Assembly: GCA_964621085.1 (NCBI GenBank) | Contig: CAZUKY010000006.1 | Location: forward strand, 1-52,542 | Direction: 5' to 3' | DNA from: an uncultured Gammaproteobacteria bacterium | GTDB taxonomy: Bacteria > Patescibacteriota > Patescibacteriia > JACQRZ01 | Length of the DNA stretch: 52,542 bases | Part shown: in pieces, positions 1 to 52,542 of the stretch | Layout of the letters: the number at the start of each line of letters is the position of its first letter | How positions within the stretch are numbered: the stretch's first letter is position 1 | Translations under genes and position numbers: made by a program | The notes under the pieces: generated by a model | The model's input: only the letters and a program-made list of their open reading frames with translations | Databases searched by the model: none | Told to the model about the DNA's origin: nothing

Positions 1-1001
1 ACGGAGATGGGAGTGAGGAGATCGCCGCCGCGCCGCTCTCTGACGGCGGGCCGCACGTTCGGATTTTTGATGGGTACGGTCGTCCGCTGACACCGGGATT
101 TTTTGCCGAGAGTCGTGACTATCGGGGAGCGATGCGCATCGTGGCAGTGCGGCGCGAACCTGCGCGCTGGGCAATCGCCGCTGTTACCAAACGGGATGGG
201 TATCTGCTCTCGCTCTTTGACGGCGAGGGCCGCCTCGTGTCCCGATCCGATCTTGCCCCCACTATCAAAAAGCTGTCCGCCATATCGAGGATTGATCTGG
301 GCGGCGATGGAACCGACGAGGTCGCTCTGGCGGGAGTTGGAGACGATGGAAAGAGTCGCGTATGGATTTTTCGGCTCGATGGCTCGCTCATCAACAGTTT
401 CGATATGGGCACGGATGAGGCGCTCTTCCTTTCTCCCATGCAAAAAAGCGCGGGCGCAGGACACGATCTTGCGGTGAGTCTGGGCGGAAGAGGGATGGTT
501 GTTTTTGACGGTTTTGGAAAACGCCTCCGCGGATCGGAGCCGGCCACATCGCCACACATCGGCCTTGCGGTGATGCGGCGAGGCGCAGAGGAACTTCTTT
601 CATTGCCGCAGCGTGTTCGCACCCTTGACCGCGAGGGAAAGGCGATTGTTATTCGGCGCGATACGCAACAGTTATCGTACTACGAGGACGGATACCGTGT
701 CGGCACATTTGTCGTCTCTACCGGACGACTTGGTGCGCAAACGCCGAAAGGCGAGTACGCGATCAATAACAAGTCGCCGCGCGCATATTCCGCTCGGGCG
801 GGCTTGTACATGCCATACTGGATGAGCTTTATCGGCGGCGTCTATGGTATTCACGAACTTCCTGAGTGGCCAAACGGCTATAAGGAAGGCGAGAATCATC
901 TCGGCATCCCCGTCTCGGCGGGATGCGTCCGTCTGGGAAGAGGCGACGCGCAAACATTGTACGAGTGGGCCGAGGTCGGGACTGCCGTGATCATCCTGTG
1001 A
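1..1001 (+). CDS. L,D-transpeptidase (YkuD domain) with N-terminal FG-GAP/VCBS-like repeats; 5' end cut by window edge
   Basis: Frame is open from nt 3 (GDGSEEIAAAP...), so the ATG at 132 is internal. DLGGDGTDEVALAGVGDDGKSRVWIF-type repeats. C-terminal YkuD signature HLGIPVSAGCVRL (H...SxGC[VI]R). Confidence 0.85.
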   Translation, partial: GDGSEEIAAAPLSDGGPHVRIFDGYGRPLTPGFFAESRDYRGAMRIVAVRREPARWAIAAVTKRDGYLLSLFDGEGRLVSRSDLAPTIKKLSAISRIDLGGDGTDEVALAGVGDDGKSRVWIFRLDGSLINSFDMGTDEALFLSPMQKSAGAGHDLAVSLGGRGMVVFDGFGKRLRGSEPATSPHIGLAVMRRGAEELLSLPQRVRTLDREGKAIVIRRDTQQLSYYEDGYRVGTFVVSTGRLGAQTPKGEYAINNKSPRAYSARAGLYMPYWMSFIGGVYGIHELPEWPNGYKEGENHLGIPVSAGCVRLGRGDAQTLYEWAEVGTAVIIL

Positions 1002-1024
1002 CGGACCGTCTGCGCGGAACGAGT

Positions 1025-1486
1025 ATGGGTCAGGCGAAGCACTCGTTGGATTGCCGGCCGGGAGCGACAATGGTCGAGCTGACGATCGCGTTTGCGCTCT
1101 TTTCCATGATCATGGCTATTCCTGCCGGTTTTACCCTTTCTTTATTTCAGCGCCATGCGCTCGAGCAAGAGACGGCTGCGTACCGTGCGCTGCTCTTGAG
1201 CGCACGGCGTCAGGCGCTCGCACAGGGGAGCGGCGGGCAGCCATTCGGCGTGCGAATTGAGAGCGATCGGTATGTTGTTTTCGTTGGGAGTGCTTATGAT
1301 ACTCGCGATCAGCTGCGCGATGTTATCATGCCGCGCGACGCATCTGTTCGCGTGACAGGCTTTGGCGACGTTGTCTTTTCGCCGGGTCATGCCGATGCGC
1401 GCACGGCAGGGAATATCCATTTCGAATCGGGTCCGCACGCATCTGCGCTTGCGGTTTCCTCGGCAGGCGCCATATGGACGCCATGA
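1025..1486 (+). CDS. Minor pseudopilin, GspH/FimT-like (prepilin-type N-terminal cleavage/methylation domain)
   Basis: ATG at 1025 in frame with track ORF 923..1486. N-terminus MGQAKHSLDCRPG/ATMVELTIAFALFSMIM matches G|xTxxE plus a hydrophobic helix. 13-nt overlap with the next gene. Confidence 0.7.
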   Translation: MGQAKHSLDCRPGATMVELTIAFALFSMIMAIPAGFTLSLFQRHALEQETAAYRALLLSARRQALAQGSGGQPFGVRIESDRYVVFVGSAYDTRDQLRDVIMPRDASVRVTGFGDVVFSPGHADARTAGNIHFESGPHASALAVSSAGAIWTP

Positions 1487-2898
1487 GCAAAAAATCCAGT
1501 CCGCGCCGCGGAGGGATTCTTCTTGAAGTTTTGATTGCGATGGCTACTTTTGCCGCGGTTGCGGTCTCTGTGCTCGCGTCAGTGGGCAATATACAAGAAG
1601 GCGCCGTGCGGCTTGCCGCGCATCGTGCGGCGTTCCGGGCTGCCGCAAACAATGCGGCACTACTGCATATCAAATCGTTGAATCCGTTTTTGTCCCTTCA
1701 GTCCGGCACGGTGCAGGAGGAGGCTGTTTCAGTGGCGCGAGCCGTTACGGATAGCGATCCGTTTACAAAGCTCGTTGCTGTTACAGGGACGCCAGCCGCG
1801 CCTGGTGGTATCGGCCAATCGGTCGAGACGATCGTCACGGATTGGGAGGCAGCAGAAGGAGGATCGGGGTGCGATCTGATACTCGACGGCGACTGGAGCG
1901 CGCCTGCCGTGCGCGGGGTTTTCCGTTTCGCCTCGCGACAGACGATTACCGGATTCGATGCCGTCGGAACCAATGCGTATGTCGCCGTCGACTCGCCCAT
2001 ACAGTCGGATCCTGATCTCTTTGTCGTCGATATCACGGATCCTGCGAATCCCGTCGAACGCGCACGGCTGCATACCGGTCCGGGTCTCTCGGGCATTCAT
2101 GTCGCATGGCCCTTCGCATACGTCGCGAATGCGAGCAGCGTTTCGCAGCTGCAGGTCGTTTCGATCGCAGATCCCGACAATCCGCGGTTGCATGCGGCCA
2201 TGAAACTTTCAGGCGTCATTTCGAGCGGCGGCGGGGGAGTCGGAAAGAGCATCTGGTACTCTCGCGGAAGAATTTTTCTCGGGCTCGCGCGGGCGAGAGG
2301 GCCGGAGTTCCATATCATCGATGTCTCTGATCCGTTGCGGCCGCTGCACCGCGGCTCGCTTGAGATAGACACGACTGTCAACGGTCTCTTCTCGATTGCT
2401 AATCGGGCGTACCTCGCAACGCCGCAGACCGGACAACTCCGCATTGCCGATATATCGGATACTGGCATTCCGGCAATTGGCGATATATTCAGTCCTCCCG
2501 ATGCCGCAACGCATAACGGCAAGAGTCTCTCGTTTGCAAACGGCACGCTCTTTTTCGGACGGAATGTCGGCATCGGAGGATACGGACGCCCGGACACGCG
2601 CCAAGTATTTGCCTTTCGTTCCGATGCGAGTTTTGGCGAACCGCTTTTTTCTCTTCACACAAACGCGTCCGTAAATGCAATGGTGGCCCGGCATCCGTAT
2701 CTCTTTCTTGCAACGAACGACGCCGGCGGCGAATTTCAAGTATGGGATGTGTCAGATACTGCCAATCCGCAGCGGCGAGCGATCGGAGACCTGCCCGGGA
2801 CGGCTGCGGCCCTCGAGTGCGAAGGGCAGACTGTTTTGGTTGCCTCGAATGATACTGCGGGCACCGGTACTCTTTCGCTTATACGCGCAGAGCAATGA
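1474..2898 (+). CDS. Pseudopilin-like N-terminus fused to an LVIVD-repeat beta-propeller (candidate pilus-associated adhesin)
   Basis: N-terminus PRRGG/ILLEVLIAMATFAAVAV. At least 6 LVIVD-type blades, e.g. AYVAVDS..DLFVVDITDPANP, AYVANAS..LQVVSIADPDNP, EFHIIDVSDPLRP, LRIADISDTGIP, EFQVWDVSDTANP. ATGA start/stop overlap with the next gene. Confidence 0.75.
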   Translation: MDAMSKKSSPRRGGILLEVLIAMATFAAVAVSVLASVGNIQEGAVRLAAHRAAFRAAANNAALLHIKSLNPFLSLQSGTVQEEAVSVARAVTDSDPFTKLVAVTGTPAAPGGIGQSVETIVTDWEAAEGGSGCDLILDGDWSAPAVRGVFRFASRQTITGFDAVGTNAYVAVDSPIQSDPDLFVVDITDPANPVERARLHTGPGLSGIHVAWPFAYVANASSVSQLQVVSIADPDNPRLHAAMKLSGVISSGGGGVGKSIWYSRGRIFLGLARARGPEFHIIDVSDPLRPLHRGSLEIDTTVNGLFSIANRAYLATPQTGQLRIADISDTGIPAIGDIFSPPDAATHNGKSLSFANGTLFFGRNVGIGGYGRPDTRQVFAFRSDASFGEPLFSLHTNASVNAMVARHPYLFLATNDAGGEFQVWDVSDTANPQRRAIGDLPGTAAALECEGQTVLVASNDTAGTGTLSLIRAEQ

Positions 2899-3356
2899 AG
2901 CGGTCCGGATTCACGCTTGTGGAAGTATCGCTATTTTCCGCTTTGTTCGGCGCGCTTGCGGTAACGCTCTTCAGCGTTGCGCTCACATTCGAGTCGATCC
3001 GCGCACAGGTGTCTCTTCATGATGAGGCGGAGAGCGAGGGAGAGTTCGTGTTCGAAAAGATCGGGAGGTTTATCGATGGAAGTGCATCGATAGATGCTCC
3101 CGCGTCGGGTGAAGAGTCGGATATGCTCCGTCTTCACCTTCGTGGCGAAAACGGCGCTGAACCCGCCGCGGTTTTTTTGGAAAACAGCGTTCTTTATCTG
3201 GAGCGCGCAGGGGAGCGCATACGGCTTTCTGGCAATGCGCCGATCCGATCATTTTCCGTGCGCCATCAGTCGCCCCAAGAAGATGTCTCCATTATTGAAG
3301 TGTTTATTTTGGTCAGCGGTGAAACGATTTCTCAAACCTATGTCTGGTATCGCTAA
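2895..3356 (+). CDS. Prepilin-type N-terminal cleavage/methylation domain protein (minor pilin)
   Basis: MKRSG/FTLVEVSLFSALFGALAV is a canonical G|FTLxE prepilin motif. Translationally coupled on both sides. Confidence 0.75.
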   Translation: MKRSGFTLVEVSLFSALFGALAVTLFSVALTFESIRAQVSLHDEAESEGEFVFEKIGRFIDGSASIDAPASGEESDMLRLHLRGENGAEPAAVFLENSVLYLERAGERIRLSGNAPIRSFSVRHQSPQEDVSIIEVFILVSGETISQTYVWYR

Positions 3357-3753
3357 GACGCACAATCGGTCGCGGAGTGCTGCCCCGGGGTTTGCTGCGC
3401 TTATTTCCGTTCTCCTCGTCGCATCGGCATTGATTTCCGGCATGGCGGGACTCAGCATGCTTGCATGGGAGCATGCGCGGCAGACAGAGACGATTATGAA
3501 CGCTCATCTTCGGCGCGCGTCGGCGCGCGCGTGCGCCGAATATGCGCTTGTCCGTCTGCGCATTGATCCTGCCTTTGACCGCGCACTTTCTCTTCCGATA
3601 AACGGGGGGTCGTGCTCGATCGATCGCATCGATCGCGGGAATGGAATGATGCGAATGATCCGTACGGCAGGACGCGATAAGGATGGCGTTGCAGTACTTG
3701 TGACAGAGTTTGATATCGCCGCTAAAAAAATCATTCGGCAGCATGAGGAATGA
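3340..3753 (+). CDS. PilX/GspK-like minor pilin (no Glu5)
   Basis: In-frame ATG at 3340 inside track ORF 3094..3753. AAPGFAALISVLLVASALISG resembles GspK/PilX N-termini, which lack the conserved Glu. 17-nt overlap with the upstream gene. Confidence 0.6.
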   Translation: MSGIAKTHNRSRSAAPGFAALISVLLVASALISGMAGLSMLAWEHARQTETIMNAHLRRASARACAEYALVRLRIDPAFDRALSLPINGGSCSIDRIDRGNGMMRMIRTAGRDKDGVAVLVTEFDIAAKKIIRQHEE

Positions 3754-3819
3754 CTCCGACATGGCATGAGATGAATCTGTTTTCTGATCCGACGCCCGCG
3801 TGATATACTCAAGTGATAC

Positions 3820-4302
3820 ATGATTCCCACTCCAATGAAGCTTCAAAGAGTGCGATACGCATTTACCTTGATCGAAATCGTCATTGCCGTCGGCATATTG
3901 GCGCTGATTGCCGGCGCTGTCATCGCGGCTATTAATCCGTCCCGCCAGTTCGCTCAAGCCCGCAATACGCAGCGGATCGGCAACATCACCGCAATCGCGA
4001 GCGCGATCGGGAATCGCATGGCGGAGCAAAGAGGCGTTTTCGAGAAAAATTGCGCAGCCGGCGCAATTCCGACGACGGAAAAAAAGATAGCGAGCGGTAC
4101 GGGGAATTACGACATTGCCGAGTGTCTCGTTCCAACCTATCTGCCGTCACTGCCCATTGACCCATCCGCCGCGGAAGCGCATTACACTTCAAATGCTGAT
4201 TACAATACCGGCTATACGGTCGTGCGCGATGCGGCAAGCGGCCGAATTACGCTCCGCGCTCCAAGCGCAGAGTTGGCAGAGATGATTTCCGTAACCCGCT
4301 GA
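3820..4302 (+). CDS. Type IV pilin / T2SS GspG-like major pilin candidate
   Basis: RVRYAFTLIEIVIAVGILALIAGAVIAAINP matches the prepilin helix with Glu5. C-terminal Cys pair (CAAG...AECL). Separated from the upstream genes by a 66-nt gap. The ATG at 3835 is an alternative start. Confidence 0.8.
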   Translation: MIPTPMKLQRVRYAFTLIEIVIAVGILALIAGAVIAAINPSRQFAQARNTQRIGNITAIASAIGNRMAEQRGVFEKNCAAGAIPTTEKKIASGTGNYDIAECLVPTYLPSLPIDPSAAEAHYTSNADYNTGYTVVRDAASGRITLRAPSAELAEMISVTR

Positions 4303-4444
4303 TTGGCGCGTGCCAAGAGATCGTAAGGGCATTCGGATCTGCGCGTCACTGGATAGCAAAGGGGCGTTTCGGGCGACCCGCTGCGAGGCAGAGGGTTGTT
4401 CTCCTACGCCGTTTTCACGCGTCTTTGTTTGTAGCGCTTATCGT

Positions 4445-5143
4445 ATGCCGCAATATTTTGAGGACTGGACGCAAGCCTTGGCTGCCTCGCTCCAGGACCT
4501 GTGGTTCCGATTTGTCCAATTCATTCCCGACCTCGTCGGATCGCTTGCGATACTCATCATCGGACTGATTATCGCATGGGCATTGTCAGCATTAACGAAG
4601 CGGCTCGTGCGTCTGGCGCGCATCGATGATTTGCTCAGCCGTTTTGGGGTGAAAAAAAATCTTGCGCGATATGGCATTCAGCTTGATGTTGCCGCTCTCC
4701 TCGGCTGGTTTGCGCGATGGTTTGTCATCATCGGGACCCTGATCGCGGTCGCCGACGCCTTGCGCGTTCCTCAGATTTCAGAGTTTTTGAGCGCGATCGC
4801 CCTCTATATTCCGAATGTCATCGCCGCCGTCGTCATACTGGGAATCGGTATTATTGCGGCCGCTTCTTTGCGCGAATGGATCACGCGCGCTGCTCAAGCG
4901 AGTCCCGGACGCATTGAAAGTCCGGGTTTGCTCGGCGCTGTCGCGCACTGGGCGGTTGCCGTTTTCGCATTGCTTGCTGCGCTTGCACAGTTAGGGATCG
5001 CCCGGGAACTCATTCAAATCCTTCTGTTCGGACTTGTCGCAATGATCGCCTTGGCCGGGGGCATTTCCTTTGGACTTGCCGGCCGCGACTTTGCGCATCG
5101 TGCGCTCGAAAGGATCACGACCCAAACCGGCAGGCGCCAATAG
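4445..5143 (+). CDS. Membrane protein with conserved-TM-helix repeats (mechanosensitive-channel-associated type)
   Basis: In-frame ATG at 4445 (MPQYFEDW...). Repeated IPxxxxAxxILxIGxIxA-type helices. The N-terminal 45 codons of the track ORF look non-coding. Confidence 0.6.
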   Translation: MPQYFEDWTQALAASLQDLWFRFVQFIPDLVGSLAILIIGLIIAWALSALTKRLVRLARIDDLLSRFGVKKNLARYGIQLDVAALLGWFARWFVIIGTLIAVADALRVPQISEFLSAIALYIPNVIAAVVILGIGIIAAASLREWITRAAQASPGRIESPGLLGAVAHWAVAVFALLAALAQLGIARELIQILLFGLVAMIALAGGISFGLAGRDFAHRALERITTQTGRRQ

Positions 5144-5148
5144 GCGTC

Positions 5149-6846
5149 TTATAAATGCTCGACAGGAAGGCCAAGCGCGATTTCCGCTTCTTGCTCATTG
5201 CGAAGTTTGCGGAGATTGCGCTTTGTCATGTGGCCGTTTTCCAGCAGCGTCGCAATCCAGCCTCCGCCCAAAAGATGGGGTGTCATGACATAGTCCGCGC
5301 CGGCAGCATAGAGCGCATGCAAGTATTTCGCTTCCGGTGCGTTTGCGATGATAAAGGCCGAACTATTGCATTCGCGTATTGCGCGCATCATCGTCAGCTG
5401 CCCTTCGACGTCCGGAATCGTCGATATGACGATTTTGGCGTTCGCGATCCCGACTTCTGAGAGAAATTCGGCATCATTAACATCGCCGTAAAAAGCAGGA
5501 ATGCCATCTGCGGACAGACGGGAAACGGCGGTCGGATCGAAGTCGATGACGGCAAAGGACGCGCCTTGTTTTTTGAGCGAGGCGCATATTTTCCATCCGA
5601 TTCGATGGTAGCCGACAACCCACACGCGATACTCGCGTTTGCGGTCTTCCGGCTGGCAGTACCGTTCCTTTCTTCCGAAAGAGAGGAGGGGTTCGATCGC
5701 GTCAAAGATGCGTTCGCTGTAGGTGATGAGATAGGAAGATGAGAAAATGGTGCCGATGGCAACGATGGTGAAGACCGCCAGTTCGTGTTCTCCGACACGG
5801 TCCATTCCATGCCCCATACTCATGAGCACGAAGCCGAATTCGCTGACTTGGGCCGCGGTAAGTCCCGCGAGGAAGCTGTTGCGCCGCGTGAACTTCATGG
5901 CCCGGAAAATGAGGTAGAGGATAACGGGATTTCCGATCAGGATGAAGAGCGAGAGGATGATGCCGGGAAGGAGCGCTGCCTCGATATTGGAGGCATTCAT
6001 CTGGCTGCCGAGAATGATAAAAAAAAGAACGAGGAAAAAATCGCGGAGCGGCTTTATGCGACCGATGATTTGCGGCTGATAGGGCGATGATCCGAGCGAC
6101 AGTCCCGCCGCAACCGCCCCGATCTCCAGCGAAAAGCCGATCGCGTGCGCGAGCGCCGTAATGCCAAAGCACCAGGCGAGCGAGAAGATGAAGAGAAATT
6201 CGTTTGAACGCGCAATCCGATCCAAGAGCGTGGGGAGGAGGAATCGGGCCAGAAGCATCGTCGATGCGATCAGCAACGCACCCTTTATAAAAAAGGCAGC
6301 TACGCCTGCCGCAAACGAGTCGCCGGTCTGGCTCGTCGCAAGGAACATGAGTATGACAACCGCAACAATGTCTTGCACGAGCATCAGTCCGATCGTGTGG
6401 CGTCCGTAGAGGGATTCCGTATGACGCTTTTCGCTGAGGAGTTTTGTAATGATGATGGTGCTGGAAAAGGTGATTGCAATGGCAAGGTAGAGCGAACTTT
6501 CGAGTGAAAAGTTGAGCGCAAGAAGTATGCCGACGCCAAGTGTTGCGGTAAATATCACCTGGCCCAGACCGGCTGCGAGCGCGATTTTGCCGATGCGTTT
6601 GAGATAAGTGAAGTTGAGACTGAGTCCTATGACAAAGAGAAGAAGAATAATGCCGAGGTGTGCGAAAATGTCGAAGAGCTCCTTGTCGTGCGCAAAGAGA
6701 TCCAGCGCGAGCGGCCCGGCAAAAAGTCCCGTCAGAATGTAGGCGATCATGAGCGGCTGGCGCAGGAATTTCGCCACAAGACAAAAAACGACGGCCAAGC
6801 CAAGCAGAATGCCGATGCGTGAAATAATTTCAGCGACAAGATCCAT
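5149..6846 (-). CDS. Cation:proton antiporter (CPA2/Kef-type) with C-terminal TrkA-N/RCK domain
   Basis: 565 aa. About 12 TM helices typical of Na/H-exchanger-family proteins, then a Rossmann-like segment VWVVGYHRIGWKICASLKKQGASFAVIDFD. Confidence 0.85.
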   Translation of the reverse strand: MDLVAEIISRIGILLGLAVVFCLVAKFLRQPLMIAYILTGLFAGPLALDLFAHDKELFDIFAHLGIILLLFVIGLSLNFTYLKRIGKIALAAGLGQVIFTATLGVGILLALNFSLESSLYLAIAITFSSTIIITKLLSEKRHTESLYGRHTIGLMLVQDIVAVVILMFLATSQTGDSFAAGVAAFFIKGALLIASTMLLARFLLPTLLDRIARSNEFLFIFSLAWCFGITALAHAIGFSLEIGAVAAGLSLGSSPYQPQIIGRIKPLRDFFLVLFFIILGSQMNASNIEAALLPGIILSLFILIGNPVILYLIFRAMKFTRRNSFLAGLTAAQVSEFGFVLMSMGHGMDRVGEHELAVFTIVAIGTIFSSSYLITYSERIFDAIEPLLSFGRKERYCQPEDRKREYRVWVVGYHRIGWKICASLKKQGASFAVIDFDPTAVSRLSADGIPAFYGDVNDAEFLSEVGIANAKIVISTIPDVEGQLTMMRAIRECNSSAFIIANAPEAKYLHALYAAGADYVMTPHLLGGGWIATLLENGHMTKRNLRKLRNEQEAEIALGLPVEHL

Positions 6847-6981
6847 GACACTGTCTCAAGCAAATAAAAAACTAATCTCTAGTATAGCATTTTGAGAAAA
6901 AAATCTCTTTGTTGACAGTCGTTTTTTTGTGCAGTAGGGTAGGCGGACGGGTTTTCTCAGCAGTGCACTGAAGGAGGGAGA

Positions 6982-7593
6982 ATGAGGTTTGGCATTCTGA
7001 TGGTTTGGTGCCTTGCCGCCATTCAAACCGGTCCGGCGCATGCACGCGGCATAATGACGCTCTGCGACGATCCGGAGCGTCTCGACTTTGTCCAGTTAGT
7101 TTCCATGCCGGGACTCCAGGTGGACGTGCGCGCTCGGACGGACTTCTTGCGCCAGGATGCGGCATTCGCACTTATGAGTGCTAGCGAGTTGGCGCAGCGC
7201 GACGGGTATACGATTATTATTCAATCGGCATGCCGCTCGTCGCGGCGACAGATACAGTTGGCGCGTATGTATCCAAGCAGCGTCGGCACAACGATCGCAC
7301 GGCCGGGACGCTCGCGTCATGGCCATGGCATCGCGGTTGATGCCACGCTCGGTGACGCACATGGGCGGGATCTGATCGGGCTGAATATGAACTCGCATGG
7401 CCAGTGCGGCCTGCCGCCCGCCAAGATGCGCTTCGTCGCGAGGCTCTCGCGATATTTTTTCGCCGCCGGGTGGAAACGGCTCGTCAATGAGTCCTGGCAC
7501 TTCGAGTATGGGACCAATGACTGGCGTGTCGCCAAGTGCAGTGGCTATGCAAGTCTGTGTGGCAAGACCGGTCCGAACGACTGCACGAAGTAA
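6982..7593 (+). CDS. Peptidase M15 (VanY-like D-alanyl-D-alanine carboxypeptidase), secreted
   Basis: Signal-like N-terminus. Motifs SACRSSRRQ, SRHGHGIAVD (HxxxxxxD) and ESWHFEY. GAAGGAGGG Shine-Dalgarno upstream. Confidence 0.8.
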   Translation: MRFGILMVWCLAAIQTGPAHARGIMTLCDDPERLDFVQLVSMPGLQVDVRARTDFLRQDAAFALMSASELAQRDGYTIIIQSACRSSRRQIQLARMYPSSVGTTIARPGRSRHGHGIAVDATLGDAHGRDLIGLNMNSHGQCGLPPAKMRFVARLSRYFFAAGWKRLVNESWHFEYGTNDWRVAKCSGYASLCGKTGPNDCTK

Positions 7594-7643
7594 GCGCTCA
7601 AAAACATGCAAGCCGTCCTCGTACCGAGGCGGCTTTTGTTCTT

Positions 7644-8450
7644 TTAATCAGTCTCTTTTTCTCTTTTTAGGGCTTCGTATTCCGAACGTGCGGCAATGTG
7701 GAGAAACCATCCGAGCAGCATGAGCCATATCCCGCCGACAAGACCGCTCCCCACAAGCGGCACACGAAAGCCGAGCATCATGGCAATGCCGCTGCCGATC
7801 AGAAGAAGCGCAAACGCCTGTCCGAGCATTGATGCGACGAAGGTCGCTTTTTTCAGGTCGCCAAGAAGAGCCCATGTCGCCGCGTGAAAGATGCGACCGC
7901 CGTCAAGCGGATAGGCCGGCACGAGATTAAAGGCGCCGATAAGCAGATTGACGCTCCCGATCCAGAGGGATCCGAGCGCGAGGGGCGAAAGGCGCGCGAG
8001 CGCACTTTTTGTCTCAGCTTCCAAAGAGATGTCGGGAGCAAGAAGCGCGGTGAGCAGAAGAAAGCCAGCGCCTAAGGCTGCGCTTGTCGCCGGGCCGGCG
8101 CTCGCTATAAGGAATTCGGCCCCCGGCCGTTGGGGGCGCCGATCCAGATTCGCAATACCGCCCAACAGGAAGAGCGTGATGCTTTTTACGGAAATTCCGC
8201 GCGATCGGGCGACGAGTGAGTGCGCGAGCTCATGAAGAAGGAGTGATGCGAAGAACGCGAGCGTCACTCCAAAGCCGAGTATCCAGTAGATTGGACTGTC
8301 CAGGTTGGGTCGAAGGGCAGGGAAGACACCAGCTGATACGTGGAAAAGGATGAGTGTAAAAATAACCAGCCAGCTGGAATGGATCCGGATTTCTATTCCA
8401 AAAAGACTGCCGATGCGAAGGCCGTCTGCCAGAGCGGGAGTCGAGGACAT
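7644..8450 (-). CDS. Site-2 protease family zinc metalloprotease (peptidase M50)
   Basis: HELAHSLVA (HExxH) inside a TM helix and NLVPAYPLDGGRI (NxxPxxxLDG). Polytopic membrane protein. Confidence 0.85.
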   Translation of the reverse strand: MSSTPALADGLRIGSLFGIEIRIHSSWLVIFTLILFHVSAGVFPALRPNLDSPIYWILGFGVTLAFFASLLLHELAHSLVARSRGISVKSITLFLLGGIANLDRRPQRPGAEFLIASAGPATSAALGAGFLLLTALLAPDISLEAETKSALARLSPLALGSLWIGSVNLLIGAFNLVPAYPLDGGRIFHAATWALLGDLKKATFVASMLGQAFALLLIGSGIAMMLGFRVPLVGSGLVGGIWLMLLGWFLHIAARSEYEALKREKETD

Positions 8451-8508
8451 ACAGGGTATATGACGGATCGGGGCAGATGTCCTTATTCCTGTGCTACAAT
8501 ATCTCCAT

Positions 8509-9684
8509 ATGAAAAACGAATATCATGCCGCGCGCTTTCGCGCGGTCAAAATGGCCGCATACTTTCTTCTTTTCGCTCATGCGTGTATCGCCGGCGCAGT
8601 GCCCGTATCGGCGGATGAGCATAACAGGCAAGTACCCTATAGGGAGTTTCCGCCCGATACGTATGCGACGGGCCGTATTATAAAAGTTCTTGACACAAGC
8701 GATCCGGACTATATCGAGTCAAGCGAGATCATTCAGAAAGTCCGTGTGGAAATTTTGCGCGGAGAAGAGAAGGGAAAGCAGGTTGCGGCCGAGAGTGCGA
8801 TCGCCACAAATGGAGCGGTTTCCGAACCCCTCGCGCCGGGACAGACCGTCGTGATCGCAAAAACATATGGTGTTGATGGGTGGCGCTACTATGTCACGGA
8901 TGTGTACCGGGTTCCCGGTCTCGCCCTTATTGGGTTGATTTTTTTTGCGCTGGTCATCGCCTTGGGGAGAAAAAAGGGCGTTACCGCCCTGATCGGTTTG
9001 GCGTTTTCCGTCGGATTACTTGCCTTCTATGTGGTGCCGCGAATCATGGCAGGAGATGACCCGCTCCTTGTCAGCCTTCTCGGATCGCTTGCCATTATTT
9101 TTTTCTCGCTGTACATGGCGCACGGTTTCTCGCCGCGGACCACGATTGCGGTTGTCAGTTCCTTGATCACGCTTACGCTGTCCGTCCTGTGCGCAGTGTT
9201 ATTCGTGAAGGTCGCCGCTCTTTTCGGAACGGGCAGCGAGGATGCGCTTTTTTTGCAGCTTGATCCGACACAGGCGATCAATCTGCGCGGGCTGCTGTTG
9301 GGCGGTATTATTATCGGCACGCTCGGCGTTCTTGATGATGTGACGGTCAGCCAATCCGCCGCAGTCGACGAGCTATCCAAGGCGAATCCAAAGCTCTCCG
9401 TACGCGAGTTGTATCGGCACGGGATCTCGGTTGGCAGGGAGCATATCGCATCGCTGGTCAATACGCTTGCGCTGGCCTATGCCGGTGCAAGTCTGCCGCT
9501 CTTTCTGCTCTTCATACTGAATAACGACTCCCAACCGTTCTGGGTGGTTATGAACGGGCAGGCAATCGCCGAAGAAGTCGTCCGTACCCTGGTAGGAAGT
9601 GTTGCGTTGATTCTTGCCGTTCCCATATCGACATATTTGGCCGCACGGCACTTTGCGCGAAGGGCGGCAGCTGGTCTGAAATGA
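8509..9684 (+). CDS. YibE/F-like integral membrane protein
   Basis: N-terminal signal/ectodomain, then 6-7 TM helices with the GVLDDVTVSQSAAV and REHIASLVNTLALAYAGASLPL segments typical of YibE/F. ATG at 8509 preferred over the GTG at 8491. Confidence 0.75.
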   Translation: MKNEYHAARFRAVKMAAYFLLFAHACIAGAVPVSADEHNRQVPYREFPPDTYATGRIIKVLDTSDPDYIESSEIIQKVRVEILRGEEKGKQVAAESAIATNGAVSEPLAPGQTVVIAKTYGVDGWRYYVTDVYRVPGLALIGLIFFALVIALGRKKGVTALIGLAFSVGLLAFYVVPRIMAGDDPLLVSLLGSLAIIFFSLYMAHGFSPRTTIAVVSSLITLTLSVLCAVLFVKVAALFGTGSEDALFLQLDPTQAINLRGLLLGGIIIGTLGVLDDVTVSQSAAVDELSKANPKLSVRELYRHGISVGREHIASLVNTLALAYAGASLPLFLLFILNNDSQPFWVVMNGQAIAEEVVRTLVGSVALILAVPISTYLAARHFARRAAAGLK

Positions 9685-9705
9685 GTGAGATAGGGGACAT
9701 GTTTC

Positions 9706-12360
9706 TCAGGCCTGTCCCTGCGCGGTAGCGTCAAGTATACGCGCGCTGCGTGCGCGAGCGAAGAGCTTTTTAATCTCGAAGATAACGATTATTGAGAGCG
9801 AGATAGCCGCGATTGCGAGAATGTTTGTTATCGGAAGGGCTGCCAGTTCGAAGAGATTCCGCATTGCTGGAATGTTAATGAGGCCGATTGTTATCCCGAT
9901 TGATAACGCAGAGGCGCCGACAAGATATCTGTTCTCGAGCGGATTGATTTGAAATATGCTTTTATCAAATGAGCGGAAGTTGAAGGCGTTTGCGATCTCG
10001 AGAAAGATGAGTGCAATGAGCGTGTGCGTGCGCGCGAGCGTAACGTCTCCGGTCGCTTCCAAGGTGATCGTAAAGACCGCCAGCGAGACGCCGCCGATTA
10101 TCGTTCCGGTGAAGGCAAGTAGCTTGAGGAGCGATCTGTCCAGAATCGAAGAACTGACGCGTGGTTTGCGGTCCATAATATCCTTTGGCGCAGGATTGAA
10201 TCCGAGTGAAAGCGCCGACAGATTATCGGTTACCATGTTCATGAAAAGGATTTGGAGAGCCAAAAGCGGCAGGGGAAGACCGAACAGAGCACCGAAAAAA
10301 ATAACAAAGAGCTCGCCGTAGTTGAGCGACAATTGATAGACAACGAATTTTTGAATGTTGGCAAAGATGGTGCGGCCAGACTGTATGGCGGCGACGATCG
10401 TGCTGAAGTTGTCGTCTTTCAAGATGAGGTCGGCCGCCTCCCGGGAGACATCCGTGCCGTTTTTGCCCATGGCAACCCCGATGTGCGCTTCTTTGAGCGC
10501 TGGCGCGTCATTGACGCCGTCGCCGGTCATAGTGACGATGTCCCCGTTTTCTTTGAGGGCGCGTACGATTCGAATTTTGTGTTCGGGGCGGACCCGCGCG
10601 AAAACGGCAGTTTCCTTGAGAGCGACTTTGAGCTCGTCGTCGGTCATCCCGTCAAGTTCCGTGCCGGTAATCGTACCGCCGTCCAATCCGATCTCCCGTG
10701 CAATTTCAACCGCCGTTTCTTTGTTATCTCCCGTGATCATCTTGACGCGAATGCCGGCCCGCCTGCAGGACGCGAGCGCGTGGCGGACTTCCTCGCGCGG
10801 AGGATCGTCGATGCCGGCAAGTCCCAAAAAGACCAGCCCTTTTTCCGGGTCGCCGCTGCGGTAGGGTTTGAACGCAAGCGCGATGACACGCTCTTTTTTT
10901 TGCGCGAGGGCAGATTGGGCTTTTTCGATAGCAGTTTTGTATTCTTGGGTGAGTCGTACATTCTTGCCGTTTCTGCGCACAGCCGTGCAGCGGCCAAGAA
11001 GAACTTCCGGCGCGCCCTTGGCATAGACGGTTTCGCCGCTGTCTTCCGAGACATGAACTGACATCATTTTCCGCTCTGAGGAGAACGGCATTTCGCTGAG
11101 GCGCTGGATGTACAGATCGCTTTTGAAAAGGCCCGCTTTTGCGGCGGAAACCAGCAGCGCGCCTTCTGTTGGCGTTCCGATAAGTTTGTACTCGTCACCG
11201 TCTTCTCCGGTGCGCTCGATAAGCGCGTCATTGCACGTGGCGCCCGCCTTGAGAAGAAGTGTCAGATCGGGTTCCTGTGCGGGATCAACTTGGACAGCGT
11301 CGCGGAGGAAGGTTCCCGTAGCGCGGTATCCGGCTCCGGTAACTTCATATTCCCGTCCACCGCATACGATATGCTTGACCGTCATCTCACCTGTTGTAAT
11401 GGTTCCTGTTTTGTCGGAACAGACAACCGTCGTTTCGCCCAGCGTCTCGATGATTGACATGCGGTTGACGATGGCGTTTTTTTTCGCCATGGCATAGGCT
11501 CCGCCGGCAAGCGTCGACATCAAAACGACCGGAAGCCCTTCCGGGAATGCGGAGACCGAGAGCGCAAGTATGGTGACAAGGATCTCGATGCCGACGGCAG
11601 GAGTCAGCGGCTCGGCGCGAAGCAACAACGAGAGTCCGGTCAGTGCCGATACGCTCAGTGCGACGGTTACCATTATTTTTGCAATATGGTTGACCTTGTC
11701 TTGGAGTGGCATCTCTTTTTCGGCACCCGAAATCATCCGTGCTATTTTACCGAATTCGGTATTCATTCCTGTGTGCGTCACGCGCGCGAGCGCCGTGCCG
11801 CTGGTAATATGCGTTCCCATGAACAGCAGATGATCGCGATCGCGTTCGCTCTCTTCGCTGGCGCCTCGTTCAGGCGATGCGTTTTTTTCGACGTCCATGG
11901 ATTCGCCCGTAAGGATGGACTCGTCGAGGCGCAGCTCGTTGCACTCGAGAATGCGGCAGTCGGCAGGAACTTTTTCGCCGGTTCGCAAAATAATCACGTC
12001 ATCTGGCACCAGTTCGCGAGAAGGAATTTCGGTCTCGCGGCCGTTGCGGCGTGTGATCGTGAGGGGCATGATCATCTGCTTGAGAGACTGTATGGCGCGC
12101 TCGGCCTTGTATTCCTGAAAGAAACCGATGGCGATGATGATGCTGATGATCGCAAGAATGATGGAACCGGTAACGGTTTTGCCGACAAGAAAAGAAATAA
12201 TCGCCGCAGCGAACAATAGATAGGCGACGAAATTTTTTTTCACCTGCCGGATGAGAATAGTGGCAGGGGAGACGCGAAACAGGTCGCGAATTTCATTCGG
12301 ACCGAATTCCGCGAGTTTTGCCGCGGCTTGCTGTGATGTAAGTCCGAGAGATGTTTGCAT
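9706..12360 (-). CDS. Cation-transporting P-type ATPase, type II (Ca2+-ATPase-like)
   Basis: 884 aa. TGES, phosphorylation site DKTGTITTG, and MTGDGVNDAPALK. 10-TM layout. Confidence 0.9.
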   Translation of the reverse strand: MQTSLGLTSQQAAAKLAEFGPNEIRDLFRVSPATILIRQVKKNFVAYLLFAAAIISFLVGKTVTGSIILAIISIIIAIGFFQEYKAERAIQSLKQMIMPLTITRRNGRETEIPSRELVPDDVIILRTGEKVPADCRILECNELRLDESILTGESMDVEKNASPERGASEESERDRDHLLFMGTHITSGTALARVTHTGMNTEFGKIARMISGAEKEMPLQDKVNHIAKIMVTVALSVSALTGLSLLLRAEPLTPAVGIEILVTILALSVSAFPEGLPVVLMSTLAGGAYAMAKKNAIVNRMSIIETLGETTVVCSDKTGTITTGEMTVKHIVCGGREYEVTGAGYRATGTFLRDAVQVDPAQEPDLTLLLKAGATCNDALIERTGEDGDEYKLIGTPTEGALLVSAAKAGLFKSDLYIQRLSEMPFSSERKMMSVHVSEDSGETVYAKGAPEVLLGRCTAVRRNGKNVRLTQEYKTAIEKAQSALAQKKERVIALAFKPYRSGDPEKGLVFLGLAGIDDPPREEVRHALASCRRAGIRVKMITGDNKETAVEIAREIGLDGGTITGTELDGMTDDELKVALKETAVFARVRPEHKIRIVRALKENGDIVTMTGDGVNDAPALKEAHIGVAMGKNGTDVSREAADLILKDDNFSTIVAAIQSGRTIFANIQKFVVYQLSLNYGELFVIFFGALFGLPLPLLALQILFMNMVTDNLSALSLGFNPAPKDIMDRKPRVSSSILDRSLLKLLAFTGTIIGGVSLAVFTITLEATGDVTLARTHTLIALIFLEIANAFNFRSFDKSIFQINPLENRYLVGASALSIGITIGLINIPAMRNLFELAALPITNILAIAAISLSIIVIFEIKKLFARARSARILDATAQGQA

Positions 12361-12440
12361 GAAGATGAAAAAATACGTAATGCTAAAATATGGCCGCCGA
12401 CCAGTGGCGGGAATGCTTTTTTATAGTACTATAGTAGCAT

Positions 12441-13706
12441 ATGAGTAAAGCGGAATCACTCGGGCGAACTCTTTTTTCCCGAATTTTTTTCCTGATCGCT
12501 GTTTTGGGAGCAGGCGCGCTTTCATTTGGGGAAGGTGCCAATGCCGAGACGGCCGCGGATCGGACGATTCGGACGGCAAATTACTTTTTACAGGCAGGCC
12601 GCGACCTTTCCCCGCGACAATACGACACCCTTGCGCGATACGACGTCCTCATTCTTCCGATGGAATCGGCGGCATATAACCGCGATTTTTTCGCCTATGC
12701 CAGAAAAAAGAATCCGGATATCGTCATACTTGCGTATATTCCTGCGCGAAGCATTAATATCGCCGACATTGATGATGTTGCCGGGTATCGCCGGCAGCTG
12801 CTGCGCCTCGCGCGATCAGAGTGGCGATTGAAAACAGCGAACGGCGACCTTGCGGCAAGCTGGCCGAATACGATTCCAATGAACGTGACAACCGGTTGGC
12901 AGTGGCTCATGCCGTATGTGGTGCAGCATACCGTCCTGTCACCGGGTGTATGGGACGGCGTTTTCCTTGATGAGTTTGACGACGATCTGCTCGCGCTGGG
13001 CGACAATATCGACCTCGACGGAGACGGCAGTGTCGAGCTGCCGGCAGAGCAAGCGGCGCGCTGGCGCGCAGGAAACCGCGCACTGCTCATGAATATGCGC
13101 GCCGTGATAGGGCCGCAGAAGTATATCGTCATAAATGGCAGCTCCTTGCCGGAGTATGTGCCGTATATCAACGGCCGGATGTTCGAGGAATTCCCGACAC
13201 CATGGCAGGGGGCGGGGCGGTGGGAAGATTCCATGGACGCGTATCTCTGGATGCACGGCAAGGTCGCCGCGCCGCAGCTCTTTATCATCAATGGCGTTCC
13301 TCGCGTTGCCGGATACGAGGGCGATTACCAGCGCATGCGTTTTGCGCTTGGTTCGACACTGCTTGGCGACGGGTATTTTTCCTTCGATCCGGGGCGATTC
13401 TGGCACAAGGCGCTCTGGCGATATGATGAGTACGGCATTGCGCTCGGGCGCCCCCAAAGTCCCGCCTGGCTCGTCGGAAGCGAGGGACTGCAACGGATCC
13501 GACCCGGAATTTGGCGGCGCGACTTTGAAAGAGGAATTGTTATTGTGAACGCTACGGAAGAAAGCGCGGCCATTGATCTGGGCGGCACGTACGTTCGCTT
13601 CCGCGGCGTCCAGGATCCGAGCACGAACTCGGGCGGCGCGGTAGACCGCGTCATTATTCGTCCGCTGGATGCCGCCATTCTTCTTCGCACGACAAGCGGA
13701 CCGTGA
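12441..13706 (+). CDS. Secreted TIM-barrel-like protein, possibly glycoside-hydrolase-like (GHL15-type); function uncertain
   Basis: Signal peptide (FFLIAVLGAGALSFGEGANA). General resemblance to hypothetical glycosyl-hydrolase-like family proteins. No catalytic motif verified. Confidence 0.6.
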   Translation: MSKAESLGRTLFSRIFFLIAVLGAGALSFGEGANAETAADRTIRTANYFLQAGRDLSPRQYDTLARYDVLILPMESAAYNRDFFAYARKKNPDIVILAYIPARSINIADIDDVAGYRRQLLRLARSEWRLKTANGDLAASWPNTIPMNVTTGWQWLMPYVVQHTVLSPGVWDGVFLDEFDDDLLALGDNIDLDGDGSVELPAEQAARWRAGNRALLMNMRAVIGPQKYIVINGSSLPEYVPYINGRMFEEFPTPWQGAGRWEDSMDAYLWMHGKVAAPQLFIINGVPRVAGYEGDYQRMRFALGSTLLGDGYFSFDPGRFWHKALWRYDEYGIALGRPQSPAWLVGSEGLQRIRPGIWRRDFERGIVIVNATEESAAIDLGGTYVRFRGVQDPSTNSGGAVDRVIIRPLDAAILLRTTSGP

Positions 13707-13751
13707 CTCTTCCTCGAACCCTTGTGCGCCGCGGCGCGCTGTGATATAACG

Positions 13752-14168
13752 ATGGCAATGAGGTTACATGCCAAAAATTCAACTTTTTTCATGCGTTTAG
13801 CTGCCGCGATCGCGAGTGTTTCTTTTTTGATTCTCCTTTTTTCCGGCGCTTGCGTTATGTCGCCAGTTGTCGGAGGAGCGCTCGATAGTGTGTGTCCGCC
13901 GCTGAACATGTCAGGCAGTCTTGGCGGGCATGAGGCGCATCGTATTCCTGCGGATGTTTTTTCATTCGAGCTTCCGCGGGCATTCGATTTTGCCCCAGCG
14001 GGAGTCATCACTTTATTTCTGTCTGCCGCAGCAACGTTTGTTGCTCTTGCCGTCGTGACCGCCCTCTCGCTTGCGATTCGACCCCGCATTTTCCAACCGC
14101 CGCGGCTATATGAGAAGTTCGTGCGGCTTTTCTCTCGCGGCATTCTCCACGGACAATACTACGCATAA
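13752..14168 (+). CDS. Hypothetical membrane protein
   Basis: Two predicted TM segments (AAAIASVSFLILLFSGACV; VITLFLSAAATFVALAVVTALSLA). Co-directional with and directly upstream of the copper genes. Start uncertain. Confidence 0.45.
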   Translation: MAMRLHAKNSTFFMRLAAAIASVSFLILLFSGACVMSPVVGGALDSVCPPLNMSGSLGGHEAHRIPADVFSFELPRAFDFAPAGVITLFLSAAATFVALAVVTALSLAIRPRIFQPPRLYEKFVRLFSRGILHGQYYA

Positions 14169-14250
14169 CGAAGGCCATCAGACGGCTTGCGCGCATGCGC
14201 GTGCTGTTTAGATGGCATGTTTTCGTTATGCGTATTTTATTTGTTCCATT

Positions 14251-15630
14251 ATGAATGAAAATAAACTTAAACGGGCGCGCGTCCGCATCGATGGCATGAC
14301 GTGCGCAAGCTGCGAGATCTTGCTTGAGAGAAAGCTGAGTGCGGTTCCAGGTGTGGTTCGGGTAGATGTCAGTCATCGGCGGGGTTGTGCGGACATATAT
14401 TATGTCGATGCGCCGCGCATGTCGGATGTGCAGCGAGCAATTTCTGATACGAAGTATTCGGTATCTGCTTGGAAGCGGAGTGGGTCACAGCAGGAATCCG
14501 CAGTCTCGAGGAATACCCCGTATGATTATTTCGAGATCGGGTCGATTTTCCTTATCGTCATGGGACTGTATTTCATTCTGAGCCGGTTGAAGATCATTCC
14601 CGAGATGGCGGTGAGTGAGAGTATGGGTTACGGCGGCGTGTTTCTGATCGGCCTTGTCGCCGCCGCATCGACGTGCATGGCGGTTGCCGGAGGTCTTCTG
14701 CTGGGAGTCATGGCGCGCTATAGCGAACAGCACGCGCATTTCTCGCGTTTTCGCCGGTTTCAGCCCAACCTCTACTTTAATCTGGGGCGCATTCTGTCCT
14801 ATGCAGGATTCGGCGCGGCTATCGGGCTTGTCGGTTCGGCATTTTCGTTTTCGCCTCAGCTGACCGGATTCATAACAATCGGCGCGAGTATTGTCATGAT
14901 CCTCCTTGGGTTCAACCTCTTACAGATTTTCCCGCGGCTCGGGAGTGCGCGATTTGCGTTGCCTAAGTCATTCTCGCACCGCATTCATGCGCTCAGCGAG
15001 CGGCATCCGAAAGTCGGACCGCTTCTGTTGGGCGCCTCCACATTTTTCCTGCCGTGCGGATTTACTCAGGCGCTGCAGCTCTACGTCTTGAGTACGGGAG
15101 ATCCTCTGAAAGGCGCAATAACGATGACGCTCTTTGCGCTCGGCACGTTGCCTGCGCTTCTCGGGATTGGCGCGATCTCGAGTCTCGTAAAGGGGCGCGT
15201 CCAACGCATCTTTCTGAAGGTTGCCGGTGTCATCGTGCTTCTTCTCGGCGTGTTCAATATTGGAAGCGGAATGACGCTTGCCGGCATTTCAATTTCATTC
15301 CCGAACATGCAAAAAGACGAGCGTACTGCCCCTCTTCCGATCGTTGACGGCGTACAGCGGGCCGACATGACCGTGCGCGGGTACGATTATTACCCTCATC
15401 GTTTTACAGTCGTTCAGGGTGTCCCTGTCGAGTGGCGGATCGACGGTCGTGCGGCAGCCGGCTGCGGCAGCGTGCTGTTCTCGCCGAAGCTGAATATTGT
15501 CCAGCAGCTAAAACCTGATGGCATCACGACGGTTTCCTTTGTTCCGCAAGAGACCGGGGAGTTTCCCTTCAACTGCGGCATGGGCATGATGACGCGCGGT
15601 TCGGGGTTTACCGTCATTCCCAAAAATTGA
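14251..15630 (+). CDS. HMA domain + TauE/SafE-type permease + C-terminal cupredoxin-like domain fusion
   Basis: GMTCASCE metal-binding motif, then about 6 TM helices with a TauE/SafE-like pattern (FFLPCGFTQALQLY). C-terminal beta domain ends in FPFNCGMGMM. Confidence 0.8.
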   Translation: MNENKLKRARVRIDGMTCASCEILLERKLSAVPGVVRVDVSHRRGCADIYYVDAPRMSDVQRAISDTKYSVSAWKRSGSQQESAVSRNTPYDYFEIGSIFLIVMGLYFILSRLKIIPEMAVSESMGYGGVFLIGLVAAASTCMAVAGGLLLGVMARYSEQHAHFSRFRRFQPNLYFNLGRILSYAGFGAAIGLVGSAFSFSPQLTGFITIGASIVMILLGFNLLQIFPRLGSARFALPKSFSHRIHALSERHPKVGPLLLGASTFFLPCGFTQALQLYVLSTGDPLKGAITMTLFALGTLPALLGIGAISSLVKGRVQRIFLKVAGVIVLLLGVFNIGSGMTLAGISISFPNMQKDERTAPLPIVDGVQRADMTVRGYDYYPHRFTVVQGVPVEWRIDGRAAAGCGSVLFSPKLNIVQQLKPDGITTVSFVPQETGEFPFNCGMGMMTRGSGFTVIPKN

Positions 15631-15650
15631 TTCATGTACACTCAAAAAAT

Positions 15651-15878
15651 ATGAAAACCATTATGCGTATCCAGGGGATGCATTGCACCTCTTGCAAGGC
15701 GTTGATAGAGGACGTCTGCGGCGAGCTTCCCGGAGTCACCTCGTGCGATGTCGACGTTACGGCCGGCACTGCCACGCTGGAGCATGAGGAGTCATTCGAT
15801 ATCGAAGGCGCGGCAAAAGAAATCGAGACGCTCGGCGATTATCGAGTGGATACTGAAACGGGGCGAACCGCGGTATGA
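15651..15878 (+). CDS. copZ: Copper chaperone, HMA domain (CopZ-like)
   Basis: 75 aa with IQGMHCTSCKALIE (MxCxxC). Lies in the copper gene cluster. Confidence 0.8.
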   Translation: MKTIMRIQGMHCTSCKALIEDVCGELPGVTSCDVDVTAGTATLEHEESFDIEGAAKEIETLGDYRVDTETGRTAV

Positions 15879-15981
15879 CAAAAAACTATTGCGTATTCGA
15901 GGGCGAGCGGTTTTCAGTGTAATCGCTTAGCGTTTTTTGCAGCCTTTGCCGTAAGGATTTTTTGAGGTCCCCGCAAAAGGC

Positions 15982-16010
15982 TTGACAACCTCACTGAATA
16001 AATTTAATAT
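15982..16010 (+). promoter_or_regulatory. Sigma-70-type promoter for csoR-copA
   Basis: TTGACA (15982-15987), 17-nt spacer, TAATAT (16005-16010). Lies 39 nt upstream of the csoR ATG. Confidence 0.6.
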
Positions 16011-16029
16011 CCCCCCTAGGGGGATATTA
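16005..16029. promoter_or_regulatory. CsoR-type operator: 11-bp perfect inverted repeat overlapping the -10 box
   Basis: TAATATCCCCC-cta-GGGGGATATTA. The AT-flanked C-tract/G-tract palindrome is the architecture known for CsoR operators. Confidence 0.65.
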
Positions 16030-16048
16030 TTATTTTTACGTCAAAGCT

Positions 16049-16315
16049 ATGTATCGGCCAAAGACGCCAAAGGAACGCATTTTGCATCGTCTAAAGATCT
16101 CTCTCGGACAGCTGCAAACATCAATTCGAATGGTCGAGAACGACGAGTATTGCATCGATGTCATTCATCAGTTGCAAGCCGTGCAAAAGGCATTGCGTGA
16201 AACAGGGAATGTTCTCTTGGAAAATCACCTGCAGACCTGCGTCGCCTCAGCAATCCGGAAGGGAAAGGACGCAGAGGCTATCACGGAAATAATGACAATT
16301 CTTAATAAGTTATAA
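16049..16315 (+). CDS. csoR: Copper-sensing transcriptional repressor, CsoR family
   Basis: 88 aa. Cys-His-Cys ligand pattern (YCIDVIHQ ... LQTCV) in a DUF156-type helical protein. Precedes copA. Confidence 0.85.
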
Positions 16316-16325
16316 TTCGGCCTAT

Positions 16326-19019
16326 ATGACGAATGAAAATAGCATTAATCCTCATGATGAGAAGGACGCTGGCAGTGCGGAAGATATTCCTATTCGGATG
16401 GTAAAAAATGATGGGGATGCGATCTCGTTCAAATACGAGACCTCGATAGAGGCGGTCGGTAGCATGAAAATCGATCCGCAGGGATCTCCTTATTTCGATG
16501 GAACGGTCTCTCAAAAGAAGCAAGGGGAAATTTCCGTGCCCAAGAGTGTGCAGGGCACAGAGCGGCTTGCCGATCTTTTCTTCAAATATTTCCGTCTTAA
16601 CGAAAATGGATCCGCGCTTTCCGGCGCGCGACAGCCTTCGGCACCAAAGGCGGAGCAGTCGGAATCCGACGGGCGCGAGCGGCGTTTGTCATTCGCCATT
16701 CACGGCATGCACTGCGCATCATGCGCGGCAATTATCGAGCGGCGCGTTAAAAAGCTTCCTGGCATCAGGGAGATCCATGTGAATTTTGCGGCCGAAAAAG
16801 CGCGAGTTTCTTTTGAAGAGGGTCTCGTAACCGAAGAGCATATCATTGCTGCAATCAAGAAGGCGGGGTATGGCGCCGTACGATCGGATGACAGCGATAC
16901 TGAGGCGGAGCGCATTCGACGCAGGGAAGAGGTCGCCGCGTACCGGAACAAGTTCATTGCGGGATTTATTCTCAGCGCACCGATGATCTACTTCATGCTG
17001 TTGGATTTCTTTTCATTTCTTCCTTTTCGCTCGGAACTCTTCCCGATCATTGGAATCATCTCATTCATTTTAGCGACACCGGTGCAATTGTATTTGGGGC
17101 TTGGATTTTATCAGGGAATGTGGTCGAGTCTGCGCATGAGGATGTTTAACATGGATTCCCTGATCGCAATCGGCACCAGCGCCGCGTATCTCTATAGTAT
17201 CGCGAATCTTGCGTTGTATTGGCTCGAGAAGGGCTCTCTCATCGGGATCGGCGGAGAAAAAATTCCCGAGTTGTATTTCGAGACAGCCGCTTTTTTGATC
17301 ACCTTTGTTTTGCTTGGCAAATGGCTTGAGAGCAAAACGAAGGGCGAAACATCTGAGGCTATCAAAAAACTTATGGGCCTGCAGCCAAAGATCGCACATA
17401 TCGTCCGCGAGGGGACGGTCCAGGATGTCTCTATCGAGCAAGTGGTTGCCGGAGATGTTTTACTCGTGAAACCGGGCGAAAAAATTCCGGTTGACGGGAC
17501 GGTCATCAAAGGGACGTCATCGGTCGATGAGTCGATGCTGACGGGCGAAAGCATGCCGGTCGATAAGAACGCCGGCGACGCGGTGATCGGCGCTACGATG
17601 AATAAAACAGGGAGTTTCGAGTTCCGCGCGACAAAAGTCGGCTCGGAGACTGCGCTCGCGCAGATCATTCGGCTTATCGAAGAAGCGCAAGGATCGCGCG
17701 CGCCGATTCAGGCGTTTGCCGACCGCATCTCGGCATGGTTCGTGCCGGCAGTGATCGGCATTGCGATTCTCACGTTCCTTGTCTGGTTTCTGGTTTTGAA
17801 AGCGTCGCTTGGTTTTGCCCTCATGGCCTTCACGGCTGTTCTTGTGATCGCGTGCCCGTGCGCGCTCGGTCTTGCGACACCGACGGCGCTTATGGTTGCA
17901 ACCGGAAAGGGCGCGGAAAGGGGCATTCTTATCAAGGGAGGAGAACCACTGGAAATGGCATGCAAGCTGAATGCGATCGTGTTTGATAAAACGGGAACGC
18001 TCACCAAAGGAGAGCCGGAAGTTACCGACGTGATCGCGCTCTCCGATGCGGATGAGGATGATATCGTCGCACGCGCAACGGCCCTTGAGCAAAAGTCGGA
18101 GCACTCGCTTGCCGAGGCCGTCTGTCGCTATGCAAAAGAAGAAGGGATCGAATCGCTTGAAGCACTCGGTTTCACGGCGATTCCGGGAAGGGGAGTGAGC
18201 GGCATGATTGAGGGATCGCTGTATTATTTCGGGAACCGGCGTCTAATCGAAGAGCATCTCGGCCTTTCGTCGGCAAAGATTGAGCGCAGGATGCGCAAGT
18301 TGGAAGAAGCCGGGAAGACCGCCATGATACTTGCATCAGAAAAAGAGATCCTCGGCATCATTGCTGTCGCAGACACTCTCAAAGAATCATCCCTTTCCGC
18401 AATAGAACAGCTCAAAAAAATGAAACTCGACATTTACATGATTACCGGGGATAATTCGCGAACTGCTGCGGCTATCGCCCGGCAGGTGGGCATCAGCAAT
18501 GTTCTTGCGGATGTGCTCCCTGAGGGGAAAGAAGAGGAGATCAGTAAGCTTCAGGAGCGCGGCCTGAAAGTCGCGATGGTCGGCGACGGCATTAACGACG
18601 CGCCGGCGCTGGCGAGGGCGGATCTCGGCATTGCCATGGGAAGCGGAACGGATGTGGCCATGGAAACCGGTGGAATCATTATCGTAAAAAACGATCTGCG
18701 CGATGTCATCACTGCCATTCAGCTTAGTAAGGAGACAATGACCAAAATTCGCCAGAATCTTTTCTTCGCACTGTTTTACAACGTGGCCGGCATTCCGATT
18801 GCGGCGCGGCTGTTTGCAGGCCTGGGTGTCATTCTTAAGCCGGAACTCGCAGGGCTTGCCATGGCGTTCAGTTCGGTTTCCGTTGTCAGCAACTCTCTCT
18901 TGCTGAAGCGATTCCGTCCGAATAAGACGAATGTCATTTCCCTGGTTGCTCCCGTTGCGCTCACGGTTATCTTTGCCATCCTTTTCTTCGCATTCGCGCG
19001 CATTAGTATGCCGGAATAA
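16326..19019 (+). CDS. copA: Copper-translocating P1B-type ATPase
   Basis: HMA motif [12 protein letters not shown], transmembrane [20 protein letters not shown]. About 125-aa N-terminal extension with no metal-binding motif. Confidence 0.92.
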
Positions 19020-19051
19020 GTTCTTCAAGTGGGGTTTTAGGATGAGATGCA

Positions 19052-19094
19052 GCAAAAATGCGCAACGGCCGGTTGCGCATTTTTGCTTTGTTTT
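19052..19094. terminator. Bidirectional intrinsic terminator between convergent copA and the DUF2795 gene
   Basis: 15-bp perfect stem GCAAAAATGCGCAAC / GTTGCGCATTTTTGC with a 5-nt loop, followed by TTTGTTTT. Confidence 0.8.
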
Positions 19095-19099
19095 AAAAA

Positions 19100-19312
19100 T
19101 TATTGCATTCCGCCAAACTGCTTCATGAGATCCTGGGGTCCCTGGTACTCATCCCCGGGAATGTTTTGAAGCGTATCGATGACTTCTTGCGGCGCCCCTG
19201 CCTCGCGTGCCTTTGCGATCAGATCATTTTTCTTTGCCGGATAATCCGCGCCTCTCAGGTAGTTTTGGATTTCTGCCGGGCTGACGGCTTTTTTCTCCTG
19301 CTCTTCTGGCAT
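19100..19312 (-). CDS. DUF2795 family small protein
   Basis: MPEEQEKK...IQNYLRGADYPAKKNDLIAKAREAGAPQEVIDTLQNIP matches the DUF2795 pattern (YPAxKxxLi..A...GA). Internal ATG at 19312 preferred. Confidence 0.75.
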   Translation of the reverse strand: MPEEQEKKAVSPAEIQNYLRGADYPAKKNDLIAKAREAGAPQEVIDTLQNIPGDEYQGPQDLMKQFGGMQ

Positions 19313-19416
19313 ATGCGAAAAGCTTATGAACAAAGACGCATGAAGAATTGGCTTCTCCAAAGCGCATATACAATGACGGGACGCGTAGCCATCTCTTACG
19401 CACAGAGGAGTCGCCG

Positions 19417-19602
19417 CTATTTTTTCTTCGGCGGCAACTTCTTCCGTTTGGTCTCGGCCATTTTCTTGAGGTCGTATTCGCTCATCGACTCGGCCATCTG
19501 ACGGGACGCGCCATAGAGTTCGCTCTTTTTTATTTCGCCGCGCTTCGCGGAGAGCGCTGCGCCGGCAGCCATTTGCTGTTTTTTTGAGTGCGCTTTGGGC
19601 AT
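19417..19602 (-). CDS. DUF3008 family small basic protein
   Basis: MPKAHSKKQQMAAGAALSAKRGEIKKSELYGASRQMAESMSEYDLKKMAETKRKKLP closely follows the DUF3008 consensus as I remember it. Confidence 0.7.
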   Translation of the reverse strand: MPKAHSKKQQMAAGAALSAKRGEIKKSELYGASRQMAESMSEYDLKKMAETKRKKLPPKKK

Positions 19603-19775
19603 AGGTACGATTGCGTTGTTAGATAGAATGGTACGCAATGGAAAGAAAAAAGTTACCCACCATTTTTATTCTTTTGCTGTAGACATTCTTTCAGACAAGC
19701 GATTCTTTCCTGTGTCATTTTCTCCCACGCGCACGTATAGAGGTATAGAACCCCAGAGAGAAAGGAGGTGGATAT

Positions 19776-20027
19776 ATGCAACGCAATCAAAATCAAGAGC
19801 GTGAAAAAGGGAAGATGAGCGTCGGAGAGGCTGGAAAAAAGGGTGGTGAGAGAACCGCTGAGACCCACGGCCGCGAGTTCTACCAGGAGATCGGGCATAA
19901 GGGCGGTGAGACGGTCTCTCGAGAGCGCGGTCCAGAATTCTATTCCGAGATCGGCAAAAAAGGCGGCGAAAAGCGCGGCCAAGAGATGCACGAGGCTGCC
20001 GAGCGGCGACGAGAGGAGGAGGAATGA
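19776..20027 (+). CDS. KGG-repeat general stress protein (YciG-like)
   Basis: Repeated KGGE...GxEFYxEIGxKGGE units. AAGGAGGTG Shine-Dalgarno upstream. Confidence 0.8.
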   Translation: MQRNQNQEREKGKMSVGEAGKKGGERTAETHGREFYQEIGHKGGETVSRERGPEFYSEIGKKGGEKRGQEMHEAAERRREEEE

Positions 20028-20029
20028 AC

Positions 20030-20055
20030 AAAAGCCCCGCACGTGCGGGGCTTTT
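20030..20055. terminator. Bidirectional intrinsic terminator
   Basis: AAAA-GCCCCGCAC/GTGCGGGGC-TTTT between the convergent genes ending at 20027 (+) and 20079 (-). Confidence 0.8.
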
Positions 20056-20078
20056 GTCGTCACACACGTTCGCTCGGA

Positions 20079-20513
20079 CTAGGGAGCGATGATGTGCAGG
20101 GTAAACTCCTTCATAAAGGGGGAGCATACCTGTACGGAAGGATTGCAGGGCGGCCGACCGGTAGCCCGAATCGTTGCCGTGCCGCGTCCGCGCACTTCGA
20201 AAATACCGCCTCTCGCATCCAATGACGGGCCCGAGATGCGGGTGACGACCTGTTCGTTGCTGGATTCTGAGAGCCAGGCCAAGTCCGCTTCGAGGGCAAG
20301 AATAACGCGGTCGCCGATGCCGAGCGAAAGACTGTGCTCGTGATGCTTCGGCGTGACGGTAATCGTTTGCGGCGTTTGGAGTGCGTCCACCGCAGATTGG
20401 GACGGAGGAATCGGGAACGCTGGTGTGTGAGCGTTGAGAGAAAGCGGAGCTGCGCTTGTTGTGACAACCGCAACAATCACGCTGAACGTCATCATTGGGT
20501 GCAAAAGGGGCAT
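20079..20513 (-). CDS. Secreted protein with C-terminal Ig-like beta domain; paralog of 40213..40857
   Basis: Signal-like N-terminus MMTFSVIVAVVTTSAAP. C-terminus GTATIRATGRPPCNPSVQVCSPFMKEFTLHIIAP aligns with GSATIVARGEPFCPPGEPCLPYIQPFHVNVIVR of the other gene. Confidence 0.65.
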   Translation of the reverse strand: MPLLHPMMTFSVIVAVVTTSAAPLSLNAHTPAFPIPPSQSAVDALQTPQTITVTPKHHEHSLSLGIGDRVILALEADLAWLSESSNEQVVTRISGPSLDARGGIFEVRGRGTATIRATGRPPCNPSVQVCSPFMKEFTLHIIAP

Positions 20514-20671
20514 AGCATGACTGGAGTGTTATGGGTCTTTGCATCATCTACGCCTCGGATACCACATGCGTTAATAGAAGAGAGAGCTTGAGTCCTTTAT
20601 GTATAATCGTGAGTTTTGAAGAAACGTGTATCTTTGACAAAGAGAATTCCGTATAGCGTATAGGAGTCGGA

Positions 20672-20851
20672 ATGAACAAGGAATATATGAAGAGCAGAAA
20701 GCGGACATGGGGCGATCCGCTTGACGAGATCGAGCGGCGGCAGGGCGAAGAGCTTCCAAGCAAGATGCATGACGTCGCCGAGCCGCCGACGCGCGCACGA
20801 AAACGCGCACGCTCGAAAAAAGAGGCATATCGCCCCCTGCATCGGCGGTAA
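20672..20851 (+). CDS. Small (59 aa), highly basic ORF immediately upstream of ku
   Basis: ATG preceded by TAGGAG. MNKEYMKSRKRTWGDPLDEIERRQGEELPSKMHDVAEPPTRARKRARSKKEAYRPLHRR. Just below the 60-aa cutoff of the ORF track. Stop lies 21 nt before the ku start. Confidence 0.4.
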   Translation: MNKEYMKSRKRTWGDPLDEIERRQGEELPSKMHDVAEPPTRARKRARSKKEAYRPLHRR

Positions 20852-20872
20852 GATTTTTATTTTCTCCTGCGT

Positions 20873-21640
20873 ATGCGGCCGATTTGGTCAGGATCGATCA
20901 GTTTTGGTCTCGTGAACATCCCAGTCAAACTGTACAGTGCTATCGACGAGGGCGGGTTGGACTTCGACCTGATCCACGCGCGGGACAACGGGAGGATTCG
21001 GTATGCACGCATGTGCCGTGCGGAGGAGAAGGAGGTTCCATGGAATGAGATCGCAAAAGGATATCAGTACCGCGAGGCGGAATATGTCGTGCTGACCGAT
21101 GAGGATTTTGTTCGCGCAAACGTTTCCAAGCAGAGCGCAATCCGCATTGCCGAGTTTGTCGACGAGCGAGCGGTCGAAAGCGTGTATTATGAAAAGCCGT
21201 ATTATTTGGAGCCGGAGGGCGGGGCAGACACGGCATACGCTCTCTTGCGTGACGTTATGCGGACTGCCGGAAAGGTCGGGTTGGGGACGTTCGTGATGCG
21301 TCAGCGGGAAAAACTCGTCATTATCCAACCGCGCGGGAAAGGCATTCTTTTGGAGCAACTGCGTTTCGCTCAGCAGATTCGCGGCATGGATACGCTGCAT
21401 CTTCCCGCCGAAGAAACGGAGAAGCGTGCGCGTGACATGGCCCTGAGCTTACTTGAAAAAATGGCAGCGCCGTTTGATCCCGCAAAATATCGGGATACCT
21501 ATACCGATGAGTTGCTTGAGATCATCGCCGAAAAGGCGAAGGGAGTGCCGATCGTTCCGCGCGGCGAGGTTCCACAGCCTACGCCCGTTGCAAATCTCAT
21601 GGAAATGCTCAAAGCGAGCCTGGAGCAGGACCGGCGATAA
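20873..21640 (+). CDS. ku: Non-homologous end-joining protein Ku
   Basis: MRPIWSGSISFGLVNIPVKLYSA is the canonical bacterial Ku N-terminus. 255 aa. Confidence 0.92.
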   Translation: MRPIWSGSISFGLVNIPVKLYSAIDEGGLDFDLIHARDNGRIRYARMCRAEEKEVPWNEIAKGYQYREAEYVVLTDEDFVRANVSKQSAIRIAEFVDERAVESVYYEKPYYLEPEGGADTAYALLRDVMRTAGKVGLGTFVMRQREKLVIIQPRGKGILLEQLRFAQQIRGMDTLHLPAEETEKRARDMALSLLEKMAAPFDPAKYRDTYTDELLEIIAEKAKGVPIVPRGEVPQPTPVANLMEMLKASLEQDRR

Positions 21641-21650
21641 CCCTGTCGTT

Positions 21651-23498
21651 ATGCCGTTTCCGCGTTTCATTCGCCCCATGCTCGCGCGGACTGCAGACGC
21701 GCCATTTTCCGACGACGAGTGGCTCTACGAGGTAAAATGGGACGGCTATCGCGCCATTGCCGAAACGGACAATCATTCGGTTGCGCTCTACTCGCGTCAT
21801 TTTCAGCCATTCGAAAAAAAATTTCCCTCGATTGCGAACGCGCTCCGGACACAGGCGCCCTCCGCGGTTCTTGACGGTGAGATCGTTGCAGTTGACAGTC
21901 AGGGGATTCCGCGATTCCAGCTCTTGCAGGAATACGCAAGGACCTATCAAGGAACGGTGCAGTACCGCGTCTTTGATGTCCTCAGAGAGGCGGGGCGCGA
22001 TATGACAACACTGCCGCTCATCGAGCGGAAAAAAACACTCGCCCATATCGGCCGTTCCTTTCGCGCACCGCTTGCCATAGGGGAGCATGTTGTCGGGAAG
22101 GGGATCGAGTTTTATCAGGCGGTCTGTGCTATGGGTCTTGAGGGTGTTATGGCAAAACGCTGCGGGAGTGCGTATCAGTCCGGCATCAGGTCACGCGACT
22201 GGCTCAAGATTCGTGCCATCAAGCGCCGTGAAGCGATCATTTGCGGGTTTACGGAAGGTCGCGGTTCCCGGGAGTATTTCGGTTCGCTCGTGTTGGGCGC
22301 CCATCGCAATGGCAAGCTCACGCATATCGGGAATGTCGGCACGGGTTTCAGCGAGACGGGGCGCGCCGTTCTTGCGGAGCGACTGCAGATGCTGAGGCGT
22401 CCCACTTCGCCCCTGGCAGGGGGCATGCCGCTGCGGGGCGTTGTTCATTGGGTTGAGCCGATGCTTGTCTGTGAAGTATCTTTTACCGAACAGACGCGCG
22501 AGGGCCGCCTGCGGCATCCGGTCTTTGTCGGGTTGCGCGAAGACAAGATGCCGCAAGAAATTGTGTTTGAAGACGAGCCATTGTTCGAATTTATGCCCAT
22601 CCGCACGGAACGACTGGCGGCAAAAAATCGCGACAAAATTTTTTGGCCCGAAGAAAAATACACGAAGGGCGACGTTCTTGATTATTACGCGGCGGCAGCG
22701 GATCTGCTTCTGCCGCATCTGCGGGGCCGTCCGCAGAATCTGTTCCGCCAACCGGACGGGATCGATGGCGTTGCGTTTTGGCAGAAAGATATCAGCGACG
22801 GCATGCGCCATCTTGTTCCTTCGGTCCGCATTCGGTCTGAAGGCGAGCATCGGGATATCGCTTATGCAATCATCCGGGACACCGCGTCACTGCTTGCGCT
22901 TGTCGACGCAGGATGCATCGAGCTTCACCCGTGGCATTCCCGCGTGGGCAGTCTTGATCGCCCTGATTACTGCCTGATCGATCTTGATCCGCTCGACATC
23001 GCTTTTTCCGCCGTCATCGACGTTGCGCAGTGCGCGTATGAACTTTTTTCCCGACTCGGGATCAGCGCCTGGTGCAAGACATCCGGAGCGACGGGGCTGC
23101 ATATCTGTATTCCGTTGGGCGCGCGCTACTCGTATCAGCAATCGCTGCTATTCGCAAAGATCATCGCGTTTACGCTCCATCGGCGGCTTCCGTCGATCAC
23201 AAGCACTCTGCGAAATCCTCGTGCCCGGAAGGGGAGAGTCTATCTGGATGCGCTGCAGAATCGATTCGGCCAAACGATGGCCGCACCGTATTGCATTCGA
23301 TCTCGGCCCGGTGCCCCGGTCTCTATGCCGCTGCGCTGGAGCGAGGTCTTGCCGAGGCTGGACCCAGGTGCCTTCACGCTTCGTACGGCGCCAGATCGCA
23401 TGCGGCGTATGGGGGATCTCTGGAGGGGTATGCAGGGAAGCAGGCTATCGATGGAGTCGGCGCTCGCTGCACTGAAGGAAGAGAGTGAGCGCCGTTGA
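21651..23498 (+). CDS. ligD: ATP-dependent DNA ligase D, ligase + polymerase/primase domains (no phosphoesterase domain seen)
   Basis: ATG at 21651 (MPFPRFIRPMLA), 10 nt after the ku stop. Adenylation motif EVKWDGYR. C-terminal AEP domain with IDLDP and SGATGLHI. Confidence 0.9.
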   Translation: MPFPRFIRPMLARTADAPFSDDEWLYEVKWDGYRAIAETDNHSVALYSRHFQPFEKKFPSIANALRTQAPSAVLDGEIVAVDSQGIPRFQLLQEYARTYQGTVQYRVFDVLREAGRDMTTLPLIERKKTLAHIGRSFRAPLAIGEHVVGKGIEFYQAVCAMGLEGVMAKRCGSAYQSGIRSRDWLKIRAIKRREAIICGFTEGRGSREYFGSLVLGAHRNGKLTHIGNVGTGFSETGRAVLAERLQMLRRPTSPLAGGMPLRGVVHWVEPMLVCEVSFTEQTREGRLRHPVFVGLREDKMPQEIVFEDEPLFEFMPIRTERLAAKNRDKIFWPEEKYTKGDVLDYYAAAADLLLPHLRGRPQNLFRQPDGIDGVAFWQKDISDGMRHLVPSVRIRSEGEHRDIAYAIIRDTASLLALVDAGCIELHPWHSRVGSLDRPDYCLIDLDPLDIAFSAVIDVAQCAYELFSRLGISAWCKTSGATGLHICIPLGARYSYQQSLLFAKIIAFTLHRRLPSITSTLRNPRARKGRVYLDALQNRFGQTMAAPYCIRSRPGAPVSMPLRWSEVLPRLDPGAFTLRTAPDRMRRMGDLWRGMQGSRLSMESALAALKEESERR

Positions 23499-23555
23499 CT
23501 GTCAGATGAGGGAGCGATAGGATACAAGATAGAGAGCCTCACTTTTCACTGCGCC

Positions 23556-24572
23556 ATGACCATGAAACTTCTTGTCACCGGCGGCTGCGGATTTATCGGA
23601 TCCCATTTTATTCGCCGCATTCTTGAAACATATCCAACATATTCCGTCACCAACCTTGATGCGCTTACCTATGCGGGAAATCCGTCCAACCTTGCCGACT
23701 GTGCGGATAATCCGCGGTACGCTTTTGTGCGGGGAAGCATTGCGGATCGTCCGCTCGTCGAGCGCGTCTGCAGCCAGGGGTTTGATGCGGTCATCAATTA
23801 TGCGGCGGAAACGCATGTCGATCGTTCCATTCTCGATGCCGGATCATTCGTGACAACCGATGTGCTTGGCACGCATACCATTCTTGAGGCGGTCAAAAAA
23901 TTCGGCATCCCGCGTTTTATCCAGATATCGACCGATGAGGTGTTCGGCTCCACGCGCGAAGGAGAGTTTTATGAAGACAGCCCCTTTGAGCCGAACAGCC
24001 CCTACTCAGCATCAAAAGCGGGAGCTGATTTGCTGTGCCGCGCGTACGCGCACACGTACGGATTGCCGGTCGTCGTAACGCACGCATGCAATGTGTATGG
24101 TCCGAACCAGTATCCGGAAAAGATCATTCCCTTGTTTGCCACGAATCTGTTGGAGGGGAAGAAGGTTCCGCTCTACGGCACGGGCGAGAATGTTCGCGAG
24201 TGGCTGTTTGTAACCGATCATGCCGCAGCGATCGACCTGATCCTTCACAGCGAACGCCCCGAAGCGGTGTACAATATCGGCAGCGGACATCGGGTTTCAA
24301 ATATAGAGCTGACCGCAGCGATCCTTGATTTGTGTGGAGTAGGGCAGGACATGATCGAACCGGTCGCGGACCGGCCCGGCCATGATGCCCGCTATGCCAT
24401 TAACGCGGATAAACTTAAGGCTCTCGGATGGCGTGCGGCAGTCGAGTTTGGTGAAGGGCTGCGGAGAACGGTCGAGTGGTATCGCCTCAATGAGGCCTGG
24501 TGGCGCCCGTTGAAATCAGGCGAATACCGCACGTATTACGAACAGAATTACGCAGCTCGACAGTCGCGATAG
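23556..24572 (+). CDS. rfbB: dTDP-glucose 4,6-dehydratase
   Basis: TGGCGFIGS Rossmann motif, YSASKAGAD catalytic YxxxK, and end-to-end resemblance to RmlB. Confidence 0.9.
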   Translation: MTMKLLVTGGCGFIGSHFIRRILETYPTYSVTNLDALTYAGNPSNLADCADNPRYAFVRGSIADRPLVERVCSQGFDAVINYAAETHVDRSILDAGSFVTTDVLGTHTILEAVKKFGIPRFIQISTDEVFGSTREGEFYEDSPFEPNSPYSASKAGADLLCRAYAHTYGLPVVVTHACNVYGPNQYPEKIIPLFATNLLEGKKVPLYGTGENVREWLFVTDHAAAIDLILHSERPEAVYNIGSGHRVSNIELTAAILDLCGVGQDMIEPVADRPGHDARYAINADKLKALGWRAAVEFGEGLRRTVEWYRLNEAWWRPLKSGEYRTYYEQNYAARQSR

Positions 24573-24642
24573 GACGGCATGGCAGGTTGCCGATCTTGTT
24601 TCGTCATGGTAGTCTGTCCGTACTATTTCCTAATGTTTTTTT

Positions 24643-25326
24643 ATGAGCAACGCATCGCAATCACAAGGCATTCACGCAGCCGTATGGATCGGTTCGGTTA
24701 TTGCTGTGCTTGTCGTCGCCTTTTTTGTCGCCCAAGCGGCTCAGAAGGGCGCGTCAAGTAAAGACGGCAACCTGCCGACAGGCGCGCAGGAGATTCTGAC
24801 AGTCCGGCAAGGCGACTGGGTCAAGGGAAAGCAGTCCGCGCCAGTCACGGTTATTGAGTACTCGGACTTTCAGTGCCCGGCGTGCGCCGCGTACTACCCG
24901 CTTCTGAAGGATCTTGCCGCCGCCTACCCGGAGGACGTGCGCGTCGTCTACCGCCATTTTCCGCTTCTCTCGATTCATGCGAATGCGAGGCTTGCGGCCG
25001 AAGCGGCCGAAGCGGCAGGCGAGCAAGGGAAGTTTTGGGAGATGCACGACCTGCTGTTTGATCGGCAGTCCGAGTGGTCTGAGCAGCGCAATGCGTCCGC
25101 TTCATTTATCGCATACGCAAAGCAACTGGGTCTTGATGAGAAGCGATTCGAGAGCGACATGAAGTCCGATCGGGTGCGATCGCGCGTCAGCGATTCCTTG
25201 GCGGGCGCGGACCAGCTTGGCTTGCGGGGTACGCCCAGCTTTTTCCTGAATGGCGCTCCGCTCAAAAATCCCTCGTCACTCGAAGAGTTCCGTAAGGCGG
25301 TCGAAGATGCCGGGGCGAAGAAATAA
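24643..25326 (+). CDS. DsbA-family thiol:disulfide oxidoreductase, membrane-anchored
   Basis: N-terminal TM anchor, thioredoxin CPAC motif (FQCPACAAY), and the DsbA-like helical insertion pattern. Confidence 0.85.
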   Translation: MSNASQSQGIHAAVWIGSVIAVLVVAFFVAQAAQKGASSKDGNLPTGAQEILTVRQGDWVKGKQSAPVTVIEYSDFQCPACAAYYPLLKDLAAAYPEDVRVVYRHFPLLSIHANARLAAEAAEAAGEQGKFWEMHDLLFDRQSEWSEQRNASASFIAYAKQLGLDEKRFESDMKSDRVRSRVSDSLAGADQLGLRGTPSFFLNGAPLKNPSSLEEFRKAVEDAGAKK

Positions 25327-25771
25327 CATTGTCGCCATCCTCATGATGGCGATCGCGCTTCTGGGCTTTGCCGATGCGCTGTACCTTACGATCGCGCACT
25401 ACACGCATTTTTCCGTTCCCTGCACGATCGTTTCGGGATGCGATGTCGTCACAAAGAGCGCGTATTCGGCGGTATTCGGCGTGCCGGTCGCGCTTGTCGG
25501 AACCGCGCACTACCTTGTATTTTTTTTTGTATCGCTTGCTTTTTTGGGCGGGGCTGTCCATCTCCGTCGATGGCTGCGCGTACAGTCCGCTCTCGCCGTT
25601 GCCGCTTCCGCATATTTCGTTTTTCTCCAGGCGTTCGTATTGAAGGCGTACTGCTTTTACTGCCTGACATCCGCGCTTTTTAGCACTCTCTTATTTATTC
25701 TGGCATGGTGGTGCATTGCAGGGACGAAGCGGAATGCTCATCCCGTTGAGGAGGGCGAATTATTGCCGTAG
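25307..25771 (+). CDS. Vitamin K epoxide reductase (VKOR) family protein
   Basis: ATG at 25307 overlaps the dsbA-like gene by 20 nt. Loop Cys pair CTIVSGC and CFYC (CxxC) within a 4-TM layout. Confidence 0.8.
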   Translation: MPGRRNNIVAILMMAIALLGFADALYLTIAHYTHFSVPCTIVSGCDVVTKSAYSAVFGVPVALVGTAHYLVFFFVSLAFLGGAVHLRRWLRVQSALAVAASAYFVFLQAFVLKAYCFYCLTSALFSTLLFILAWWCIAGTKRNAHPVEEGELLP

Positions 25772-25789
25772 CACCGCATAGGAGGAGTC

Positions 25790-27130
25790 TTAGAGCCCCA
25801 CACCCCTCCGTTGCCACTTTTGCCATTTGCACTCCTCGCCGCGGAGGAACCCCAGTACCGACTTCATAAGCGAGTAATACTCGACGACGGTCGTCAGATA
25901 AAACAGAAGCCAGCCGATTGGCGCAAGAAGGACGAATGAGAGTCGGCGGCTTTCCTTGTTGTCGAAAAGAATCTGTACCATGAACATGGATGAGACGACG
26001 ACAAGTCCGGAGATAAATGATGAAAAATTCTGCGTCACCGCAGAGTAATAGTAGAGAAATCCGAGAAAAAAAATCTCCAAAAACAGCTGTACTTCGGCAA
26101 AGAGCGCAAGCGGCAAGATGATCCATGCCAAGATTTTGTTGTGCTTTTTATCGGTGCTGAAAAATAGGCCCCGATGCTCATTAAAAGTCTCGAATCTCCC
26201 GCGTTTCCACCGCAGCCGCTGCCGCAGCAAGCCGCGCACGTCGGCAGCGCCCTCCGTATAGATGACGGCGTCGGCTGCATAGACGATGCGCAAGCCACTT
26301 TTTTGAATGCGGACGGAAAGTTCGATATCTTCTGTAATATTGTGAACATTATACGGCCCGAGTTTTTCGAACACCTCGCGACGGAATGCTCCTGCCGCAC
26401 CGCCGATGATATAGATGGTGTTTAAGAGGGAGTCTGCTTTTTTGAAGTAGAACGAAAAGAGGAACTCAAGCGCCTGGATCGTCCCGAGAATCGTTTGGGT
26501 ATTGCCGATCTTCACGTTGCCGACCGCTGCGGAGACGGCGGGGTCGCGGAAGCAGTTCACGAAATGTGCGATAGCACCTTTCTCAACATAACAGTCAGCG
26601 TCAATTGAGACGATGATGTCTCCGGATGAGAGTCCGATGCCGGCATTCAGCGCACGGCCCTTGCCGCCGTTTTCTTTGTAGTGATAGACGATCTTCACGC
26701 GCTCTTCGCGAGGGGTTTTGCGCCGGTAGCGACGGATGAAGCGGCGAATGACGGCGTCTGAGTTATCGGTCGATCCGTCGTTGACGATGACAATCTCGAG
26801 ATTTTTATAGGTGTTATCGATGAGCGATTGAACCGTCGTTAATATTCCCACTTCCTCGTTCCACGCCGGAATGATCACTGATACCAATGGCCGGTAGTGA
26901 TTGGGAAACCGACAGTTATTCCATGCGACTGCCACGTCGTAGAGAGGCGAGAGTGTCATGTATAGGAAGTACTTCGTCAAAAGGACGGTCGCAAAAAAAA
27001 TGATGACGGTTCGCAGTGTGCCAAAGTCGTCCGTTTCTTTACCGCTGAGGGATACCGATGATACGAGAATTGCGATCGTAAAGAGATACAGCGAACTGTA
27101 CAGGAGCGCTTTCCTGGCTCTGTGTGACAT
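25790..27130 (-). CDS. Processive family-2 glycosyltransferase (cellulose/chitin/PNAG-synthase-like)
   Basis: VSVIIPAWNEE, DGSTDNS, DAD, and QRLRWKRG (QxxRW), flanked by N- and C-terminal TM helices. Confidence 0.88.
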   Translation of the reverse strand: MSHRARKALLYSSLYLFTIAILVSSVSLSGKETDDFGTLRTVIIFFATVLLTKYFLYMTLSPLYDVAVAWNNCRFPNHYRPLVSVIIPAWNEEVGILTTVQSLIDNTYKNLEIVIVNDGSTDNSDAVIRRFIRRYRRKTPREERVKIVYHYKENGGKGRALNAGIGLSSGDIIVSIDADCYVEKGAIAHFVNCFRDPAVSAAVGNVKIGNTQTILGTIQALEFLFSFYFKKADSLLNTIYIIGGAAGAFRREVFEKLGPYNVHNITEDIELSVRIQKSGLRIVYAADAVIYTEGAADVRGLLRQRLRWKRGRFETFNEHRGLFFSTDKKHNKILAWIILPLALFAEVQLFLEIFFLGFLYYYSAVTQNFSSFISGLVVVSSMFMVQILFDNKESRRLSFVLLAPIGWLLFYLTTVVEYYSLMKSVLGFLRGEECKWQKWQRRGVGL

Positions 27131-27350
27131 AATCGATTGAATCTTGCAGCCGGATCATGTTGATGAACAATTTTGCGAGGATGTTGGAAATAAGGATGAG
27201 AGAAATGAATATCCCGACCATTCTATATGATGAGTTAGTGAAGGTTTGCGCAATGCCTGCGAGCATGAAATAGGACAAAGCGATAACGCATGAGATCAGG
27301 AAAGCATGGAAGAGGAGGCGATACGGTATCGATGAGCGGTTCGTCGTCAT
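27039..27350 (-). CDS. Possible small membrane protein upstream of the GT2 gene
   Basis: 103-aa ORF with 2-3 hydrophobic helices. Its 3' end overlaps the GT2 start by 92 nt, which lowers confidence. Confidence 0.35.
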   Translation of the reverse strand: MTTNRSSIPYRLLFHAFLISCVIALSYFMLAGIAQTFTNSSYRMVGIFISLILISNILAKLFINMIRLQDSIDYVTQSQESAPVQFAVSLYDRNSRIIGIPQR

Positions 27351-27413
27351 ACTGTGAAGAAGGACCAGCTGTTATCTGATGGTAGTGACGAGAGAGCGCT
27401 TGCCTCCTTACGA

Positions 27414-27444
27414 ACAAAAAAACCTCCCCGGTCGGGAGGTTTTT
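27414..27444 (-). terminator. Intrinsic terminator after the lexA / Y-polymerase operon
   Basis: CCTCCC-cggtc-GGGAGG stem flanked by an A-run and a T-run. Read on the minus strand, the hairpin is followed by a T-run. Confidence 0.75.
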
Positions 27445-27463
27445 CCTTTGTACGCCTTTGCTG

Positions 27464-28774
27464 CTAGCTGACATCGCCGAAAAGAAATGGAATGCCGAGG
27501 CGTCGGCGGGCAGTTTCGCCGGCCAGCACTCTGCCGTGGCGCAGCGGGACATCGCCGCGATCGCCTTCATGCTGAGCGAATTTTTGCGCGGCAAAACTTG
27601 AACCCAAAAAAACGCTGTACTTTCCGTAGCGCTCGCGCAACCGATCGACGCCGTCATAGATACGCGACATTTTTTCTATCGCAAGATGCTGACCGAAAAG
27701 ATCGAGCTGGGCATTTACGTCCTCGGTGAGTTTTCCGAGTGTGACTCCGGTTGCGCGATACGCATGCCCCGGTTGATAAATGTCTGAAAAAATCTTTTCT
27801 GCAATGTCGATGACTTTATTGGGGAATGCCGTTGGGCGGGAGAGGGTGATGCGCATTCCGAAATGGCGGAAGTCCTGCGTGCGAAGCACGAACGATACCT
27901 CGCGCGGCGCCAGCCGGTGCCGGCGGGCTTTGATGCAGGCATTTTCGATATTCTTCGAGAGTTGCGAAAAGACGAATGACGCATCGCTTGTCGGCGGCGT
28001 GAAGGTTTTGAATTTTTGGATCGAGACGGCGGTCCGCTTCTCGTCGGTGCACACATCCATGACAGCTCTGCCGCGCAACTCTTGCCAAATCTCGTAGAAC
28101 GGCTTGGATAGCCGGTCTTTCACCCAGTCTTCGCTCATGCGCGCAAATTGCAGCGCTGTCCGGATACCGAATTTGGCGAGATACGCACTCGTTTGCGGTC
28201 CGATGCCCCAGACCTTTTCGATCGGCAACTCTTTCAGATAAAGGTGGATGTTCTTGCCGGCTATTGCCGTGAATCCCGCCGGCTTTCGCCACTTCGATCC
28301 GATCTTTGCAATCACCTTCGTCGGCCCCAGGCCGATCGAAAAGGTGCAGCCGAGTTCTGTCGCAAGGTCGCGTTGGATCGCTTGGGCGATCTCCTGATAG
28401 GACATCCTCAGTGGACGACGGAGTCCAGTAATGTCAGCAAAACACTCATCAATACTATATTCTTCCACAGCAGCAGTCCTGCGGCGGACAATGGAGAAAA
28501 ATCGTTTTGAATAGATGCTGTAGGTTTCATAGTCGGAGGGGAGGATTATGGCGTCAGGACACACTTTTAAGATTTCGAAGATGCGCATGCCGCGGGTCAC
28601 GCCGCGCGCTTTCGCTTCATAGCTCATCGATGCGGCGATGCCGCGCTCCTTGCCGGTGACGACCGGCTTGCCCTTGAGCGAGGGATCGCGTGCCTGTTCG
28701 CACGAGGCGAAAAATGCGTCGCCGTCGATGTGAAGAATCGCCCTGGGAAAAGAGGAGATGGAGAGGGGAGACAT
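27464..28774 (-). CDS. Y-family DNA polymerase (DinB/UmuC-like translesion polymerase)
   Basis: ILHIDGDAFFASCEQ N-terminal catalytic motif, SIDECFADIT, and a 436-aa length. Directly downstream of lexA. Confidence 0.9.
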   Translation of the reverse strand: MSPLSISSFPRAILHIDGDAFFASCEQARDPSLKGKPVVTGKERGIAASMSYEAKARGVTRGMRIFEILKVCPDAIILPSDYETYSIYSKRFFSIVRRRTAAVEEYSIDECFADITGLRRPLRMSYQEIAQAIQRDLATELGCTFSIGLGPTKVIAKIGSKWRKPAGFTAIAGKNIHLYLKELPIEKVWGIGPQTSAYLAKFGIRTALQFARMSEDWVKDRLSKPFYEIWQELRGRAVMDVCTDEKRTAVSIQKFKTFTPPTSDASFVFSQLSKNIENACIKARRHRLAPREVSFVLRTQDFRHFGMRITLSRPTAFPNKVIDIAEKIFSDIYQPGHAYRATGVTLGKLTEDVNAQLDLFGQHLAIEKMSRIYDGVDRLRERYGKYSVFLGSSFAAQKFAQHEGDRGDVPLRHGRVLAGETARRRLGIPFLFGDVS

Positions 28775-28778
28775 AGGG

Positions 28779-28800
28779 TTAGCTTATTAGCTGATTAGCT
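28779..28800 (-). repeat. Three tandem 8-nt units (AGCTAA-nn on the coding strand) between lexA and the polymerase gene
   Basis: Plus strand reads TTAGCT-ta-TTAGCT-ga-TTAGCT. On the minus strand the three TAA triplets fall in all three reading frames. Confidence 0.6.
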
Positions 28801-28819
28801 TGTAGGAGTTATGGCCGTA

Positions 28820-29392
28820 CTACTGGTATTTGCGGATGACACCCTTCACAATCGCTGCGATCTTGAGTTCCTCCTTCGGTACAATGGGAGAGTACTTGCT
28901 GTTTCCCGGAAGGAGGACGACTTTGCCGCCTTTCGTGTGGAAGTACTTCATGGTCCACCCCTGGTCCACTTCCGCAATGACGATGTCTCCCTCATGCGGA
29001 TGGCCGCCTCGCTCGGCAAGGACCATGTCACCGGGGAGAATTCCCGCCTCAATCATCGAGTCGCCGCTGACAGTGAGCATGAAGGTCGCTTCTTTTTTTT
29101 CAATAAGGAAATCGTCGAGATTCATTGTGTCGATCAGCTCTTCTTCGGCAGCGGATGGGAATCCCGCCTCTACCGTACCGAGCAGGGGAATGCCAGTCAT
29201 CAAGGGGCCGGGCAGAAGCTTACCGCCGCGGTCTTTTTCCAAAAACCCGGTCTCGAGAAGTTTTTGCACCAATTTGACCGCGGCGTTTTTCGACTTGAAT
29301 CCGACCAAGTCCGCAATCTCCCGATAGGACGGCATGCGGCGTTTTTCTTCAAAGAACTCTGAAATTTTTTTCAAAGATTTTTTCGGATCCAT
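28820..29392 (-). CDS. lexA: LexA repressor (S24 self-cleaving peptidase)
   Basis: N-terminal winged-helix domain (PSYREIADLVGFKS), cleavage-site region VEAGFP, Ser nucleophile in SGDSMIEAGI, and C-terminus GVIRKY. Confidence 0.92.
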   Translation of the reverse strand: MDPKKSLKKISEFFEEKRRMPSYREIADLVGFKSKNAAVKLVQKLLETGFLEKDRGGKLLPGPLMTGIPLLGTVEAGFPSAAEEELIDTMNLDDFLIEKKEATFMLTVSGDSMIEAGILPGDMVLAERGGHPHEGDIVIAEVDQGWTMKYFHTKGGKVVLLPGNSKYSPIVPKEELKIAAIVKGVIRKYQ

Positions 29393-29427
29393 ATCCTCCT
29401 TTTAAAAAATATCTTTAGCGCACTCCT

Positions 29428-29456
29428 ATGGTAGTGTACGATCGTACACCTGTCAA
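29428..29456 (-). promoter_or_regulatory. lexA promoter with a candidate SOS box filling the -35/-10 spacer
   Basis: Minus strand reads TTGACA-GGTGTACGATCGTACAC-TACCAT. The 16-bp perfect palindrome GTGTACGATCGTACAC (29434-29449) occupies the 17-nt spacer. GGAGGA Shine-Dalgarno precedes the ATG at 29392. Confidence 0.65.
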
Positions 29457-29645
29457 TGTGGATAAGTTTTATGAGAGATAGAAAGACTTTTCAATGATTT
29501 TAAAACAGAAAAAGAATGGTACTCGTCTTTTTTACCAGTATAAAAATGCTGCAGCAGCAATTTGCATTGCAGGTGGCGCTACGATACGCTGAAAACGGAA
29601 TTAAGGTCGGTGTATAATTAATTAGCAATGATCACTGGAGATTGT

Positions 29646-30503
29646 ATGCACACGACACGTCATATCAATTCAATCATCAAATTAAACAATGGCATTGAAA
29701 TGCCTGTTGTGGGATTGGGCGTCTATAAAATGCAGGAAGGAGAAGAGGTGGAGAATGCGATACTCGATGCCCTTGAAGCGGGATATCGGATGATAGATAC
29801 GGCCGCGGTATACGGAAACGAGGAAGGAGTCGGTAGAGCGATAAAAAAATCTGGTCTTCCTCGCGAGGAAGTATTCGTGACGACAAAACTCAAACGTATT
29901 GAGTCGGGGTACGAGAGTGCGCTTGCGGCAATCGATGCGTCGCTTGAAAAGCTTGGTCTTTCCTATGTTGATCTTTATTTAATCCATTGGCCAAGCGCGA
30001 GTGAAGATCATGCAGAGACGATCAATAGGAGAGAGGAGACGTGGCTTGCAATGGAGAAAATTTATCGACTGGGAAAGGCGAGAGCGATCGGTGTTTCTAA
30101 TTACCTCGTACGGCATCTTGAAGAAATGAAAAGATATGTCCATATAATGCCCGCAGTGAATCAGGTCGAATTTCATCCCTTCCTCTATCAAAGAGAATTG
30201 CTGGATTATTGCAACCAGAATGGAATACGGTTGCAGGCATATAGCCCCCTGGTCAAAGGAAAGAAAATGAATCATGAAGTTCTCACTGGCATTGCCGAAA
30301 GGTACGGCAAAAGCGTTGCACAGATCCTTATTCGGTGGAGTATACAGAAAAGCTGTGTTGCCATCCCCAAGTCAATCCATAAAGATAGAATCAAAGAGAA
30401 TATCTCGGTTTTTGATTTTGAAATAAGTGATGATAATATGAATCTCATTGACAGCCTTAATGCAGATGAGCATTTTGCGTGGGACCCAACGCCGATATTA
30501 TGA
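29646..30503 (+). CDS. Aldo/keto reductase (2,5-diketo-D-gluconate reductase-like)
   Basis: LNNGIEMPVVGLGVYK, IDTAAVYGNEE, and HWP motifs. The ATG at 29646 has a GGAG upstream. TGTATAAT extended -10 at 29611-29618. Confidence 0.88.
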   Translation: MHTTRHINSIIKLNNGIEMPVVGLGVYKMQEGEEVENAILDALEAGYRMIDTAAVYGNEEGVGRAIKKSGLPREEVFVTTKLKRIESGYESALAAIDASLEKLGLSYVDLYLIHWPSASEDHAETINRREETWLAMEKIYRLGKARAIGVSNYLVRHLEEMKRYVHIMPAVNQVEFHPFLYQRELLDYCNQNGIRLQAYSPLVKGKKMNHEVLTGIAERYGKSVAQILIRWSIQKSCVAIPKSIHKDRIKENISVFDFEISDDNMNLIDSLNADEHFAWDPTPIL

Positions 30504-30639
30504 TATCTGTAGTTATCGGACATAGTACATCTCTTGCAATTTTTACATCTTTGAGATACTCTATCCTCGCTGTAAAAAGAGTCGGTACGAATGCCGACCA
30601 CTTGATTCTTCAAGTTCGATGCAGCAAGGAGGTTCACTC

Positions 30640-31140
30640 GTGAAGCGCAGGACAAAGACTCTGATGGAGGTTAAGTTTGTCCCAGAGGATTGGATGGGGC
30701 CCCAGTTGAAGGTTCGGACTTCGAGCAAGCCATCGTTCCTTCTTCGCGGCTATTTATACGCTACCTCATACGGAAGATACGGGGAAATCCAAGCTGCTCT
30801 GATGGGTTCGCTCAAAGGACTTGACCTGAACTCTGGCAGAGAAGATAGGTACTTTACTAAAGCCGAGAGGGCGTTCCTCGAAAAATGCAGCAACGCTCTC
30901 GGTCGCACGCAGCTATCTTACAAGGGGACTCGCATAGTACTTGCATTCCGCCTCGAAAACGGCGAATCATTCTGCGAAACGGCCATTGAGTTGATCCTTG
31001 CCTTCGAAAGACTCCTTGGTATTGAGCCTCGGTTCAAAATCACGGAACTAAGCCAGGAAACGGAGGTTTATCTGGATAGATCCTGGATACCGTACGCTCA
31101 ATACTTGGAGCAGAAGTTCGTGAAGTTGCTGGCTACCTAG
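30640..31140 (+). CDS. Hypothetical protein (no recognisable family)
   Basis: GTG at 30640 lies 6 nt after AAGGAGG, in frame with track ORF 30619..31140. 166 aa, soluble. Confidence 0.6.
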   Translation: MKRRTKTLMEVKFVPEDWMGPQLKVRTSSKPSFLLRGYLYATSYGRYGEIQAALMGSLKGLDLNSGREDRYFTKAERAFLEKCSNALGRTQLSYKGTRIVLAFRLENGESFCETAIELILAFERLLGIEPRFKITELSQETEVYLDRSWIPYAQYLEQKFVKLLAT

Positions 31141-31253
31141 ACTGAAGTCGGGAAGTCATCACAAAGATCGCGGATTTCTTCTGCCACGACAACCCCGGAA
31201 TCCGGCGTTTCGAATGGGCGGATCGGCCGAACGGCTGGTCTGCCCTGGATCTT

Positions 31254-31296
31254 TATTAAAAAAAGGAGCCCGCCCCGGAGGATTCGGAGCGGGCGC
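31254..31296 (-). terminator. Intrinsic terminator for the 31304..32464 gene
   Basis: GCCCGC..CCG / CGG..GCGGGC interrupted stem. The preceding A-run on the plus strand becomes a T-run after the hairpin on the minus strand. Confidence 0.7.
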
Positions 31297-31303
31297 TTGG
31301 GAG

Positions 31304-32464
31304 CTAGTGCTTTTTGACCGTGACGACCTCTTCGAGTCCGTTGGGTCCGAAGACGGTCGCCGTGACCGTAAGAGGGTTCTCAGGCGACGTCCAGCGCTCG
31401 AGGTGGCGGCGGACCCTGCCGGCCACGTCCTTCCCGAGTTCGATGGAGCATTTATCGTCGAGTTGAACAAGCATCTCGACTTTCCAAAGACTTGAGTCTT
31501 TTTCGTCCTCTTTTTCGTCCTGCAGTAAGACATCGTACTCGATCGTGCCGAGAACGTACTCGGTCTTGCCGATCTCCCTTGAATCCCGTGACGAAAACTT
31601 CTTGTAGTCTTGCATGTCGGTAGTGAGGTCCGAAATGGAGTCATCGAGAAGAGCCACTCGATTCGCCAACGCACTGACAAGAGAATGTGCGGATGGTGAT
31701 TGCTCGCCCGGCGAAAAGTCTCCGAGTATCTGTCTGGATGCCATGAGCGTTCGCAGTCGAGCAAGCCAGGCCCTGTCCTCGGCCATCGAGCGGGCAAACA
31801 TTGCGCGAACCTCGTCAAACATTGCCTGCCCCATCCAGAACAGATTGCCTTCGATATCAGTCGAATGCCGTATCTTATCCTTTAACGCTTTCAGGCATTC
31901 CTCGACGGCTTCCGGTGACATCTTGTCATACTTTCTGTGGAGCATGAGGTTGCAAAGCCTGAAGTTGAGGATATTCCTGGCTTTGCGTGCCTCATCTCCG
32001 CGAAAGTAAAGACCACTGCCTGTATAATTATATCTATTCCAATCCTCAAGCGTATGCATGAACAGGCGCTTGAACGTCCCCTGGAAGAGCCACTGCTTCT
32101 GCAACTTCTTTTCTTTTGGGTAAGAACGGCTGTTCTCATCGGTGACCATGATCTCGTGATGACCCGGCAGGACCCAGCAGAGCCATCGAAGATACCCGTA
32201 GAAAGGGTTCTCGCGGTTCTCGGCGGACTTGGGGCAAAGCCCCTTCTCGAGCATGTCCAGGTAGACGTTCAACTCGGCCTCGTCAAGCGCGACGATGGCG
32301 GGCATGCAGAGATTGTTGTGAAAGTACGTGATAACCTCGGTTTCAGAGAGTCCCAAGAGGTCCCGCTCGAACATGCGCCGTGTCGCCTGATCAAGGCGAA
32401 TGCCGCTATGCCGATCGTAAAGCGCACCAAGGAACGGGATCTCGACGAGAGCTTTACCGGTCAT
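31304..32464 (-). CDS. Hypothetical protein, 386 aa (no recognisable family)
   Basis: Long ORF with protein-like composition. The internal ATG at 32464 (MTGKALVEIP) has a better-spaced GGGAGA than the ATG at 32503. Confidence 0.7.
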   Translation of the reverse strand: MTGKALVEIPFLGALYDRHSGIRLDQATRRMFERDLLGLSETEVITYFHNNLCMPAIVALDEAELNVYLDMLEKGLCPKSAENRENPFYGYLRWLCWVLPGHHEIMVTDENSRSYPKEKKLQKQWLFQGTFKRLFMHTLEDWNRYNYTGSGLYFRGDEARKARNILNFRLCNLMLHRKYDKMSPEAVEECLKALKDKIRHSTDIEGNLFWMGQAMFDEVRAMFARSMAEDRAWLARLRTLMASRQILGDFSPGEQSPSAHSLVSALANRVALLDDSISDLTTDMQDYKKFSSRDSREIGKTEYVLGTIEYDVLLQDEKEDEKDSSLWKVEMLVQLDDKCSIELGKDVAGRVRRHLERWTSPENPLTVTATVFGPNGLEEVVTVKKH

Positions 32465-32661
32465 TATGACGTTTCTCCCGCGGTCGTAACCGCACACGCC
32501 CATACCCCCTCGTAAGGGACATATCGCCGTCGCGGTGCGACCACTCCTTCGTAAAGAAGCGCGATATGGGGCAGCACCATGACGTGTCGATCCTAGGCAA
32601 AATTAACTTTGCTGTCAACAGTTTGCAGTCAGCGCCGTTTTTTTGTAAGGTTGAGAGAGCT

Positions 32662-33261
32662 ATGACAATCCATAATCTCATCGCGTTCATGCAGCTTCTC
32701 CTTGCAGTGCAGCAGGTGAGGCGCCGCTCGTTTGCCAATGGCGAGGATCGGAAGGAAAACGATTCCGAGCACCAGTACCAGCTTGCCATGACGGCATGGT
32801 ACGTAATTCAGGCCGAAGGGCTTGATCTGGATATCAGTCGCGCGATCCAGTATGGGCTTGTCCATGATATGGTTGAGGTGTATGCGGGCGATTTCTGGGT
32901 GTATGGCAGTCGCCTTGGCAAAGAGGAGCGCGAGCGCGAAGCGGGCGAGCGGCTCAAAAAAGAATTCCCCGACTTTCCCGCTCTCCATGACCTGATTGAG
33001 AAATACGAACAGCGCTCCGACCGCGAGAGCGTTTTTGTTTATGCCCTCGATAAATTGATCCCGATCGTGAACATTTACCTGGATGGGGGCAGATCATGGA
33101 AGGAGTGCGGCGTCACCCGCGACATGCTCATCGAAAACAAGACGGAAAAAATCGCTTGCTCGCCGGAAGTGACGCGATACTTCAAAGAAATTATCGCCAT
33201 CCTAAAAAAAGAAGAGCCGGAACTCTTTGCGGTGCAGCAAAAGGAAGAGATTCAGCTGTAG
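32662..33261 (+). CDS. HD-domain phosphohydrolase (YfbR-like 5'-nucleotidase type)
   Basis: ATG at 32662. ENDSEHQYQL (His) ... LVHDMVEVYAGD (HD) ... YALDKL pattern typical of HD_3-type proteins. Confidence 0.8.
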   Translation: MTIHNLIAFMQLLLAVQQVRRRSFANGEDRKENDSEHQYQLAMTAWYVIQAEGLDLDISRAIQYGLVHDMVEVYAGDFWVYGSRLGKEEREREAGERLKKEFPDFPALHDLIEKYEQRSDRESVFVYALDKLIPIVNIYLDGGRSWKECGVTRDMLIENKTEKIACSPEVTRYFKEIIAILKKEEPELFAVQQKEEIQL

Positions 33262-33279
33262 AAAATAGGAATCAGAGAA

Positions 33280-33720
33280 ATGAAAACAAAAAACATCTAT
33301 CGCTATCCGATCTCCCTCGAAAAAGTCACTGGTATCCAAAACGATTCAATAGCGCATACCGGCGATCTTGTTCATAGTATCGATTTCGATGCGCCGGAAG
33401 GCACAGACGTTTTTGCTGCGCTCGATGGTACGGTTGTGGAAGTAAAGGATGATTCGAATGTCGGGGGCGATGATCCGTCATTTGAGCAATATGGCAACTA
33501 CATCGCTATTCTGCATAAAAACGGGGAAGTATCGGAATACGAACACTTGCTTTACCGTTCCGCGCACGTGAAGGTCGGGGATTGCGTTGTTGCGGGACAG
33601 AAAATCGCCAACGTTGGAAATACCGGATACAGCGAGTGCCCCCATTTGCATTTCATGGTGTATCCGGAAGACAAGAAATATACTTCACTCTGGAGATACG
33701 ATTTGATCATTCGGAAATAG
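33280..33720 (+). CDS. Peptidase M23 family protein, no signal peptide
   Basis: VHSIDFDAPEGTDVFAALDGTVV, NYIAILHKNG..EYEHL, and VGNTGYSECPHLHF (HxH). Confidence 0.8.
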   Translation: MKTKNIYRYPISLEKVTGIQNDSIAHTGDLVHSIDFDAPEGTDVFAALDGTVVEVKDDSNVGGDDPSFEQYGNYIAILHKNGEVSEYEHLLYRSAHVKVGDCVVAGQKIANVGNTGYSECPHLHFMVYPEDKKYTSLWRYDLIIRK

Positions 33721-34336
33721 ATAGGCTTGCGCACGTCATCTGGGACTACATGCTCATGCATCACGAGCTCAAACCCATGGATGCAATCTTTGCGCTGGGT
33801 TCCAATGATACATCGGTCGCTGAACGTGCGGCGGAACTTTATCTTCAAGGATACGGCAAACATCTCATCTTTGCCGGAGGCAATGGCAAGGCATCGGATC
33901 TCCCAAAGCCAGAGGCTGAAGTGTTTGCAGACATAGCCATCGCAAAAGGAGTTCTGCAGGATACAATCATCATCGAAAACAAGTCTTCAAACACAGGCGA
34001 GAATGTCCAATTCGTCAAAAAGCTGCTTCAAGACAAGGGTCTTGGTCTCAAATCCTTCCTCCTTGTGCAAAAGCCCTACATGGAGCGCCGCACGTACGCG
34101 ACCTTCCGTAATGGCCCGATGCAGAATGCATTGTCACGTCACCGCAGATATCCTGTGAGGAATACGGCAGGGAGGAGGATTTTAAGAAGCGATACATAAA
34201 CGTAATGGTTGGCGATCTGCTGCGCATTCGCGAGTACCCAAAGCTTGGTTTTTAAATCGAACAGGAGATTCCTGAAGACGCATAGAACGCAGGGCAGCGA
34301 CTGCTTGAGCTCGGTTTTAACAAATATAAGTTATGA
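33717..34336 (+). pseudogene. Decayed DUF218/YdcF-like gene (frameshift plus two in-frame stops)
   Basis: DAIFALGSNDTSVAERAAELYLQGYGKHLIFAGGNG...ENKSSNTGENV...LLVQKPYMERR matches YdcF. The homologous reading shifts from frame 0 to frame 2 near 34108-34112 (WPDAECIVTSPQ...). It then hits TAA at 34253 and TAG at 34283. The likely start codon position reads ATA (33717). Confidence 0.75.
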
Positions 34337-34406
34337 ATCCTCTCTTAGCGCCATTGACAATCCCGGTTATAGATGATAGTATCGGCATCTATAGGAGGAA
34401 TTAGCG

Positions 34407-34637
34407 ATGACGACAAAGTGGCCGCCACTCGATCCGGGGACGCGAGTAGTCACAACGCAGGCGAACGAAAGTCTGCGCAAGGAGTGGACTGCCTTGGCGT
34501 GGGCAAGCAAGAAGTGGGGGACTCACGGAACTATCCTCATGCATCGCGACTCGCACCGTCTGAGCTACGACGTGCAACACGACGACGGCACGGAAGGTGC
34601 CTACGACCCATCGGAATTCGAGGTTGTGCAAGAGTAA
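34407..34637 (+). CDS. Small hypothetical protein (76 aa)
   Basis: AGGAGG lies 7 nt upstream of the ATG. A terminator follows. Balanced composition. Confidence 0.7.
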   Translation: MTTKWPPLDPGTRVVTTQANESLRKEWTALAWASKKWGTHGTILMHRDSHRLSYDVQHDDGTEGAYDPSEFEVVQE

Positions 34638-34648
34638 TGCAGTCACAG

Positions 34649-34686
34649 AAAGCCGCTCGGCTCTGGTCGGGCGGCTTTATATTTTA
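34649..34686 (+). terminator. Intrinsic terminator
   Basis: AAAGCCGCTCGG...TCGGGCGGCTTT stem followed by ATATTTT. Confidence 0.65.
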
Positions 34687-34786
34687 CTCAACTTTGACCT
34701 GAGCAATTAAAGTTGCCCTCTTTCTTCAAGTGCAAATTATTATCGTAGTATATCGTCAAATATATCGATCGTCGCAGCGATACGAC

Positions 34787-35137
34787 CTATAACGAGTTTT
34801 GAAGCGCAGAAAGGAGGAAAAATCCGCCGAGAGCGGATGTGAGATTGGCCGTGGCAACGATCAGAAAGACTCGCCGTCGGTCAAATGGCAAGACTGATGA
34901 GAGGAGGAGCCACTCCCCGAAAATGACCATGATCTCGCCGGCAAAAAGGAAAAAAAGCGATCGCCCCCCACTAGCGTAGGCGAGCAGGAGAAATATGTGG
35001 AGAAGCGGATGAGAGATAAGGCTTGCGAGTGCGACAAAGGCAAGATGCCATTTTTTTCGCACGCCGAACGCGAAGGCAACCGCGCACTCGATGACAAGCG
35101 TTCCGCCAAGTGTAGAAACGTAGGAGAGGAGCGTCAT
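34787..35137 (-). CDS. Hypothetical 4-TM membrane protein
   Basis: Hydrophobic helices throughout. The ATG at 35137 lies 5 nt after the stop of the upstream gene. The upstream start at 35170 is an alternative. Confidence 0.6.
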   Translation of the reverse strand: MTLLSYVSTLGGTLVIECAVAFAFGVRKKWHLAFVALASLISHPLLHIFLLLAYASGGRSLFFLFAGEIMVIFGEWLLLSSVLPFDRRRVFLIVATANLTSALGGFFLLSALQNSL

Positions 35138-35142
35138 GAGGA

Positions 35143-35520
35143 TTAGGATTGCGGGCGGCGTTTTACCCAAAAGAACAGACCAGCGCTGAGTCCGGCAAGT
35201 GCAGCAAGCGACGCAAGTATTCCGGTGAGGTCTTCTTTTTCTTCGGGAGGCAACACATCTTCTTTTTCTTTCTGAGGCGCAAAGGCTTCTTTGCAGAATT
35301 CGTAGTCGGTCTCAACGCCGCGTTGGTCTCTATTGCTGATGAAGTATTCGGGATTGTTCAGATACTCTTCGCACCCCTCGCCATACGAGGATGTGCAAGA
35401 AATTTTTTCTTGACCTTCCGGACAGCCGGGCCATACGGTCGGGAAATCGGCAATATCAGCAAATGAGGGGAAGGGAAGGAGAAGACATGCGCCAATAAGA
35501 AGCGTTTTGAAAATTTTCAT
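35143..35520 (-). CDS. Secreted Cys-rich acidic protein with a C-terminal TM anchor and basic tail
   Basis: ATG at 35520 (MKIFKTLLIGACLLLPFPSFA signal). Four ectodomain Cys residues. C-terminus EDLTGILASLAALAGLSAGLFFWVKRRPQS. Confidence 0.65.
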   Translation of the reverse strand: MKIFKTLLIGACLLLPFPSFADIADFPTVWPGCPEGQEKISCTSSYGEGCEEYLNNPEYFISNRDQRGVETDYEFCKEAFAPQKEKEDVLPPEEKEDLTGILASLAALAGLSAGLFFWVKRRPQS

Positions 35521-35619
35521 ACGAAAAGAAGATACAATCTTAGTATAACTCAAAAGATGAGAAAATATAATAACAATAAACGGCCGCGCTCCGTAAGGGA
35601 GGCGGCCGTGTCCGCTCTG

Positions 35620-36414
35620 CTATTGGGCCATCTTTTTCGGTATGGGGAGGATGGAGGCGCTGCCGCCAAGATCGTCTTCGATCTGACGAACATCGTGGAT
35701 TGTGGCAACGATTTTATCGGAGGTCTCCTGGAGGCTGCGCTGCGTCTCGGCGGCATCTCGTCCCGACAGGCGCGCGGCGTAGATATCCGAGCGGAATTCG
35801 AGGAGGAAGGCGAGGATGTCGGCGATCGTCGCATCCACCTTTCCGATCTCGCGGATGATCCGCTCGTGATCCCGATGCGTCTTCTCGCGAAGTCGCCGCG
35901 CGAAATCGTCGGATTCCGGCGCCATGCGCGTACGGAGGATCGATGCTACGTCGGAGTACGCGCGCCGCAGGAATTTCCGTTGTTCGAGGAGGCGGACGAG
36001 CTCCGTGTTGACAATGCCGTTAATCATAGAGCGATGCATCGCGAAAGGTGCTTCACTCGGGATGGCGGCGATCAGTTTCCGCGCGCGTTTGCGTGCGGTG
36101 TGCAGGATGGCGTTTTCGCTGCGCTGGATCCGGTCGAAGAGAAAGCCTACGGCTCGACGGAGCGCGGTAACTCTCGATACCCACGACCTCCGCGCGGCGC
36201 TGAAAAATCTGATCGTCGGCCGTAGAGCTACGTAAGACCCACCGCATTTTATCTTGAACAGTAAAGCATCGTAAAGGGTACAAGCCGCCGCGATCGGGCC
36301 GACGACAAGATAGAGCGCGATCTCACTTTTGTCGAGTGTCCTTCCTTCATTTTCAGCGATAATCGCCCACATCCCCGCGGCAAGCCAGAGTACTGCAATG
36401 ATTAGCCAAATCAT
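35620..36414 (-). CDS. Hypothetical membrane protein (2 N-terminal TM helices plus a helical cytoplasmic domain)
   Basis: MIWLIIAVLWLAAGMWAIIA and IALYLVVGPIAAACTLYDALLF helices. Longer and more protein-like than the antisense ORF 35557..36225. Confidence 0.65.
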   Translation of the reverse strand: MIWLIIAVLWLAAGMWAIIAENEGRTLDKSEIALYLVVGPIAAACTLYDALLFKIKCGGSYVALRPTIRFFSAARRSWVSRVTALRRAVGFLFDRIQRSENAILHTARKRARKLIAAIPSEAPFAMHRSMINGIVNTELVRLLEQRKFLRRAYSDVASILRTRMAPESDDFARRLREKTHRDHERIIREIGKVDATIADILAFLLEFRSDIYAARLSGRDAAETQRSLQETSDKIVATIHDVRQIEDDLGGSASILPIPKKMAQ

Positions 36415-36506
36415 ATTACCTCCCTCGGGACTCGCTGTCCGAACAGGGGATATTGTGCAGCCTTTTTATCTCACTGTCAATGGTATGTACTCGCGTCGTA
36501 CTCCTC

Positions 36507-36535
36507 TTGACACTATGTGCGGATGAGTATAGAAT
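36507..36535 (+). promoter_or_regulatory. Sigma-70-type promoter of the ABC-exporter leader
   Basis: TTGACA (36507-36512), 17-nt spacer, TAGAAT (36530-36535). Confidence 0.55.
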
Positions 36536-36570
36536 GGAGGTCACTCATCTGAAAAAAAATTTTGGTGACT

Positions 36571-36681
36571 ATGAAAAACATGCGCAAAATTTTTGGTTTC
36601 CTTATTCTCGGCCGGAAGATGGCCGGCGGTGTTGTTCGTGTTCCCGCAACGGGAAGATTGCGCAGTGTTTTGAGTATTTGA
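36571..36681 (+). CDS. Candidate 36-aa leader peptide ORF
   Basis: MKNMRKIFGFLILGRKMAGGVVRVPATGRLRSVLSI. Lies between the predicted promoter and the leader terminator. Only a weak GGTGA Shine-Dalgarno. Confidence 0.3.
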   Translation: MKNMRKIFGFLILGRKMAGGVVRVPATGRLRSVLSI

Positions 36682-36711
36682 ATGAAAGAGTAATCCTTCG
36701 AATCCTTTAAG

Positions 36712-36735
36712 CGCCGCGGCAATCGCGGCGTTTTT
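36712..36735 (+). terminator. Intrinsic terminator / attenuator 25 nt upstream of the ABC gene start
   Basis: CGCCGCG-gcaat-CGCGGCG followed by TTTTT. Confidence 0.6.
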
Positions 36736-36759
36736 CGTTCTTCGAGAGTAGGAGGGAAC

Positions 36760-38571
36760 GTGAGTCACGATCCATTGCAACGAGGGAATCCGCTTCGGTA
36801 TCTGACAGTCCAGACATGGAAATATGCGGGAAACTGGCGTCCCAGAGTTGTTATCACCGTCATCCTGTTTGTCATTGCCCAGTCGGTGGATCTCTTCATT
36901 CCGCCGTTGCTCTGGGCGCGGATCATGGATACCGTTCAAGGCCAGGGTATCACTCCGGAGAGCATGCGTACGCTCGCGTTGCTGCTTGCCGGCACCTTGA
37001 TTGCGGACGTGGTGTTCTGGGTGTTTCACGGCCCGGCGCGCGTGTGGGAGTGCACGGCCGCGTTTGCCATGCGCATGCATTATCGGCGGCACTTCCTAAA
37101 GGGCGTGATGACACTGCCGCTCGAGTGGCATGTCGATCATCATTCCGGCGATACGATCGACAAGATTGGAAGAGGAGCAAGCGGATTGTATGACTTCTCT
37201 TCCCAGTCCTATGCGGTCATCTATGCCATCGTGAAGCTTGTCGGCAGCTATGCTATGCTTGCGTATTTTTCTCCGCCGGCCGGCGTGATCGTTCTTGTGA
37301 TGGTCCTGCTCACGGGATGGATCATAACACGATTTGATCGCGTGCTGGTGCGTCAGTACGACGAGCTGAATCGCGCCGAGAACGCGATCGCCGAGAGCGT
37401 TTTTGACGCGATCAGCAATATCGCGACCGCGGTCATCCTGCGGGTCGAGCGACTGGTGTTTGACGCAATCATGGCAAAAGTGGTGCAGCCCTTCGCGCTC
37501 TATCGGAAAAACTGCCGGGTCAACGAGGTCAAGTGGTTTCTCACCAATATCTGTTGCAACCTCATGGTGAGCGCTGTGTTGCTTGTCTACTTTTGGCAGC
37601 ATATCGGTACGCCTAAAGGGATACTGGTCGGCACGGTGTACCTGCTTATCAAGTACCTCGAGAACGTGAGCCAGCTGTTCTTCAATTTCGCGTACCTGTA
37701 CGGCGAAATCCTGCAACGGCGCTCAAGGGTTCGAAATGCGGAAGAGCTTGCTGTCGATTTCCGATCGGAGAGTTTCGCCAACCACGTGTTACCGCCCGAG
37801 TGGCGGCATTTGGAGGTGGCAGGACTGAACTTCTCGTATGCCGGTCCCGATACCTCTGCACAACAGCTGATCGATATTTCGTTTACGATCCTGCGCGGTG
37901 AGCGGATCGCACTTGTCGGCGCAACCGGCAGCGGCAAGACGACGCTTCTGAAGGTAATGCGCGATCTCTATCATCCCCAGTCCGGATCGCTTGTCGTGGA
38001 CGGCGTCCCGATCGCCGAGGGGTTTGCGGGCATCGCGCGCGCGATCTCGCTCATTCCCCAAGAGCCCGAGATTTTCGCCTCCACTATCTTGAAAAATGTC
38101 ACGATGGGCGCCGAACATGAGATGGCATCCGTCGCGCGATTCGTCGAGATGGCCGATTTTGCCTCTGTCGTTGAGCAGTTGCCGCGCGGATACGACTCCC
38201 TCACCAAGGAGCGAGGAGTCAGTTTGAGCGGAGGACAAAAACAGCGCCTGGCGCTTTCCCGCGGGCTTCTTGCGAGCAGCGATAAAGACATTATCCTTAT
38301 CGATGAGCCTACGAGTAGTCTGGATGCGGCAACCGAGTTGCGGGTATACCAAAACATCTTCGAGGCGTTCGCCCCCGCGACCATCATATCGTCCATTCAT
38401 CGACTGCATCTCTTGCCGCTCTTCGATCGAATCTTCATGTTCGATGCCGGACGCATCGTCGCAATCGGTACGATCGATGAGCTACTCAGCTCGTGCCGCC
38501 AGTTTCAAGAGCTGTGGCGCGCGGCAAAAGGGGAGGATGCAAACATGTTAGAAAATGCGCTGCCACTATGA
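36760..38571 (+). CDS. ABC transporter, fused permease/ATP-binding protein (exporter type)
   Basis: GTG start after AGGAGGG. 6-TM domain, then Walker A GATGSGKTT, signature LSGGQKQR, and Walker B ILIDEPTSSLD. Confidence 0.9.
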   Translation: MSHDPLQRGNPLRYLTVQTWKYAGNWRPRVVITVILFVIAQSVDLFIPPLLWARIMDTVQGQGITPESMRTLALLLAGTLIADVVFWVFHGPARVWECTAAFAMRMHYRRHFLKGVMTLPLEWHVDHHSGDTIDKIGRGASGLYDFSSQSYAVIYAIVKLVGSYAMLAYFSPPAGVIVLVMVLLTGWIITRFDRVLVRQYDELNRAENAIAESVFDAISNIATAVILRVERLVFDAIMAKVVQPFALYRKNCRVNEVKWFLTNICCNLMVSAVLLVYFWQHIGTPKGILVGTVYLLIKYLENVSQLFFNFAYLYGEILQRRSRVRNAEELAVDFRSESFANHVLPPEWRHLEVAGLNFSYAGPDTSAQQLIDISFTILRGERIALVGATGSGKTTLLKVMRDLYHPQSGSLVVDGVPIAEGFAGIARAISLIPQEPEIFASTILKNVTMGAEHEMASVARFVEMADFASVVEQLPRGYDSLTKERGVSLSGGQKQRLALSRGLLASSDKDIILIDEPTSSLDAATELRVYQNIFEAFAPATIISSIHRLHLLPLFDRIFMFDAGRIVAIGTIDELLSSCRQFQELWRAAKGEDANMLENALPL

Positions 38572-39021
38572 GGTGGTTTCGCTGTGCCCGCCCGGGATAT
38601 TCCCGGTCGGGCTTTCTTTTTGCATTCGGCATGCCCGGCAGCGGCATCCGTTTGGTTTTATGAACGCATCGAAATATTCCCGTCCGTAATTGTGGCAGAT
38701 TTCCGTATCTGGCGGGATGGTCTTGATCGCTTTCAGAAAAACCCTTTTTCCTGTGATGACCGCCTCGCAATTCGGGCGGCAGGAGTGGTTGGCATAGCGT
38801 GCCGTGTTTGACCGGGCACTGCCGTCGATCGTCCAGCGGGAGTTTACGCAAAAAAGATACCGTCCGCCTTTTTCGTCGGCTTGCGCATTCGTAAGGAGAG
38901 GGCCGATGTATTCGATAATAATCTGGCCGCGAGGTATCGCGCGGGTTGAAAAAAGTCCGAGACCGCCGCTGAGTGATCGGCGGACGGCATAGGGGCGTTC
39001 AGGGGAACCGGTGGTAGGCAT
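38566..39021 (-). CDS. SET-domain protein (putative lysine methyltransferase)
   Basis: GLGLFSTRAIPRGQIIIEY, RYANHSCRPNCEA, and ELCHNYG-type motif (EICHNYG). C-terminal Cys cluster CRCRAC. 6-nt convergent overlap with the ABC gene. Confidence 0.8.
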   Translation of the reverse strand: MPTTGSPERPYAVRRSLSGGLGLFSTRAIPRGQIIIEYIGPLLTNAQADEKGGRYLFCVNSRWTIDGSARSNTARYANHSCRPNCEAVITGKRVFLKAIKTIPPDTEICHNYGREYFDAFIKPNGCRCRACRMQKESPTGNIPGGHSETTS

Positions 39022-39100
39022 AGATACTATGTGAGACGCGAGAACAGCTTTGATTTTTCATTGTAGTGTAGATTTTTGTAAAAAAGTGTCAATCTAACAC

Positions 39101-39129
39101 TTGACAAATTTGCTCATCCGTGTTAGTAT
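39101..39129 (+). promoter_or_regulatory. Sigma-70-type promoter
   Basis: TTGACA (39101-39106), 17-nt spacer, TAGTAT (39124-39129). Confidence 0.55.
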
Positions 39130-39159
39130 TTCGGTGCACAGATGACGAGGAGGTGTATC

Positions 39160-39543
39160 ATGGTGCGCAATTCGACGGCTGGTACATGGGTTCTCCGGGC
39201 GTTTGCGGTCGTGCGACTGGTTGTCGTAGTCGTCATGGGGCTCGTGATCACGGCCATGGGATGGGCACTCCTGGCTCGGGATGCGTCCCTTGTGTACGCA
39301 GCCGAGATCCCGGACGAGACTCTGATCATCCAGATGATCACCTTCGCCCATGACGAGCTCGGCTGGAAGTGGCCTGCGACCCTGGCGTTCTACGCCGCGG
39401 TGTTCGGCCTTTCGGGGCCGTTCATCTTGGCGTGGGCCTGGCTCTCGTTCCGCAGCGACCTGTGGCTGGCAACAGTCCGCCGCACGGAGCTGCAGCCCGC
39501 CCGCCGGGTGCTGGAACCTGTTCCAGTCCCTGCAGCCGACTGA
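39160..39543 (+). CDS. Hypothetical membrane protein (127 aa)
   Basis: The ATG at 39160 lies 7 nt after GAGGAGG. Two hydrophobic helices. A terminator follows. Confidence 0.6.
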   Translation: MVRNSTAGTWVLRAFAVVRLVVVVVMGLVITAMGWALLARDASLVYAAEIPDETLIIQMITFAHDELGWKWPATLAFYAAVFGLSGPFILAWAWLSFRSDLWLATVRRTELQPARRVLEPVPVPAAD

Positions 39544-39557
39544 AACGCCGCAATGAC

Positions 39558-39589
39558 GACGCCCCCGGGCTTTTTCGGGGGCGTCTTTT
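39558..39589 (+). terminator. Intrinsic terminator
   Basis: GACGCCCCCG-(8-nt loop)-CGGGGGCGTC followed by TTTT. Confidence 0.8.
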
Positions 39590-39691
39590 CGTATTTGTCG
39601 TATTTGCTGGTGCGTGATACTCTAAAGATGAGTTATATGTGCCAGGTCTTGCTCGGCACATACAACCAAGCTAATTTTTTCATTTTAATCT

Positions 39692-40138
39692 ATGCGTGGA
39701 AAGGGATCCTGGTGTCCCGATACGGGACTGCTTATCCTGCGCCTTGGCGTCGGATCGATCTTTTTAGTTCATGGCGTCCAAAAGCTGATGACCGTCTGGT
39801 CTCCCGATCAGCCGGCGAACTGGCTTATGCGGTTTCTCTCGATCGCTGAGCCGCTGGGCGGATTGGCTCTGATCTTGGGAGTCCTGACCAGCTGGGCCGG
39901 GTTGGGACTCGCGCTGATCATGCTTGGAGCAATCTACATGAAGGCAACGCAGTGGAGTGTTGGATTTGTTGGCGCACGCGGTGCCGGATGGGAGTTTGAT
40001 CTTGCGCTCTTGGCCGGAGCGCTTGCGCTGTTTTGTCTGGGTGGCGGCAAGTATGGGCTTGAGTCCATGAAGAAAAGGGATGGAGCACAGTCAGACGGCA
40101 TGTCCCAAGACGCTCCGCAGAGCGGCGGCGGGCTTTAA
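39692..40138 (+). CDS. DoxX family membrane protein
   Basis: LLILRLGVGSIFLVHGVQKL N-terminal DoxX signature. 4 TM helices. Confidence 0.8.
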   Translation: MRGKGSWCPDTGLLILRLGVGSIFLVHGVQKLMTVWSPDQPANWLMRFLSIAEPLGGLALILGVLTSWAGLGLALIMLGAIYMKATQWSVGFVGARGAGWEFDLALLAGALALFCLGGGKYGLESMKKRDGAQSDGMSQDAPQSGGGL

Positions 40139-40156
40139 ACTCTATAAAACGAGCAT

Positions 40157-40188
40157 CAAAACACCTCGCGGTATCGCGAGGTGTTTTA
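40157..40188. terminator. Bidirectional intrinsic terminator
   Basis: AAAA-CACCTCGCG-gtat-CGCGAGGTG-TTTT between convergent genes. Confidence 0.8.
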
Positions 40189-40212
40189 GTATGTACGGCA
40201 CGGTCTTTTCGG

Positions 40213-40857
40213 TTAGCGCACGATAACATTCACGTGGAATGGCTGGATATAGGGCAGACAGGGTTCGCCAGGCGGGCAGAACGGCTCTCCGCGCGCGACA
40301 ATGGTGGCGCTACCGGGGAATTGTGCCCGATATACGGCCTGAGTGTGCGCAGAGAATCCGCCGGCGATTTGCGGCAGAACGGAAGGGTTGGTGGGGCGCA
40401 CCTGCCACTCGAGATTGCCGCCGAGCCGGAGGACAACGGTCGTGCCGGAGCGGACAAATACCGTTGTGTTGTTGTCCGCAAGCGTTATGACGCGCCGATC
40501 CTCAAAAGGGAAGTATGGGGGTATGGGAGTAGGAACGGGGGGTGGAAGGGGCTGTGGAATGGGTTGGGGGAATCCCGTCTGCCACCACCACCATGGCACG
40601 TGTTGGCGATGGGCGCGCCACCGCCAATCCGGATGCCACCGATGATCGAATCGGTGATCGAATGGCGGTCGATGGCGCGGTCCCATGCGGCGACCATCGT
40701 CATCGTCGCGATCGCCACGGAAGATGCGTGGATCGAGACGAATGTCGCCGCGCACATCAACATCCCCGCGAACCTGGCCGAGTGCGGCGTTCGTCGGCAC
40801 GAGCGCTGCCGCGAGGGTGAGGAAAAGCAGCGCAGAAAGCGCTTTTGTGCTTCTCAT
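40213..40857 (-). CDS. Secreted protein: signal peptide, Arg/His/Trp-rich segment, Pro-rich linker, C-terminal Ig-like domain
   Basis: Internal ATG at 40857 (MRSTKALSALLFLTLAAALVPTNA). The rest of track ORF 40213..41601 is antisense to the 40963..41583 gene. The C-terminal domain is paralogous to 20079..20513. Confidence 0.65.
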   Translation of the reverse strand: MRSTKALSALLFLTLAAALVPTNAALGQVRGDVDVRGDIRLDPRIFRGDRDDDDGRRMGPRHRPPFDHRFDHRWHPDWRWRAHRQHVPWWWWQTGFPQPIPQPLPPPVPTPIPPYFPFEDRRVITLADNNTTVFVRSGTTVVLRLGGNLEWQVRPTNPSVLPQIAGGFSAHTQAVYRAQFPGSATIVARGEPFCPPGEPCLPYIQPFHVNVIVR

Positions 40858-40962
40858 AGAGCGGAGTCGAATGATTATGAATAATGATCGTATCTCTAAT
40901 ACGGATACCAGGTCCGGATGTTTAGAGGGTAAAGCGACAGGCGGTTTAAACAAAAATATTGT

Positions 40963-41583
40963 ATGTTTGCGCGCATACCTTTCAGCGGCGGGACGATTGG
41001 CGCGATTCTGCGGATACCGCAGAGTGCCCGCGGCTGCGTCATATTCGCCAACGCGGCTGTCACGGCGCGGTTTTCCGAGAAAAATAATTACGCCGCACAT
41101 CTTCTTTTTGAGCGAGGGTATGCCGTACTGACCGCCGATCTCTTGTTGGCACACGAGTGGGGGGCGGAGTTTTGCTTTAATATTCCGCTGCTTGAAGCTC
41201 GGCTGGATGCAGCAACCGATTGGGTGATGGGTCGCGCAGACATTCGATCGCTTCGGATCGGGTATTTCGCTACGCACACGGCCATTGCAGCGGCCCTTGC
41301 CCTGTCGGCGCGCCGAACCGGAAAGATAGGGGCGATCGTGGCGCGAAACGGACGGATCGATCTCGCATTCGATATTCTGGAACGCGTAACGACGCCGACC
41401 CTCCTTTTCTATTCCGGAGGTAATGACATCAGTATCGCGCATGCCGAGCGGATCGTCGGCCTCATCCGCGCGACCGTAGAGGTGGATGTCGCGCCGAGTG
41501 CCACGCATCTGTTTCGCGAGCGTTCGACCATCGAACGCATTATGGATTTGAGTGCAAACTGGTACGACCGGCATCTGAAGTGA
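40963..41583 (+). CDS. Dienelactone-hydrolase-like alpha/beta-fold protein, apparently lacking the nucleophile motif
   Basis: Overall pattern GxVIFA...RIGYFxxxTxxAAAL...ARNGRIDLA...TLLFYSG...SATHLF matches DLH-like proteins. GxSxG reads ATHTA, and HGSG reads ANAA. Confidence 0.7.
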   Translation: MFARIPFSGGTIGAILRIPQSARGCVIFANAAVTARFSEKNNYAAHLLFERGYAVLTADLLLAHEWGAEFCFNIPLLEARLDAATDWVMGRADIRSLRIGYFATHTAIAAALALSARRTGKIGAIVARNGRIDLAFDILERVTTPTLLFYSGGNDISIAHAERIVGLIRATVEVDVAPSATHLFRERSTIERIMDLSANWYDRHLK

Positions 41584-41643
41584 ACATATTGACACTGCCA
41601 TGACGCTGAACTACCATGCGAGCACGGATGAGGAGGCCGACTC

Positions 41644-42147
41644 GTGAGAAGTGTACCCATTGATTCTCCCCACGGTAAAAACATCATTGTCGGCTTGGCT
41701 GAGAATGATGGCCAAGCGCTCCGCTGTCGCGATCCGATCGAGCTGCATTCACTGATCCCTCTGGGTCAGTCGGTGACATACCGGTTCGTATTCGGAGCAA
41801 CCGGTCGCCTGCGGGATGAGTATCCGCATGAGGATTGTTTCCTGATGTTTGTCCCGTATGTGACGGAGATGAGCGCCTCGCTTGAGCGCGCGCTTACCGA
41901 CATGGAAATCGAGCTATCGGGAGTTCGGCAACACGGAGGGGGTACCGTGGTCATCACCCGCAATGCCGATGTTTGCTCTATCCACTTTACGGTGACGACG
42001 CATTGCGTCACGTTCATGGCTTCCAGCCGCGAAACGAGATATGCGCTGTCTCGAGCGCTTTGGATGGAGATCGGGCTTGAGCACCGGCCGCACGGCAGGT
42101 CCGCGTTGGACCGTATGTACGATGCGATAGAAGCTGCGGAGTACTGA
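41644..42147 (+). CDS. Hypothetical protein (167 aa)
   Basis: The GTG start lies 7 nt after GAGGAGG. A strong terminator follows. Confidence 0.65.
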   Translation: MRSVPIDSPHGKNIIVGLAENDGQALRCRDPIELHSLIPLGQSVTYRFVFGATGRLRDEYPHEDCFLMFVPYVTEMSASLERALTDMEIELSGVRQHGGGTVVITRNADVCSIHFTVTTHCVTFMASSRETRYALSRALWMEIGLEHRPHGRSALDRMYDAIEAAEY

Positions 42148-42174
42148 TCATGCTTTGCGAGCGTATTCGCACCG

Positions 42175-42206
42175 GCCCGCCGCCGTTAGTCGGCGGGCTA
42201 TTTTTT
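42175..42206 (+). terminator. Intrinsic terminator
   Basis: GCCCGCCG-(8-nt loop)-CGGCGGGC followed by TATTTTTT. Confidence 0.8.
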
Positions 42207-42239
42207 AGAAAAACATTACCAGAACTGCCACTGCTCACC

Positions 42240-42268
42240 TTGACTTCCCCTGTGCGTGCCCGTAGGAT
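42240..42268 (+). promoter_or_regulatory. Sigma-70-type promoter of the ECF sigma gene (very short 5' UTR)
   Basis: TTGACT (42240-42245), 17-nt spacer, TAGGAT (42263-42268). The ATG lies at 42281. Confidence 0.5.
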
Positions 42269-42280
42269 AGGGGATTCTCT

Positions 42281-42895
42281 ATGGCAGCGACAGATACCAC
42301 AAAAACGCTCATCCAGCGCGCCCAAACGGGGGACATGCGCGCATTTGAAGAGATCGTTACGACTCACGAAAAGGGGATCTTTTCCTATCTGTACGGATAT
42401 GTTCGGCAGCGTCAGGATGCCGAAGATCTTACGCAAGAGGTTTTCGTGCGCCTGTACCGGCATATTCGCATCTGCGATCCCGATCGCGGCTTCAAGTCGT
42501 GGCTTTATACGATGGCGACAAACATCATGTATGACTGGTTCCGAAAGGTGAAAAACCGCAAGGAACTCTTCTTGATCGACGACGAACATGCGAACTTTGA
42601 AACAATAGATGAGTCATCCTCGTATAGCTGGACAGACACGGCACACGCAGGTCTTGCCGCCGCGCTCGAGTCTCTACGGCCGGCATACCGCACGTCGCTC
42701 GTACTGTATTATTACGAAGAGCTTTCCTATGATGAGATTGCCAATATTCTCCAGGTCCCGCTTAATACGGTCAAAACATACCTTTATCGCGCAAAAAGCG
42801 CTTTAAAGGAGATCTTGATGGCGCGATATGGAGATGATGCTTCTGAATTATTTCAACGAGCTCAAACGGGAAAGCGAGAGCGAAATGCCGTGTAA
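42281..42895 (+). CDS. RNA polymerase sigma-70 factor, ECF subfamily
   Basis: Region 2 (DAEDLTQEVFVRLYRH...SWLYTMATN) and region 4 (LSYDEIANILQVPLNTVKTYLYRAKSAL). Confidence 0.9.
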   Translation: MAATDTTKTLIQRAQTGDMRAFEEIVTTHEKGIFSYLYGYVRQRQDAEDLTQEVFVRLYRHIRICDPDRGFKSWLYTMATNIMYDWFRKVKNRKELFLIDDEHANFETIDESSSYSWTDTAHAGLAAALESLRPAYRTSLVLYYYEELSYDEIANILQVPLNTVKTYLYRAKSALKEILMARYGDDASELFQRAQTGKRERNAV

Positions 42896-43004
42896 TCTGC
42901 ACGAAAAGATCATGCAGAGGATTTCTGAAGACACGAAGGGCGAGCTAGAAATTGAAGAAGGCGTTCCATTCCACATTGCGGAAGACTGTGGTACAATCAC
43001 GTGA
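42828..43004 (+). CDS. Possible small anti-sigma-like ORF (58 aa) overlapping the sigma gene's 3' end
   Basis: MEMMLLNYFNELKRESESEMPCNLHEKIMQRI... lies in a different frame with a 68-nt overlap. Position and the C..H motif are reminiscent of zf-HC2 anti-sigma N-termini, but there is no TM segment. Confidence 0.3.
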   Translation: MEMMLLNYFNELKRESESEMPCNLHEKIMQRISEDTKGELEIEEGVPFHIAEDCGTIT

Positions 43005-43035
43005 CTTGTTCATAAAGCCACGTGACCGCCTGTCT

Positions 43036-43401
43036 ATGCCTTCCGCACAGGATCTTTTTTTTAAAATCCAAGACGCAAAAAAACAGCAAAAAGACCTACG
43101 CTCGATGGTGAAAGATGCGCTTGAAAGCAAAAGCGGCTATCGCGATATCGTTGATCAGATGAAAGAGTTGCGGGTTAAGAAAAATCAGCTCGAGTCATCA
43201 GTGAAAGCGGAATTTTCCCGCGAGCTGGAGAAAATAGACGAGCTAAAGACTTCCATAAAAGAAGCCGAGGCAACGCTTTCGGATGCGGTGCTCTCGGCGC
43301 TCTCGCGCGGCGAGGTCGTCAAAATCCGCGATGCATACAACGCAACCTACGACCCGGTCGTGAAGGTGAGCTTTAAAAAATCGGACGAGCGGGAGGAGTA
43401 A
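43036..43401 (+). CDS. Hypothetical coiled-coil protein (121 aa)
   Basis: The ATG at 43036 lies downstream of an extended -10 (TGGTACAAT, 42989-42997). K/E-rich heptad-like sequence. Confidence 0.6.
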   Translation: MPSAQDLFFKIQDAKKQQKDLRSMVKDALESKSGYRDIVDQMKELRVKKNQLESSVKAEFSRELEKIDELKTSIKEAEATLSDAVLSALSRGEVVKIRDAYNATYDPVVKVSFKKSDEREE

Positions 43402-43465
43402 ATACTCCGTATTGAATGCCAGAGAGCGTTGAAATTTCGGCCGTATGTGATAGCATGTGGCAGAT

Positions 43466-44437
43466 ATGATTCAAGGATTCTGGCAAAAACTTCCGAAACC
43501 TTTTTTTGTCCTCGCGCCGATGGCAAACGTCACCGATGCGGCGTTTCGGCGTGTCATTGCGACGACCGCAAAGCCCGACCTCATGGTGACCGAGTTTGTC
43601 TCGGCAGATGGCCTCTGCTCTGCTGGCCGCGAGAAGCTTCTGGTCGATTTTTGGTATACGGAGGCCGAGCGACCGATCGTGGCGCAGATTTTCGGAAGCC
43701 GTCCGGAGAATTTTTACGCGGCGGCGCAGCTGATCCGCGAGTTGAAGTTTGACGGCATCGACATTAACATGGGATGCCCTGATCGCGCCGTTGAGCGGCA
43801 GGGAGCGGGTGCGGCGCTGATAAAAAATCCGTCTCGCGCCAAAGAGCTGATCGCAGCGGCACAGGAGGGCGGCGGCGGTCTGCCGGTGTCGGTAAAGACG
43901 CGCATCGGGTTCAATTCCATTGAGGTCGAGACGTGGATCCCAACGCTGCTGGAAACAGGCATTGCAGCGCTCACGATCCATGGCCGTACGCGCAAGGAAC
44001 TGTCAAAAGTCCCGGCTCACTGGGATGTTATCGGCCGCGTTGCTCAGATGGCGCGCGCCATGCGAGAGGCGGACCGGCCGCTCATTATCGGAAACGGTGA
44101 TGTCGCATCGCTGGATGAGGCGCAAGAAAAGGTACGGATCTGGGGCGTGGACGGCGTCATGATCGGGCGGGGGATTTTTGGCAATCCGTGGTTTTTTGAC
44201 CGTGCGAGAGAGATTATTCCGCTCGAACGGCGCATGCGCACACTTGTGCAGCACACGAGACTTTTTGAAGAGCTTTTTATTCGCTCAACGCTGAAGGGAT
44301 TCGACATTATGAAAAAGCACTACAAGGCCTATGTCTCGGGCTTTGACGGCGCGAAGGAGCTGCGTGTGAGGCTGATGGAGGCCAAAGACGCCGACGAGGT
44401 TGCAGAGATAATAGCCGAGGAAAGGCGAGAGATATGA
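43466..44437 (+). CDS. dus: tRNA-dihydrouridine synthase
   Basis: VLAPMANVTDAAFR, IDINMGCP, and HGRT motifs of the Dus family. The GTG at 43457 is an alternative start. Confidence 0.9.
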   Translation: MIQGFWQKLPKPFFVLAPMANVTDAAFRRVIATTAKPDLMVTEFVSADGLCSAGREKLLVDFWYTEAERPIVAQIFGSRPENFYAAAQLIRELKFDGIDINMGCPDRAVERQGAGAALIKNPSRAKELIAAAQEGGGGLPVSVKTRIGFNSIEVETWIPTLLETGIAALTIHGRTRKELSKVPAHWDVIGRVAQMARAMREADRPLIIGNGDVASLDEAQEKVRIWGVDGVMIGRGIFGNPWFFDRAREIIPLERRMRTLVQHTRLFEELFIRSTLKGFDIMKKHYKAYVSGFDGAKELRVRLMEAKDADEVAEIIAEERREI

Positions 44438-44615
44438 AAATGAAATTTTCATATCCGAGCGGCGGAGGCTGCCCGCAGGGCTATTGCTGAGACATCTCCG
44501 GCTATTCCGAAACAAACAGCGACCCGCAACCAGTAAGAAGAAAGTGTGCGCAGACGTCGGTGTATAGCGAGGCCCCGGGATGTATCCCGGAAACTCGTTT
44601 TAATCGTATGACGTC

Positions 44616-45098
44616 ATGCGTATGCAGCGCAATATCAACGTAAATCCGCCGGAAGGCCAGAGTGCCGCAGGCGGAGGGCCGGCATTCCTGATCGGCGTTC
44701 TTATCGTCTTGGCACTCGTTCTGTTGTTTTTCTTCTTCATTCTTCCGGCATTTCGGGCGCCGTCGCCGACGCTTCCGCCGGGCGCGCCGGGAATCCAGTC
44801 GGTTCCCCAAGATGAACAGCAAGAACAGCGACAGGAAGAGTCCCCTGAGGGCCAGCAGGATATTCGGCAGTTCGAGACAGAGGAAGCTCCTAAGAATGGC
44901 GATCAGGATGGTTCCGGACAGCCCGATCAGCAGCGAGATCAGGACCGCCAGCAAAACCAGCAGCAAGATCAGCAGCAGAACGGCACCCAGAAAGACGGTA
45001 CAGAGGACGCGCCTCTCCGCATATACGAGTTCGAGCAACAGCAGAACGGAGAGGGCAGCACGGATAAGCAGAACCAAAAAGAGGAAAAGAAAAATTGA
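44616..45098 (+). CDS. Membrane-anchored low-complexity Q/D/E-rich protein
   Basis: One TM helix (PAFLIGVLIVLALVLLFFFFILPAF), then a Gln/Asp/Glu-rich tail. Co-directional with its neighbours. An antisense L-rich ORF also exists, so strand assignment is uncertain. Confidence 0.45.
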   Translation: MRMQRNINVNPPEGQSAAGGGPAFLIGVLIVLALVLLFFFFILPAFRAPSPTLPPGAPGIQSVPQDEQQEQRQEESPEGQQDIRQFETEEAPKNGDQDGSGQPDQQRDQDRQQNQQQDQQQNGTQKDGTEDAPLRIYEFEQQQNGEGSTDKQNQKEEKKN

Positions 45099-45116
45099 TA
45101 GGATTTTTAACTCTCC

Positions 45117-45302
45117 ATGCGCAAAGTGGCCGATTGCAGAAAATTTCCAAGCGAGATCCCGTGCTCCGTCGTTATTAGCGGACGCGAGGAAGAGATTTTG
45201 CCGCTGACGATTTACCACGCGGTGACGGCGCACGGGCATGCCGATACGCCGGAGCTGCGCGAGCACATCCAGGCGATGCTTGAGGATGAGAAAAAAGCAT
45301 AA
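45117..45302 (+). CDS. DUF1059 family small protein
   Basis: VADCRKFPSEIPCSVVISGREEEILPLTIYHAVTAHGH resembles the DUF1059 pattern (C...C...G..eee......H....H). Confidence 0.65.
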   Translation: MRKVADCRKFPSEIPCSVVISGREEEILPLTIYHAVTAHGHADTPELREHIQAMLEDEKKA

Positions 45303-45403
45303 GCGCGATCTGTTCGACCACGCTGGCGTTTGATCCGCGACGGGAACGCATGATACACTAATCAACAGGCACCTCGCCTGTTGATTTTAATATTCGAGTA
45401 CTT

Positions 45404-46057
45404 ATGACCAAGAACAATATGTATCTTATAATCGGAGTCGTTATCGGCATAATAATTGTGGGCGCTATCGTGTTTATGCAGCGGCAGTCGAACGGGAATT
45501 CGGGAACTCCGAACGTTTCAAAGGAGTCAGAGCAGGGCGCTTCGCTCGCCAAAAAGGGTCCGCCGTCCGAGATTGACGCGCGGAAGGCGTATTCTGCCGT
45601 TTTGCGCACGGATAAAGGCGATATCACCATTGAACTGAATGCCGCCGAGACGCCCATTACGGTCAATAACTTCGTTGTGCTTGCCCGTAAACAGTTTTAT
45701 AACGGCACGCCGTTTCATCGGGTTGTGAAGGGTTTCATGATCCAGGGCGGCGATCCGAAGGGCGATGGTACGGGGGGTCCCGGGTATGAGTTTGACAACG
45801 AGCCGTTTACGGGCGAGTACGTTCGCGGCACGGTCGCGATGGCAAATGCCGGCAAGAACACGAACGGCAGCCAGTTTTTCATTATGCACGGCGATGTGCC
45901 GCTTCCCAAAGAGTATGTCATCTTCGGAAAAGTGACGGCTGGTATGGAGGTCGTTGACGCCATTGCGACTGCTGAGGTGGAGCCGAATGAGTTCGGTGAG
46001 AACTCAAAACCGCTCAAGCCCGTAACGGTCACATCGGTCGAGATACGGGAAAAGTAG
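45404..46057 (+). CDS. Peptidyl-prolyl cis-trans isomerase (cyclophilin type), membrane-anchored
   Basis: N-terminal TM helix. FHRVVKGFMIQGGDP, GTVAMANAG.NTNGSQFFI. Confidence 0.92.
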   Translation: MTKNNMYLIIGVVIGIIIVGAIVFMQRQSNGNSGTPNVSKESEQGASLAKKGPPSEIDARKAYSAVLRTDKGDITIELNAAETPITVNNFVVLARKQFYNGTPFHRVVKGFMIQGGDPKGDGTGGPGYEFDNEPFTGEYVRGTVAMANAGKNTNGSQFFIMHGDVPLPKEYVIFGKVTAGMEVVDAIATAEVEPNEFGENSKPLKPVTVTSVEIREK

Positions 46058-46193
46058 CTGGGACGAGAGAGGATTGCAGGACACAAAAGACTTATACACA
46101 GAAAAGTCCTCCTGACGAGTTTTTTTAGGTATATACTAGGTGTATGTATGAGGCATACACCACATCCTCGTATCCTTTATTATTTTGATACGT

Positions 46194-46220
46194 GAAAACG
46201 TTGACGCGTTTTCTTTTTTT
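46194..46220 (+). terminator. Terminator-like hairpin 16 nt upstream of the giant gene's ATG
   Basis: GAAAACG-ttgacg-CGTTTTC followed by TTTTTTT. Confidence 0.5.
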
Positions 46221-46235
46221 ATTCAAAGGAACTTT

Positions 46236-49200
46236 ATGAGCACTCGAGCACGGCGTTTTCGTTCGCTCCAAGCGGCGATCTACCACCTTACCATCGCCTC
46301 CATGCTTGCTTGGTCCCTGGGGCCAGCCGGCGTCCATGCCCTCGTGAATTCGGGCGCATTCAGCATTTTTTCTCAAGACCAGACGATCAGCCCGTTGAGC
46401 TCGTCAACGGCTGTCTTGGAGTTTGTTTCGGAACGAACCAGTCAGGATACCATTCATGAGGTCCGAGTGAATGTTAATCCGTCAAACGGTTTTGATCCAA
46501 ATACTGACCTTTCCCCGATCAGGACTGACGAGCAGTCGGGTATCGCGTTATACAAGGATGTTGACGGGGTTGGCGTAGCCGGCGAGTTCGAGGCGACAGA
46601 TACCTTTTTGCCTCTTGGTTCTACCGCTCAACCGCATCGCGTCGGAAAGATCACGCCTACTGGGACGACAACACTTGCGACGCCCGGCGCGCTCAATCTT
46701 TCTGCCGGAGACCTCGTGTTTACAAAAATCGGTTCTGGCGGATCGCTTTCCGTAACAGGTGCAGCGCCGTTTGAAGAATACGCATGGCACATGGTAACGA
46801 CGGGTGGCACCGGCACAACTGCACGGTACGATGGAGCTCCCAATGCCCCCTTATATACGGGCGATCGGATCAGTGCGAGCAACCGTTTGAGTCAGTTCAC
46901 GCCGGACCAGACAGGGGCATTCACTGTGCCGGCAAGCGGCGCAATCACGCAAAACGGCACGTACGCAACGCCCGCACTTGGCGATATCGTCGCGTACACG
47001 GTTGGCGTATCTTCGATGCGCTGGGGTTTGGTGACAAATAGTACCCTGCAAGCGGGAAGTTTTGCGGTCAATGGCCGCGTGCTTGCCGCAGGCACGTACC
47101 GGATCAGCAAGCTGACTGGCGCGTCAAGTACCTATACCGTTCCTTCTTCTGGCTCGGTCACAACCGGTGGAACAGTCAATACATATGCCAACCCGGCACT
47201 CGGCGATATTGTCTTATTTCAGCAAGGGACATCGGTTGCTCGATGGGGAATCGTCACAAACGCGACGTTGGACAATGGGGTGGGCGTTTTTGCCATTAAC
47301 GGCACGCCGCTTCCTCTCGGCAGCTATCAGATTAGCAAATTGACACAGTTTACGCCGCTTGGTGCCTCCACGGATGATAGTGGACTGGCAATCAGCGCGG
47401 GAGATCTTCTGCTTGGCATGATTACGAAAAATCCCCGCAATCCAAAAGTGGATTGGAATGTGGTTACCACGGGGGCGAGCGGCGTTGCATCAAACACGCT
47501 CCGAATCCAGGACGCTACCGAACCCCCCATTTTCGGGCATCATCGGTCCCTTCTTCCAAGTGCAGCTGTTGTGAGACTGACGCCGACACAGACGACGTTG
47601 AATAACACCCCGACCCTTACTGTCGCTGTCGGAGACATTGTTCTGAATTCAAAGACAGCAAGTGTAACCACATATGATACGCGCGCGTCCGAGTGGCAGA
47701 TGGTAACAACAGGCGGAGAAGCGGGAGTATTGAAGCCTGCGCGTATCAATGGATCATCTCTGAGTGATAAGGCGGTGTACAGCACCGGTCCCCTGAGTAT
47801 TTTTAGCCCGACTGCGCGCGCCATTCTTACGGTGCCGGGGGAAGGTACTGTGACCGTGGATAGCGGCGACTATACCGTGCCGGCTGTGGGAGATATCGTA
47901 TTGTATCAGACCGGCAATAATGTTGCGGCAAAATGGGGCATCGTTACGAATGCGACACTGACGAATGGTGCAGGCGTTTTTGCCATCGACGGAAAGCCGC
48001 TTGCCGCCGCGACGTACCATGTCAGCCACGTTGCCGGCCAGTCGAGTGCATTCACTGTCCCAATTTCAGGTGATGTTGTGAAGGGAGGGGGTGTTGATAC
48101 GTACGCGAATCCTACTCTTCACGATCTCGTTTTAGTGCAACGTGGGGCAGAACAGGCTGAATGGGGCATCTTAACGGATACGACGCTGACGAACGGCGCC
48201 GGCCTTTTTTCCGTCAATGGAACGCCATTAGCCCCAGGATCGTACCGTATCAGCAAACTCACGGCATATAATCCGACAACAGCGCTCGTCAGCGATCCCA
48301 ACCTCCTCCTGACGGCCGGTGACGCGTTCTTCGCCCTCACGACCGACTTTCCAAAAAAGCACGCCTACGACTGGAATATCGTATGGACGGGCGCAACCGG
48401 CGTTTCAAGTTCGGCATTGCGGCTGAGCGATATTTACAAGGCATCATCGGCCGCGCGCGCATTGGCAGCGCCGCAATTCGGATCCGTTGCGCAGCTGGTG
48501 CTTCAAACTCCGGACGAGCCGCAGCTGAGTGAGTTTGGCGTCCATATTGACGATAGCTACTATGTCGTAGCGCGTACCGGAGCGACGGCGATGGCAGGAC
48601 GGTCATTTTATATAGGAATGGGATCTGATGCAGTTCTTTTTGACGGACCGCGTTTCATCTCTGGAGACAAAGATGGTGCAAGTGCTGGATTTACCGTTTC
48701 CGGCAATGAGATTGGTGTCCAGTCGATAGCTTCCCAGTCGCAAACGCTCGGAGCAGCGAGTCAGCCGACACCGATTCTCGGCATGAATCTTAACCAAGCC
48801 GGGTCCTTGATGAAGCGAGTGCGTGTTTCCGTCTTGCCTTCAAACGGATTCGTTTTGGGAGACCTTGCCGCACTCGGAGGAGACCAGAGCTCGGGAATAG
48901 CGCTATATCGCGATAACAAGGTTCCCGGACAGGGAACGCAGGGGGTGTTTGATGCCGCAGTTGATATGGTTTTGCCTGCCGGAGTGCAAGCGGTCCAGCA
49001 GCGCTTTGCCAAGCTCACGCTTGGAGGGACGAGGATATCAACGGTTCCAGTGAGCGGCAACTTCCCGACTGAGGACATGAACGTTTCGGTTGGCGATATC
49101 CTGTTTGCAAAAATCGGCCATGCAACCGCCAGCAACCTTGCCGACCAGCGTTACGAGTGGCATCTGGTGAAATCCGCCGGCAACCTGAAAACGGGCGGGG

Positions 49201-52200
49201 GATGGGTCTACGGCCGCGGTTCATTGGGCGATGCAAAATTCACTAACTCATCGCGCGTGACCCGACTCGTTCCGGAATCGACGGGAGAATACGTTATCAA
49301 CGGCACAAGCAACACGATTCCCAGCGCCCTTGCTGTTGGCGATATCGTATTGGCATATCATGAAGATACTGACTCGAGAGCTAACTTGGCGAACATCTCA
49401 GATCGGAAGGATCCGCGCCCGCAATGGGGAATTGTAACAGCATCATTCAGTGGTACTGTTGCTCAGATCAATGGAAAGAACCTACGGGACGGGACGCATC
49501 GGATCAGCAAACTCGGGTCGCTGACAGCTTCGATCACCGTCAACGGTTTGAATGCGATTACCCCTAATGGAACTTACACCACGCCGAGCGTTGGGGATAT
49601 CGTTTTGTATCAAAAAGGGACGGAGGATGTGCGGTGGGGCACCGTGACGGCCTTGGCGCTGGAAAACGGTTCTTTCGCCATTAATGGTCTTCCGCTTGAG
49701 GATGGCACCTGGCGCATCAGCAAGTTGGATAACGCAGACAGTACTTTGTACGGCGCCATGAGCGAGACGGTTGAGAATGGGCAATATGTCATCAATACGG
49801 GCGATGTCGCCTTTGTGAACACCGCGTCGAATCCGATGCGTCCCGTATTTGATTGGCACATGGTGACGACGGGTGGGACCGGCGCAGCATCGGCCGCATT
49901 GCGTCTGGACGATCAGCAAAGTGCCCCCTCGTATACGCAGGTTATCATCATCACTCCCAATGCGCCCGAAATGCTTCCCAACGATGATATTGGCGCAAAT
50001 GCAGGATCAGACTTTTTCCTGGCAGCCAGAACCGCAAACAATCCGGGACACGGCCGCAGCTTTGCGCTGCGCCTTGGCCCGGCAGACGTGGTGCTGACGG
50101 CAAACAGTCCCCGCCACACGCCAAGCGATGTCACTTCTGCAACCCATTCCATCAATAATCCGCCCCTTTCGTTTTCCGGCGGCGGCCCAGGGAACGGCAA
50201 TAGCTCCGTACCGGTCGAAGCACTTATCGATATTACGGCAAACCAAGATCTGAATGGCGCGACGGTCACGACAGCGAACGTGCGGCTTCAGAAGTGCGCC
50301 GGCGCGTCGGATGCGAGCGCCTGTGCAACGCCAGAAGAGGCAAACCTGTGCGCATCGGTCGGATTGCTCAACAATCGAAATATACGTTGCAACCTCGCGG
50401 AAAATACGCGTCTGGAAAAAAATACCACGTATCGGTTTACGGTTGCGACAGGCGTCCAGGGCGCAACAAATGGATCCTCGCTTGCGCAAGACCTTTCGCG
50501 AATCTTCCGCACCGCCTCGATCGATCCGAACGAGACGGGCGGCATCACGACGCCGCTTCGCGTCATGGACTTTTTCCCGCAAGCTGGTGCCTCCAACGTA
50601 CCGCTCAACGTCAAGCTTGTCGCGCTCTTTGAGAAGTTCGGGCCCGAGGGCGATTTGAAGGCCGATGGGAGCGCACAGGCGATCAACAATCTTGCGAATG
50701 TCTCTTTGCGGCTCGTTGCCAATTTCGCTCCGACCGGCGATAACCTACTGACAAACGCCAACCAGCTCGCGTGGAGTTCGCAAGGGCGCTTTCTGGCGGT
50801 AACACCTCCGCAAAACCTTTCCGCGCAGACGCAGTATGATTTCTGCATCAGGGCGGCGCTGCAAAACACCCAAGGACAGGCACTCGGTTCGGATCGATGC
50901 ATCCGTTTTACGACCGGAACGAGCGCAGATACGACTGCTCCCGCTTTGCGCACGACCAATCCAACCTCCCCGGCCGCAGGAGAACAAAACGTCAACCGCT
51001 TTATTGAGCGGATGGAACTTGCATTCAGTGAGGCACTTAACCCTTCTACGGTTACGTCAAATACTGTCCGTCTCTATATCGACAATGGGGCGGATGGCGG
51101 TACGGCAAGCGACGGAATCCGCAACGGCGCAGAACCGACGCTTGGCTCGAACGAGCTCTCGCTCTTCTTCGACCAGCGGCGAATGACGGCAGTCCTTGGT
51201 CCGACAACACCCCTTCTTGCCGCTACGCGCTACTGTTTCGAAGTAACAACGGGTGTGACCGATGTCGTCGGGAACGCGCTCGCTGCCGCGAGCCAGGACA
51301 AATGCTTCACGACCGGCAATCAGACTGACACAATCGCGCCAACAGTGGTCTTTGCGGATGCGAACAACTTTTCGCTTGCCGTTGCTTTTTCGGAAGCCGT
51401 CCGTTTTTCTGATGCTACAACAGGAACGAACTACAGCCTTTCCTGTCCTGTCGGCAATACCGTCAAATTGGACGGCAAACCGATTCAATACATGCCAGAC
51501 AGAAAAGAGGCCATCATAACAAATCTTGGCCTGCCGACAGGTCAGGACTGCGAATTGACGATCTCGGGCATCAAAGATCTTGCAGGGAATACGATGCAGC
51601 AAGCAACATCGGCGTTTAAGGTAAAGGACGCAGCAACCGAGAGTTTCGTCGGCGGCGGCGGGGCTTCGGAGGACTTCCATACAGGAAAGAACTTTGCCGA
51701 GTTCGCGAGAAATCCCGAGTACTGCGGGCCGGCAAACAGGGGTGCGGGCGCGACAACTCCGTTCGGGTGTGAGTTCCCGGCACCCTCAGCGTTGCCGGTC
51801 GGGTCGAGCTTTACACTGCTCTTGCCATCGGGATTCGATGCGTCGGGCGCATCGAAAGACGCATTCATGAGCAAAGATCTGAACGGTCCGAACGGACCGG
51901 GCGAACCCTCGTTTACCGTTACAAGCGCGAGCGGTTCCACGATTGTTTTGACGACAACAGGAGCTGCCATTGCCCAGGGTGAACGGCTCATGTTCAGGTT
52001 GAACGGCATTGTGAATCCGACGACGCCAAAAACCGATCAGCGAGTGAGCGTTGTTATAAAAGATGAGAACGGTAAGACGCAAAAAACCATAAGTACCGCG
52101 CCGTTCAGTATTGATCAGGCTGGAAGCCGAAGTATTGTTGTGAATGTATACAAGGACACGAACGGCAACAAACAGAAGGACGCAAACGAGGGTATTGAGA

Positions 52201-52542
52201 ATGCAAAGGTCTTCTGTGACCAGCGCGGATCATTCGGCGGCGGCGGATTTTCCGGACACCTCGAGGCGACGACGAACAATCAGGGTGTTGCGACATTCGC
52301 GGGCGTCCACGATGGAGAATACGGCTGCGGCCTCCAATATGATCCGACCGCATTTGCCGATCTGCAATCCGAAGGAGATTTTCAGACGGCTTTCGTGAAT
52401 GGACAGAACGCGACGCTGGATATCCGCTTCAAAGACCTTTCGGCGACCGGCCGCAGCCTTGCTGCATCGATCACGAGCTCGGCAGCGCTCTCGAGCGAGA
52501 AGGTTGACGTGTTCTGCCACGCGGGCGGGTTTGGCACCGAGT
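46236..52542 (+). CDS. Giant secreted repeat protein, >2,100 aa, 3' end beyond the window
   Basis: I translated frame 0 from the ATG at 46236 to nt 52542 and found no stop. The nearest upstream in-frame stop is at 46149. From 49873 onward the track's plus-strand ORFs lie only in frames 1 and 2 (46784..47041 is also frame 2), consistent with a stop-less frame-0 ORF. Signal-like N-terminus MSTRARRFRSLQAAIYHLTIASMLAWSLGPAGVHA. Conserved internal repeats hold this frame throughout. Confidence 0.85.
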   Translation, partial: MSTRARRFRSLQAAIYHLTIASMLAWSLGPAGVHALVNSGAFSIFSQDQTISPLSSSTAVLEFVSERTSQDTIHEVRVNVNPSNGFDPNTDLSPIRTDEQSGIALYKDVDGVGVAGEFEATDTFLPLGSTAQPHRVGKITPTGTTTLATPGALNLSAGDLVFTKIGSGGSLSVTGAAPFEEYAWHMVTTGGTGTTARYDGAPNAPLYTGDRISASNRLSQFTPDQTGAFTVPASGAITQNGTYATPALGDIVAYTVGVSSMRWGLVTNSTLQAGSFAVNGRVLAAGTYRISKLTGASSTYTVPSSGSVTTGGTVNTYANPALGDIVLFQQGTSVARWGIVTNATLDNGVGVFAINGTPLPLGSYQISKLTQFTPLGASTDDSGLAISAGDLLLGMITKNPRNPKVDWNVVTTGASGVASNTLRIQDATEPPIFGHHRSLLPSAAVVRLTPTQTTLNNTPTLTVAVGDIVLNSKTASVTTYDTRASEWQMVTTGGEAGVLKPARINGSSLSDKAVYSTGPLSIFSPTARAILTVPGEGTVTVDSGDYTVPAVGDIVLYQTGNNVAAKWGIVTNATLTNGAGVFAIDGKPLAAATYHVSHVAGQSSAFTVPISGDVVKGGGVDTYANPTLHDLVLVQRGAEQAEWGILTDTTLTNGAGLFSVNGTPLAPGSYRISKLTAYNPTTALVSDPNLLLTAGDAFFALTTDFPKKHAYDWNIVWTGATGVSSSALRLSDIYKASSAARALAAPQFGSVAQLVLQTPDEPQLSEFGVHIDDSYYVVARTGATAMAGRSFYIGMGSDAVLFDGPRFISGDKDGASAGFTVSGNEIGVQSIASQSQTLGAASQPTPILGMNLNQAGSLMKRVRVSVLPSNGFVLGDLAALGGDQSSGIALYRDNKVPGQGTQGVFDAAVDMVLPAGVQAVQQRFAKLTLGGTRISTVPVSGNFPTEDMNVSVGDILFAKIGHATASNLADQRYEWHLVKSAGNLKTGGGWVYGRGSLGDAKFTNSSRVTRLVPESTGEYVINGTSNTIPSALAVGDIVLAYHEDTDSRANLANISDRKDPRPQWGIVTASFSGTVAQINGKNLRDGTHRISKLGSLTASITVNGLNAITPNGTYTTPSVGDIVLYQKGTEDVRWGTVTALALENGSFAINGLPLEDGTWRISKLDNADSTLYGAMSETVENGQYVINTGDVAFVNTASNPMRPVFDWHMVTTGGTGAASAALRLDDQQSAPSYTQVIIITPNAPEMLPNDDIGANAGSDFFLAARTANNPGHGRSFALRLGPADVVLTANSPRHTPSDVTSATHSINNPPLSFSGGGPGNGNSSVPVEALIDITANQDLNGATVTTANVRLQKCAGASDASACATPEEANLCASVGLLNNRNIRCNLAENTRLEKNTTYRFTVATGVQGATNGSSLAQDLSRIFRTASIDPNETGGITTPLRVMDFFPQAGASNVPLNVKLVALFEKFGPEGDLKADGSAQAINNLANVSLRLVANFAPTGDNLLTNANQLAWSSQGRFLAVTPPQNLSAQTQYDFCIRAALQNTQGQALGSDRCIRFTTGTSADTTAPALRTTNPTSPAAGEQNVNRFIERMELAFSEALNPSTVTSNTVRLYIDNGADGGTASDGIRNGAEPTLGSNELSLFFDQRRMTAVLGPTTPLLAATRYCFEVTTGVTDVVGNALAAASQDKCFTTGNQTDTIAPTVVFADANNFSLAVAFSEAVRFSDATTGTNYSLSCPVGNTVKLDGKPIQYMPDRKEAIITNLGLPTGQDCELTISGIKDLAGNTMQQATSAFKVKDAATESFVGGGGASEDFHTGKNFAEFARNPEYCGPANRGAGATTPFGCEFPAPSALPVGSSFTLLLPSGFDASGASKDAFMSKDLNGPNGPGEPSFTVTSASGSTIVLTTTGAAIAQGERLMFRLNGIVNPTTPKTDQRVSVVIKDENGKTQKTISTAPFSIDQAGSRSIVVNVYKDTNGNKQKDANEGIENAKVFCDQRGSFGGGGFSGHLEATTNNQGVATFAGVHDGEYGCGLQYDPTAFADLQSEGDFQTAFVNGQNATLDIRFKDLSATGRSLAASITSSAALSSEKVDVFCHAGGFGTE
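46701..47513 (+). repeat. Protein-level super-repeat 1 (units A-B-B-C) of the giant protein
   Basis: A 46701-46820 (GDLVFTKIG...EYAWHMVTTGG). B 46971-47114 and 47193-47342 (GDIVxx...RWGxVTNxTL..G.FAxNG..L..GxYxISKL). C 47394-47513 (GDLLLG...VDWNVVTTGASGVASNTLRIQD). Confidence 0.7.
47622..48431 (+). repeat. Protein-level super-repeat 2 (A-B-B-C)
   Basis: A 47622-47726 (GDIVLNSK...SEWQMVTTGG). B 47880-48032 and 48111-48260. C 48312-48431 (GDAFFAL...YDWNIVWTGATGVSSSALRLSD). Confidence 0.7.
49083..49913 (+). repeat. Protein-level super-repeat 3 (A-B-B-C)
   Basis: A 49083-49199 (GDILFAKIG...YEWHLVKSAG). B 49326-49514 and 49584-49727. C 49794-49913 (GDVAFVN...FDWHMVTTGGTGAASAALRLDD). Confidence 0.7.
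50208..51623 (+). other. Four consecutive SbsA/Big_5-like Ig domains within the giant protein
   Basis: Domain starts at about 50208, 50553, 50928 (DTTAPALRTTNPTSPAAGEQNV...LAFSEALNPSTVTSNTVRLY) and 51327 (DTIAPTVVFADANNFSLAVAFSEAV). Each ends in a ...GNxL/...FTTG-type strand. Confidence 0.55.
52131..52334 (+). other. SdrD-B / Cna-B-like domain within the giant protein
   Basis: SIVVNVYKDTNGNKQKDANEGIENAKVFCDQ...ATTNNQGVATFAGVHDGEYGCGL matches the VxxDxNGNGxxDxxExGxxxVxV...TTxxxGxYxFxxLxxGxY pattern. Confidence 0.55.

Follow-up and report, generated by a model that had tools for sequence, protein, structure and literature searches.

The window, by which the whole 52,542-nucleotide stretch of DNA analysed here is meant, terminates within a giant gene on the forward strand. 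Translation of frame 1 from the ATG at position 46236 revealed 2,102 codons free of stops up to the window end at 52542, the nearest in-frame stop upstream being located at position 46149. From the base composition of 46236-52542, approximately 82 stops are expected, while none was observed in this frame (probability of no stop ~5e-37), and the remaining five frames across the same region contained 29-100 stops each and stayed open for 107-261 codons at most. The uninterrupted frame of about 2,102 codons reported in a preliminary description of this DNA was thus confirmed, with no in-frame stop between 46236 and 52542, as was the statement that this gene is by far the largest of the window, the runner-up being an ORF of 897 aa. 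The gene is missing from the ORF track because the listing omits ORFs running off an end, as had been suspected. The ORFs that are listed for 46.1-52.5 kb agree with their earlier characterization as short and rich in R, S and P: none exceeds 235 aa, arginine is their commonest residue, and R+S+P amount to ~27%. More generally, ORF tracks without end-truncated ORFs conceal the largest genes when metagenomic contigs are fragmented. The genes neighbouring the giant ORF encode Dus, a cyclophilin, an ECF sigma factor and an ABC transporter.

An upstream leader (46194..46235, +), delimited by consensus matches only, comprises a terminator-like hairpin at 46194-46213 with its T-run and a ribosome-binding site (AAGGA, 46226-46230) preceding the ATG. 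The start codon opens a putative Sec-type signal peptide of 35 amino acids (46236..46340, +). Inspection of the pattern by eye revealed a basic n-region (MSTRARRFR), a hydrophobic core (TIASMLAWSLGPAGV) and a cleavage-like site, V-H-A followed by L, in line with the signal-like N-terminus noted before. Similar leaders with a WSLGPA motif and an AxA site are present in relatives retrieved by the protein search presented below (P0003-P0007, P0014, and P0023), and the Sec-type leaders of relatives with an AxA-like site are located directly ahead of the first of the domains described next. Judged from these sequence features, the window protein is likely to be Sec-exported.

The region following the leader had been described as about 1,250 aa of an unfamiliar nested repeat, and internal repetition was indeed detected at aa 43-1306. 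On the basis of sequence comparison and structure modelling, this region resolves into one module present twice, in which a beta-sandwich domain of ~170 aa, named here NX after its N and X halves, would be split by an inserted cassette of ~72-aa units. In the first copy, the N half (aa 43-130; 46362..46625, +) is followed by a cassette of eight units (aa 135-739; 46638..48452, +), starting at aa 135, 217, 289, 365, 447, 520, 597, and 671 and arranged by type as B-A-A-B-B-A-A-B, and then by the X half (aa 740-830; 48453..48725, +). The second copy consists of an N half (aa 830-916; 48723..48983, +), a cassette of four units starting at aa 923, 1006, 1089, and 1160 (aa 923-1226; 49002..49913, +) and an X half (aa 1227-1306; 49914..50153, +). 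The repeats of the window protein are mutually 30-58% identical at the protein level, and in nearly all complete proteins the units are grouped in fours.

The spacing between the two halves is bimodal, with 12-41 aa in 68 copies, all in relatives, and 301-333 aa in nine, while it reaches 630 aa in the first copy of the window protein. When the insert was excised, the second N and X halves gave a colinear alignment with 42 contiguous NX domains. The insert-free NX model, whose first input sequence had been spliced artificially from two segments of the window protein, showed a single all-beta domain (pLDDT 91.7, pTM 0.88) and placed the junction of the second halves in the turn that links strands 90-97 and 105-112. 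This model therefore predicts a single fold for the N and X halves, with a hairpin of NX as the insertion point of the cassette. The model of the whole module (aa 826-1310), built from an alignment of eight sequences, was also all-beta, with a pTM of 0.72 and a moderate pLDDT of 67.8. A joint alignment of NX and cassette was discarded as modelling input, given that MAFFT aligned the X half wrongly where NX domains are contiguous. Neither NX nor the ~72-aa unit matched Pfam, NCBIfam, PHROGs or PDB sequences, which agrees with the earlier failure to place the repeat region in any family. A Foldseek comparison, also proposed at that time, was carried out on the models of NX and of the 485-aa module, and neither had a PDB match at E<=1e-3. 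NX and the unit thus represent two new domain families worth curating.

Downstream of the modules, four Big_5 Ig-like domains (50226..51641, +) were identified by Pfam and an own profile, as expected from the Ig-like modules previously reported. The window protein scored 97.2 bits against the Big_5 gathering score of 23.6 (PF13205; E 1.2e-27; four stretches), and the own profile located the domains at aa 1331-1432, 1473-1566 (start approximate), 1593-1699, and 1714-1802. The first of them holds a conserved insert with four cysteines, and this sequence feature suggests an extracytoplasmic location. A beta-rich domain without a Pfam match follows at aa ~1803-1962 (51642..52121, +) and is conserved in P0004, P0008, and P0015. 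The last visible region, probably of SdrD_B/Cna-B type (prealbumin-like), extends over aa ~1963-2102 (52122..52542, +) and is interrupted by the window end. Its match to SdrD_B (PF17210) at aa ~1971-2049 was weak and fell below the cut-off of 29.7 bits (score 16.3; E 0.011), whereas the colinear stretch of P0008 (aa 1432-1517) scored 31.0 bits, above the cut-off, in line with the Cna-B-like module of the preliminary description. According to Pfam, both P0004 and P0008 carry Big_5 and five to six CarboxypepD_reg domains; P0008 has SdrD_B/SpaA in addition, and P0004 has fn3 and PG_binding_1. The C-terminal end of P0004 is formed by fn3 and the peptidoglycan-binding PG_binding_1, and that of P0008 by other repeats without assignment. 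No LPXTG sortase signal was found at the C-terminus of the full-length relatives P0003, P0004, and P0008. No match to RTX/HemolysinCabind was obtained at E<=1 over the 2,102 aa that are visible here, nor at E<=0.01 in P0004, P0008, and P0010.

The search of protein databases with this sequence, likewise proposed earlier, revealed that the protein is not an orphan. Exhaustive phmmer over 1.84 billion proteins returned 49 representatives at E<=1e-3 and eight at E<=1e-30, the top matches being proteins of 2,594-4,962 aa with their parts in matching order; for P0003-P0008, E-values ranged from 8.5e-111 to 2.7e-42. By this measure, the family containing the window protein is small and rare. The relatives occur in Uhrbacteria, Doudnabacteria, Omnitrophota and others, and are mostly unnamed or "hypothetical"; MBI4599645.1 of Candidatus Uhrbacteria (3,383 aa) is labelled "Ig-like domain-containing protein". 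This protein, a Candidatus Doudnabacteria relative of ~2,590 aa (OGE88900.1 / UniRef A0A1F5PKD6), the 4,962-aa P0003, and contig OBEQ012501153.1 (locus L007) are 31-49% identical to the window protein over hundreds of residues. Going by the names of relatives at 30-49% identity, the source organism is probably a member of the Patescibacteria (CPR) related to Uhrbacteria or Doudnabacteria.

These giant, uncharacterised relatives share with the window protein, according to domain maps and tblastn against loci, the order Sec-type leader, NX split by a four-unit cassette, Big_5, unassigned domain and SdrD_B-type region. The window protein differs in having two split NX modules in tandem, the first with eight units in place of four, an arrangement observed in none of the relatives. 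The gene neighbourhood is not syntenic, with an HhH-GPD glycosylase upstream in loci L002 and L007 and a cyclophilin in the window. The window protein aligns mid-way into two relatives (aa 1473-2043 to 940-1499 of the 2,594 aa of P0008, and aa 1529-2095 to 1640-2252 of the 3,383 aa of P0004), and by these alignments some 1,100 aa of the protein probably lie beyond the window end. The gene is real, and its visible part is the first (5') two thirds.

Other searches recovered the cassette in a different setting. Genomes were scanned with a short alignment of A-type units. The whole protein as a query found no relative in genome, metagenome and viral contig collections, and look-ups of the exact products of the neighbouring cyclophilin gene (with two choices of start) and sigma factor gene gave no match. 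With aa 1-1310 as the query, a word-indexed search yielded two LamG proteins bearing the cassette and nothing else. P0001 and P0009, relatives that have the cassette only, contain or adjoin LamG/CBM_4_9 domains and are located next to RHS/YD-shell toxin genes; a phage origin of the cassette-only proteins had no support from PHROGs. Omnitrophota and other lineages contain cassette-free tandem arrays of 6-11 NX copies. The giant genes of Omnitrophota described in one published study encode different types of protein.

Taken together, we consider it likely that the gene encodes a giant fibrillar protein of the cell surface that is exported by the Sec route and associated with the wall. It would most probably be an adhesin and probably belong to a CPR bacterium, and we infer its export, wall attachment, adhesive function and ligand. 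After export, the C-terminal part beyond the window would hold the protein on the cell wall, and a stalk reaching outward would be built from beta-sandwich domains of the Big_5 Ig-like and SdrD_B types, to which relatives add CarboxypepD_reg-like ones. The distal N-terminal end would bear the two split NX beta-sandwich domains, and from the beta-hairpin tip of each the eight- or four-unit cassette would project sideways. Binding of a ligand or host is likely to be the task of these cassettes. According to one report, very large proteins of CPR bacteria are targeted preferentially to the surface and carry domains for adhesion (PMC13059738). According to another (PMC12206443), host recognition and attachment by Patescibacteria are largely unknown except for type IV pili. 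Giant surface proteins are obvious further candidates for this attachment (PMC13059738), and the present gene singles out a piece of ~290 aa as a candidate for binding.

A more speculative and rather doubtful extension is that the four-unit cassette of ~290 aa is an undescribed, horizontally mobile receptor-binding module, displayed by CPR on split NX domains for host recognition and used by other bacteria in stand-alone LamG/CBM proteins beside RHS toxin genes. If so, the doubling to eight units in the window protein would extend reach or valency, and the cassette sequence could forecast the host specificity of uncultured episymbionts.

The layout had originally been compared to a cell-surface adhesin or an S-layer-like protein. 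The adhesin half of this proposal gained support from the domain layout and the relatives, while the S-layer half did not, since neither SLH nor any other S-layer family was matched by the window protein (Pfam, NCBIfam) or by P0004, P0008, and P0010. That the protein is instead a structural envelope or S-layer-like sheath component, whose tandem beta-sandwiches tile or cover the cell surface without a binding partner, is accordingly unlikely. The cassette-free NX tandems mentioned above do resemble structural spacers, and the Thr/Gly/Ala/Ser-rich composition, with few charged residues, would suit such a role. However, an architecture in which different kinds of domain follow one another in one long chain, with insertions at its distal end, is typical of a fibrillar adhesin, and the rare and patchy distribution of the family is unlike that of a core envelope component.

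The 3' end of the gene lies outside the window, where a catalytic or toxic domain might be encoded, so that the visible modules would serve a surface enzyme or toxin-delivery protein as carbohydrate-binding and spacer parts. We regard this as quite improbable. The association of P0001 and P0009 with carbohydrate-binding domains and toxin genes points in this direction, as does the fold of NX, whose best structural resemblances were to the N-terminal carbohydrate-binding domains of sialidases (Hz136, 6mnj; Tannerella forsythia NanH, 7qy9), with TM-scores of 0.52-0.54 relative to the query over ~180-197 columns in Foldseek, and to cohesin modules. These resemblances are weak, with E-values of 4.8e-3 (12% identity) or worse, identities of 7-12%, rmsd of 6-8 A and no sequence match, and thus represent a fold-level likeness only. 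Moreover, the colinear full-length P0004 and P0008 contain no catalytic or toxin Pfam domain and terminate, as shown above, in fn3 with PG_binding_1 and in unassigned repeats, respectively.

It is very improbable that the protein is phage-derived, that is, a tail-fibre or receptor-binding protein of a prophage and not a cellular adhesin. Comparison of the module with viral models by Foldseek did place baseplate and tail-fibre proteins at the top (best E 9e-7), and its best PDB match was a phage depolymerase (E 2.9e-3), but TM-scores of 0.08-0.23 indicate local beta-rich similarity only. There were no PHROG matches and no relative among viral contigs, the neighbouring genes are of housekeeping type, and both the Sec leader and the peptidoglycan-binding C-terminus of P0004 are cellular features. 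Finally, although the contig terminates within an internally repetitive gene, the idea of an artefact, be it a pseudogene, an assembly error in the repeats or a frame left open by chance, is essentially refuted by the improbability of so long a stop-free frame, by repeats too diverged for assembly collapse and by the colinearity of parts with independent relatives across all 2,102 aa.

The fibrillar adhesin favoured here has counterparts in two known systems. With the MSCRAMM-type adhesins of Gram-positive bacteria, such as Cna and SdrD, it would share an N-terminal signal peptide, a region for binding at the distal end and a stalk built of Cna-B/SdrD_B prealbumin-like domains. It differs from them in that the DEv-IgG A-domain is absent, the SdrD_B score of the window protein is below the cut-off, and P0003, P0004, and P0008 have no LPXTG signal. 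In RTX adhesins, ligand-binding domains extend from companion split Ig-like domains (PMC12077191), and the fibrillar members AhLap, FrhA, and MpIBP show the same long chain of Ig-like extenders together with a beta-sandwich near the distal end that is broken by an inserted domain budding out (PMC12077191). In keeping with this arrangement, the halves of the modelled NX domain are adjacent in 68 copies and ~300 or 630 aa apart in 10. The window protein nevertheless lacks RTX nonapeptide repeats in its visible part, its putative ligand region is N-terminal and not C-terminal as in RTX adhesins, its relative P0004 ends in PG_binding_1, and NX and the four-unit cassette are other, unclassified folds. 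The likeness is therefore best read as analogy and not homology, and the window protein is not a member of the RTX family, but it would bring to the CPR a design in which a ligand domain buds out of a split one, so far known from Gram-negative RTX adhesins (PMC12077191).

Translation of the forward strand from the ATG at 46236 to the end of the window at 52542 revealed 2,102 codons and no stop, compared with about 82 stops expected from the regional base composition (probability of none ~5e-37); the five other frames of this stretch contained 29-100 stops and stayed open for at most 107-261 codons. These results bear out the preliminary description, which had claimed a continuous frame from this ATG, had taken the gene as the largest of the window (the second-largest ORF has 897 aa) and had noted its absence from the ORF track. 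The track appears empty here because ORFs open at an end are omitted from the listing; none of those listed in the region exceeds 235 aa, and the commonest residue of these short overlapping ORFs is Arg. Arg-dominated translation is typical of wrong frames. The nearest in-frame stop 5' of the gene is at 46149 and the sole earlier in-frame start codon is a TTG at 46185. The predicted start at 46236 is likely the true one, since AAGGA lies five bases 5' of this ATG and the N-termini of the relatives begin at the equivalent point.

Tiled self-comparison and profiles derived from the protein itself resolved a signal-like leader (aa 1-35) followed by two copies of an arrangement in which a cassette of ~72-aa units lies between N and X segments. 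Copy 1 comprises N (aa 43-130), an eight-unit cassette (aa 135-739) and X (aa 740-830), and copy 2 comprises N (aa 830-916), a four-unit cassette (aa 923-1226) and X (aa 1227-1306). These are followed by a Gly/Asn-rich linker (aa 1307-1330), four Big_5 domains (aa 1331-1802), a domain without family match (aa ~1803-1962) and an SdrD_B-like region (aa ~1963-2102) cut by the window end. Big_5 was the sole Pfam match to the whole protein (E 1.2e-27), the SdrD_B match in a segment-wise Pfam scan was below threshold, and NCBIfam, PHROGs and PDB sequences gave no match to the giant protein. Both the proposed layout (signal-like N-terminus, repeat region, Ig-like and Cna-B-like modules) and the statement that the repeats belong to no assignable family are in agreement with these data. 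Within the first Big_5 domain, a four-Cys insert (QKCAGASDASACATPEEANLCASVGLLNNRNIRC; window 50295-50393, aa ~1354-1386) suggests two extracytoplasmic disulfides; an equivalent insert is present in the relative P0007. In the leader, the hydrophobic core (window 46281-46325, aa 16-30) bears the motif TIASxxLWSLGPA, which is kept in the cassette-bearing subfamily (P0003-P0007, P0014, P0023), not in relatives with NX only, and might be a subfamily-specific sorting signal.

All units have one Trp in common and nearly all share Gly-Asp and Val-Thr; they are of A-type (GDIVLYQxG...WGIVTNATLxxGxFAINGxxLxxGTYRISKL) or B-type (AGDxxF...NP...YxWHMVTTGxTGxxSxALRLDD). Their order in cassette 1 is B-A-A-B-B-A-A-B. 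Cassette 2 begins and ends with a B-type unit; its third unit is A-type and its second intermediate. When the N, X and unit profiles were mapped across all relatives, the N-to-X spacing was 12-41 aa in 68 copies, intermediate in a handful, 301-333 aa in nine and 630 aa in copy 1 of the window. This distribution indicates that N and X are normally two halves of one ~150-190-aa element, NX, and that in a minority of cases about four units (in the window also eight) are inserted between them. The "nested repeat" noted earlier is therefore a real repetitive region, now sharpened to a split NX with inserted units, in two copies. Window N2 spliced onto X2 aligned colinearly with 42 contiguous NX domains, with the splice point at a conserved "PxW" hairpin region that split copies lack. 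AlphaFold2 modeled the N2+X2 splice alignment as one all-beta domain (pLDDT 91.7, pTM 0.88), with the junction in a turn between strands 90-97 and 105-112; the model of the full module (aa 826-1310, eight-sequence alignment) was likewise all-beta (pLDDT 67.8, pTM 0.72). Almost all complete proteins have their units in arrays of four, whether these lie within NX, follow it or occur where NX is absent, and the four-unit cassette would therefore be a single module in evolution and probably also in structure.

Foldseek searches against PDB gave no match at E<=1e-3 for the NX or the module model. The resemblances of the NX model, at 7-12% identity, were to two sialidases in their N-terminal carbohydrate-binding domain (TM 0.52-0.54), to cohesins and to sandwiches of the integrin thigh/calf type. 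The best PDB match of the module was a phage depolymerase (E 2.9e-3, TM 0.18), and in BFVD it matched phage baseplate and tail-fibre models (best E 9e-7, TM 0.08-0.23). We regard these resemblances as generic beta-rich similarity, and NX and the unit as both unclassified for practical purposes.

An exhaustive phmmer census of 1.84 billion cluster representatives recovered 49 proteins at E<=1e-3, eight of them at E<=1e-30. The top matches were giants of 4,962 (P0003), 3,383 (P0004) and 2,594 aa (P0008) with parts in the same order as in the window protein; source names include Candidatus Uhrbacteria ("Ig-like domain-containing protein") and Candidatus Doudnabacteria. The window protein is a clear homologue of the Uhrbacteria and Doudnabacteria giants, themselves uncharacterised. 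Arrays of NX alone occur in one Omnitrophota protein and one VWA-containing protein, and a word-indexed search found, among the matches listed, at least two LamG-domain proteins with B-type units. Unit-alignment scans recovered the same Uhrbacteria and Doudnabacteria loci, a contig labeled "Gammaproteobacteria" that is probably mis-binned, and two contigs from a single metagenome; L007, one of these two, carries the closest relative seen (49% identity over aa 3-471). A relative with 39% identity to aa 4-446 is encoded on L003 (485-2317), a 5.5-kb contig whose bin is labeled "uncultured Gammaproteobacteria" and which is probably mis-binned Patescibacteria. P0004 and P0008 both have Big_5 and five to six CarboxypepD_reg domains in Pfam; P0008 but not P0004 has SdrD_B/SpaA and ends in unassigned repeats, and P0004 but not P0008 has fn3 and a C-terminal PG_binding_1. 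No C-terminal LPXTG signal was present in P0003, P0004 or P0008. About 1,100 aa of the product would lie beyond the window, since aa 1473-2043 align to 940-1499 of the 2,594 aa of P0008 and aa 1529-2095 to 1640-2252 of the 3,383 aa of P0004. The loci of the cassette-only proteins P0001 and P0009 (L001 2552-9988, L006 1201-15055) share a neighbourhood with a small NifU_N-like protein, CBM_4_9/LamG proteins, RHS/YD-shell toxin genes and transposases, and without phage structural PHROG matches; L006 also has radical-SAM enzymes and a glycosyltransferase.

The window is cellular DNA and encodes P-type ATPases, Ku, LigD, DinB, YkuD, Dus, an ECF sigma factor and an ABC transporter; tRNA and Rfam scans gave no matches. 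The gene directly upstream of the giant gene, on the same strand (45404-46057, +), encodes a cyclophilin-type peptidyl-prolyl isomerase anchored in the membrane through its N-terminus; this enzyme may help to fold exported proteins, the giant one among them, outside the cytoplasm. The pairing is not conserved in relatives: those at L002 and L007 have an HhH-GPD glycosylase upstream. A terminator-like hairpin with an 8-bp stem (46194-46213, +) and a T-run after it, 137 nt past the cyclophilin stop and 22 nt 5' of the ATG, could be a terminator of the upstream gene or a leader attenuator. Elsewhere, an NHEJ pair of Ku and LigD, the latter with ligase and primase-polymerase, lies at 20873-23498 (+), near a DinB-type polymerase (27464-28774, -) and two P-type ATPases with HMA domains. 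Within a 462-aa ORF without Pfam match (40213-41601, -), a signal-like stretch, MRSTKALSALLFLTLAAALVPTNAALG, precedes a region rich in Pro, Trp, His and Arg; the gene probably starts at the internal Met of this stretch, and its product would be a small secreted protein.

For the giant protein we infer export, anchoring, binding and taxon. It is most likely a fibrillar surface adhesin, as indicated by its Sec-type leader, its beta domains rich in Thr, Ser and Gly, its conserved Cys pairs and its Ig-like/prealbumin-like stalk; P0004 adds a peptidoglycan-binding C-terminus to such features. The preliminary description had proposed an adhesin or S-layer-like layout: leader and stalk domains support the former, and no S-layer feature was found. 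The C-terminus would be held on the cell wall with the N-terminal region facing outward, and the cassettes would be the best candidates for binding elements, since NX plus cassette follows the split-domain display logic of RTX adhesins, where ligand-binding domains project from split Ig-like domains (PMC12077191). If the organism is a CPR bacterium, host-cell attachment would be the natural role, because the very large proteins of cultivated or observed Patescibacteria epibionts reportedly go preferentially to the cell surface and have many adhesion domains (PMC13059738).

Compared with known systems, the window protein is a Big_5 member and is similar to RTX adhesins in split-domain display, but it departs from the features that define them: RTX repeats are absent from its 2,102 visible residues, its leader is of Sec type, its candidate binding region is N-terminal, and its relative P0004 ends in a peptidoglycan-binding domain. 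It shares the stalk type of MSCRAMMs, although its relatives have no sortase signal. We rate it as a known design, split-domain display by a fibrillar adhesin, assembled from two domain families that are uncurated; a double cassette of eight units was seen in none of the relatives compared. The biology is of the kind expected for such a gene. For the question of how uncultured ultra-small bacteria recognise their hosts, the unclassified NX and the mobile four-unit cassette offer concrete, testable leads.

Follow-up and report, generated by a model that had tools for sequence, protein, structure and literature searches.

GD...W repeat units set in fours appear to interrupt a second undescribed domain in a predicted giant surface protein

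Near its end, the window (the whole 52,542-nucleotide stretch of DNA analysed here) holds a long reading frame in which an earlier note had described twelve short units sharing a GD...W core and recurring in three A-B-B-C tetrads. This raises the question of what these units are, how they are built into their protein, and what role they may serve there. A single stop-free frame extends from 46152 to 52541, the window end. Translation likely starts at the ATG at 46236, with AAAGGAA before it and a signal-peptide-like N-terminus, MSTRARRFRSLQAAIYHLTIASMLAWSLGPAGVHA, after it. The main features of the gene are the following:

46236 to 52541, forward strand: 5' part of a gene for a giant, probably secreted protein, 2102 codons, continuing past the window end (judged from the stop-free frame and from relatives)
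46236 to 46340, forward strand: signal-peptide-like N-terminus with a conserved W-S-L-G-P motif, read from the translation
50928 to 51314, forward strand: strongest Big_5 (bacterial Ig-like) stretch out of four, at aa 1565-1693, Pfam E 1.2e-27

In translation, the N-terminus consists of a positive stretch and then a hydrophobic stretch with a VHA end. It is kept in relatives, and the W-S-L-G-P motif recurs in P0003, P0005, P0006, P0008 and P0018. Big_5 is the only Pfam match across the 2102 residues. Pfam places none of it in aa 1-1310, and the repeat units are not Big_5 extender domains. Lying downstream of the repeat modules, the Big_5 region is read as a stalk.

A regular expression of the earlier note's motif recovered the twelve units, with GD residues spanning nt 46707 to 49800. 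It matched the protein 13 times, whereas 2000 shuffles gave 0.001 matches on average and never more than 1. The units, with their borders, are:

46629 to 46889, forward strand: tetrad 1, unit A1, aa 132-218, GD at 158
46890 to 47111, forward strand: tetrad 1, unit B1a, aa 219-292, GD at 249
47112 to 47321, forward strand: tetrad 1, unit B1b, aa 293-362, GD at 323; pLDDT about 90 in AlphaFold model 2
47322 to 47537, forward strand: tetrad 1, unit C1, aa 363-434, GD at 389; pLDDT 72-89 in AlphaFold model 2
47538 to 47798, forward strand: tetrad 2, unit A2, aa 435-521, GD at 466
47799 to 48029, forward strand: tetrad 2, unit B2a, aa 522-598, GD at 552
48030 to 48239, forward strand: tetrad 2, unit B2b, aa 599-668, HD in place of GD at 629
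48240 to 48455, forward strand: tetrad 2, unit C2, aa 669-740, GD at 695
48993 to 49247, forward strand: tetrad 3, unit A3, aa 920-1004, GD at 953; in AlphaFold model 1
49248 to 49511, forward strand: tetrad 3, unit B3a, aa 1005-1092, GD at 1035; about 14 additional residues in the loop from the GD strand to the Trp strand
49512 to 49718, forward strand: tetrad 3, unit B3b, aa 1093-1161, GD at 1120; in AlphaFold model 1
49719 to 49931, forward strand: tetrad 3, unit C3, aa 1162-1232, GD at 1189

The blocks of 813, 810 and 831 nt described before correspond to aa 156-426, 464-733 and 950-1226, from the 'xxGD' of A to the 'LRxxD' of C. They were phased on the GD motif, which lies about 25-30 residues past the real unit border. 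The repeat is thus an all-beta unit of about 70 residues, diverged into the flavours A, B and C and present four to a module. Each unit comprises a strand, the GD turn, a second strand, a loop, a Trp-led strand, a short 'FAING/LRLDG' strand and a 'RISKL' strand that continues into the following unit. GD and W are its most conserved residues, and they look like core or turn positions, not a ligand site.

The periodicity was confirmed by BLASTP between 270-residue segments: tetrads 1 and 2 matched at E 7e-55 (46% identity), 1 and 3 at 1e-31, and 2 and 3 at 6e-34. The region of the first head segment (aa 40-269) also matched aa 827-1070 at 1e-21. Family-wide profiles of the flavours, with flanks trimmed, matched each other at P=3.6e-19 (A with C), 2.2e-7 (B with A) and 7e-7 (B with C), every alignment setting GD on GD and W on W. 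This supports A, B and C forming one family descended from a single ancestral unit, as the idea of a nested repeat required. In codon-aligned tetrads the protein identity is 36-44%, the DNA identity 48-51% and the third-position identity just 32-40%, and blastn between tetrads finds patches of 21-70 nt only. The low third-codon identity indicates that the duplications are old, and the likeness is, as first reported, one of protein and not of DNA. The order of units has also been maintained: whether compared between modules or between proteins, units resemble each other more when they share a position than when they do not (the nearest neighbour shares the tetrad position in 27/36 cases), position 1 resembling position 4 and position 2 resembling position 3.

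The earlier note had further reported head segments (46461, 48819) before two of the tetrads and tail segments (48534, 50010) after two. The segments are real and sit at these positions, but they do not merely flank the tetrads; they appear instead as the halves of a split host domain that encloses them. We aligned them to an HMM built from 29 contiguous head-tail copies, all of them from elsewhere:

46437 to 46661, forward strand: host domain copy 1, N-terminal half (head), aa 68-142; HMM positions 3-76, i-E 5e-20
48498 to 48710, forward strand: host domain copy 1, C-terminal half (tail), aa 755-825; HMM positions 78-128 at aa 755-805, i-E 5e-6
48798 to 49022, forward strand: host domain copy 2, N-terminal half (head), aa 855-929; HMM positions 4-77, i-E 2.9e-18
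49935 to 50150, forward strand: host domain copy 2, C-terminal half (tail), aa 1234-1305; HMM positions 72-141, i-E 1.6e-14

In host copy 1, the window tail HMM spans aa 750-825. Head directly adjoins tail in 22 other proteins. On these alignments, head and tail are two halves of one undescribed domain of 144 positions, newly recognised here, for which neither Pfam nor the PDB sequences gave a match. The same alignments show the A-B-B-C modules inserted in a loop of this domain at about position 77, two tetrads in the loop of copy 1 and one in that of copy 2. Both halves have a pLDDT <50 in AlphaFold model 1.

Relatives proved rare: a profile search of 1.84 billion representatives returned 85 with in-register matches. 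The named ones come from Candidatus Uhrbacteria and Doudnabacteria, which makes the source of the window probably a member of the candidate phyla radiation (CPR). With the profile of the N-terminal module, E-values of relatives reached 2.5e-167, the best being P0003 (4962 aa), to which the window protein is 31% identical across 919 residues (BLASTP). P0004, P0005, P0006 and P0008 carry the head-ABBC-tail module at aa ~60-510. Exactly four units were found in 24/32 complete arrays and eight in one. Four units thus appear as a family-wide quantum, which had not been recognised before. Since CCCC, BCAC and CAAC arrays also occur, A-B-B-C reads as one version of a broader four-unit design. CCCC arrays are found in LamG/CBM_4_9 proteins and in tail-fibre-like proteins. 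At their C-terminal end, the full-length relatives P0003 and P0006 (3383 aa) carry CarboxypepD_reg, fn3 and PG_binding_1 domains.

The unit itself seems to be previously undescribed and to fall outside every Pfam family. When 138 units were scanned singly against Pfam at E up to 1, three was the largest number of units to match any one family (best 0.0056, in one unit), and the repeat region of the homologues matched nothing in Pfam. A clean fit to a described Pfam repeat, which the earlier note had named as a refutation, was thus not seen. Taken across Pfam, NCBIfam, PHROG, PDB and Foldseek, the repeat region has no significant likeness to any domain of known function; NCBIfam gave no match for the repeat protein. 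In a two-unit AlphaFold model (model 2, pLDDT 82.9), the units are small and beta-rich, with a GD-turn/Trp hairpin and short strands, and 14-residue strands cross the unit borders. Model 1 has a pTM of 0.62 with about 40% of its residues disordered, which suggests a confident relative placement of its four units.

What could such a module do? We propose that this stretch of the gene codes for the part of a giant secreted surface protein nearest the signal, and that this part would, by analogy with the full-length relatives, be the cell-distal end. Because the insert must exit and re-enter the host domain at one point, its four units would run out and back, with A beside C close to the host domain and both B units farthest from it. 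The quasi-palindromic order, the rule of four and the conservation specific to each position would all follow from such packing. Deduced from topology, it is the most likely arrangement, but the long straight strands modelled at the unit junctions are equally compatible with an extended rod. The module would then form a rigid projecting finger that binds or adheres to a partner surface, be it a cell envelope, a glycan or a protein. It would cap a fibre that has a stalk of Big_5, CarboxypepD_reg and fn3 domains and that a C-terminal PG_binding_1 domain, as in P0003 and P0006, may hold on the producer's wall. The position of the module directly after the signal-like N-terminus favours the tip placement, and the CCCC arrays in LamG/CBM_4_9 and tail-fibre-like proteins favour recognition. 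For this reading as a whole, that of a module for recognition or adhesion at the tip, away from the cell, of a wall-anchored fibre, we consider the chances evenly balanced.

The arrangement calls to mind the giant modular adhesins such as Marinomonas MpIBP and Salmonella SiiE (PMC5550230, PMC6272769). Like them, the window protein is very long and probably secreted, with a long run of Ig-like extenders and a special module that would lie far from the anchor, and the ligand-binding region of giant adhesins generally lies distal to the anchor (PMC5550230). Those adhesins are Gram-negative RTX/T1SS substrates with an N-terminal anchor, whereas here the N-terminus is signal-like, PG_binding_1 is C-terminal in relatives, and the putative tip, in place of a known lectin, vWA or ice-binding domain, has an insert of four units that is undescribed.

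The units might also be purely structural, having no ligand and serving as rigid beads that lengthen or stiffen the stalk, or as elements of an S-layer-like lattice. Big_5, CarboxypepD_reg, fn3 and PG_binding_1 are domains characteristic of S-layer and other envelope proteins. The presence of Big_5 (SbsA-type Ig-like) and the other three, including the anchor, in the protein and its relatives would fit this, as would the core- or turn-like invariant residues and the long continuous strands that join neighbouring units in model 2. However, the modules are confined to the signal-proximal end, within a loop, and are not spread along the stalk; their order and each individual position are conserved beyond what a spacer needs; and the units also occur in fours beside LamG/CBM domains in tail-fibre-like proteins. 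We therefore regard this explanation as rather unlikely, though it deserves serious consideration.

An exchange with phage would be another possibility, in which a receptor-binding element of a phage tail, used for target-cell recognition, was passed to a surface protein of a cell, or the transfer ran the other way. The C-terminus of P0013, a CCCC protein, hits a tail fibre family of PHROG (2e-17), and the gene beside P0001 has several PHROG tail-fibre family matches, with RHS toxins in the neighbourhood; the surroundings of P0009 are similar. Against such a link, tblastn with a CCCC array and the window tetrads found 0 matches in 50,697 phage genomes, and a pattern scan of IMG/VR was likewise empty. 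The window protein has no PHROG match in aa 1-1300, and its gene lies among ordinary chromosomal genes. Overall, this origin seems improbable to us.

Still more doubtful is the notion that the units bind the producer's own wall. In Gram-positive surface proteins, SH3-like repeats such as the GW modules (Listeria InlB/Ami) and SH3b bind the wall, and they too are tandem units of about 70-80 residues. Here, unlike in those repeats, the units come in fours and are linked by long shared strands. The earlier guess at an SH3- or Tudor-like barrel may or may not hold. The modelled units are small beta structures compatible with the five-stranded SH3 topology, and the GD-strand/loop/Trp-strand hairpin aligns with the SH3 domain of amphiphysin-2/Bin1, the best PDB sequence match of the unit profile. 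That match is not significant (E 0.06 to 0.16), however, nor was any other in the PDB sequences; Foldseek against the PDB gave nothing at E <= 1e-3 and no SH3 domain in the top 50. Pfam models for SH3, SH3b and GW matched neither the whole protein nor any of the 138 units at E up to 1, Tudor, chromo and KOW-type barrels had no Pfam match and were absent from the top Foldseek matches, and relatives already have a PG_binding_1 anchor at the opposite end. The best structural neighbours of the modelled unit, all non-significant, were the N-terminal beta-barrel of V/A- and F-type ATPase A/B chains and domain 2 of EF-Tu. The Thermus V/A-ATPase B chain, for instance, reached a Foldseek probability of 0.80 with 24% identity across ~95 columns, itself non-significant. 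With E 0.2 or worse, TM ~0.3 and an entirely different biological context, the likeness appears to be that of small closed beta structures only.

One could also suspect the repeat of being an artefact of composition or low complexity, since the protein abounds in T, S, G and A and word-index homology searches gave only one or two proteins each. We reject this as having next to no probability, given the internal BLASTP E-values, the shuffle counts, the 85 homologues in register and the confident two-unit AlphaFold model.

Returning to the recognition module, its setting recalls nested domain insertion, in which one domain of a multidomain protein is grafted into a loop of another. The architecture is alike, with a host domain in two conserved halves and a complete module as the insert; the differences are that the grafted module consists of four repeat units, with a doubling to eight in one loop, and that both host and guest lack a Pfam or PDB-sequence match. 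One may tentatively go further, on a reading somewhat less likely than not, and suppose that each GD...W unit is a small, hitherto undescribed beta domain active only within a closed assembly of four, a portable "quartet" fold. If so, such quartets could be grafted into the loop of another domain, as here, or strung beside LamG/CBM domains in tail-fibre-like proteins, and would form the host-recognition tips of giant wall-anchored fibres in CPR episymbionts.

As for the remainder of the translated protein, further internal repeats occur past the tetrads, between aa 1331 and 1731.

The nested repeat is real, ancient and well ordered, and the protein that carries it holds two domain families without a match in Pfam, NCBIfam, PHROG or the PDB sequences. 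Its position in the window is as follows.

46152-52541, forward strand: one stop-free frame, which continues past the window end
46236-52541, forward strand: the gene, likely to start at the ATG at 46236, with AAAGGAA upstream and a signal-peptide-like N-terminus downstream

Numbering the protein from the Met at 46236 as aa 1 (nt = 46236 + 3(aa-1)), a regular expression for the motif given in the earlier note places the GD of exactly twelve units at aa 158, 249, 323, 389 / 466, 552, 629, 695 / 953, 1035, 1120, 1189; it gave 13 matches in the protein, whereas 2000 shuffles averaged 0.001. The internal repeats were detected with overlapping 270-residue segments, the whole-protein self-BLAST having given the identity match alone. 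In BLASTP of such segments against the whole protein, tetrad 1 matched tetrad 2 with E 7e-55 and 46% identity, tetrads 1 and 3 matched with E 1e-31 and tetrads 2 and 3 with E 6e-34; all three align end to end. The head-containing region aa 40-269 likewise matched aa 827-1070 (E 1e-21). The twelve units in three A-B-B-C tetrads that the earlier note had read from the sequence were thus recovered, and the lengths of its blocks, its heads and its tails hold as well, although the blocks had been phased on the GD motif and not on the true unit border. Between aligned tetrads the identity at third codon positions is 0.32-0.40, and blastn found short patches only. The duplications are therefore old, which agrees with the earlier proposal of a similarity kept at protein level only. 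Unit B3a, the second of tetrad 3, carries about 14 extra residues (…DTDSRANLANISDRKDPRPQ, window 49338-49440) where a loop joins its GD and Trp strands; insertions are tolerated there, and the loop may form a variable surface.

The A, B and C units have a common origin. With the non-overlapping units of the window alone, hhalign aligned A with B (P=3e-6) and A with C (1.6e-7), both in register, while B and C were not significantly matched. Family-wide sets of 23 A, 40 B and 77 C units were drawn from 87 homologues, with flanks trimmed so that no residues were in common. Their profiles gave 3.6e-19 for A with C, 2.2e-7 for B with A and 7e-7 for B with C, in every pair with GD on GD and W on W, and for B with A additionally with 'FAING' on 'LRLDG'. 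These non-overlapping, flank-trimmed comparisons replace early B-C hhalign matches, which proved to be an artefact of flank residues common to both. When 140 units are aligned with MAFFT, the pattern they share is SRxSKLxP ... T..V ... L.. GD.V[FL] ... W[GH].VT ... [FL][AR][IL][ND]G ... Y.[IV]SK. The idea that all twelve units were built from one ancestral unit is supported.

Head and tail are the two halves of one domain. HMMs of the window head and tail match many other proteins in which the halves are adjacent (for example P0034, P0036, P0037, P0042 and P0016), and an HMM of 144 positions built from 29 contiguous head-tail copies aligns with the window protein in two separated parts per copy, from which this conclusion is drawn. 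In the first host copy, HMM positions 3-76 correspond to aa 68-142 and positions 78-128 to aa 755-805; in the second, positions 4-77 correspond to aa 855-929 and positions 72-141 to aa 1234-1305. The tetrads are insertions near position 77; the first copy carries two of them, the second a single one. The host domain had no significant match among Pfam models or PDB sequences. It is repeated several times without inserts in P0010, P0014, P0021, P0026 and P0029 (up to 7236 aa), with as many as five heads and five tails in P0010.

To map the units, second-round HMMs were run on the 87 homologues and the window, leaving out arrays that touch a protein end. Exactly four units were found in 24 of the 32 arrays kept (CCCC seven times, ABBC six times, BCAC three times, CAAC twice, and others); the rest comprise one array of eight units, which is the double tetrad of the window, four arrays of three, two of two and one of one. 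Units at the same position in different modules share mean identities of 0.30, 0.40, 0.47 and 0.33 for positions 1 to 4, above those of units at different positions. Likeness across positions links 1 with 4 (0.27) and 2 with 3 (0.38). For 27 of 36 units the nearest neighbour outside the own module occupies the same position. The four-unit arrays and this position-specific likeness thus make the tetrad the evolutionary, and probably also the structural, unit, of which A-B-B-C is one flavour. Two small proteins, P0028 (361 aa) and P0040 (330 aa), depart from the rule of four: in each, a signal or linker is followed by three units, B-B-A, and by a transmembrane helix at the C-terminus, which makes them the repeat in its minimal, membrane-anchored form.

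Searches with Pfam, NCBIfam and PHROG models gave no match in the repeat region, and 138 units scanned singly at E up to 1 gave no recurrent Pfam family, so that the unit does not map onto a described Pfam repeat. The top PDB sequence match in profile searches, the SH3 domain of amphiphysin-2/Bin1, is not significant (E 0.06-0.16) and aligns on the GD...W hairpin; at the level of sequence, the SH3 resemblance is suggestive. AlphaFold models were computed from shallow alignments of 6 rows (model 1) and 22 rows (model 2), with P0001, P0002, P0005 and P0100 as usable relatives. Model 1 (aa 840-1320) has a mean pLDDT of 57 and a pTM of 0.62, with the tetrad region mostly at 60-88 per ten-residue block and head and tail below 50. 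Model 2, covering the last two units of tetrad 1, B1b and C1 (aa 287-440), reaches a mean pLDDT of 82.9 and shows in each unit a hairpin of the GD and Trp strands plus short strands, while two 14-residue strands, RISKLTGASSTYTV and GSYQISKLTQFTPL, span the unit borders. The units are thereby predicted to be small beta-rich domains, rigidly joined. Foldseek against PDB and BFVD returned nothing at E <= 1e-3; the best, non-significant neighbours were the N-terminal barrel of V/A-ATPase B (probability 0.8, 24% identity), EF-Tu domain 2, Uba1 barrels and phage tail-tube proteins. For model 1 the first-ranked structure was the Klebsiella phage P560 depolymerase (E 1.4e-3, TM 0.2, rmsd 7.8); it was disregarded, its E being 0.72 with the better model.

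Of 1.84 billion representatives searched with a head + tetrad + tail profile, 85 matched at E <= 1e-3, the best being P0003 (4962 aa, E 2.5e-167, 31% identity). P0004, P0005, P0006 and P0008 have a single head-ABBC-tail module at aa ~60-510, right behind a similar N-terminus; in the window protein, too, the module directly follows the signal-like N-terminus. The hydrophobic part of the latter keeps a W-[ST]-[LFI]-G-P motif in the window (46236-46340) and in P0003, P0005, P0006, P0008 and P0018, with the variants MLAWSLGPAG, VIFWSLGPAV, MLWSLGPAA, VLWTLGPAA and LVWSFGPLS among the window protein and its relatives; it may serve this family as a signal of its own for sorting or processing. In full-length relatives the modules are followed by Big_5, CarboxypepD_reg and fn3 domains, with PG_binding_1 at the C-terminus; the window protein has four Big_5 domains C-terminal to the modules before the window ends. 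Where a source is named, it is Candidatus Uhrbacteria (P0005, P0006), Candidatus Doudnabacteria (the P0007 cluster) or 'bacterium'. A B-unit scan of 185,579 species genomes gave three loci, one each in Uhrbacteria and Doudnabacteria and one on a 5.5-kb contig binned as Gammaproteobacteria, none of them syntenic with the upstream genes of the window; a single-protein query in genome scans found no match. The contig (CAYJLM010000103.1, 5550 nt, binned 'uncultured Gammaproteobacteria') encodes at ~nt 485-2317 an N-terminal head-tetrad module with 39% identity to window aa 4-446, and is probably mis-binned, since all other named sources are lineages of the candidate phyla radiation (CPR). The repeat-bearing protein is a giant surface protein whose named relatives belong to CPR bacteria, and its family is rare and, among named sources, restricted to CPR lineages.

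How might the module be arranged, and what might it do? An insert in one loop must leave and re-enter the host at the same place, with linkers of a few residues to the host halves. Because it begins and ends there, the four units would most likely run out and back, A beside C and both B units distal, which would explain the quasi-palindromic order, the fours and the tandem duplication within one loop. Since the anchor of the relatives lies at the far C-terminus, the module would stick out from the distal tip of a long fibre. It would most likely serve to recognise a partner surface or adhere to it, which fits the four-unit arrays found beside LamG and carbohydrate-binding domains in tail-fibre-like proteins: P0001 has a CCCC array with LamG and CBM_4_9 domains, and P0013 a CCCC array with a tail-fibre-type C-terminus (PHROG tail fibre, 2e-17). 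The main rival to recognition is a purely structural or lattice role. Binding to the cell's own wall, as by GW/SH3b modules, is less likely.

A phage origin of the module is also less likely. Besides the tail-fibre-type end of P0013, a 614-residue ORF next to P0001, with which locus L001 opens, matched several PHROG tail-fibre families; the CCCC array and the window tetrads had no match in 50,697 deposited phage genomes, nor did a pattern scan of IMG/VR give one. The loci of P0001 (L001, 2979-5345) and P0009 (L005, 7940-10972), with four C-type units each, have similar neighbourhoods: both contain a NifU-like gene, an adjacent or fused LamG (Laminin_G_3), RHS/YD-shell toxins and transposases, and L005 additionally radical-SAM genes and a separate LamG/CBM_4_9 protein. 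Possibly these genes form a cluster of phage-tail-like or toxin-delivery type.

CPR bacteria are believed to live fixed to other cells, and giant surface proteins are obvious candidates for the means of attachment; our literature search on CPR giant adhesins found only general giant-adhesin papers. The module is unusual and uncharacterised within a familiar class, that of giant repeat-rich surface proteins, and does not amount to a biological system of a new kind. Two undescribed families and an architectural rule (fours, in one loop) supply constructs for structural and binding work, and for protein evolution this is a clean case of a repeat module serving as an insertable cassette, duplicated within one loop. 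Its interest would be greater if the four-unit assembly and the host-recognition role were true.

The neighbourhood in the window is ordinary chromosomal DNA, with genes for Dus, a membrane-anchored cyclophilin, an ECF sigma factor, ABC and P-type transporters, LigD and DinB; no tRNA genes were found in the window. The first two of the following features belong to this ordinary context and have no relation to the repeat.

9706-12360 and 16326-19019: P-type heavy-metal and cation ATPases
21453-23498: ORF for a LigD-type fusion of ATP-dependent ligase and primase-polymerase
26000-34000: stretch with G+C of ~0.50, against 0.54-0.60 elsewhere in the window, holding a family-2 glycosyltransferase, a DinB-type polymerase and several ORFs without Pfam matches
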